Positions 1 to 37,168 of a stretch of DNA of 37,168 bases are shown piece by piece. The notes below the pieces were generated by a model. It saw only the letters and a program-made list of their open reading frames with translations, was not told the origin of the DNA and did no database searches. Source of the stretch: Phycisphaerae bacterium (GTDB taxonomy: Bacteria > Planctomycetota > Phycisphaerae > UBA1845 > Fen-1342); NCBI GenBank assembly GCA_050115495.1, contig JASFQK010000052.1, forward strand, positions 1 to 37,168, read 5' to 3'. Each line of letters begins with the position of its first letter. Within the stretch, counting starts at the first letter, position 1. A program made the position numbers and the translations under genes.

Positions 1-125
1 GCGGACGCTGAATGGCGCGAAGCTTCTGCCGGACGTGATCGCCAGCGTCCGCTTCATCGACGGAGAAAAACCCGAGAAAGCCGCCGCCTGATCACGACGC
101 CATCAACGACTTTTGACAATAGCTC
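1..125 (+). mobile_element. Right end of an IS256-family insertion sequence
   Basis: Transposase tail followed by CAACGACTTTTGACAATAGCTC (ends at 125), resembling IS256-type terminal inverted repeats; the left end is outside the window. Confidence 0.65.
2..91 (+). CDS. C-terminal end of an IS256-family transposase (cut by window start)
   Basis: Frame 2 reads RTLNGAKLLPDVIASVRFIDGEKPEKAAA*, resembling the '..LNG..LL..VI.GV.F.DG' C-terminus of IS256 (Mutator-like) transposases. Confidence 0.75.
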   Translation, partial: RTLNGAKLLPDVIASVRFIDGEKPEKAAA

Positions 126-261
126 GCCGTCAGCTTCCCCCTGCGCTGGCAGCCGGGGGCGACGACGATCGTATTGTCGGGGGCGACGTACCTGGCGGTG
201 TTGGTGGGGGCCCGCCTGATCCGACCTAGCCGAGCCTGAACGCGTGCGGCGCTTCCGGCGC

Positions 262-305
262 AAAAAAAGACCCACGGCCCGCGTGAGAGCGCAGCGGGCC
301 GTGGG
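262..305 (-). terminator. Rho-independent terminator of the PEP-CTERM gene
   Basis: Stem CCCACGGCCCGC/GCGGGCCGTGGG (271-305) followed by TCTTTTTTT on the minus strand, about 35 nt after the stop. Confidence 0.85.
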
Positions 306-341
306 CGAAAAGCGTTCTGGGCCAGGCAGTCAGGGAGTGGC

Positions 342-1079
342 CTAGCGGCGGCGGAGCGCCATCGCGCCCAAACCGATCAGCAGCAGAGTGCACGGCTCGG
401 GGGTACCGCTCAGCGCGAACGCCATGTCGGCCGAGTTGACCCAGTCCGACGGGAGAGTGCCGTTGTACAGACTCGGCTCCACCAGGTTCGGCCAACCCCA
501 GTTGGCCCAGGGGGCGTAGCCGTAGTACTCGCACTCGAACGCGGCATCGTCGCCCCACGTATCCGTGTTGCGATCAATGAAGTTCCAGTAGAACGTGTCA
601 CTGGCCCCGTCATCGAGCATGATGCCCTGGATGCTGATCCAGTAGATGGTTCCCGCTTCCTGGTAGAACCACTGGTCTTGGGGGAGGTTGATACTGAACG
701 TTCCGTCGCCCAAGTCCTGCCAGCCGAAGAACCCGTCGTACGGGGTCAACTCGTCGTACTGGTACAGAAGCTCGCCCGGGTGACTCTCATCTTCGGGGGT
801 GGCCGGAACATCGGTCCAGAACTTGATCCGGAAGCCGACGATGTACTGGTTCCCGTAGTAGGACCAGCCGGCGAAGTGCACATCGTTGATGTAGCCGCTG
901 TCGGTGCACATGAAGTCGTCGGCGGTCGTCGAGTACACGGGCGTGTCGTTGTTGATGGTGCTATGGCCACCGTAGGTGTCGATCGCGCCCATCTGGTCCC
1001 AGAGGATAGGGTCGCCCCAGTCGGCCACTGCGGTACCAACGAGCAGGCCGGCCACGGCAAACAGTGCAGTAATGCGCAT
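342..1079 (-). CDS. PEP-CTERM sorting-domain exported protein
   Basis: GGAGGAG RBS before ATG 1079; signal peptide MRITALFAVAGLLVGTAVA; C-terminus TPEPCTLLLIGLGAMALRRR. Confidence 0.9.
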   Translation of the reverse strand: MRITALFAVAGLLVGTAVADWGDPILWDQMGAIDTYGGHSTINNDTPVYSTTADDFMCTDSGYINDVHFAGWSYYGNQYIVGFRIKFWTDVPATPEDESHPGELLYQYDELTPYDGFFGWQDLGDGTFSINLPQDQWFYQEAGTIYWISIQGIMLDDGASDTFYWNFIDRNTDTWGDDAAFECEYYGYAPWANWGWPNLVEPSLYNGTLPSDWVNSADMAFALSGTPEPCTLLLIGLGAMALRRR

Positions 1080-1359
1080 GAGTGACTCCTCCTTTCGTTT
1101 CTCCGCGAACATCGCGCCGGGCGACCGTCGTCGCCCAATTGGACGCCTATTCGCACCGATCATTCACGGAGCCGTAGAAGGCGAGCAGATGCACGCGGCA
1201 CCCAACTCCGGGATTGCGATATCAGATCGGCCCAGAACGCCGGACTGGGTATGCACTGCCGCCTCCGATTGACTCCTTACCCTCGCTTAATGAGAACCCA
1301 GCGTAAGTTAGAAGTGGCCTCTGCCGCTCCACAATCTGTTGTTTCACCCTCACATTAAC

Positions 1360-1395
1360 CACTGTCAGCATAATCCTCATTGACAGTGTCTGCAA
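1360..1395 (-). promoter_or_regulatory. Putative sigma70 promoter with an overlapping inverted-repeat operator
   Basis: Minus strand TTGCAG-N17-TATGCT; CACTGTCA-N13-TGACAGTG (1360-1388) straddles the -10 box; locally AT-rich. Confidence 0.5.
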
Positions 1396-1869
1396 GACAA
1401 TTCGGCGGCGGCGAGGGCGTGGCTGTGGTCGGCGGCGAAGCGACGACATCGGACGTAGGCAAGATTCAATTCCGTTCATCCCCTGCGCAGCCGACAGTGA
1501 CTCTGCCCAAGCCGACCTCACTATTCGGAGGGGTTTCTCCGATATGGCCGGAAGTATGTTTTTATCGGACGTTCATTCTCGTCGACGCTAGCGGGACGGC
1601 GTTCTCGCGGCCGCCGCCGTCGGCACCCGAACGCCAAACACCCGCCGCGCCCGCGTTGACAACGCGGACTACTTCGGGTCAATTTGTCGGTCTCAGTTTC
1701 GTCGACGGGCAGCGGGCGGTGCATGTTTGAGCCGCTACGGGGTGGGCGAGCCGTCGGCAGATCGGTTTGCAAGGCAGGGCACGGCAAGTAATCCACCTCG
1801 GCCACTTCGGTGCGCCTGGCGCCGGCGCTCTCGCCGCGAGCACACACCACCTTTCAAAGGAGACTCGTA

Positions 1870-3231
1870 GTGATCAAGTTCGGCACCGGGAACCTGCGGA
1901 TCCCAAGATTTGAGAAGCCGGTCTACGTAGTGGCCGGCGGGATGACCGATTTCCGGAAAAAGTATCCCGAGAAGAACACCAGCGAGCTCTGTACGACGGC
2001 CCTGCGTATGGCCGTCGAGGAGAACGACCTCAAGGTCGATCCCGAGCAATTCCGCCGGATGGTCAACTGGTGCGTTTACTCGCAGTTCGCCGACCACTTC
2101 GGCGACCAACTGCTGGCGGCGGCCAAGATCCACGACTATCTCGGCTTCGACCCGCTGGGCAACATCGAGGTGAAGACGGGCGGGGCGACGGGCGGTTCGT
2201 CGGTGCTGGCCGCGGCCCAGGCGGTGGCCTCGGGCTATGCGAACTGCGTGCCGGTGGTCGGCTGGGAGCGGATGGACGACGTCAGCACGAAGGTGGGCAA
2301 CGCGTACATCGCCTCCGCGGCCTGCAAGGACTTCGAGAGCGAGCTCGGCTGGATGTACGCGGCTTACTACGCCCTCATGGCCCAGCGCTACCAGTACGAG
2401 AACCAGGTGCCGCACGAGACGCTGGCCAAGATCGCGTGCAAGAACCGCGAGTACGCCTGCTACTCGCCTTTCTCGCAGAACCCGGGCAAGTACACGATCG
2501 AAGACGTGCTGAAGAACGACATCGTCTCCGATCCGCTGACGTTCCTCGAATGCTGCGTGATGAGTGTCGGGGCGGCCGTGCTGATCCTCGCCGACGAGGA
2601 GACGGCCTTCAAGCTGACCGATAAGCCCGTCTTGCTGAAGGCCATCTGCGGCGGCTCGCACACGCTGCGCACCGCCGACCGCCGCGACATGCCCATCCTG
2701 CTGCTGCCCAACGAGACCGAGGAGACCTACAAGGGCAAGCGGCGGACCGAGTGGCCGGGCTTCAGTTCGTTCCTGGCGGCCCGCATGGCGGCCTACCTGG
2801 CCTACAACATGGCCGGCATCAAGGACCCCGTTGAGGACTTCGACCTCCTCGAGACGCACGATGCCTTCACCATCAGCGACATCCAGACCTACGAGGACAT
2901 CGGCCTGCGACCCTACGGCCGCGGCCGCGAGTTCATCGAGTCCGGCGAAGCGTACTACGAGGGCAAGCTGCCGACGAACCTCTCTGGCGGTCTGATCGGC
3001 AGCATGCACGCCGTCGGGGCCACCGGCATCTTCCAGATGATCGAGGTCCTCTGGCAGTTGCAGGGCAAGTGGGCGAAGTTCCACGCCGACCCGGAGATGT
3101 GGACGCGTTTCGGCAAGAAGAAGCCGGCCGAATTCCGCGACCTGCAACTGAAGAACCCGAAGCGCGGCTGTGCGATCTCGCACGCCGGCACCGGCAGCCA
3201 CGTGACCTGCGCGATTCTGGAGAAGCCGTAG
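1870..3231 (+). CDS. Thiolase-superfamily protein (SCP2-thiolase/archaeal type)
   Basis: AAGGAGA RBS, GTG 1870; VVAGGMTDF, ETHDAF, NLSGGLIGSMHAVGATG motifs; DUF35 gene follows. Confidence 0.88.
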   Translation: MIKFGTGNLRIPRFEKPVYVVAGGMTDFRKKYPEKNTSELCTTALRMAVEENDLKVDPEQFRRMVNWCVYSQFADHFGDQLLAAAKIHDYLGFDPLGNIEVKTGGATGGSSVLAAAQAVASGYANCVPVVGWERMDDVSTKVGNAYIASAACKDFESELGWMYAAYYALMAQRYQYENQVPHETLAKIACKNREYACYSPFSQNPGKYTIEDVLKNDIVSDPLTFLECCVMSVGAAVLILADEETAFKLTDKPVLLKAICGGSHTLRTADRRDMPILLLPNETEETYKGKRRTEWPGFSSFLAARMAAYLAYNMAGIKDPVEDFDLLETHDAFTISDIQTYEDIGLRPYGRGREFIESGEAYYEGKLPTNLSGGLIGSMHAVGATGIFQMIEVLWQLQGKWAKFHADPEMWTRFGKKKPAEFRDLQLKNPKRGCAISHAGTGSHVTCAILEKP

Positions 3232-3311
3232 TCCAAAACGACGTGCCCCGTCCGGCGGCCGCCACGAGGCGCGCCACCCGGAGCGCAGCGGCATGTTTGG
3301 AGGTTTGATTC

Positions 3312-3779
3312 ATGGATTGGCCAACCGCAACCCTCGAAGTGCTCAACGATGAACCGCTGGTGATCAAGAACCCGAAGACCTGGCACCACAGCCACAGCTA
3401 CGGTGGCTGGGGCAAGTTCTTCAAGGGGCTGCGCGAGAAGAAGATCCTCGCCACGCGTTGCACGAACCCCCAGTGCGGGGAGAAGCGGCTGTGGCTGCCC
3501 CCGCGCTGCAACTGCCCCGACTGCTGGCATGACACGGAGTGGGTCGAAGCCCCGCAGACGGGCACGGTCTACACGTTCTCGACGGTCACCTATCCCGGCG
3601 AGCTGTTCAAGCTTCCCGCCGGCACGCCGCTGATCAGCGTCGAACTCGACGGTGTCTGCACGAAGCTGATGAGCTGGCTCAAGGAAGGCAAGCCGGAGTT
3701 CGGCATGAAGATCAAGGCCGCCTTCAACACCGCCAACCCGACCAACACGATCCTGGATCTGGCCTGGGTGCCGGCGTAA
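3312..3779 (+). CDS. DUF35-family Zn-ribbon/OB-fold protein (thiolase partner)
   Basis: ATRCTNPQCG...PPRCNCPDC zinc ribbon followed by an OB fold (GTVYTFSTV...VELDG). Confidence 0.9.
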   Translation: MDWPTATLEVLNDEPLVIKNPKTWHHSHSYGGWGKFFKGLREKKILATRCTNPQCGEKRLWLPPRCNCPDCWHDTEWVEAPQTGTVYTFSTVTYPGELFKLPAGTPLISVELDGVCTKLMSWLKEGKPEFGMKIKAAFNTANPTNTILDLAWVPA

Positions 3780-3936
3780 CCGAACGAAACACCGGCACGG
3801 CCGTTGCCGCCGCCGGTTCATGATACGTAACTGCGGCCCGGACGAGCGCACAGCGTCCGGGCCGCGTTGCATTTGGCGCAGCACACATCGTCGCGCGAGT
3901 TATTCCCCTGATTCAAAGCGAGCCAGTCGGTGAGAC

Positions 3937-4845
3937 CTACCGCCCGGTGAGCACGTCCACGAACGGACCGACGTCGAAGTTGTTGATGGATCCGTCGCCG
4001 TTGAGGTCGGCCAATTGGTGGTCGCAACCGGGGTAGAAAGCGTAATACTCCGGGTAGTACGGGGGCGTGCCGGTCATTACCAGGACGAAAGGCGTCACGT
4101 CGAAGCCGCCGAGGTTACCGTCGCAGTTCAAGTCGCCCTGGTCCACGTGGGAGGGCTGAACCTCGAAGAAGTGCAGGCCTTCGCCGTAGTCGTTCGCCGT
4201 CAGTGTGAACCGCAGACGGGTGCTGATGTCGGACACGGGATCGGGAATGTCGAGGAAGCCGGCGGCGGGTACGTTCTGGTAGCCGCTGGCCGTTCCCGAG
4301 GACACCGAGATCTCATGCAGGCACTGGGCGAACATCGTGCCGTCCGGAGCGCGACCGTCGTAATCCGCTCGGAGGATGCCCGTGCCGGTGGGCCCCACTG
4401 CCCGCATAGTGACGCCGTTGCCGTCGAGGTCGGTGATGTTCACGGCCAGTCCGGCCCGACCGCGGGTGAGATCGGCCGGGAGCCGCGGGAACGAGTTCTG
4501 GGGCAGCGTGATCTCGAAGGTCGTTAGGCTCGTGCCGGCCTGGAGATAGAAATTGCCGCCGATCCGCGGCGCCTCGCGAATCTCCAGGCTGGCGAAGTAC
4601 AGCATCGCGATCGGCACGCCGAAGTCGTCGACGATCTCGTGCTCGCCGGTGGTCCAGTGCCAGGTTCCGTTGTCCGGGTCATAGATGAGTTCATCCGCCG
4701 TGAACTCGATGGCCCCGGAGCCGGAGGCGTTGCTCGCCTCCACGCGGAAGATCATCGGCGACACTTCGGCCAGGGCGGGTGAGACAAACAGCGAAGCGGC
4801 CACTGTCAGCCACATGCAATGTCTCTTCCATGAACAAGTGATCAT
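3937..4845 (-). CDS. Secreted protein with a C-terminal dockerin-like EF-hand domain
   Basis: GAGGAG RBS; signal peptide ending ..PALA; GDLNCDGNLGGFDVTPFV and ADLNGDGSINNFDVGPFV motifs. Confidence 0.8.
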   Translation of the reverse strand: MITCSWKRHCMWLTVAASLFVSPALAEVSPMIFRVEASNASGSGAIEFTADELIYDPDNGTWHWTTGEHEIVDDFGVPIAMLYFASLEIREAPRIGGNFYLQAGTSLTTFEITLPQNSFPRLPADLTRGRAGLAVNITDLDGNGVTMRAVGPTGTGILRADYDGRAPDGTMFAQCLHEISVSSGTASGYQNVPAAGFLDIPDPVSDISTRLRFTLTANDYGEGLHFFEVQPSHVDQGDLNCDGNLGGFDVTPFVLVMTGTPPYYPEYYAFYPGCDHQLADLNGDGSINNFDVGPFVDVLTGR

Positions 4846-5001
4846 GGTGCGACTCCTCTCGCATCGAGGGCCCGTGGACGCCAGAACTGATCTTGCAGGC
4901 TTCCTTCCGGCCAACCGCACTCAGCCCGGTCGCGGAAAAGAAACAGCGCGCATAACCCGCGGCGGGACGAGCGCCTGATTCCCTGAAGTCCTACATGTCC
5001 G

Positions 5002-5029
5002 AATATATCAAGCGCAGAATTCAAGTCAA
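5002..5029 (-). promoter_or_regulatory. Putative sigma70 promoter for the dockerin-like gene
   Basis: Minus strand TTGACT-N16-TATATT with an extended TG, in an AT-rich patch. Confidence 0.45.
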
Positions 5030-5089
5030 GTTAAGTCCGAGTACAACAGCGGTGCGCTTCGTGTGAACCGTAGCGCTGGATGTGTTCGA

Positions 5090-6499
5090 TCAGGGCTTGG
5101 GTGGGCTTGGTTCGGGAAACTCGGTTCGTCCGGTAACCGGTCGCGTGCGCGAACCGGAACGGAAGCGCAGACCCGCCCAGCGCAAGCAATCGAAGTCACG
5201 CGTGCGCGCAGCCTGCGCGAGACAGACGAAAACGTCGGGGTGCAGTTCCCCTTCGAAGACATCGCGGCCGGAAACGCGCACGGTTACCGGTTGCGACCAG
5301 TCGATCATCCCCTCCGTGAACCAGATCGTCAGTTCACGCACACCTTTGCGATGCACGTTGACCTTCTGTCCGTCGATCGTGCCACGCAGTTCGGCGAGCA
5401 GGGCGCGCGCTGTTCGCAGCAGGGCGGCGCGCACGTCGTCCGGCTTGTTCGGGTCCTCGCCTTCGCGCAGCCGCACCGTCGGCAGCTTGTCTGTCCATTG
5501 CGGTCCGGTCCACACGTGGCCTTCGAGCCAGAACGTGCGCCCCTGACGAATGTCACGGAAACGGTGGGCAACCTCACGCGGTGCCGCCTCCCGCCGATGG
5601 GCGAGGAGCTTGGCGAATTCCTCCGGCGGCGGGTCGACGTCGCCATGGCCGCGATCGGGGTATTCATGTCCGATAACGGGCAGGCTCAGCTTCCGGGCGA
5701 GCTCGCAGACCTGGCGGTTCAGGCCGGCGATGCCACCCTGCGGGCTCACGGTCTGGCCGTCGGGGCCATGCACGTCGCCCGCGCCCCAGGCACACAGCAC
5801 CGGCGTATGGGCGAGGTTGGGGAGAAACTGGTCCCATAATCCGTCCACCTCGAACAGGTGGAACGTGCCGGCCAGGGGCACCACGCCCGCGAATTGGTCG
5901 GCATATAGCACGCCGGCCGTCCACGCCGTGTGCCCGCCCAGCGAATAGCCCAACAGGAAGACGCAGTTGCTGTCGACGTTGACCGCTTTCTTCACCGCGT
6001 GCAGCAGCACCGGGTGCTCCACGACACACTGTACGGAGTGGATGATGTGCTCTCTGTAATTTGTCGGGGCGGCGATGACGTACTCGTCGACCTTGTCGCC
6101 GAGGACGTGCTCGACATAGGCAATGATGTGCTCGCCGCGGCCGCCGGCGCCGTGCAGGGCGTAGATCAGCGGCCAGGCGCGGTGGGGGTCGTATCCGGGC
6201 GGAATGCGCAGGACCACATCCCGGGTCTGCCCGGGCCCGATCTCGACGTGGATCGTGCGCTGGCCGGGGGAGAGGTCCTCGAACGGTACGGCCGCATGCA
6301 GCCAGCCGCTCATCTTCTCCCGGGAGAAGGCCTCGTCGGCCTCGATGCGCTGGGCGAGAGCCTCGCGTTCGTCGGCATCGGTGGTCGCGAAGAAGGCCTT
6401 GATGTCGGCCAGGATGCGGGCCTCGTCGCCGGCGGCCGGTCGCACGCCGAGCCACCCGGCCCAGGCTACCAGCAGGATGAGCAGGAAGCGTCTGTTCAT
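5090..6499 (-). CDS. Secreted alpha/beta hydrolase (esterase/peptidase-like)
   Basis: GGAGG RBS; signal peptide MNRRFLLILLVAW..PAAG; LHGAGG oxyanion loop, GYSLGG nucleophile elbow, GHG His. Confidence 0.85.
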   Translation of the reverse strand: MNRRFLLILLVAWAGWLGVRPAAGDEARILADIKAFFATTDADEREALAQRIEADEAFSREKMSGWLHAAVPFEDLSPGQRTIHVEIGPGQTRDVVLRIPPGYDPHRAWPLIYALHGAGGRGEHIIAYVEHVLGDKVDEYVIAAPTNYREHIIHSVQCVVEHPVLLHAVKKAVNVDSNCVFLLGYSLGGHTAWTAGVLYADQFAGVVPLAGTFHLFEVDGLWDQFLPNLAHTPVLCAWGAGDVHGPDGQTVSPQGGIAGLNRQVCELARKLSLPVIGHEYPDRGHGDVDPPPEEFAKLLAHRREAAPREVAHRFRDIRQGRTFWLEGHVWTGPQWTDKLPTVRLREGEDPNKPDDVRAALLRTARALLAELRGTIDGQKVNVHRKGVRELTIWFTEGMIDWSQPVTVRVSGRDVFEGELHPDVFVCLAQAARTRDFDCLRWAGLRFRSGSRTRPVTGRTEFPEPSPPKP

Positions 6500-6701
6500 G
6501 GATATGGTGCCTCCGCGGGTAGTGTAGGGCGTGCCAAACTGACCGGCGAGCCCGCTCCCGGCCGCCGGTGTTGACCGTGACGCGGCCCCCTGCGTATCAT
6601 CGCCCAATTCCCTGGGGGTTGCAGTGGGCCGGTTGCTCCGGCGCGGCACGGGCGAACGGGGGGGCGCCCGGTGCGCGGATGGGTTCCCGTTTTTTGGTGG
6701 A

Positions 6702-8012
6702 GTGAGTGACGACATGATCGGAATCAGGCGCGAAGACAAGAGCGTGTGGGAGGGCCGGGTGCCCCTGGTGCCGGAGGATGTGCAGCGCCTGAGGGACGAG
6801 AGCGGCCTTGCCTTCCGTGTGCAGACCTCGACCACGCGGGCCTTCAAGGACGAGGAGTACCAGGCCAAGGGCATCGAGGTGGCGGATTTGCTCGGCGACT
6901 GCCCGATCATCATGGGCGTCAAGGAGATCCCGCCCGAGCGCATCGAGCCCAACAAGACGTACGTGTACTTCGCGCACGTCATCAAGGGTCAACCGGCGAA
7001 CATGCCCGCGCTGCGCAAACTGCTGGAAGGCGGCTGCACGCTGATCGACTATGAGCGGATCGTGGACGAGCAGGGCCGCCGGCTGGTGTTCTTCGGCCGC
7101 TATGCGGGTCTGGCCGGCATGATCGACACGCTGTGGACCCTGGGCCAACGGCTGGCGCACGAGGGGATCGACAGCCCCTTCCAGCGCATCCAGCCGGCGC
7201 ACCGGTACGACGATCTCCAGCATGTCAGGCGTGAGTTGGCGGCGGTGGCGGACGAGATCCGAGCGGGCGGGTTGCCGGCCGCGATTCGACCGCTCGTGTG
7301 CGGTTTCGCGGGCTACGGCCAGGTCTCGCAGGGGGCGCAGACCATCTACGACATGCTGCCGGTGCGTGAGGTTACGCCCGCGGAGCTGCCGAACCTCCCG
7401 CCCACCGCGGACGTCTGCTACAAGGTCGTGTTCCGCGAGGAGCATCTGGTTCGGCGGATGGACACGTCGGGACCGTTTGTGCTCCAGGAGTACTACGAGC
7501 ATCCAGACCGCTACGCCGGGGCGTTCTTCACCCACGCGCCGTACCTGACGCTCCTGGTTAATTGCATTTATTGGGAGCCGAAATACCCTCGTTTGATTGA
7601 CCGGGAGCAGTTCCGGTCGCTCTACGGCGGCGGTCAGCCCCGGCTGCGCGTCATCGGCGACATCTCCTGCGACATCGACGGGTCCCTTGAATGTACTACA
7701 CGGTCGACCGACCCGGAGAATCCGGTGTTCGTGTACGACCCGCAGACGGGCAAAACCCTCGATGGCGTTGCGGGAAACGGCCCGGTCGTTCTGGCCGTGG
7801 ACTTCCTGCCGTGCGAGTTGCCGGTCGATGCGTCGCGGTACTTCAGCCGAACGCTGAGCCCGTTTGTGGCCGGTCTGGCTAAAGCAGACTATTCCCGGAC
7901 GCTGGCGGAGAGCGGGCTGCCGGAGGAGCTGAAGCGGGCGACGATCGTGTGGCGGGGAGCGCTGACGGAGCCTTACCGCTCTTTGGAACAGCACTTGCAA
8001 GCGAAGGCGTAG
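6702..8012 (+). CDS. Lysine-ketoglutarate reductase-like enzyme (AlaDh/PNT fold, LKR domain)
   Basis: IGIRREDK..WE.R.PL.P, HVIKGQPANM, LIDYE, FFGRYAGLAG, GDISCD, LPCELP..AS..FS motifs; start is GTG 6702 or ATG 6714. Confidence 0.88.
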   Translation: MSDDMIGIRREDKSVWEGRVPLVPEDVQRLRDESGLAFRVQTSTTRAFKDEEYQAKGIEVADLLGDCPIIMGVKEIPPERIEPNKTYVYFAHVIKGQPANMPALRKLLEGGCTLIDYERIVDEQGRRLVFFGRYAGLAGMIDTLWTLGQRLAHEGIDSPFQRIQPAHRYDDLQHVRRELAAVADEIRAGGLPAAIRPLVCGFAGYGQVSQGAQTIYDMLPVREVTPAELPNLPPTADVCYKVVFREEHLVRRMDTSGPFVLQEYYEHPDRYAGAFFTHAPYLTLLVNCIYWEPKYPRLIDREQFRSLYGGGQPRLRVIGDISCDIDGSLECTTRSTDPENPVFVYDPQTGKTLDGVAGNGPVVLAVDFLPCELPVDASRYFSRTLSPFVAGLAKADYSRTLAESGLPEELKRATIVWRGALTEPYRSLEQHLQAKA

Positions 8013-8098
8013 GCGCGGTGAGCAGCCGTGGGCTGCGTCGCGGGTGACTTGGAGAAGAGACTCTTGCCGGGCAGGCCGGCCTCCAGGAGGTTGATTCG

Positions 8099-9430
8099 AT
8101 GAAGAAGGTGTTGGTGTTGGGCGCCGGGCTCGTTTCGCGTCCGCTGGTGCGGTATCTGCTGGATCAACCGGACTTTGAGCTTACCGTGGCCAGCCGCACG
8201 GTCAGCAAGGCGGATGCGCTGGTTGCCGGACACCCGCGGGGCAAGACCACGCAGTTGTTGGCGAAGGACACCGCCAAGCTCGAGCAGCTCATCAGCGAGC
8301 ACGACCTGGCGATCAGCCTGCTGCCGGCTCCGCTGCATCCGGTCGTGGCCGAGCTGTGCATTCGTCACAAGAAACACATGGTGACCACGTCGTACGTGAG
8401 CGAGAAGATGCGCTCCTTCGACGAAGCTGCCCGCAAGGCCGATGTCATGATCCTCAACGAGATCGGCGTCGACCCCGGCATCGACCACATGTCGGCCATG
8501 CGCATCATCCACGACGTGGAGAAGCGCGGTGGCAAGGTGGTGAGCTTCAAGTCGTACTGCGGCGGATTGCCCGCCCCCGAGGCGAACGACAATCCGTGGG
8601 GCTACAAGTTCTCCTGGAGCCCGCGGGCCGTCTGCACCGCCGGCAAGAACAATGCTCGTTTCCGCGAGGATGGCAAGCAGGTCGACATCCCGGGGCCGGA
8701 GCTGTTCACGTGCCATCATCCGTTACAGGTGGACGGTGTGGGCGAGCTCGAAGGCTACCCGAACCGCGATTCGCTCGGCTACATCGATGTCTACGGGCTC
8801 GAGGGCATCGACACGATGTTCCGCGGCACGCTCCGCTACGCCGGCTGGTGTGTGTGTCTGAAGGCCATCGTCGATCTGGGCATGCTCGACGAGACGCCAG
8901 TGACCTACCCGGCGGGCATGACCTTTGCCCAGTGGACCGCCGGCCTGATCAAGGCTTCGTCGGCGGATAACATCCGCCAGAAGGTCGCCGAGCGGCTGAA
9001 GATGGACCCGAAGCACAACGCCTTCGACCGCATGGAGTGGCTCGGTCTGTTCTCGAACGACCCGATCACCCCGACCGGCGAAGAGACGACGGCGCTGGAC
9101 ATCCTCGCCAACCGCATGAACACGAAGATGCCCTACAAGCCCGGCGAGCGTGACATGATCGTCCTGGTGCACCGCTTCATGGCCCGCTTCCCCGGCGGCA
9201 AGGAAGAGCGCATCAGTTCGACGCTGATCGACTACGGCCATCCGAACGGTGACAGCTCGATGGCCCGCACGGTCAGCCTGCCGGCCGCCGTCGGGACGAA
9301 GCTGATCCTCACGGGCGTCATCAAGGACATCGGCGTGCACGTGCCGGTCAAGCCTGAGATCTACAACCCGGTGCTCGACGAGCTGGAGACGATGGACATC
9401 CGCTGCGTCGAGGAGACGAAGCCGGCGTAA
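8099..9430 (+). CDS. Saccharopine dehydrogenase (glutamate-forming, Lys9/SDH type)
   Basis: VLVLGAGLV Rossmann motif, EIGVDPGIDHM, SYCGGLP, YKFSWSP, YPNRDS, RGTLRY, MARTV. Confidence 0.93.
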   Translation: MKKVLVLGAGLVSRPLVRYLLDQPDFELTVASRTVSKADALVAGHPRGKTTQLLAKDTAKLEQLISEHDLAISLLPAPLHPVVAELCIRHKKHMVTTSYVSEKMRSFDEAARKADVMILNEIGVDPGIDHMSAMRIIHDVEKRGGKVVSFKSYCGGLPAPEANDNPWGYKFSWSPRAVCTAGKNNARFREDGKQVDIPGPELFTCHHPLQVDGVGELEGYPNRDSLGYIDVYGLEGIDTMFRGTLRYAGWCVCLKAIVDLGMLDETPVTYPAGMTFAQWTAGLIKASSADNIRQKVAERLKMDPKHNAFDRMEWLGLFSNDPITPTGEETTALDILANRMNTKMPYKPGERDMIVLVHRFMARFPGGKEERISSTLIDYGHPNGDSSMARTVSLPAAVGTKLILTGVIKDIGVHVPVKPEIYNPVLDELETMDIRCVEETKPA

Positions 9431-9466
9431 GACGCCGCAACCGGCGGCAACGACGGAATATCGACG

Positions 9467-9504
9467 ACGGCCGGCGCCGCGCCACCAGCGGCGCCGGCCG
9501 TTTG
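9467..9504 (+). terminator. Hairpin after the SDH gene (probable terminator)
   Basis: 14-bp perfect stem ACGGCCGGCGCCGC/GCGGCGCCGGCCGT followed by a short T run. Confidence 0.55.
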
Positions 9505-9625
9505 CTCGCGCCGGAGGAGGGAGGCGAGGGCAGACGACGAGGCGGCTGGCCCCAGGCGGTCTGCTCGGGTAGGGTGCCAGCCGGCAGCTTGATTCATCGT
9601 GATGACGCGCGGCAGGAGGCGGACG

Positions 9626-11413
9626 ATGGTTCAGTGCGCGGGCGCAAGAGTGGCGGGCGTGTTGGCGGCGTTGGCGTCGGTGGCGGCGGTTGGATCGGCT
9701 GCGGCCGGTTCGCCTGTGGCCCTGGTGTTCGAGACCGCCGACAAGTGGACACACGCGACGGGAGCGGTGGAGGCGTTGACCGCGGCCGGATTCGAGGTGC
9801 GACCCTGGTCGCCGGACAGCACGTTCGACGGCGTGAACCTGCTGGTCTTCGGCAGTTTCGCCAGCGAGTCGCCCGAATACGCCCGCCTGGCCCGGGACAA
9901 GCGGACGGAGCTGCTGGCGTTTATAGAGCGCGGCGGTGTGCTGCTGCACATGACGCAGGCCGATCAAACCGAAGAAGCGCCGCTGTTCCTGCCGGACGGG
10001 GTGATCGCCCGGCGCGGCGACGCCGATCTGGACGCGTTGATCGTGCTGGATGGGCAGCACCCGTTGCTGAGCGGCCTGCCCACGGAAAAGACCGGCGACC
10101 AGGCCGAGATCCGTTTGCCGAAGCACTTGTCGCGCCCGCCGAACTGGGAGAGCTTCGAAGAGCAGCGGGGATTCCATGTGTTGCTCGCGTCCGACACGCA
10201 CCGGCACCACGCGGCCCTGCTGGAAGCGGCATTGGGCAAGGGCCGGCTGGTGCTGACGTCGCTGTTCCTGGACAAGCGGCTCGGGGCCGCGGGTGAACCC
10301 ATCGGCGAGCCGGCGTTTCGGCAGGCGTCGGACCGGTTCTTCGCGAATCTGCGGATGTACGTCGAGGCGGTCGCCGCCGGCCGGGCGCCCCACGTGACGG
10401 CCAGTGAGCCCTACGGCCCACCGCCGCCGCTGCCGTTCGTGGAGGGCTCGTTCACGATCGTGGCGCTGCCGGACACACAGGTCTACGCGGAGAGCTATCC
10501 CGACCTGTTCGAGGCGCAGACGCGCTGGATCGTCGAGAACCGCACAGCCCGCAACATCGTCTTCGTCGTCCAGCTCGGCGACGTCACCAACCGCAACACG
10601 CGCGAGCAATGGGAGAACGCCCGCCGGGCGATAAGCCGGCTCGACGGTCACGTCCCCTACGCCATCGCCCCGGGTAACCACGACTGCGGCCCTGGCGGCG
10701 GCATGCAGAACCGCGAGACGCTCCTCAACGAGTACTTCCCGCCCGAGACGTTCGCGAAGCAACCGACGTTCGGCGGCCTGTACGAACCGGGGCACCTGGA
10801 GAACACGTATCACCTGTTCAGCGCCGGCGGGCGCGAGTGGATCGTCGTCGCCCTCGAGTTCGGCCCGCGCGACCCCGTTGTCGAATGGGCCGACCGCGTC
10901 CTGCGCGAACATGCCGACCGCGTGGCCATCATCATCACGCACGCGTACATGTACTACGACGACACGCGGTACGACCACGTACGGCACCCGGAACAGAAGT
11001 GGAGCCCATACGCGTCTCCGTCGGCCAAACTCCCCGGCGGAACGAACGACGGCGAGGAGTTGTGGCGCAAGCTCGTCGCCACCCGCGACAACGTCGCCTT
11101 CGTGTTGTCCGGACATGTCCTCAACGATGGGGCCGGCCGCCTCAGCAGCCCGACGCCCCAGGGCAACGTCGTCCACCAGATTCTCGCGAATTACCAGATG
11201 CGGACACGCGGCGGCGAGGGGTACCTGCGCCTGATCGAGTTCCTCCCCGACGGGCGAACGGTGCAGGTGAAGACCTACTCGCCGGACCTGGACCGTTACC
11301 TGACGGACGAGCAGCAGCAGTTCCGGCTGGAGCTGACGCCGCCGTTGCATGCCCCGCCGGCCACGGCCGCCGGGGCGAATGGCGGGTTGCCGGCCTCGGC
11401 GGCCGGGGGATAA
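9626..11413 (+). CDS. Exported calcineurin-like metallophosphoesterase with an extra N-terminal alpha/beta domain
   Basis: Signal peptide; LPDTQ, QLGD, PGNHD, ITH, SGH motifs; N-terminal segment (LLAFIERGGVLL) resembles class-I GATase-like domains; start uncertain. Confidence 0.82.
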   Translation: MVQCAGARVAGVLAALASVAAVGSAAAGSPVALVFETADKWTHATGAVEALTAAGFEVRPWSPDSTFDGVNLLVFGSFASESPEYARLARDKRTELLAFIERGGVLLHMTQADQTEEAPLFLPDGVIARRGDADLDALIVLDGQHPLLSGLPTEKTGDQAEIRLPKHLSRPPNWESFEEQRGFHVLLASDTHRHHAALLEAALGKGRLVLTSLFLDKRLGAAGEPIGEPAFRQASDRFFANLRMYVEAVAAGRAPHVTASEPYGPPPPLPFVEGSFTIVALPDTQVYAESYPDLFEAQTRWIVENRTARNIVFVVQLGDVTNRNTREQWENARRAISRLDGHVPYAIAPGNHDCGPGGGMQNRETLLNEYFPPETFAKQPTFGGLYEPGHLENTYHLFSAGGREWIVVALEFGPRDPVVEWADRVLREHADRVAIIITHAYMYYDDTRYDHVRHPEQKWSPYASPSAKLPGGTNDGEELWRKLVATRDNVAFVLSGHVLNDGAGRLSSPTPQGNVVHQILANYQMRTRGGEGYLRLIEFLPDGRTVQVKTYSPDLDRYLTDEQQQFRLELTPPLHAPPATAAGANGGLPASAAGG

Positions 11414-12570
11414 TGACCGGCGCCATGTTCCGCGGTTTCCGGCACACTCTGTTCCTGCTGCTGCAACTGGGCATCGTGCTCAGCGCGGCCGTGGCGTGGC
11501 TGGTGCAGCCATCGGCGTGGCAAGCCATCGCGATCTGCACCGCCGGCGGCATGGTCGTCGTCTGGATCTGCGAACGCCTCGCCCGGCGATGGCTACGGGC
11601 CACCGTCGGCCGGCTGCGGCGCGTGGCCGACGACATCAGCCACGGCCGCCCGGCACCAACGCTCGCCACTCAGCCCGGCGACGATCTGTACAAGCTCGCC
11701 GGCGCGATCAACCTGCTCGCCGCCCGGCTCGAAGAAGCCACCGCCGAAGAGAAGCGCCTCCAAGAGCAACTGCGCCGCACAGAGCGTCTCGCCTTCCTCG
11801 GCGAGCTCGCCGCCACCGTCGCCCACGAAATCAACAACCCGCTCGACGGCATCCAGAGCTGCGCCCGCATTCTGCGGCGTTCGCTCGACGACCCGCCACG
11901 AGCGGCACAGATGCTCGACCTCATCGACAGCGGTCTCGGCCGGATCGACCTCATCGTTCGCCGGCTGTTGACGCTGGCCCGTCAGCACGTCATCCGGCCG
12001 GTGGAGACGCGCGTCGCGGACGTGCTCGAATCGGCCCTGACGGCGGCGGCGAACCGGATCGAGATGCGCGGGATCCGGGTCGTCCGGCAATTCGAAGCCG
12101 GTCCCGACCGCGTGCTCGCCGACCCACAGCTTCTGGAACAGGTGTTCGTTAACCTGTTCCTCAACGCCGCGGACAGCATGGAAGCCGACGGCGAATTGTC
12201 GATCACGCTGCGGCGGGTGAGCGGGGCGGTGGAGGATCTGGCGGAGGGGCAGGGGCCGGTGCTGGTGGTGGAGGTGCGGGATACGGGCGCGGGCATCCCG
12301 GCCGACGTGCTGCCGCACATCTTCGAGCCTTTCTATACGACGAAGATGGGCGGAAAGGGCACCGGCCTGGGCCTGCCGATCGCCGCCCGCATCGTCGACG
12401 CCCACCGCGGGGCGATCGACGTCGAGTCCGAGTCCGGCCGGGGCACCGTGTTCACCGTCCGGCTGCCGGCGCTACGGCGGGGCGGTCGGCCGGCCGACGA
12501 GAGCCGCTCGGCGGTGCCGCAAGCGAGCCCGCCCCCGACCGAATCCCTCCCCAGCAGCGTCCGCGATTGA
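11413..12570 (+). CDS. Membrane sensor histidine kinase (2 TM, HAMP, HisKA, HATPase)
   Basis: TAATG overlap with the upstream stop; AHEINNPL H-box, QVFVNLFLNA N-box, DTGAG, FEPFYTTK, GTGLGL. Confidence 0.93.
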   Translation: MTGAMFRGFRHTLFLLLQLGIVLSAAVAWLVQPSAWQAIAICTAGGMVVVWICERLARRWLRATVGRLRRVADDISHGRPAPTLATQPGDDLYKLAGAINLLAARLEEATAEEKRLQEQLRRTERLAFLGELAATVAHEINNPLDGIQSCARILRRSLDDPPRAAQMLDLIDSGLGRIDLIVRRLLTLARQHVIRPVETRVADVLESALTAAANRIEMRGIRVVRQFEAGPDRVLADPQLLEQVFVNLFLNAADSMEADGELSITLRRVSGAVEDLAEGQGPVLVVEVRDTGAGIPADVLPHIFEPFYTTKMGGKGTGLGLPIAARIVDAHRGAIDVESESGRGTVFTVRLPALRRGGRPADESRSAVPQASPPPTESLPSSVRD

Positions 12571-12743
12571 ATATCGTCGCCGGCCAGGCCGTCCGTACCG
12601 CGGGACCGGCCCGGCTGAGCGCGGCCTCCGGGCGGGCCCCGGCCCTGCGGGATTATCGGGATCGGCCCGGATCGGGCCCTTCGATATCGCGGGTGCCAAC
12701 GTTGCCGGCCAGGCCGTGTCCATAGCAGTGAACAGGTGACCGT

Positions 12744-13382
12744 GTGAAGATTCACCGCTCGACGGAGCCGACGCCCAGTGACGCGGAACTGGTTCGGAGC
12801 ACTTGCGCCGGCGACCGCACCGCGTTCGACCAGTTGATCGAACGCTACCAGCGGCAGGCGACGGCGGTGGCCTACCGGCTGCTGGGCAATCTGCATGACG
12901 CGTTGGAGGTGTGCCAGGACGCCTTCCTGCGAGCCTATCGCAACCTGGGCACCCTGGAAGATGAAAGGCGGTTCGGGCCGTGGCTGTTACGCATCGTGAC
13001 CAACCTGTCGCTGAACTTCCGGCGGGCCCGAGCGGCCGGCGGGCGGCGGGTGTCGTTCGAGGACTGCATCCTCGACGACGGACGGCCACGTGCGGAGCTG
13101 CTGGCGGACAGCCCGAACTCGGACGAGCGGCCCGGAGCGAAGACGGCCGCCGACGAGCTTTCGACGTTCCTGCACGAGGCCATCGCCGAGCTGCCCGAGA
13201 AGCAGCGTATGGCGCTGGTCCTCTTCAGCATCGAGCAATTGCCGCAGAAGGAAGTCGCGGAGATCATGGACTGCGGCGTCGAAGCGGTGAAATGGCACGT
13301 GTTTCAGGCACGCCGGAAGCTGCGCGAGCGGCTGGCGGCGTCTTTCGAGGGTTTCTGCACAGGCGGCGGACGGACTGAATGA
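12744..13382 (+). CDS. ECF sigma-70 factor
   Basis: DALEVCQDAFLRAY, FGPWLLRIVTN (region 2); LPEKQRMAL..KEVAEIM..VKWHVFQARRKL (region 4). Confidence 0.93.
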   Translation: MKIHRSTEPTPSDAELVRSTCAGDRTAFDQLIERYQRQATAVAYRLLGNLHDALEVCQDAFLRAYRNLGTLEDERRFGPWLLRIVTNLSLNFRRARAAGGRRVSFEDCILDDGRPRAELLADSPNSDERPGAKTAADELSTFLHEAIAELPEKQRMALVLFSIEQLPQKEVAEIMDCGVEAVKWHVFQARRKLRERLAASFEGFCTGGGRTE

Positions 13383-14059
13383 ACCGCGAGGCGTTTGAAC
13401 AACTCGTGAACGCGTGGCTGGACGAGCCGGAGCGCGACGATCTGCTCCGCCAGATCGAAGCCGCCGAGCGCGAGGAGCCACCACTGGCGGTGATTCGGAT
13501 CCAGCTTCGGTTGGTGGAGCTGCACGTGAGCCGCCTGCGCGACGTCGAGCTCCCGATCGCCTGGGACCGTCAACGCCGGCGCGTGGCCGAAGCGGTGGCG
13601 TCGGCGGACGACGCCACGGGTGCGGACGCTCGTCTCGACGCCGAGTTGCTGACGCTGCCGGGCGTCGCCGACCGGGTGAACTGGACGGTGTTGCGCCAGC
13701 GGATCAGCGCGGCGGTCGCCGACACCGCGTCCGTTCGGCGGGTGCGGCCGTTGTGGCGCGTGGCGGCAGCGGCGGGGGTGCTGGCGACGGCTGCCGGCTT
13801 GCTGGGGTTGTTGTTGACTTTCCCGCCGACGCCGGTTGTGGCGCCGCGTGGCATCGTCAGTGTGACGGTGCTGGCGCAGATGCCGGCAACGGATAAGGCT
13901 GCGGGGGTTGTCCGGGTGCAGGTCATGGAAGACGCCGGCGCGCCGAAAGTGTCGCCGGTCGTGGAGCCGACGGAATCCGCTCCCGAAGCGTTCTTCATGC
14001 TTTCGCCGCCGAAAGGGATGCTGGCGCTGGCGCCGGCGGAAGGATCAAGCGCTCACTAG
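13379..14059 (+). CDS. Putative single-TM anti-sigma factor
   Basis: ATGA overlap with the sigma gene; N-terminal FEQLVNAWLD; one TM (VAAAAGVLATAAGLLGLLL). Confidence 0.7.
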   Translation: MNREAFEQLVNAWLDEPERDDLLRQIEAAEREEPPLAVIRIQLRLVELHVSRLRDVELPIAWDRQRRRVAEAVASADDATGADARLDAELLTLPGVADRVNWTVLRQRISAAVADTASVRRVRPLWRVAAAAGVLATAAGLLGLLLTFPPTPVVAPRGIVSVTVLAQMPATDKAAGVVRVQVMEDAGAPKVSPVVEPTESAPEAFFMLSPPKGMLALAPAEGSSAH

Positions 14060-14061
14060 AG

Positions 14062-15159
14062 GTGCCTCTCATGCACAGCTCTTCACGAAACGGCTGCTTG
14101 CTGACGATTGCGGCGGTGGTGTCGCTCATGCTGGCCGGGGGGCCGGCAGCCGGAGCGCAGGATCTGCGCGACTTGGTCGAAGAGGTGCTGGACCAGCACA
14201 TCGACACGATCAAGATCGAAGAAACGCCACTGCCGGAAGCCCTGGGCAAGCTCGGCGACGAGACCGGCCTGAGCTTCATCATCGAGCAGGCGAGCGTGGA
14301 CTGGATGCCGTACGGGGCGAACACGCGGGTGTCGATCGACATGCGGGGCGTGTCCGTGCGGCAGGGGCTGGAGCGGACGCTGGCCGGACTCGGGCTGGCC
14401 GCGCGCGTCGAAGCGGACAAGATCGTGATCGTGCCGGGGCCCGCGCTGGAACGGCTCGGTCGGCGGCTGACGATTGACGAAGTGCGCCTGCTGGGGCAGT
14501 TGGCGGAGACGCGATGGGCTGATCTGCCGGCGGAGTCGCGGACTGTGCGGACTGATGGGAAGACGCCCACGCCGGACAAGATTGAAACGGCGGTCGCGGG
14601 TGCGGCGGGGGCCAACGCTGCGGTGCAGCTCGAACGAGCCGGTGAGCAGGGCGGTTGGCGCTGGGTGCCGGAAGAGGGGCACATCCTGGTGTACAGCCAG
14701 GCGAGCGACATCGAACGGCGGCTGGCCCGCACGGTCGATCTGTCCTACGAGGGCGTGCCGCTGGACGAGGTGCTGCTCGATCTCGGGCAACTGGCCGGCG
14801 TGACCATGCGCTTCGAGCCGGGCGTGCTCGTGCAGATTCAGGCGCATGAGCGGCTGGTCAACCTGATCCACCACGGGACGACCGTGCGGCAGACGCTCGA
14901 ACTGCTGTGCGGGTCGGCGGGGACGACGTACCAAATCGCCGACGGCGGCGTGCTGATCGGGCTGGCGGCGGGGAAGGCAACGCCCGGACCGGCGCCGCAG
15001 GGGCGCGTGGTGGCCATACTGCGCGTGCCGGTGGGCGACGATGGCACGTGCGTCGAGTTCCCCTTCTACGAGGACAATCTGCCGCCGGAGTTCTCGAAGC
15101 TGCTCGAACAGAAGCTGCCGGTCGTGCTCGATGAATTGCGGGCCAGGCAGGGGCAATAG
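14062..15159 (+). CDS. Exported protein with two STN/secretin-N0-like domains
   Basis: Signal peptide; repeated ETPLPEALGKLGDETGLSFII and GVPLDEVLLDLGQLAGVTMRF; start is GTG 14062 or ATG 14071. Confidence 0.65.
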   Translation: MPLMHSSSRNGCLLTIAAVVSLMLAGGPAAGAQDLRDLVEEVLDQHIDTIKIEETPLPEALGKLGDETGLSFIIEQASVDWMPYGANTRVSIDMRGVSVRQGLERTLAGLGLAARVEADKIVIVPGPALERLGRRLTIDEVRLLGQLAETRWADLPAESRTVRTDGKTPTPDKIETAVAGAAGANAAVQLERAGEQGGWRWVPEEGHILVYSQASDIERRLARTVDLSYEGVPLDEVLLDLGQLAGVTMRFEPGVLVQIQAHERLVNLIHHGTTVRQTLELLCGSAGTTYQIADGGVLIGLAAGKATPGPAPQGRVVAILRVPVGDDGTCVEFPFYEDNLPPEFSKLLEQKLPVVLDELRARQGQ

Positions 15160-15321
15160 GCGACAGCGCGGGGGGACATCGGGCGGCAGGCAGGGGGGAT
15201 CCGTGGTGCCCAACTGCGCGGGGGCGCTGTATACTCCCGGCCGTCGCCGGCGGCGTGGCGCCGGTGTCGGATTCCCCGATTTACCAGCATGGCCGGCAGT
15301 GGCCACAGGGAGTGTGCAGAG

Positions 15322-16260
15322 ATGGCAGTGGATCTTCGCGGGCGGAACCTCCTGTCGATGAAGGACCTCACGGGCGAGGAGATCGAGGCGATACTGGCCC
15401 GGGCGGCGGAGCTGAAGGCCGACCGCGCCAAGGTCTTCCGGGAGGCACCGCTGGCGGGCAAGACGCTGGCCATGATTTTCCAGAAGCCGTCGCTGCGGAC
15501 GCGCGTGTCGTTCGAGGCCGGCATGACCAATCTCGGCGGGCACGCCATCTACCTCGCCCCGTCGGACATCAAGCTCGGCCAGCGCGAGACGACCGAGGAC
15601 ATCGCCCTGGTGCTGTCGCGCTACGCCGACGTTATCATGGCCCGAGTGTTCGGCCACAACATCGTCGAGGACCTGGCGAAGTACGCCACGGTGCCGGTGA
15701 TCAACGGGCTGAGCGACTTCGAGCATCCGTGCCAGATTCTGGCGGACCTGCTGACCATCAAGGAACGCAAGGGCAAGCTGCGCGGGCTGAGCGCGACATA
15801 CATCGGCGACGGGAACAACGTGGCGCATTCGCTCATGTACGGGGCGGCGCTCGTCGGCATGAGCATGACGATCACCACGCCGCCGGGCTTCGAGCCGAGC
15901 GAGAAGGTGCTGAAGGAGTCGCAGGAGATCGGCGGCAAGACCGGAGCCCGCGTTCGCGTGGTCAACGACATCAAGGAAGGCGTCGCCGGCACGGACGTGC
16001 TGTACACGGACGTCTGGGCGTCGATGGGGCAGGAAGACCAGGCGGCCGAACGGCGGAACAAGTTCGAGGGGTACCAGATCAACTGCGAACTGCTGAGCCT
16101 GGCCAACAAGGGCGCGGTCATTCTGCACTGCCTGCCGGCACACTACGGCGAAGAGATCGACTACGAGGCGTCGCGCACGCCGAACTCGGCGATCTTCGAT
16201 CAGGCAGAGAATCGCATGCACGCCCAAAATGGGTTGTTGGTGATGGTGGCTCGCGGGTAG
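15322..16260 (+). CDS. argF: Ornithine carbamoyltransferase
   Basis: FQKPSLRTRVSFE, HPCQILAD, GDGNNV, DVWASMG, HCLPA, QAENR. Confidence 0.95.
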   Translation: MAVDLRGRNLLSMKDLTGEEIEAILARAAELKADRAKVFREAPLAGKTLAMIFQKPSLRTRVSFEAGMTNLGGHAIYLAPSDIKLGQRETTEDIALVLSRYADVIMARVFGHNIVEDLAKYATVPVINGLSDFEHPCQILADLLTIKERKGKLRGLSATYIGDGNNVAHSLMYGAALVGMSMTITTPPGFEPSEKVLKESQEIGGKTGARVRVVNDIKEGVAGTDVLYTDVWASMGQEDQAAERRNKFEGYQINCELLSLANKGAVILHCLPAHYGEEIDYEASRTPNSAIFDQAENRMHAQNGLLVMVARG

Positions 16261-16367
16261 CAGATACGGGCGTTCGAGCTTGTGAAACAACCTTGGGTGG
16301 GTCGGGCGTCCCGCCCGAAAACTTCAGAGGGCGAAGAGACAGTGGCGCCCCGCAGGCGGAGTCTCTT

Positions 16368-16411
16368 CGCCCGGAGGGCGCACGGTCGTAGCCAGGGACT
16401 TCAGTCCCTGG
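16368..16411. repeat. Isolated REP-like A+B hairpin unit
   Basis: CGCCCGGAGGGCGCACG-GTCGTAG-CCAGGGACTTCAGTCCCTGG matches 25770-25813 at 42 of 44 nt. Confidence 0.9.
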
Positions 16412-16433
16412 AGCGTTCGAGACCCACACTCCT

Positions 16434-16457
16434 CCTTTTCCCTTGTCCCCTTTTCCC
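16434..16457. repeat. Stuttered half-site of the GGGGACA palindrome family
   Basis: Minus strand reads GGGAAAAGGGGACAAGGGAAAAGG. Confidence 0.45.
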
Positions 16458-16533
16458 TACGACCGCAAGGGTCGCTGAACATGGAGCCCGCCGGATCTTA
16501 TCCATGAGGGAGTTCACGCGTAGTAAACGGGGG

Positions 16534-17646
16534 CTAATTCAGACAGAAGTGAGAAATCTCCCACGACAGGTCAAATGCCTGCTCGTAGTAAATGAGGATC
16601 ATTGCACGATCGATCACGTAGCTGAACGCACCGCCAGTCAGAACGCAGAACGGAGGTAAGACAATGTAGGCCGCAATCCAAGAGGCGCGAATAAAGACCC
16701 TGGACCGATCGGCAGCGAGGCAACGGCCGACGATGACGACCGGTAACACGTAGGCGACTACCTTCAACAACAACCAGCACGCTCGCCTGACGGTGATACC
16801 GGTCATGGGTGCAGCGAGAGAAGCCATGGCGACGGCCAGGGCGAGACACCAGACGATCGGGACCACGGCCCAAGCAGCTCGCCCTGTCGCGAGCAGCGCG
16901 CTCTTCCGGGCAGCACTCTCTTTGTAGGTGCACAGTCTCTCCGCACGGGATAGCCGAGTCCAGAGGGACGCGAAGAGCAGAGAGATACACCACACAACCG
17001 GTGGTATCAGCACCAGATCAATTATGTGACCGCACAGGAGCGGCAGCGCGCGCCAACGGCTAAGCCAGTGAAAACCACCGCCATGATGAGCGTCGCAAGG
17101 CCAATTGTCCGGAGGCTCGAGGACGAACTCGTGCGTGCGCGGGTCGAGTGGTGCTGAAACGTTGTTCCCCGAGATGTCGAAGTCATTCAGATACAGGGTG
17201 GAGGAGTATTGTCCTTCTGGCCAGTGACCGTAGCTTGTGGGACCGTAGCTTACGAATCTCAACGGGCTCATGAGCAACAAAACGGCTGCCACGAGAGGAC
17301 CGATGAGAAGCCATCGCCTTCCCCGCTTGCGTTGTGCCCGGAAGAACCGTGAATCGTATCCAGCGGTCCAGAAGGCACGTGGCATCGGCCGCCAAACACA
17401 GATCGCGGCCAGCAGCAAGGACAACGGGGCCCGAAGCACACTACGTGCGGTGCGGCGCTGCTCTTGCTGATCACTTGTTCCGCACTCTGGGCACGTTTGG
17501 GTTGGCGCGGTGAGCGTATACCCACACTTATAACAAGTGCGAAACACTGGAAGCGCGCTTGTTGCGCCAGAGGACGATCTCTGCATGCGTGAGCGAATAT
17601 GCGATAAGCGTACGTCGCCAGACGTACTGGGCCGGCGGTCCATCAT
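16534..17646 (-). CDS. Multi-TM membrane protein with an N-terminal CxxCGY..CPECG zinc ribbon (candidate partner/immunity gene)
   Basis: CYKCGYTLTAPTQTCPECG; several hydrophobic helices; ATG 17646 overlaps the upstream TGA (ATGA); atypical codon usage. Confidence 0.7.
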   Translation of the reverse strand: MMDRRPSTSGDVRLSHIRSRMQRSSSGATSALPVFRTCYKCGYTLTAPTQTCPECGTSDQQEQRRTARSVLRAPLSLLLAAICVWRPMPRAFWTAGYDSRFFRAQRKRGRRWLLIGPLVAAVLLLMSPLRFVSYGPTSYGHWPEGQYSSTLYLNDFDISGNNVSAPLDPRTHEFVLEPPDNWPCDAHHGGGFHWLSRWRALPLLCGHIIDLVLIPPVVWCISLLFASLWTRLSRAERLCTYKESAARKSALLATGRAAWAVVPIVWCLALAVAMASLAAPMTGITVRRACWLLLKVVAYVLPVVIVGRCLAADRSRVFIRASWIAAYIVLPPFCVLTGGAFSYVIDRAMILIYYEQAFDLSWEISHFCLN

Positions 17647-18098
17647 ATCCTCGGTTGTGCCATGGACTGCGAGGCACCGCTGCGCCGACGCGCTGTGCGC
17701 CACCGACGGGCGATCGCACATGCCAGGGGCAATCCAACGGCCACGAAGATCGGGGACCCCATTGGGGATCCATACCACATACACGTTGCATCGCGCGCCT
17801 CACCGGTGACATTGTCTTTGCATTGGCATTCGCCCCCACACTGTTCTGCCGGTTTGGCGTTACATGGGCTGCTCCGACCAGGATCGCCTTCGCTGAACTC
17901 CTTTTCGCCCTCGCAGCAAACGCACCTACAGCTCAAGCCGCTGGGGCCGGCGCGGTGAGCGAGGTTTGAGGCGCAGTACGCATGAACGTCCATGCCATCA
18001 TGATAACCATCGACAGCCGCGAGGTGTCGTGATAACGGGTCTCGCTGAACAAAGCGCTCCGGAACGTACTCGCGCCGCCGAGTACCGTGAACGCGCTC
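17643..18098 (-). pseudogene. Orphan RHS-repeat core end plus Cys-rich C-terminal domain
   Basis: Extending the 17643..17993 frame upstream gives RRREYVPERFVQRDPL..DGYHDGMDVHAYCASNLAHRAGPSGL, matching the RHS core end R.Y.P..GRF.Q.DP..G..DG.N.Y.Y..NP....DPxGL. Confidence 0.75.
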
Positions 18099-18102
18099 GA
18101 AG

Positions 18103-18165
18103 AAAAGAGGGTATTCGGCTTCCTTAGTGCCGACAAAGTAGAATGTTCGTTTTTGTTGTCCCCTC
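18103..18165. repeat. Degenerate palindrome (GGGGACATTCTAC family)
   Basis: AAAAGAGGGTATTCGGCT...AAAGTAGAATGTTCGTTTTTGTTGTCCCCTC. Confidence 0.55.
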
Positions 18166-18195
18166 TTGCGCCCCGCGGACAGCGGGTGCGAGCGG

Positions 18196-19215
18196 CTAGC
18201 GCGAGGTGCCCGGCGTGGTGTCGCGCGTGGCCAGCAGGTAGAAGAAGAACGCCGCTCCGATGATGTTGGTCAGCACGCCTACCGGGAATTCGAACCCGAC
18301 CGGCCGCTGATGGACGACGGAGAGGGCGACGCGGCCCAGGCCGTCACAGGTGGCGAGGAAGGCTGCGCCGCCGAGTGCGGCTGCGCCCAGTAGCGGCAGC
18401 GTACGCACGCCGAACAGCGCCCGGGCGATGTGTGGGACCATCAAACCCACGAAGCCGATCGGTCCGCAGTTGGCGACAATCACCGCCGTCAGCAGGCTGA
18501 CCAGCGTGAAGCAGCCCCAGATCGTGCGGCCGACGTGGACGCCGCGGGCGGCGGCGAGGTCCGGCCCCAGCCAGAGCAAGTCGATCGCCCGGTGCGAGTA
18601 GACGGCGAACGCCAGCAGCAGTGCGAGCACGACCGCGATCTCGATGTTCGCCGCGGGTCGGTACACGCCGAGCGAGCCCATCAGCCAGACGATGATCTCG
18701 TTGGTGACGGTGCGGTCGGCGAGGAAGCTCACCAGCAGAATGCCGGCTGAACTCGTATACGACACGCAGACGCCGGCGAGCAGCAGCCGCGTCATGTCCT
18801 GCCCGCCGCGCAGCCGGGCCATAAGGTACACGAGGCTCATCGCGGCGATGGCTCCGGCCAGCGCCAGGATCAGCCGCACCGGAAACCAGCCGACATAGCC
18901 CGACAGGCCGGCGAAGAAACCGATCGCCGCCGCCAGCGACGCGCCGCTGGCTACGCCGAGCGTGTACGGTTCGGCGAGCGGGTTGCGGAACAGGGCCTGG
19001 AAGATGACGCCGCTCACCGCGAGGCCGGCGCCGGCCAGCGCTGCCAGGCACGTCCGCGGCACGCGCAGGTGCCAGAAGGGGGCCTGGAAGTCGATCGGGA
19101 ACAGCTCACCCCAGGTGGGTACGGTCGGTCCCAGCAACGTTGAGCCGAGGATCAGCACCAAGGCCGCCGCGCCGAGCACGAGAAAGCGGGCCGGCAGCGA
19201 GCGGGGGCTGGGCAT
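18196..19215 (-). CDS. FecCD/BtuC-family ABC transporter permease
   Basis: LRVPR, QALFRNPLAEPYTLGVASGA, WLMGSL, GPIGFVGLMVPHIAR, PVGVLT. Confidence 0.93.
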   Translation of the reverse strand: MPSPRSLPARFLVLGAAALVLILGSTLLGPTVPTWGELFPIDFQAPFWHLRVPRTCLAALAGAGLAVSGVIFQALFRNPLAEPYTLGVASGASLAAAIGFFAGLSGYVGWFPVRLILALAGAIAAMSLVYLMARLRGGQDMTRLLLAGVCVSYTSSAGILLVSFLADRTVTNEIIVWLMGSLGVYRPAANIEIAVVLALLLAFAVYSHRAIDLLWLGPDLAAARGVHVGRTIWGCFTLVSLLTAVIVANCGPIGFVGLMVPHIARALFGVRTLPLLGAAALGGAAFLATCDGLGRVALSVVHQRPVGFEFPVGVLTNIIGAAFFFYLLATRDTTPGTSR

Positions 19216-19217
19216 GG

Positions 19218-19880
19218 TCACGGCTCGCGGGGCGGATTCTCTTCGGCGTCGTAGCGGTAGAAGTGACGGGCGACGTAGTAGGCCGTTTCGCGGGCGAGCT
19301 TGGCGGTTTCGCGGTCGATGAGCTCGGCGGTCTCCGGCTCGAAGGGTTGACGGTGGTGCGTGACCTGCCGGCCGTCGGGTTCAGCGTCGCGATCGGGCCA
19401 GAGGCGGGCGTGGACGGTCGGTTCGTTTACGCCGATGACCTTGAGCGTCAGCGTGGCCTCGGGGGCGAGCACGGCCTGGTTGGCGTTAGGCAGCGCCTGG
19501 AGGTCCAGGATACGGATGCAGAGCACCTGGTCGGCCTTGAGGGCGCTGCCGGTGCGCTGGATGCTCCACGAGGAGAAGTCGCTGTTCTTCTGCCGCAGGG
19601 CGGTGACGTCGTCGTAGGGGACGATGCGGCTGGGGACCTTGTTGGTCCGCAGCAGGTCGGAGAGCTGCTTGTGCAGGTTGAGATCAAAGACGGGGTTCAT
19701 CTGGGCCGGCCGGGCGTAGTCGATCAGGATGGCCAGTTGGCCTTCGGTGAACTTGAATTCCGGGTCCTGCCACTGGCGCGGTGCGAAGAGCACCCCCAGA
19801 GCGGCGACCATCTTGCAGCCGGCCAGCGGGGCGGCGGCGGCCATCAGAAGCAGCAGCAACAGGCGCGCGGGTCGCCTCAT
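19218..19880 (-). CDS. Lipoprotein of unknown function
   Basis: Lipobox LAGC; similar to the upstream lipoprotein; 1 nt gap to it. Confidence 0.8.
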   Translation of the reverse strand: MRRPARLLLLLLMAAAAPLAGCKMVAALGVLFAPRQWQDPEFKFTEGQLAILIDYARPAQMNPVFDLNLHKQLSDLLRTNKVPSRIVPYDDVTALRQKNSDFSSWSIQRTGSALKADQVLCIRILDLQALPNANQAVLAPEATLTLKVIGVNEPTVHARLWPDRDAEPDGRQVTHHRQPFEPETAELIDRETAKLARETAYYVARHFYRYDAEENPPREP

Positions 19881-19881
19881 G

Positions 19882-20535
19882 CTATTTCACCGTTTCCTGG
19901 CGTTCGTAGAATCGGCCGGCAAGCTGGGCTGCGAAGGCCTGCATGGTCGCTCGTCGGATGGACTGGTCGTCGGTGCCGTACTGGCCGACGGAATCGGGCG
20001 GGTAGGCGACCTCGATCGTGGTCTTGTAGGCCGGCTGGGACGCGGTGTAGGCGGCGTCGAAGACCTTGACGTTGGCGCTCATGTGGCCGCGGTAGAGGTG
20101 CGGACTGTCCGGCTCACGCGTCGTGTATTGCGTCAGCTCGATGAGCATCACGCGGTCGGCCCCGAAGCGCTGCCCGATCTTCGCGGGGTCTTCCTTGTCC
20201 CAGTTCGGGTTGTGGTCCTGGTACTCGACGACCTGGCGGTTGGGCACGAAGGTGGCTCCGTGAACCGTCTCCTCCATGGCCACGCGCACATGCTCCGACA
20301 CGTCGAGCTGCACCCAGCGGTACTCGAACATCGTGTAGGGCTCGGCCCAGACCAGGATGCAGACTTTCTTGTCGGTGAGATAGGGGTACTCGGCCGGCAC
20401 CTTCTTCGTGGGCTCCTGGCCCCAGAGCAGGACGGCGCCGCGGAAGAAGGCGCAGCCGGTCAGGGCCGACAGCAGCACGCCGAGCAGGGCGGCTCGCAGC
20501 AAGGGAGATCGGCTGTACGCAGACACACGCAGCAC
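19882..20535 (-). CDS. Lipoprotein of unknown function
   Basis: GAGGAG RBS before GTG 20535; lipobox LTGC; IGQRFGADRVM segment resembles CsgG/LpoB-like folds. Confidence 0.8.
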   Translation of the reverse strand: MLRVSAYSRSPLLRAALLGVLLSALTGCAFFRGAVLLWGQEPTKKVPAEYPYLTDKKVCILVWAEPYTMFEYRWVQLDVSEHVRVAMEETVHGATFVPNRQVVEYQDHNPNWDKEDPAKIGQRFGADRVMLIELTQYTTREPDSPHLYRGHMSANVKVFDAAYTASQPAYKTTIEVAYPPDSVGQYGTDDQSIRRATMQAFAAQLAGRFYERQETVK

Positions 20536-20686
20536 GGCAGGCTCCTCAACGGGTCCGGGGCGCACGATAGCACTTCGGCGCAGATTTGTATAGCGGCGGG
20601 CCGCGCAGCCGCGTGCCGGCCGTACAATCTGTCGCGCCGGCGGGGCGCGGGCGCGACCCGGTGTACGGCCGGCGCAGGAGCCGCTC

Positions 20687-21448
20687 GTGGAAGCGCAGCG
20701 TGACGGAGTCGGCGGACGGTTCGCGGTGCTCTGCCCGCACTGCGATCGGGCCGTGCGCGCGCAGCCGGGCTGGGCGGGACAGGAAGCACAATGCCCGCAC
20801 TGCCGCGGCGTGTTTCGCGTGCCCGCGGAGCTGTCCGAGGAGCACCCGGTGCTCGGCGAACGGCCGAAGGCGGGGCCGCGTTATCGGTTCAACTTCGGCT
20901 GTCCGCGCTGCGGGACGCTGCTCGAAGCGCACACCGGTCGCTGCGGCGAAGCGGGAACCTGTCCGACCTGCGACGCTCGGCTGATTGTGCCCGGCCTCGA
21001 TGAACGCACGCACATGCCGCTGCCCGCGAAGCTGCTGAACGTCGACGCCCAGGATCCCACGCCGCTGCACGCCTATGCGGCCAGTGGCGAGCAGGCGCCG
21101 CGGATCCAGCGACTGCCCGACGGCCGGCAGGTCATCATCTGCCCGCGCTGCGGCACGCAGTCCGAGATGGACGCGGATAGCTGCGAACGGTGCGGAGCGC
21201 CGTACACGCTGGAGGCGGCGCCGGCCGTCGGTGGGGCCCGGGCGCCGTGGGATGCCGAGTCGCTGGTGCTGGGTATCGTGTCGCTGCCGCTGTTCTTCTG
21301 GTTCGTGCCCGGCATCCTGGCGATCGTCATGGGCGCGCTGAGCCTGCGGGGAGGCATGCGGCGGCGCGGCGCGATCATGCCCATGATCGGCGTGGTGCTG
21401 GGGGCGATCTCAGTGGTCGGGGGGCTGATCTGGTTGGTGATCGGCTGA
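20687..21448 (+). CDS. Triple zinc-ribbon protein with a C-terminal DUF4190-like TM pair
   Basis: CPHC/CPHC, CPRC/CPTC, CPRC/CERC; SLVLGIVSL...GILAIVMG...IGVVLG. Confidence 0.8.
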   Translation: MEAQRDGVGGRFAVLCPHCDRAVRAQPGWAGQEAQCPHCRGVFRVPAELSEEHPVLGERPKAGPRYRFNFGCPRCGTLLEAHTGRCGEAGTCPTCDARLIVPGLDERTHMPLPAKLLNVDAQDPTPLHAYAASGEQAPRIQRLPDGRQVIICPRCGTQSEMDADSCERCGAPYTLEAAPAVGGARAPWDAESLVLGIVSLPLFFWFVPGILAIVMGALSLRGGMRRRGAIMPMIGVVLGAISVVGGLIWLVIG

Positions 21449-21461
21449 GTTGCGACGGCGG

Positions 21462-22409
21462 CTACGGCTGCTGCGCGACCATCTCCAGCGCGTCGGTCGG
21501 CGGGAGCCACACGTTGGCGAGGAAGTGCTCGAGGTAGTAGATGTACGAGTCCGTGCTGAAGAACTGGGAGCTGGCGTGGCCCAACTCCGGGAAGCGGACG
21601 ATCTGCTTCGGGCCGGCGGCGCGGTTGAACAGCAGCTCCACCGAGTCCGCCGTCGCGATCGGGTCCTGCTCGTGCAGGTAGATCAGCAGCGGCTGGTCCA
21701 GCCACTGGATCAGCTCGTCGCTCAGCAGGTCCACGTTCAACTGCCCGGTGATCCACTCTGTCTTGCCGGCGACGACGAAGCCGAAACGCTCGATCTGCGC
21801 GCCGAGCGCCACGGGTGAATCGAGCACGACGGCGTTGACCGCGTCCGGACGTTCAACCGCCACGGTCACCGACGGGATGCTGCCCAGTGACATGCCGAAC
21901 AGCGTGACCTGCGAACGGCCGGTCCGGGAGCGTGCCCAGTCCAGGACCGTTTCCAGATCCCGCCGCAACGTATCCAGCGACGGCTCGCCGCCGCTCTCGC
22001 CAAAGCCCTCGTAGTCGTACATGACCGCCGACCAGCCGTTGTCGGTGAGGATCTGGGCGGAGAACAGATAGCACTCCATCGGTCCGGTATTGCCGCAAGA
22101 GACGACGACCAGACCGCGGTCGAGCTTGGCGGGGAGGTACCACGTGCGGAGGGAGATGCCGTCATCGACGGGGAGCCAGTACTCCTCATACTCCATGCCG
22201 ATGTCGGCGGGGTTGTCGGCGAGCTCCATGCCGCTGAGCTGGAACCGCTCCCGGAGGTCCGCACAGGTGTATTCGGGGTGCAGGATGAGGCGCGAGAGGC
22301 CGAAGTTGACCTCCCCCGGGTCCCAGGGGCCGCCGATGATGCAGCCCATGGGCAGCAGTATGGTGGCGGAGCAGATTGCGATCGCCGAGATCAGAAGCGG
22401 TTTGCGCAT
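21462..22409 (-). CDS. Alpha/beta hydrolase, probably a lipoprotein
   Basis: ..LLPMGC; YDYEGFGESGG, GMSLG, LGH. Confidence 0.88.
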   Translation of the reverse strand: MRKPLLISAIAICSATILLPMGCIIGGPWDPGEVNFGLSRLILHPEYTCADLRERFQLSGMELADNPADIGMEYEEYWLPVDDGISLRTWYLPAKLDRGLVVVSCGNTGPMECYLFSAQILTDNGWSAVMYDYEGFGESGGEPSLDTLRRDLETVLDWARSRTGRSQVTLFGMSLGSIPSVTVAVERPDAVNAVVLDSPVALGAQIERFGFVVAGKTEWITGQLNVDLLSDELIQWLDQPLLIYLHEQDPIATADSVELLFNRAAGPKQIVRFPELGHASSQFFSTDSYIYYLEHFLANVWLPPTDALEMVAQQP

Positions 22410-22569
22410 GCTTTGGCTTCGTATCCATCCGGTGCCGGCGGTGCGGCGCCTCCGCAGGCATCTTAGGGCGCACCAAATGGGGTCTACGGGTATATCGTTC
22501 CGCGGCGGGACCCGCTGGAGCGGTTTGGAGGTGGCGGGAGCGCGCACGGTCAACCGCGTGCGCGGTCTG

Positions 22570-22645
22570 TCCGAGCCCCGACCGGTAGGGAGGGGACAGG
22601 TCGCGGCGCGCGCAGACAACCCCTCGCTGCCGCTCGGGGCTCGGA
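22570..22645. repeat. REP-like inverted repeat pair
   Basis: TCCGAGCCCCGACCGGTAGGGAGGGG ... CCCCTCGCTGCCGCTCGGGGCTCGGA; related half copy CCTCGCTGACGCTCG at 31850-31864. Confidence 0.65.
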
Positions 22646-22909
22646 TTGACGGACGGACGAACGGCTAGACGGGGCCGAACGCTTGGAGGGCCCGCAGAAT
22701 CGCGAAGATGATGGCTCCGAAAGCGACCCAGAACATCGGATATTCCTCCGGCGAAAGCTGAAATCGTTCTCGTTACGACGGCCCGCCGCGTCGCGCTGCG
22801 CACAATCGCCGGTGTCCGCACGCGTCGCGAAACGGGTTGTCTTTCTTATCGGTCGGGCGCGGGCGAAAACCTGTGCCAGCGTAGCCACGAGCCTTGAGCG
22901 GGATGGGGC

Positions 22910-24046
22910 TTACTTGGCGGACATGGGCTGTGGGGGATTCAGTTGGAGCATGCGGTCGAGGGCGACCACCGCCCAGCGGCGGGTTTCGTCGTCGACGGTG
23001 ATGCGGTTGACCGGTTCGCCGGCGACGATGCGGTCGAGCACCCAGCACAGGTGCTTCAGATCGATGCGGTACATCGTCGTGCAGAGGCACTGGATGCCGG
23101 CGAGCGAGCGCACCGTTTTGTCCGGCATGCGGGTCAGGCGATTGACGAGGTGGACCTCGGTGCCGACCGCCCAGTGCGTGCCGGCGGGGGCGTCGCTGAC
23201 GGTCTTGATGATGTACTCGGTGCTGCCGACGAAATCCGCCTGCTGGCAGACGTCCCAGGGGCATTCGGGGTGCACGATGGCCTGGTAGGGCCCCGGCTGG
23301 GCGCGCATGGCGCGGATCTGCTCGACGTTGAACAACTGGTGGACCGAGCAGTGGCCCTTCCAGAGGAGGATGCGGGCGTCGCGGATCTGGTCCGGCCGCA
23401 GGCCGCCGTTGGGCATCGCCGGATCGAAGACGGCCATGCTCTTCAGCGGCCAGCCGAGGGCGTAAGCGGTGTTGCGGCCGAGGTGCTGGTCGGGGAGGAA
23501 GAGGACTTTGTGGCCCGCACGAGGGTCGCCGTCGGGCGTGGCGCCGTGCAGGGCCCAGTCGAGCACGAGCCGGGCATTCGAGCTCGTGCAGCAGGCTCCG
23601 TCCTGGCGACCGACGAACGCCTTCACGTCCGCCGCCGAGTTGACGTACGTCACCGGCGTGATGGGCATGCCGGCGTGCTGCGTGAGCGACTCCCAGGCGT
23701 CCTCGACGTCGTCGATGTCGGCCATGTCGGCCATGCTGCAACCGGCGGAGAGGTCGGGGAGGATGACCTGCTGCCGGTCAGAGGTCAGGATGTCCGCCGA
23801 CTCGGCCATGAAATGCACGCCGCAGAAGACGATGTATTCGGCGTCTTTCTGCTGGGCGGCGAGCTGGGCAAGCTTGAGGCTGTCGCCGGTGAAGTCGGCG
23901 AAAGCGATCACGTCGTCCTGCTGGTAGTGGTGGCCGAGGATGACGAGCCGGCGGCCGAGGCGGTCGCGGGCGGCCTGGATGCGGCGGCGGAGCTCGTCGT
24001 CGGTCTGTTGGGCGTATTCGGGCGAGAGCGGGAGTTGGTACAACAT
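22910..24046 (-). CDS. nadA: Quinolinate synthase
   Basis: ILGHHYQ, GDSLKL, FCGVHFMAE, AGCSMAD, YVNS, CTSSNA, PDQHLG, HPEC, GSTEYI. Confidence 0.97.
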   Translation of the reverse strand: MLYQLPLSPEYAQQTDDELRRRIQAARDRLGRRLVILGHHYQQDDVIAFADFTGDSLKLAQLAAQQKDAEYIVFCGVHFMAESADILTSDRQQVILPDLSAGCSMADMADIDDVEDAWESLTQHAGMPITPVTYVNSAADVKAFVGRQDGACCTSSNARLVLDWALHGATPDGDPRAGHKVLFLPDQHLGRNTAYALGWPLKSMAVFDPAMPNGGLRPDQIRDARILLWKGHCSVHQLFNVEQIRAMRAQPGPYQAIVHPECPWDVCQQADFVGSTEYIIKTVSDAPAGTHWAVGTEVHLVNRLTRMPDKTVRSLAGIQCLCTTMYRIDLKHLCWVLDRIVAGEPVNRITVDDETRRWAVVALDRMLQLNPPQPMSAK

Positions 24047-24331
24047 TCTCGGTGGTCCTGCCTCTCCATGGCGACCGGGCCTGGCCCGGGCGTGGGTCGC
24101 CGGTAACGTATGGATCTTAGCGGCCCGTCGGAGAGGGGTACAGCCGCCGCGCCGGGGTGGCGGGGGCGGCTCGTCCGGCGTGCTCGGCGTGGACGAGGGC
24201 TGGACGCCGGAGACGAAGACGTCCGGCGACCGGTGGGTGCTGCCCAAATGCGACGATCTGGGTCGCTGAATTGCGAAGGCGGTGTATGATGGGGATAGTG
24301 GCGGGAGTCAGTGGGAGGCGCCAGAGGAGAG

Positions 24332-24386
24332 AAGGGGATCTTCCGCCCTTTCTGTCGGCAGCAAGTGGAACGTCCCCTTGTTCCCC
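24332..24386. repeat. Palindrome (GGGGACATTCTAC family), left of the cargo lipoprotein
   Basis: AAGGGGATCTTCCGC...GTGGAACGTCCCCTT (arms complementary at 12 of 15 nt) plus a GTTCCCC stutter. Confidence 0.7.
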
Positions 24387-24408
24387 GGTGCATTCGAAAG
24401 GTTCTCGG

Positions 24409-25593
24409 ATGAGCGATACGAGGAGACGTTGCTGGTACGTGCTCTGTGCCGTCACCGTAGCAGGTTGCATGTGCATCGCTGTTAGTGGTTGCGATCAGAG
24501 CAGCACGGCGCGTGTCAAGTCTCCGTACGACTCGCGCAAATACCAGAGCGCGGTTGCCGCTGTGGAGTCCGAACTTGAGCGCCTTCGACAGGAGAGTGCC
24601 CCTAAGGAGTTGGCCGACGCATACGTGGGAGCCCTTGACTTCTTACGGTCGCATCCCGAGCTGCAGTTCGCATCTCCGTACCTGGTCTCAGCGACGGCCA
24701 GCCGCGTTGGAACATACGAGGAGGTATTCCGCGTCACATTGGTGTGGCTCGAGGGGCGTGACCTGGCGAAGACTGTGAGCCTGGAAGATGCAGATGGGCA
24801 AGTAGTCGCTGTTGCACAGTGGCAACACGTGGCCCACCGAGAGGCGATAGAGAATGCAGGCTGCCACGTTGTCAGGCCAATCCTGGTCGCGCCACCGACC
24901 TTGGACGACGAAGCAGAGCGGCAGCTTGCGGATAATCTCGCCTATGGTTCGGTGCGCCTGACCGCTGCGCAGTTGGGGCGGGTGAGCGGCATGTCCATCG
25001 CATCCGCCGACGGTGCTCGGAGCAACTCCGTGACGCTGCGACGCAGCTACCGCTCGTTGAAGGAGCAGGCGGTCGAAGAGTTGCGGCGGTCCGTAGACTG
25101 TGTCGCCTCACTGCTTGGGGGCGTGAGCCCGCAAGCGCTCGCGCATCTGCAGTCGACAGTCACAGCCACCATCGCGGACCTGGAGGATCGCCCGGAGGAA
25201 GCGTTTGATAGCCCGGTACCGGTGAGCGCGAGAGTCGATCGGGTAGCCGGCGAACCGGAGCGCATGGTGCTGTCGGTCGCTTGGCTTGAAAGTGGATTCC
25301 GCGTCAACGGCTTATTCTTCCGCGACTCAGCGGGCGTGACGAATGACTTTGACATCGTTGCGTGGGACGCGGCCGAGCGGGCGGAGGCGCGGTTTCTTCG
25401 AGCGAAAGTCTACGAGATAGTGCCGGACGATGAACGCAGCGATGAGACGCCAGCGACGCGGTCACGTTGGCCGGTTCTACGTTTGCCTGAGTCCGTTTAC
25501 TCGCAACTCGGCAACTTATCTGTAGGTCTGATCACACGCGATGGAGAACGCACGGATACGATTGAGTGCCCCGTGATTGAGCTGGCGCACTAG
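24409..25593 (+). CDS. Hypothetical lipoprotein with two tandem homologous domains
   Basis: Lipobox VSGC; HPELQFASPYLVSA..VTLVWLE..DADG..DGARSNSV repeats as RPEEAFDSPVPVSA..LSVAWLE..DSAG..DGERTDTI; atypical codon usage. Confidence 0.75.
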   Translation: MSDTRRRCWYVLCAVTVAGCMCIAVSGCDQSSTARVKSPYDSRKYQSAVAAVESELERLRQESAPKELADAYVGALDFLRSHPELQFASPYLVSATASRVGTYEEVFRVTLVWLEGRDLAKTVSLEDADGQVVAVAQWQHVAHREAIENAGCHVVRPILVAPPTLDDEAERQLADNLAYGSVRLTAAQLGRVSGMSIASADGARSNSVTLRRSYRSLKEQAVEELRRSVDCVASLLGGVSPQALAHLQSTVTATIADLEDRPEEAFDSPVPVSARVDRVAGEPERMVLSVAWLESGFRVNGLFFRDSAGVTNDFDIVAWDAAERAEARFLRAKVYEIVPDDERSDETPATRSRWPVLRLPESVYSQLGNLSVGLITRDGERTDTIECPVIELAH

Positions 25594-25594
25594 A

Positions 25595-25645
25595 GAAGAC
25601 GGACATCGTGCTTTGTCCGTTGTCAATAAATAGAATGTCGTCTTC
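25595..25645. repeat. Palindrome (GGGGACATTCTAC family), right of the cargo lipoprotein
   Basis: GAAGACGGACATCGTGCTTT...AAATAGAATGTCGTCTTC, starting 2 nt after the stop. Confidence 0.7.
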
Positions 25646-25660
25646 GGTCCTTGCGTCCCG

Positions 25661-25857
25661 CGTGCGCCCTCCGGGCGAAGAAAACTGGGGGGGGCCGCAT
25701 CCAGGGACTGAAGTCCCTGGCAACCAACGTGCGCCCTCCGGGCGAGGAGAGAGCGCACCGCCGGCTTTTCGCCCGGAGGGCGCACGAACGTAGCCAGGGA
25801 CTTCAGTCCCTGGTCGAAAGCGTGTATTCTCTTATTCACCCGCCCGGAGGGCGCACG
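25661..25857. repeat. REP-like cluster upstream of tnpA (A-B-A / A'-B'-A')
   Basis: A=CGTGCGCCCTCCGGGCG at 25661 and 25728, inverted at 25770 and 25841; B=CCAGGGACTGAAGTCCCTGG at 25701, inverted at 25794. Confidence 0.92.
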
Positions 25858-25873
25858 AAATCGGGGTCTGACC

Positions 25874-26326
25874 ATGCCGAGCGCATACACGCAGAACTTC
25901 TATCACGCCGTCTTCAGCACTACACAGCGTGCCAACCTGCTGACGCCGGATCTGGAAGCTCGACTCTACCCCTTCATCGGCGGCATCGTGCGCGAGCTGC
26001 GCTGCACGCTCCTGGCGATCAACGGCATGCCGGATCACGTTCACCTTCTGGTACGCTATCGCCCGGACCTATCGCATTCGGATCTGCTCCGGCAGGTCAA
26101 GGGCAGGTCATCCAAGTGGATCAACGAGACGTTCCCGCAATCCGGGCGCTTCGCCTGGCAGGAGGGCTACGGCGGGTTCACGGTTAGCAAGTCCATCGTG
26201 CCCGAGGTCGAAGCCTACATCGCGCGGCAGAAGGAACACCACAAACGCCAGGACTTCCGGACGGAGTTCCTCGAACTGCTTCGCCGGCACGGCATCGAAT
26301 TCGATGAACGCGATGTGTTCGCCTAA
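25874..26326 (+). CDS. tnpA: IS200/IS605-family HUH Y1 transposase-like nuclease (REP-associated)
   Basis: YHAVFST, PDHVHLL (HUH), VKGRSSKW, FAWQEGYGGFTVS, YIARQKEHH (catalytic Tyr); no tnpB. Confidence 0.93.
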   Translation: MPSAYTQNFYHAVFSTTQRANLLTPDLEARLYPFIGGIVRELRCTLLAINGMPDHVHLLVRYRPDLSHSDLLRQVKGRSSKWINETFPQSGRFAWQEGYGGFTVSKSIVPEVEAYIARQKEHHKRQDFRTEFLELLRRHGIEFDERDVFA

Positions 26327-26335
26327 CCAGCAGTC

Positions 26336-26476
26336 CGTGCGCCCTCCGGGCGAAGAGAAATGGGGGGGCGGCATTCCAGGGACTGAAGTCCCTGGCAACG
26401 ATCGTGCGCCCTCCGGGCGGGAAACGGAGGCACGGTGCGCCCTCCGGGCGAAGACGCAACGTGCGCCCTGCGGGCG
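26336..26476. repeat. REP-like cluster downstream of tnpA (A-B-A-A-A)
   Basis: A at 26336, 26403, 26434 and variant at 26460; B at 26376-26395. Confidence 0.92.
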
Positions 26477-26480
26477 AGGA

Positions 26481-26532
26481 GGAAGAGGGGGACATTCTGC
26501 GTTTTGAGGAAGGGGGAGGCATTCTGCGTTTT
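26481..26532. repeat. Two tandem half-sites of the GGGGACATTCT family
   Basis: GGGGGACATTCTGCGTTTT followed by GGGGAGGCATTCTGCGTTTT. Confidence 0.7.
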
Positions 26533-26585
26533 CGGCGGGGGATGGGGGGGATCGCGGGGAGGCAGTCCATCTTTTCAACGGGCTG

Positions 26586-27023
26586 CTAACGTGGGTTGCG
26601 GGGGGAATCCGCCGGTTTGGGTGAGGCTGGGGTGCTGGCGGCGCGGCGTTGGCGCCAGGTCAGGAGGGCTAGCACGGTGCCCATACCGAAGAGGTCGCAG
26701 AGCCAGTCGACGAAGTCGGTGCCGCGGCCGAACCAGGCCTGAGACCATTCATCGATGGCGCCGTACGCAGCGATCGTGATCCCCGCGAACCACAGGTACC
26801 ACGGCGGCAGGGGGCGCCAGAAGGTCTCGCCGAAACGCCAGAGCAGAAACGCGAGCAGGCCGTAGGCACAGACGTGGGCGAGATAGGCGCTGCCAGGAAC
26901 ATCTCCCAGACGCAACGCCGGGAAGTGCGTGACGGCGAAGAGGAACGCCCAGTACGCGGGCAGCGTGCGGCGGTACCAATCATCCCAGCGGGACAGACGC
27001 CTCCCCGGAGCCGGCGCGGTCAC
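26586..27023 (-). CDS. VanZ-family membrane protein
   Basis: AHVCAYGLL, YGAIDEWSQAWFGRGTDFVDWLCD; GTGA overlap with the parA stop. Confidence 0.85.
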   Translation of the reverse strand: MTAPAPGRRLSRWDDWYRRTLPAYWAFLFAVTHFPALRLGDVPGSAYLAHVCAYGLLAFLLWRFGETFWRPLPPWYLWFAGITIAAYGAIDEWSQAWFGRGTDFVDWLCDLFGMGTVLALLTWRQRRAASTPASPKPADSPRNPR

Positions 27024-27955
27024 GTGGAAAGGTCCTTGTCGGCGGTGACCGCCTCGGCCGGTGGCGAGGGCGGCGTGGCGAACGCGTCGGCCGGCGGCGG
27101 GGGAGCATCGGCGGGCAGGACGTCTTCGGCCGGGACCGAAACCGGCGGCGCTGTTTCCGCCGAGAGTTTGCGGGAGCCGTCGAGCACTTCCTGCGACAAA
27201 GCGAGGTAGTCTTCGGCACCGTTGCTGTCGGGGGCGTAGTCGTACACCGTCTGGCCGAAGCTCGGGCACTCGGCGAGCTTGACGTTTCGGCGGATGCGGT
27301 TGGCGAAGACGGTTGCGCCGTACCACGGGTCGGCCGGTTCGGCGGCGGCGAGGAAGCGGGTGACATCGTCGAGGACTTCCTGCGCCAGGCGCGTGCCCTT
27401 CTCGAACATGCAGAGCACGATGCCACGCACCCGGAGACGCGGGTTCAACCCGCGGCGGACGAGGAGGATCGTCTCGAGCAGCCGGCCGAGGCCCTGGAGC
27501 GCGAGGAAATGCGCCTGAAGCGGAATGATGACCTCGTCGGCCGCCGCCAGGGCGTTGACCGTCAGCAGCCCCAGCGAGGGCGGGCAGTCGATCAGGCAGT
27601 AGTTCAGCCAGTCGGCGTGCGGGACGAGCGCTTCGGCCAGCACGTGTTCGCGGTTGTCCATCTCCCGCAGGTCGAGCTCGGCGCTGACCAGGTCGATCGT
27701 CGCCGGCAGCAGGGACAGTCCGTCGGTGACGGTGCGCATGGTCTCGGCGACGGCGGCCCGGCGGAGGAGGACGTCGGCGAGGTTGGCCTCGTTATCGTCG
27801 ACCTGCACGCCGAGGTGCAGCGTGGCGTGCGATTGCGGGTCGAGGTCGATCAGGAGAACGCGCTCGCCGGCGAGGGCGAGGCCGGCGGCCAGGTGGACGG
27901 CGGTGGTTGTCTTGCCGACGCCGCCTTTCTGATTGAGGATGGCGATCGAGCGCAT
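27020..27955 (-). CDS. parA: ParA/Soj-family ATPase
   Basis: NQKGGVGKTT, IDLDPQ, IDCPPSLG, IRRNVKLAECPSFG. Confidence 0.93.
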   Translation of the reverse strand: MRSIAILNQKGGVGKTTTAVHLAAGLALAGERVLLIDLDPQSHATLHLGVQVDDNEANLADVLLRRAAVAETMRTVTDGLSLLPATIDLVSAELDLREMDNREHVLAEALVPHADWLNYCLIDCPPSLGLLTVNALAAADEVIIPLQAHFLALQGLGRLLETILLVRRGLNPRLRVRGIVLCMFEKGTRLAQEVLDDVTRFLAAAEPADPWYGATVFANRIRRNVKLAECPSFGQTVYDYAPDSNGAEDYLALSQEVLDGSRKLSAETAPPVSVPAEDVLPADAPPPPADAFATPPSPPAEAVTADKDLST

Positions 27956-28017
27956 GGGCCTCAGTATACGGGCTGGCCGGCCCGGCGAGAACGCTGCGCG
28001 GCACATTCCGGCGCCGG

Positions 28018-28614
28018 TCAGATCTCCCGGGCGAGGGCGGCGCGGACGGCGGGGAGCGCCTCGGGCGGCAGATCGGCCAGTGCGGCCTCGAGCGCCGCCG
28101 GCCCGCCGGTCATTTTCAGCTTTGCTGCGGCGACACGCAGCTCGGCGTCGCGTTCGTCGCTGAACCGGCGGTAGGCGAGGAGAAGCTCGTCGCGGGACCA
28201 AAGCGAGAGCGGATCGGCGGCGCCGGTCTGACCGCGGGCCCAGCGGGCCAGGGAGGTTGGCTCCTCGCTGTGGGCGTAGAGGGCGGCGAGGGCGGCCAGC
28301 CGCTGGGCGGGCGTGCCGAGGAACTCGGCGATGCTCGGCGGCAGGCGGGTGAGGCGGTCGTCGATCGTGTTTCCGCCGATGGACTCTAGCCAACCGGCCT
28401 CGCGCTGCGGCTCGGGCTGGGGATCGGTCAGCCGGGCCGGCGGGACCTGGAGAACGCGGTGGCCGACGGCGAACTGGACAGAAATACGATGACGCGGCTG
28501 GCCGGCGACGGTGGTGGATTGCACGCGCAGGACGGTACCGACGCCCCATTCCGGGCGAGCCGGGTTGCAGACTTTGCGGCCGACGAGCTGCGGGCCGATG
28601 TCGAGTGAACTCAT
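28018..28614 (-). CDS. DUF3553-like protein
   Basis: N-terminal VCNPARPEWGVGTVLRV..ISVQF SH3-like pattern. Confidence 0.7.
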   Translation of the reverse strand: MSSLDIGPQLVGRKVCNPARPEWGVGTVLRVQSTTVAGQPRHRISVQFAVGHRVLQVPPARLTDPQPEPQREAGWLESIGGNTIDDRLTRLPPSIAEFLGTPAQRLAALAALYAHSEEPTSLARWARGQTGAADPLSLWSRDELLLAYRRFSDERDAELRVAAAKLKMTGGPAALEAALADLPPEALPAVRAALAREI

Positions 28615-28692
28615 GGCGGGGAGTCTAGCGAACCGTGGAAGGGGGGTACAGGCGGGTCGCATCGTACGGGATCGGTGGGCGTACAAGGGGAT

Positions 28693-28779
28693 GCGGGGCG
28701 GGTTTGGTTCGCCGGTTGTGGTTGGGCTGATCCGGCGTTACAGCGGCGGCGGACGATCGGCCGGTGAAACCCGCCCTAC
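28693..28779. repeat. GTAG-type REP-like inverted pair
   Basis: Right arm on the minus strand GTAGGGCGGGTTTCACCGG; degenerate left arm GCGGGGCGGGTTT; GTAGGGCGGGTT recurs at 36776. Confidence 0.5.
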
Positions 28780-28912
28780 GGCTTGGGCGTCACGCTCGCG
28801 GAACAAACGGCGGCGTGGCGCTGGAAATCCTCGGGGGTGAAGCGATAATACCACCTTAGCCGCAACGGATGGCGGCAACCGCCGGATCTGTCGCGGAGAG
28901 CGAGGTGGAACC

Positions 28913-29668
28913 ATGCTTTACGCCGCCCTCACCTTCTGGCTGCTGGTGATCGTGTTCTCGGCCGCGGGCGTGCATCGGCTGTGGAGCAACCTCATCAAGC
29001 CGCGCGTCGTGAACTCAATCCTGCTGCCGGGGACCCTCGTTGCCCAGTTGGGGCACGTGCTGGGTCTGCTCATCACCGGCAACAGCGTGCAGAACACCAA
29101 GCTGATGGGCGACGATGAGGCCGGCGAGCCGACGTCGGACACCCCCGACCGGCAACGCATCCCCGTCATCGGGCCCATTCTCGTCGGGCTGCTGCCGCTG
29201 GTGGCGTGCGGCGTGTGCCTGTACGTGGCGGCGAGTTATTGGGGCGGGGCCATTCTGAACGGGCTCGACCTGCAAGCCGGCGGCGTCAGCGCGGAACTGC
29301 CGCGGACGCTGCCCGGTTGGTGGGACCTGCTGCGGGGCAGTATCACGCTGACGGAGAATGTGCTGGCGGCGGTGCTGCAAGCGAACCTTCTTAACTGGGT
29401 CACGTTGCTGTTTCTTTACCTGACGGTGTGCCTGACGGTGCGCATGGCGCCGTTCGAGGGCAACCGGCGGGGAGCCATCGGAGCGATCCTGCTGGCCGGC
29501 GTGGTGATCGCCGTCGTCGGCTCACTCTCCCAGGTGGCCGAGCAGTCGATCCGGTCGAGTTGGCCGATTTTGAGCTACGCGGTGGCGGCATTGCTGTTTC
29601 TGCTGCTGGCGTCGCTGCTGGTTTCCGGGCTCGTCGGACTCATACGTATCCTGGCGGGTAAGGAGTGA
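28913..29668 (+). CDS. Integral membrane protein (degenerate M50-like pattern)
   Basis: GAGG RBS; about 6 TM helices; LPGTLVAQLGHVLG. Confidence 0.8.
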   Translation: MLYAALTFWLLVIVFSAAGVHRLWSNLIKPRVVNSILLPGTLVAQLGHVLGLLITGNSVQNTKLMGDDEAGEPTSDTPDRQRIPVIGPILVGLLPLVACGVCLYVAASYWGGAILNGLDLQAGGVSAELPRTLPGWWDLLRGSITLTENVLAAVLQANLLNWVTLLFLYLTVCLTVRMAPFEGNRRGAIGAILLAGVVIAVVGSLSQVAEQSIRSSWPILSYAVAALLFLLLASLLVSGLVGLIRILAGKE

Positions 29669-29856
29669 TGTGTGGCGGCCGGGCGGGAGCGCGTCGCCGT
29701 GGCAGACGGGGCCGGTATTCTCGGACGCTGCGAAAGCCGACGGACCGAGCAAATGACGTGCATCGGACATCCCGTTGACCCGAAACATAGACTTGGCAGG
29801 GATGGTGCGCCCCACCGTTGCGCGCCCACCCGTCGCATGAAGAGGAGTTCGGCACC

Positions 29857-31581
29857 ATGATGCGTAAGCCGCGCTTTTTCCGGTACTTTCCGCCGCTAGT
29901 CATGACCTGTCTGGCGCTTCTGTTTGCGAGCATGCTGACGCTGTCACTGGGCGGTTGCCCGCGGCCGGACGACGGCACGCCGGACGGCAGCACCGACGGT
30001 GACGGCACCACCGATGGTGACGGGACCACCGACGGCGATGGCACGACCGATGGTGATGGCACTACGGATGGTGACGGTACGACCGATGGCGATGGCACCA
30101 CGGACGGCGACGGAACGACCGACGGCGGTGACGACGTTGGCGGCGATCCCGCGACGCCCGTGCCGACGACGATTACGTTGCAGACGCTCGTGAAAACGGG
30201 CGACGCCGTGCCGGGAGTGACCGGGGCGACGTTCACGTCGTTCGGCAGCCCCATTATCGACGACAACGGCCGGGTCGCGTTCTGGGCGCTCTACACCGGC
30301 GGTACGGGCGACGGCGGCCTGTACGTCTGGGAGAACAGCACGCTGCGGCGCATTGTCGACGATACGACCGACTTCACCGGCGACGTGCCGGGCGGGAGCG
30401 AAAGCGAGTACTACGGCACTTACCAGCCGTCCACCGGCTACGATCCGCTGGCGGCCGAACTGACCTGGGGCAAGGACGGGCGGCTGCTGTTTACCACGCG
30501 CATCAGCGGCGGTGCCGGGCGAACCGGTCTGTTCCGCTGGCGAGCAAGCGACGAAGACATGATCGTCGTCGCCGACTCGAGCATGATCGCCGACGCCTTC
30601 GGTTTCGACGTCAGCGGCTTCCTGCCCGAGTTCTCCAACCACGGCGTGTCGGACAACGGCCTGGTGCTGTTCCAGATCGACTATACGCGGATCACGACGT
30701 CGGGCTTCTCCGGCGGGACGGCGATTTGCATGAGCAACGGGCTGGAGGTCACGCTGCTGGCCCAGGAGAGAGTGGCGGGGACGGTGCCCACGCAGGGTAC
30801 GACCGTGCGTTTCGACTCGTTCCCCACGCCGACGGCGGTCAGCCCAAATGCCCAGATGCTCTTCAGCGGCTACTACATCAACGGTGTGGGCGACGTCGGG
30901 TTGTACCTGTCCGACGGCGGGGCGGCGGCGATCCGCGTGGTCGATAACCGTCCGGACCTGACGCTGCCCGGCCTGCCGGCGAACGCCCAAATCGGCGCGT
31001 CCGGTGAGGACTACATCTTTGCCGTCGGGGCCAACGACCACATCGCCGTCCAGACGAAGGTCATCGAGGACAGCGTTTCCCACGAGGCCATCATCCTCTG
31101 GGACTGGGACGCCGTTAGCTGGAGCGAACTGGCCACGACGGGCTGCACGCGGGCGACGAAGCTCCTGTCGGGCGTGAGCGACGGCGGGGCCGTGCTGGCG
31201 CTCGCCGGCGGGACGCCATACATCATTGACGACTCGAACTCCGTCAGCATCGCGGAGCACCTGTCGGCGGACCTGACCGGGGTGACGGTCACGTGGGCGA
31301 CGTCGGGCGGCGCGATCAACAACTCCGGCCACGCGATCGTGCCGTACAAGCGTTCCGGAGCGACGCCGGGGCTGGGCTTCTGGACGAACGACGGGCTGCT
31401 GATCCTGGCGGATCCGCAGGCCGGTTTGCCGGGCACGAACGTGGCGTCGATCACCGCCGATTCGGAGCCGGTTACCGACCGGCCGGGTCGTTCGGGGATT
31501 CTGAACGACGACGACTGGGCGGTGTTCCAGGTTGAATACGATTCGGGGGCGGAGGCGATCTTCCTGGGCCGGGCCCAGTAG
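29857..31581 (+). CDS. Exported lipoprotein with a TDGDGT repeat linker and a beta-rich (NxxGxxAF-like) domain
   Basis: GAGGAG RBS; LGGC lipobox; PIIDDNGRVAF, INNSGHAIV, LNDDDWAVF repeats. Confidence 0.8.
   Translation: MMRKPRFFRYFPPLVMTCLALLFASMLTLSLGGCPRPDDGTPDGSTDGDGTTDGDGTTDGDGTTDGDGTTDGDGTTDGDGTTDGDGTTDGGDDVGGDPATPVPTTITLQTLVKTGDAVPGVTGATFTSFGSPIIDDNGRVAFWALYTGGTGDGGLYVWENSTLRRIVDDTTDFTGDVPGGSESEYYGTYQPSTGYDPLAAELTWGKDGRLLFTTRISGGAGRTGLFRWRASDEDMIVVADSSMIADAFGFDVSGFLPEFSNHGVSDNGLVLFQIDYTRITTSGFSGGTAICMSNGLEVTLLAQERVAGTVPTQGTTVRFDSFPTPTAVSPNAQMLFSGYYINGVGDVGLYLSDGGAAAIRVVDNRPDLTLPGLPANAQIGASGEDYIFAVGANDHIAVQTKVIEDSVSHEAIILWDWDAVSWSELATTGCTRATKLLSGVSDGGAVLALAGGTPYIIDDSNSVSIAEHLSADLTGVTVTWATSGGAINNSGHAIVPYKRSGATPGLGFWTNDGLLILADPQAGLPGTNVASITADSEPVTDRPGRSGILNDDDWAVFQVEYDSGAEAIFLGRAQ
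29992..30117 (+). repeat. Seven 18-bp tandem coding repeats (TDGDGT)
   Basis: ACN GAY GGY GAY GGN ACN x7 with only synonymous variation. Confidence 0.95.
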
Positions 31582-31656
31582 CGGCTGGGGCCCGGGCAGG
31601 TGGAAACGGGGGGCTGGCGCCGGGGCCGGTGCGCCTCTGGCGTCCCGCGAGCATTG

Positions 31657-31665
31657 TGCTACAAT
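31657..31665 (+). promoter_or_regulatory. Extended -10 promoter of tRNA-His
   Basis: TGCTACAAT, 13 nt upstream of the tRNA. Confidence 0.55.
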
Positions 31666-31678
31666 ACGGGACTGCGAT

Positions 31679-31753
31679 GGTGAGTGTAGCTCAGTTGGTT
31701 AGAGCACAAGGTTGTGGTCCTTGGGGTCGTGGGTTCGAATCCCATCACTCACC
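31679..31753 (+). tRNA. tRNA-His(GTG)
   Basis: Acceptor stem GTGAGTG/CACTCAC, D arm GCTC/GAGC, anticodon arm CAAGG-TTGTGGT-CCTTG, T loop TTCGAAT; encoded G-1 and C73; CCA not encoded. Confidence 0.97.
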
Positions 31754-31950
31754 CTTCACATTCTGATTGCAGGAGCGGGCCGGGGGAAAGCCTGTGTGCG
31801 TCGGCGCGTTGAGACCTTTTTCGACGCTGTGGCCGACCACGGCAATAATCCTCGCTGACGCTCGAATGCGTACGAGAGAGCCTGAAGACCCGCCCTCGGG
31901 AACGGTCCCGGGCGGGCGCCAGTCCTGCCGAGATTATCGGAGGTCAATCG

Positions 31951-32670
31951 ATGAGCGGTTCACCGGCGGTAGTCGTGAAGAAAGGCGGCGCCCTGACCGC
32001 CTTCATCTCGGGTGTGTTCGGGACGTTGATCGTTTGCGTCATCTGCGGGGCGGGACTCGGCTTCTACGCCATGAACCTCGCCGACCGCAAGGTCAGCGAG
32101 TTCATCCAGAGCGGGCGGACGCTGCTCGATGTCGTGCCCGAGCTGCGCGAATCGTTCGGTATGGTCACCGACCTGCTGAACGACCAACGCGACCCGGCGT
32201 ATCAGCAGCAGCTGGAGGTGTCGGCGGAGGTCGTGCTGGGCCGCGGCCGGTTCGAGGACCGGGCGATCGTGGTCGAAGTGGCCAACCGCGGGCAGGACAT
32301 CGTGACGTACCTGACCGCGCGCGTGGTGCTGGAAGGGACCGAGGGCACGCCGCTGGACGAGTATCGCTCGTTCGTGGCGACGCCGATCAGCGTTCCCGAG
32401 CAGCAGTGGCGAGGACCGCTGCTGCCGGGCTCGGTGCGGCGGTTCACCATTCCCGCGAGGGGCGTCGGGGCGGACCGGGACCTGGTGGCCACGATCGAAG
32501 TGACCGACCTGCGCACGTGGAATGAAGAGACGCAGCGCGCCGCGGAGGAGCGTCGGGCGGCCGCGAAGGAGCGAACCGAGTCGTATCGGCGCATCGCTGC
32601 CGGCGACCGTTCGGAGGCCGGTAATCAGTCGACGCGCACCACGACGGCGCCGGCCGACGGCGGTGAGTAA
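31951..32670 (+). CDS. Hypothetical membrane-anchored protein
   Basis: GGAGG RBS; N-terminal TM; Ig-like segment (VVEVANRG..PLLPGSVRRF). Confidence 0.8.
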   Translation: MSGSPAVVVKKGGALTAFISGVFGTLIVCVICGAGLGFYAMNLADRKVSEFIQSGRTLLDVVPELRESFGMVTDLLNDQRDPAYQQQLEVSAEVVLGRGRFEDRAIVVEVANRGQDIVTYLTARVVLEGTEGTPLDEYRSFVATPISVPEQQWRGPLLPGSVRRFTIPARGVGADRDLVATIEVTDLRTWNEETQRAAEERRAAAKERTESYRRIAAGDRSEAGNQSTRTTTAPADGGE

Positions 32671-32693
32671 CGACGAGCCAAGAGACGCAACGA

Positions 32694-32727
32694 CGCGGCT
32701 GGCGCGCGGGTTCGCGCGCCAGCCGCG
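32694..32727. terminator. Hairpin between convergent genes
   Basis: 15-bp perfect stem CGCGGCTGGCGCGCG-GGTT-CGCGCGCCAGCCGCG; no U tract. Confidence 0.5.
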
Positions 32728-32758
32728 CCCGTGTGGCACTCGTTCGGGGCGGTGACCG

Positions 32759-33805
32759 CTATTCCTTGACGTACCACCAGGCGTCGCGGCCGCCTTCCAT
32801 GAAGGTGGTCGTATCGGCTTCGCCGCGGACGGCCCGACCCTTGTACTGCAGCTTGTTGTCTTTGATCTCAAACTTCCATTCGCCGTACTTCTCGCCGTTG
32901 ATCGCCATCGTCAGCGTATAGGCACCGTCGGTGGCCAGGAGATCCTTGGCTTTGAAGTACGTCCCGGCGGGCGTCGGCTTGCCCTCGGGGAAGACGGTGT
33001 CGAATTCGTAGCGCACCCAGTCGGGCCTGAACGAGTAGCTCGTGCTTCCGCGACCGGTGCAGACCAGCTCGCCGTCCGCATCGCGCTTGATCTCCACGGT
33101 GACCTTCGCGTCGAGCGTGCCGGCCTTACCGCTGCGCAGCCACACCTTCCAGTACAACGACTGGTCCGGCTTGGCGTCGACATAGTACAGGTATGCACAC
33201 GTCTGCCAGTCGCCGTCGAGCACGTAGGCGTTGCCATCGCCGAACGGGTCGTCGCCACCAACCTTCCTGACGGTGAACGGGAACGTGTAGAAGAGCTCGT
33301 CCGGCAGGTAGAAGTCGAGGACGTACTCGCCCGGTTCGGACATATCGGCGAAGGTCGCGACATCTTCACCGGTCCGCAGGTCCGTGATCTTGTTCACGCT
33401 GAGGATGCAGTAGGGCTTCTTCAGGCGGTCGGGCTTCCAGTTGTACTGATAGAGCTCCGTGCCGTCGGCCTTCCGCAACACCATGCAGCCTTCCTTACAG
33501 TCGTCCGGGATGAAGGTGCCCTGGATGTTGTCGAGGCGGAACTGGCCGTTCTCGGGACGGAGGACCACACCGTTCAGCACGGTCGCGAACGAGACGCCGG
33601 GGGGATATTGGCGATCCTTGCCCTTCTTGACGCCGGGGCGGGCTGTAGAACCGGGCGTGGCTTTCTGAACGTCCTGGCCCTTGGCCGGACCGGCTTCCTT
33701 CTTGACCGCCTCTTTCAGTTTGTTCTTCAGTCGCCCAAGCTGGGCGTTGGCGATGGCGCCAGCGCAAAGACAAACCGAGAGCGCGGCGATGAGAGGTAGT
33801 CTCAT
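32759..33805 (-). CDS. Hypothetical secreted protein
   Basis: Purine-rich RBS; signal peptide MRLPLIAALSVCLCAGAIANA, then QLGRLKNKLKE; typical GC3 codon bias. Confidence 0.8.
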   Translation of the reverse strand: MRLPLIAALSVCLCAGAIANAQLGRLKNKLKEAVKKEAGPAKGQDVQKATPGSTARPGVKKGKDRQYPPGVSFATVLNGVVLRPENGQFRLDNIQGTFIPDDCKEGCMVLRKADGTELYQYNWKPDRLKKPYCILSVNKITDLRTGEDVATFADMSEPGEYVLDFYLPDELFYTFPFTVRKVGGDDPFGDGNAYVLDGDWQTCAYLYYVDAKPDQSLYWKVWLRSGKAGTLDAKVTVEIKRDADGELVCTGRGSTSYSFRPDWVRYEFDTVFPEGKPTPAGTYFKAKDLLATDGAYTLTMAINGEKYGEWKFEIKDNKLQYKGRAVRGEADTTTFMEGGRDAWWYVKE

Positions 33806-34167
33806 CCTTTCTTCTCCTTCTCTGTCGGGAATCCGCAGGGCGATGCTGCCCCGCTCTTCCAAGCCATAGACTCTGCACGCAGCGCCGCGCTACACGCGCG
33901 CCGGTACACGCCATGCGCTCCCCAACGGGACCGGTACCGTACCAGTCCCAAGCCCGGACAGACGCCGTTGTGGGCGACGTGCCGTCCAGACTTGCTGGCA
34001 TCCTGATTATGCGCGTTTTGGCCGACTGATCCAGAGCGTCCCCTGCGAATCCGACCATTTTTCTGCCGCGTCACCGGTTGGACAGGCCGCCGCGGACGGG
34101 AACCGGACGCCTGTCGCCGGTATGATTGTGCGACCGGCGGCTTCGCCGGCACATGGGAGAGCAGACC

Positions 34168-34620
34168 ATGGACCACGAGCAGATGAACTCGTATCTGGCG
34201 GCGGCGCTGGCCGAGGCTCGGGCGGGGCTGGCCGAGGGCGGCATCCCGATCGGCTCGGTGCTCGTCATTGATGGCGAGATCGTCGGTCGCGGGCACAATC
34301 GGCGCGTGCAAAACGGCAGCACGGTTCTCCACGCCGAGATGGACTGCCTCGAACGCGCCGGCCGGCGGACCGCCCGCGACTATCGCCGATCGCTGCTGGT
34401 TTCGACGCTCTCGCCGTGCGATATGTGCAGCGGGGCCGTCCTGCTGTACCGGATTCCGCACGTGCTCATCGGCGAGAACACTACGTTTCGCGGCCCTGAG
34501 GAGCACCTCCGCAGCCGCGGCGTGCAGCTCGATGTCGTCAACGACGCCGAGTGCATCCAGCTCATGCGCGAGTTCATCGCGGCGCATCCGGACCTGTGGA
34601 ACGAGGATATCGGGGAGTAG
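34168..34620 (+). CDS. Cytosine/nucleoside deaminase (zinc CDA fold, FCY1-like)
   Basis: EGGIPIGSVL, GHNRRVQ, HAEMDC, LSPCDMC, WNEDIGE. Confidence 0.92.
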   Translation: MDHEQMNSYLAAALAEARAGLAEGGIPIGSVLVIDGEIVGRGHNRRVQNGSTVLHAEMDCLERAGRRTARDYRRSLLVSTLSPCDMCSGAVLLYRIPHVLIGENTTFRGPEEHLRSRGVQLDVVNDAECIQLMREFIAAHPDLWNEDIGE

Positions 34621-34734
34621 GGGCGGTTCGCAGATCGCGGTTGACTCGGCTGCGCAATTTCTCTAGTATTGAGCTATTAAATGATCCCCCGTGGGTGGGG
34701 GGCCTGGTGACGCAGCAAGGAGAGGAGACCGGGA

Positions 34735-35811
34735 ATGAAGTACAGCCTCATGTCGGTGATGTTGTGCGTGGTCCTGTTGGCCGCGGCGGTGGCTCAGGGA
34801 CAGGTTGATCCGGGAACGGTGCACGGTTGGGGGTGGAACGCGCACAACCAATGTACGGTGCCGACGCCGAACGCGGACTTCGTCGCCATCTCGGCGGGCG
34901 GGCAGCACAGCCTCGGGCTGAAGTCGGATGGGACAGTCGTGGCCTGGGGCGATAACGCCAGCGGGCAGTGCAACGTGCCGTCGCCGAACGCAGACTTCGT
35001 GGCGGTCGCTGCCGGCTACGACCATAGCATGGGGCTGAAGTCGGATGGATCGATCGTGGTCTGGGGCGCGAACAGCAGCGGGCAATGCAACGTGCCCGCG
35101 CCCAACGCCGACTTCGTGCAGATTTCGGCGGGGTTTTCGCACAGTCTCGCCCTGCGGGCGAATGGGACGGTAGCGGCCTGGGGCTGGAGCAGCTTCGGGC
35201 AGTGCAACGTGCCGTCGCCGAACGCCGACTTCGTGGCGGTCGGGGCCGGCGGCGGGTTCAGCGCCGGGCTGAAGTCCGACGGACACGTCGTGGCCTGGGG
35301 CTGGAACGACCTCGGTCAGTGCACCGTCCCCGAGCCCAACGAGGGGTACGTGGCGCTGGCGACCGGTTCCGGACATACGCTCGGGCTGCGCGGTGATGGG
35401 TCGATCGTCGGTTGGGGCATCACCACGGATGGGCAGTGCACGGTACCGACGCCGAATATCAGCTTCGTGATGATCTCGGCGGGTGGATCGCATAGCCTGG
35501 GGCTGAAGGATTTCGGCATGGTGGCGGCGTGGGGAGCGAACGGGAACGGGCAGTGCGACGTGCCATCGCCGAACGCGAACTTCGTCGCCGTTGCGGGCGG
35601 CGCGTCGCATAGCCTCGCGCTGGAAGGGTACTGGGGCGACTTCGACGCGGATGGCTGGGTAGATGCGGCGGACCTGTCGCTGCTGGCCGGGGCGCTGAAC
35701 GGCCCGCAGCAGATCAGCGGACCGGGGTCCCATCGGTTCTCACTCGATGGGGACTGGGACGTGGATCTGGCGGACTTCGCCCGGTTCCAGGCGCCGAGCA
35801 CGGGGGATTAA
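34735..35811 (+). CDS. Secreted RCC1-repeat protein with a dockerin-like C-terminus
   Basis: Signal peptide; seven about 39-aa repeats (AWG.N..GQC.VP.PN.DFVA..AG..HSLGLKSDG); GDFDADGWVDAADL and DGDWDVDLADF. Confidence 0.9.
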   Translation: MKYSLMSVMLCVVLLAAAVAQGQVDPGTVHGWGWNAHNQCTVPTPNADFVAISAGGQHSLGLKSDGTVVAWGDNASGQCNVPSPNADFVAVAAGYDHSMGLKSDGSIVVWGANSSGQCNVPAPNADFVQISAGFSHSLALRANGTVAAWGWSSFGQCNVPSPNADFVAVGAGGGFSAGLKSDGHVVAWGWNDLGQCTVPEPNEGYVALATGSGHTLGLRGDGSIVGWGITTDGQCTVPTPNISFVMISAGGSHSLGLKDFGMVAAWGANGNGQCDVPSPNANFVAVAGGASHSLALEGYWGDFDADGWVDAADLSLLAGALNGPQQISGPGSHRFSLDGDWDVDLADFARFQAPSTGD

Positions 35812-35885
35812 GGGGAGGCGGCACTGGTGCGTGAACTGCAGTGGTGGGCAAGCCACCGGTGGCACCGGGCCGTTAGAATGCGGGC

Positions 35886-36734
35886 GTGAGACAGCGATCT
35901 CGAACACGACGGATCATGCGGTGGCTCTTCGTTGTCTTGACGGGGTGCCTCATTCTGCTCGCCGTGGGGAGCCTGAAGTGGCGTCTCGCGTGGATCGACG
36001 ACCCTCCCGATAACTACTTCGCCATCGCTCATGGGGCGGTATGGGTTATCGTGGAGCACGACCCGAGCGTCGGCTATTTTGCCCTGACACACACCCACAC
36101 CGGCTGGATCGTTGAGGACCTGCCGGGGGCGTGGTCGACAGTGGCGTACAAATGGTGGACCGTAGGAGCCTGGTTCTCATTCGAAGACATGGCCGGGCGC
36201 TACTACGCGGCCGCGGTGCCGCTGTGGGTGTTCATCATACCTACCGCCGTCTTCGCGGGGTTCCTGTGGCGTCGTGAGCGCCCTGTTCAGCCCGGCCGTT
36301 GCTGCCAGGGATGCGGCTGTAGCCTGACCGGCAACGTCTCCGGGCGCTGTCCGGAGTGCGGTATTCCCGTCGGGGCTGCGGGGGAATCACCGAGATGGCG
36401 GTCCTGGACGCGGCGGGTGCTGATGTGGACCTTCACTGGCGCCAGCACACTCATCCTTTTGACTTGGGCGTGTAGTCTCCCTCTCCGCTTCGCGTTTCCG
36501 ATGGGGACCACTTTCGTCTTCGTCGATCACGGGCATGTGCACATGGAGTGGCGATGCACGACGATTCCGGAGTACAGCGGCGCAGAACGCTGGGGCTTCG
36601 GCCTGCCGGTGTTCAAAGCGCAGCGCGCGCGTTCGTTCATAAGGGTGCCACTGTGGTGCCCGCTGTTGGTTACGATTATCCCGACGATAGTTCTCTGGTG
36701 GATTGACCGCCGCCGCCACCCGACGGGGCAGTGA
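35886..36734 (+). CDS. Membrane protein with a CxxCGxxLTGNVSGRCPECG zinc ribbon and a duplicated TM module
   Basis: VPLWVFIIPTAV..LWRRER repeated as VPLWCPLLVTIIPTIVLWWIDRRR; start may be ATG 35916. Confidence 0.75.
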   Translation: MRQRSRTRRIMRWLFVVLTGCLILLAVGSLKWRLAWIDDPPDNYFAIAHGAVWVIVEHDPSVGYFALTHTHTGWIVEDLPGAWSTVAYKWWTVGAWFSFEDMAGRYYAAAVPLWVFIIPTAVFAGFLWRRERPVQPGRCCQGCGCSLTGNVSGRCPECGIPVGAAGESPRWRSWTRRVLMWTFTGASTLILLTWACSLPLRFAFPMGTTFVFVDHGHVHMEWRCTTIPEYSGAERWGFGLPVFKAQRARSFIRVPLWCPLLVTIIPTIVLWWIDRRRHPTGQ

Positions 36735-36818
36735 AGCATCGGGGGCCGGACGCGGAGTTGACCGGCGGGGCGTCGGTAGGGCGGGTTGGCGCGGAGGGTG
36801 CTGGTTCGGCGGGTGGTT

Positions 36819-36910
36819 CAGTCGTCCCCTTCGGGGACTGGGGGGAGAGAGGGAGGTCGGGGATCCCAGCAGTTCCTGCTGGGCTACAATCAGCCGTCCC
36901 GCTGGGACTG
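36819..36910. repeat. Second A-B-A REP-like unit (different sequence, same architecture)
   Basis: GTCCCC-TTC-GGGGAC ... CCCAGCAG-TTC-CTGCTGGG-CTACAAT-CAGCC-GTCCC-GCT-GGGAC. Confidence 0.65.
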
Positions 36911-36931
36911 GGAGACGACGCCACGGTGTGC

Positions 36932-37056
36932 CACTGCTCTTGAGCAGTGTCTTCCGAAGCGCGATGGCCGTCGTGTCCGTCTCGGTGCATGAGAAACCAT
37001 GATGCCCGCGAGAGTCGGATGTGCTTCGACGTGTCCGGCCGCACTGCTCTTGAGCA
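36932..37056. repeat. Repeated palindrome CACTGCTCTTGAGCA(GTG)
   Basis: Perfect 8-bp-arm palindrome at 36932-36949; 15-nt copy at 37042-37056. Confidence 0.7.
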
Positions 37057-37168
37057 ATACTGTCCGGGAATTTGGAGGGGTCGAGGTTAACACAATCCTA
37101 ACTTGCGCGGTACGTTGGGAGTTGGTTTACTGGCGGCGTGGCACGACGCCAGAGAGACAAGAAGATCG

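Follow-up and report, generated by a model that had tools for sequence, protein, structure and literature searches.

Miniature TIRtron ends beside foreign genes and truncated Rhs cores in a Phycisphaerae genome

The palindromes that border foreign genes in a Phycisphaerae genome (contig JASFQK010000052.1, of which a stretch of 37,168 nucleotides, the window, was analysed here) are gene-less miniature copies of both ends of a TIRtron. We refer to this end sequence as P; the corresponding Y1 transposase, of subclass 2.1 and termed TIRYT, is encoded on another contig. One of two foreign blocks in the window, block 2, is a recent insertion nested within a split mini-element of another family, Q, and P likely helped join foreign genes and broken toxin gene pieces into place. 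The best reading, to which we give a probability of roughly 0.55, is that the mini-elements are sites at which the TIRtron transposase, working in trans, joins DNA together or removes it. An initial annotation of this DNA had proposed a cassette system; nothing yet shows an ordered, integron-like system of this kind.

P arms are TIRtron ends

P arms give 28 matches in the genome at a score of at least 17, against one in the reversed genome, and thus form a coherent family, as had been supposed. They are distributed over 22 loci, in dispersed single, dimeric and grouped copies. On contig C6, inward-facing P arms lie directly on either side of a 221-aa Y1 gene (14165-14827). Its protein carries SHFH, WQ and YIERSP, a Y---NP variant being present in two close homologs, and follows the pattern of subclass 2.1 (long, H[YF]H, WQ, Y---NP, C-terminal extension); the GGGG core of the arms also fits a TIRYT. 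The P core reads GGGGACAT, in agreement with seven of eight positions of the GGGGWSAS consensus, and the Q core, GGGGACAG, matches it. Furthermore, P arms flank 12/29 other TIRYT loci, compared with 0/29 other loci of subclass 1.2, to which the transposase of the window (TnpA) belongs. The initial annotation had suggested that an HUH nuclease might act on the palindromes, either TnpA or one encoded elsewhere. The latter is supported; TnpA is accompanied by A/B hairpins of its own and was rejected as the cognate enzyme of P.

Among 127 metagenome P loci, a TIRYT gene or remnant was found at 29 and a subclass-1.2 gene at one. Inward-facing arm pairs (n=94) form a deletion series by length, in which 71 pairs measure 47-138 nt, seven 140-400 nt (three with remnants) and 15 400-800 nt (14 with the gene), with one further pair of 805 nt. 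A close TIRYT occurs in 20/29 P-positive genomes versus 55/172, in a comparison of genomes that are kin and hence non-independent. Many P copies in three genomes (G019, G102 and G215) lie between host-like genes. Viral contigs yielded seven single-arm matches, which are probably due to chance and none of which is accompanied by a TIRYT or Rhs.

Layout of the two foreign blocks

Both blocks (Table 1) sit between intact host genes, which they had been thought to interrupt. Their atypical composition was borne out: GC is 0.598 in block 1 and 0.615 in block 2, against 0.661 for the window, the GC3 of their foreign genes (0.67 and 0.69) is below the genome median of 0.86, and the codon score of both blocks is within the lowest 5%. 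An Rfam scan of 16000-27000 gave no match. The claim that palindromes bound both blocks holds for the dimers at 18103, 24332 and 25595, all of them decayed and none with a stand-alone fold that beats shuffles (z -1.3 to -1.6), and was not confirmed at 16434. The A/B units do lie about 23 and 13 nt from the block boundaries, as annotated.

Table 1. Features of the two blocks and their host flanks (positions in the window)
Positions	Strand	Feature	Remarks
15322..16260	+	argF-type ornithine carbamoyltransferase, intact host gene	left flank of block 1; Pfam OTCace, host codon usage
16368..16411	.	A/B REP-like hairpin unit of subclass-1.2 TnpA	folds, z -3.2
16430..16457	-	purine/pyrimidine tract, earlier 'half-site'	mostly A/B REP spacer; ambiguous
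16534..17586	-	foreign membrane protein with CxxC-CPECG zinc ribbon	GC3 0.67; alternative start 17784
17643..18100	-	decayed Rhs core tail and Cys-rich C-terminal tip	begins at P arm
18103..18167	-	P mini-element (TIR dimer, decayed) and extra outer GGGGAC core	dimer at 18103-18155
18196..19215	-	FecCD permease, intact host gene	right flank of block 1; domain match; 67-69% to genus homologs
22910..24046	-	nadA, intact host gene	directly after vanZ in relatives; domain match, synteny
24122..24155	+	left arm of Q-family TIR mini-element	left edge of insertion; profile score 13.1
24203..24320	+	Rhs core fragment	in-frame stop, ends at P arm
24332..24382	.	P mini-element (TIR dimer)	
24409..25593	+	foreign 394-aa lipoprotein-like ORF (cargo 2)	rare family; GC3 0.69
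25595..25647	-	P mini-element (TIR dimer)	begins 1 nt past cargo stop codon
25661..25856	.	A/B REP-like cluster	upstream of tnpA
25874..26326	+	Y1 transposase, 150 aa, subclass 1.2	DHVH / WQ / YIARQKEHH
26336..26476	+	A/B REP-like cluster	downstream of tnpA
26483..26531	+	two single P arms	scores 30 and 19
26549..26586	+	right arm of Q mini-element	abuts vanZ stop codon, right insertion edge; profile score 16.7
26586..27023	-	vanZ-family host gene	NCBIfam vanZ_1, synteny

Block 1 has one clear P boundary, because only the last 14 nt of the tract at 16434 equal the P terminus. The tract was rejected as a P arm by the profile, does not fold, and is largely REP spacer, recurring in A/B REP spacers on three other contigs (C8, C25 and C15). 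The annotated Rhs core tail is real, as a pairwise match to the Rhs core on C70 indicates (33% over 93 aa, E 2e-08); it is so decayed that it falls below detection by TIGR03696. Core tail, variable tip and downstream gene follow each other as in an orphan Rhs-CT, and neither the tip nor the gene matches a family. This downstream gene encodes the membrane protein, which occupies the immunity-gene position behind the Rhs-CT and is a putative immunity protein; no homolog was found at E<=1e-3 among 7997 candidates, nor any Pfam domain. In relatives, fecCD adjoins argF in 0/24 argF regions, and the 3' neighbours of argF, fecCD, purQ and yraN differ among members of the genus.

Block 2 is a lineage-specific insertion of 2.46 kb. 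The empty site that the initial annotation had asked after exists, vanZ and nadA being adjacent in 11/20 relatives. The extent first given (about 24390-25593) was too small: the block spans 24122-26586, takes in an Rhs fragment beyond the P pair and reads Q[Rhs fragment, P, ORFan, P, REP-tnpA-REP, P arms]Q, splitting the probable nadA promoter. No target duplication is seen in the sequence around the P pair. Q counts 74 loci with 64 compact elements, and among 23 unpaired arms no split pair of kilobase scale was seen other than that of the window, whose arm scores were reached at 0 of 11.9 million reversed-genome positions. The Rhs fragment has 79-81% nucleotide identity to Rhs array repeats on C67. 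The cargo ORF was not found in 250 genomes of the order and has 11 weak remote homologs; a profile of its family had no match across 400 other genomes from the phylum, and its Atlas match is just 0.76.

The half-sites noted at 26481-26532 turned out to be single P arms, the first of which is fused to REP spacer at GGGGAC, at a junction common to the spacer on C26. C26 also carries a second copy of TnpA, 98.7% identical and without P or cargo, which has in common with the window only the REP-tnpA-REP unit. The enzyme conforms to the subclass 1.2 pattern (DH[IV]H, WQ, Y---Q--HH, about 148 aa). A/B hairpin clusters, which occur at 23 loci in the genome, lie on either side of its gene, and A-like hairpins flank 8/30 of its homologs.

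Foreign DNA, Rhs pieces and candidate explanations

The suggested tendency of the palindromes toward foreign DNA is seen at 14/22 P loci, whose flanks belong to the most atypical (lowest) fifth (p 1e-5, or 4e-4 when the window is left out), compared with 5/74 Q and 10/23 A/B loci. By gene calls alone the enrichment is weak (7/21 versus 3.7 expected, p 0.07), and since A/B REPs are enriched too, part of the P signal reflects general hot-spot behaviour. Q was rejected as a cargo marker (7/68 by gene calls, 5/74 by composition). Genes of low GC3 lie between two P sites in 8/17 versus 30/300 cases, in loci picked for clustering; a second batch gave 2/4, 7/33 and 18/152, which is not significant. 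In genome G171, near-identical co-oriented minis of 106 nt bracket lower-GC3 genes, in the one array that resembles whole-gene cassettes of uniform polarity.

As proposed, palindromes border Rhs pieces: 5/22 P loci (3/18 outside the window) lie at most 250 nt from an Rhs core piece, against 0.5% of random intergenic sites, in a search with queries trimmed of non-core ends. No such piece lies near the 74 Q or the 23 A/B loci. The new observation is that these P loci abut truncated Rhs cores; at all five, the far side is unrelated DNA and the rest of the core is missing. The pieces lie apart from the Rhs arrays, and the slices begin and stop mid-core, at differing positions. P was absent from the arrays of this genome and from 12 regions in four P-rich genomes, and was thus rejected as a routine Rhs-CT exchange site. 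P-truncated cores recur in three further genomes (G107, G055 and G135). The enrichment immediately at P did not replicate in other genomes, where Rhs occurs in 4/354 P flanks and, at no different rate, in 13/1166 windows farther away in these loci, and in 0/4658 housekeeping windows. An Imm11 gene lies downstream of another P arm, on C10.

A second P-bracketed slice, holding an Rhs-CT, an immunity-like gene and the next core start, is obtained by pairing C70 with C22 through an IS target duplication of 8 bp (16 other pairs have 9); its placement between host genes would follow from this contig join. The segment between P and Rhs on C70, which we had suspected of being a GIY-YIG fragment, has no Pfam match. 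With block 2 and G171, the putative C70-C22 module is one of three cases of two mini-elements bracketing unrelated DNA.

From these arrangements we infer TIRYT activity on P, with capture or adjacent deletion there, an order of events and a site preference. The transposase from the other contig would work in trans on P ends, at which single-stranded DNA would be cut and rejoined, and foreign slices, including pieces of Rhs toxin-immunity arrays, would thereby be joined to host gene ends or trimmed to P. In block 2, Q would have come first, followed by the Rhs/ORFan slice with P and then by the A/B-tnpA element; P, Q and A/B elements may all prefer hairpin-rich or GGGGAC-containing sites. What results looks like composite mini-transposons and scars of adjacent rearrangement, unlike an ordered cassette array. 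A bolder version, which we hold only tentatively and regard as rather unlikely, makes TIRYT enzymes gene-capture recombinases that join foreign single-stranded DNA, notably slices of Rhs toxin tip and immunity gene, to minis behind host stop codons. If true, Planctomycetota would have an integrase-free route for scattering immunity genes, and such enzymes would build co-oriented arrays as in G171.

Trans action of the TIRtron transposase has to be weighed against a passive pile-up, in which foreign islands and Rhs debris arrived otherwise, P, Q and A/B inserted later into DNA that was dispensable and rich in hairpins, and ordinary repeat deletions made the junctions. Three unrelated repeat families are indeed stacked at one site, 3/22 P loci are close to A/B versus 0.5%, A/B and P alike favour atypical flanks, Rhs elsewhere is equally common far from P within P-bearing loci, and isolated Rhs pieces on C15, C28, C34 and C8 have no P arm. 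A pile-up would, however, leave both core halves around P and place P inside the large Rhs arrays, neither of which is seen, and Q, with three times the loci, and A/B never touch Rhs; we consider it possible, if on balance unlikely. That TnpA and its A/B hairpins brought the cargo, with P incidental, is very improbable, even though an A/B unit stands at the border of both blocks, A/B loci favour atypical flanks and the near-identity of the two tnpA copies means that the gene moved recently. The C26 copy carries the REP-tnpA-REP unit alone, P accompanies none of the 29 other such genes, A/B never abuts Rhs cores and the cargo of block 2 lies outside the REP-bounded unit.

The system originally proposed, with P as cassette site and genes or Rhs-CT/immunity modules captured singly and reshuffled, appears quite doubtful. 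It would account for cargo 2, which is set flush between two P dimers, for the single low-GC3 genes separated by minis in G171, and for the C70-C22 module as joined above. Instead of whole genes at one site in uniform polarity, however, the units consist of slices cut mid-gene and of nested piles, with slice ends at varied positions inside Rhs cores; no uniform-polarity array stands beside the C6 TIRtron, Rhs arrays are devoid of P, the cargo was found in no second context and the window dimers are decayed. Neither exchange nor the predicted circular junctions were seen: two runs of contigs, one probably from the source sample and the second holding a small share, showed neither excision nor a circle nor an empty allele, whether at P or at the TIRtron. 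The initial annotation had already noted the lack of an integrase and of attC. Correspondingly, no integron integrase exceeds the TIGR02249 cut-off in the genome (92% complete), and the pattern RYYYAAC...GTTRRRY has no regex match on either strand of five boundary stretches.

Relation to known systems

Among Y1 proteins, subclass 2.1 ranks second in size and is present in 14.9% of strains (Quentin et al., 2018, PMC6006769), and TIRtrons have been little studied despite this abundance; the parts of their literature consulted here report no biochemical assay of any TIRYT. In the present genome, candidate substrates can be named (P, Q and A/B), the repeats of two candidate enzymes can be told apart, an empty site is documented and Rhs cores end at a TIR in defined junctions; whether these enzymes move host-relevant DNA is thus directly testable.

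TIRtrons and TIR repeats as described (Di Nocera et al., 2013, PMC3733652; Quentin et al., 2018, PMC6006769) likewise consist of a Y1 gene in inverted repeats with a GGGG-W-S-A core, and their ends also occur dispersed, as dimers and clusters that lack the gene. P is one base off GGGGWSAS whereas Q fits, and TIRs that bound foreign genes, truncate Rhs cores or nest do not feature in the portions of these descriptions used here. TnpA agrees with subclass 1.2 in size (about 150 aa), motifs (DHVH, WQ, Y---Q--HH) and low copy number; Table 1 of that classification (PMC6006769) gives no REP for this subclass, whereas the window gene sits within REP-like A/B hairpin clusters.

Integron cassette arrays similarly have short imperfect palindromes adjoining the stop codons of foreign genes, but the boundaries described here fall mid-gene, without IntI above cut-off or the attC pattern. 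REPtrons, in which a RAYT acts with REP and REPIN (PMC8266576), also combine an HUH enzyme with cognate palindromes and non-autonomous units behind stop codons; cleavage by RAYTs has been shown, whereas that by TIRYTs is putative, and P, which stems from terminal inverted repeats, lacks a GTAG foot. TIMEs, which are mosaic non-autonomous transposons (PMC4133298), are alike in placing gene-less mini-elements around unrelated DNA and in relying, for P presumably, on a transposase in trans; they differ in their Tn3-family enzyme, target duplications of 5-6 bp, of which none flanks the P pair, and demonstrated movement. Orphan Rhs-CT/immunity modules (PMC3150448) share the succession of core fragment, toxin tip and downstream gene in immunity position, but the pieces found here lie off any Rhs locus, are decayed and end at TIR palindromes.

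The P palindrome family and its probable enzyme

The palindromes termed P, proposed in the initial annotation as one family, are coherent: at a score of at least 17, a profile trained on near-exact arms (inverted halves), one of them from the window, yields 28 matches in the genome (5.97 Mb, 85 contigs, 92% complete) and 1 in its reversed sequence; the 28 group into 22 loci. Both decayed dimers (two arms without a gene) and single arms occur in the window (see table). The half-site at 16434, originally counted as a member, is rejected, since it aligns to spacers of the A/B REP-like hairpins on contigs C8, C25 and C15 and does not fold, although its terminal 14 nt are identical to the P terminus. 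Additional outer GGGGACA cores lie upstream of 32 of 298 P arms, versus 5 and 3 in controls, a pattern that would fit if this core had been cut or inserted into more than once.

Coordinates of features in the window and at further loci
Feature	Position	Remark
IS end	1-125	contig end
Decayed P dimer	18103	P profile
Left Q arm	24122-24155	edge of block 2
Decayed P dimer	24332	P profile
Cargo 2	24409-25593	394-aa lipoprotein-like ORF
Decayed P dimer	25595	P profile
A/B-tnpA unit with the window TnpA gene	25661-26476	subclass 1.2 by motif
Single P arm	26483	P profile
Single P arm	26510	P profile
Right Q arm	26549-26586	edge of block 2
Intragenic repeat	29965-30148	8 copies, 18-nt period
Intragenic repeat	34849-35667	6 copies, 117-nt period
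TIRYT gene	C6:14165-14827	221-aa Y1 protein
Island around TIRtron (L195)	C6:9000-25000	extra P arms, Fic/DOC-MazE pair, PEP-CTERM genes, TPR protein, DUF4279
Short repeat of another family	L195:15028-15090	very high depth in run X1
Pile-up 3' of argF in another genus (G023)	L124:4300-7100	foreign-looking genes, GGGGACAG-type arms, A/B unit
P arm, then Imm11-family immunity gene (L442)	C10:22511-23309
Weak P arm by low-GC cluster (L439)	C2:181120-184766	ThiF/DUF6791, multi-ubiquitin, HTH, IrrE-like genes
Isolated Rhs-like pieces without P	C15:131678; C28:7582; C34:30932; C80:1951	beside phage-satellite-like or IS genes

Six Y1 matches occur in the genome. The Y1 gene on contig C6 has inward-facing P arms directly on both sides, and its motifs and end core match those of TIRYT, the Y1 transposase of TIRtrons (PMC3733652), and of subclass 2.1 (PMC6006769). 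P arms stand at 13 of the 30 best TIRYT loci fetched from 201 genomes (12 of 29 without this genome's own locus) and at 1 of the 30 best loci of window TnpA homologs, that one being the window itself. Metagenome loci with an exact P arm (n=127, from the 3 of 64 parts scanned) contain TIRYT sequence in 29 cases and a subclass-1.2 gene in 1. Of 201 genomes in the class, 29 carry a P arm, and a close TIRYT is present in 20 of these versus 55 of the 172 others, kin not being independent in this count. Finally, inward-facing arm pairs form a series from 47-nt minis through remnants to full elements of 740 nt. These associations in loci, metagenome contigs and genomes, together with the size series, therefore identify P as a miniature TIRtron. 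Of the two HUH nucleases suggested as the possible driver, this TnpA or one encoded elsewhere, the link to TIRYT favours the second as the enzyme to which P belongs.

Contig C26 carries a 98.7% copy of the window TnpA, the common part being the REP-tnpA-REP unit only, and A/B hairpins are found at 23 loci.

The two foreign blocks

Composition is foreign in block 1 and block 2 alike, as originally claimed, and the host genes said to be interrupted are intact on the flanks of both. The window corresponds to contig C52, and its NadA is most similar to Phycisphaerae records. Contigs of the probable source run, which is not independent, span 16383-25729 without differences, so the blocks are not an artefactual join of this one assembly. 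The window's start and many contig ends are ends of a multi-copy IS with 9-bp target duplications, where the assembly is broken; IS flanks pair the window's contig, C52, with C44, plus 15 other contig pairs.

The empty site sought at nadA/vanZ was found: of 20 relative regions, 11 have vanZ at most about 200 nt from nadA (within the genus, 4 of 5), the others having a 660-nt gap (one) or no adjacent vanZ (eight), and no P, A/B or Q was found in the vanZ-nadA gaps of relatives. Motifs aligned with those of relatives suggest that block 2 entered the probable nadA promoter, separating its -35 from its -10 element. Its edges are left and right arms of Q, a second TIR family, in correct polarity, each outscoring all 11.9 million reversed-genome positions. 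Across the genome, Q comprises 64 polarised compact dimers, mostly a few bases past stop codons of host genes, and the block 2 pair is the sole one split at kilobase scale; neither a TIRYT assignable to Q nor a Q-flanked transposase gene was identified in this genome. The interior holds, in order, an Rhs core fragment (79-81% identity to array repeats of contig C67), P, cargo 2, P, the A/B-tnpA unit and two P arms. By eye, cargo 2 appears to consist of two tandem copies of a rare secreted domain of 200 aa; its remote homologs align to its second half.

In block 1, P is followed by the decayed tail of an Rhs core with its tip, by a gene for a zinc-ribbon membrane protein and then by an A/B unit. 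Its empty site was not found in relatives, because the argF/fecCD junction is not conserved among them. L124 is a similar pile-up at the same argF gene end.

P beside Rhs pieces and atypical DNA

An Rhs core piece lies within 250 nt of 5 of the 22 P loci (window twice, C22, C64, C70) versus 0.5% of random intergenic sites, and of 0/74 Q and 0/23 A/B loci. The core is cut at a different position in each, with unrelated DNA on the far side of P; at C70, P and the core are about 130 nt apart. No P was found in the genome's own Rhs arrays. C70 terminates in one end of an IS and C22 in the other, and their 8-bp flanks match; no other 8-bp match occurs among 33 by 22 ends (9-bp matches occur in 16 pairs). 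If joined, they would read yraN-P-(core tail, tip, IS, zinc-ribbon gene, next core start)-P-purQ.

In a hexamer model, 14 of 22 P flanks fall in the most atypical (lowest) fifth, with p 4e-4 once the window is excluded; A/B flanks are atypical too (10/23), and Q flanks are not (5/74). The proposed preference of P for foreign genes and Rhs is upheld here by composition and Rhs pieces, but gene calls give a weak effect (7/21, p 0.07). The gene cluster at L439 resembles a ubiquitin-like conjugation locus.

In other genomes, Rhs is no commoner beside P than far from it (4/354 P flanks versus 13/1166 distant windows of the same loci; 0/4658 housekeeping windows); P was found in 0/12 Rhs regions of four P-rich genomes. 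Truncated Rhs cores are abutted by P or a TIRtron in G107, G055 and G135, and one metagenome contig has P or a TIRtron inside an Rhs array. In hand-picked clusters, genes between two P sites have low GC3 in 8/17 cases versus 30/300 (excluding loci below 2.5 kb, with fewer than 3 genes, or overlapping); a second batch (2/4 versus 18/152) was not significant. In G019, G102 and G215, the majority of P copies lie between host-like genes. In G171, near-identical co-oriented 106-nt P minis bracket genes of GC3 0.72-0.76 versus about 0.9, which encode TPR, MORN or ankyrin proteins or unknown products, not Rhs. These recently amplified minis, with tandem end repeats and co-oriented arrays (L175-L177, L193, L194), are the best system for experiments.

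Proposed mechanism and known systems

TnpA-REP enzymes have been shown in vitro to cleave their cognate hairpins as single strands and to join them (PMC8266576). By extension, TIRYT may act in trans on P arms. It would then place P minis downstream of stop codons and next to other hairpins, and might occasionally link a P arm with distant DNA, which would produce adjacent deletions or composites of the mini-cargo-mini type. The circular or excised junctions sought at P or the TIRtron were absent from two sets of contigs, a kind of data in which rare variants are lost. To our knowledge, Y1 enzymes leave no target duplication. The feature is real; a role of TIRYT and P in capture is testable and unproven.

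TIRtrons and TIR dimers (PMC3733652), subclass 1.2 (PMC6006769) and orphan Rhs modules (PMC3150448) are already described. In the literature searched, TIRYT is rarely named and no work linking TIRs to Rhs pieces was found, though supplements of PMC3733652 and PMC6006769 may list these repeats; the available text of a 2026 Rhs preprint (10.64898/2026.07.13.738213) contains none of the terms palindrome, inverted repeat, transposase and hairpin. The subclass-1.2 TnpA genes (window, L199, L376-L404) stand amid REP-like hairpin clusters, whereas the classification lists none for the subclass. The predicted mini-cargo-mini composites of P would resemble TIME elements (PMC4133298).
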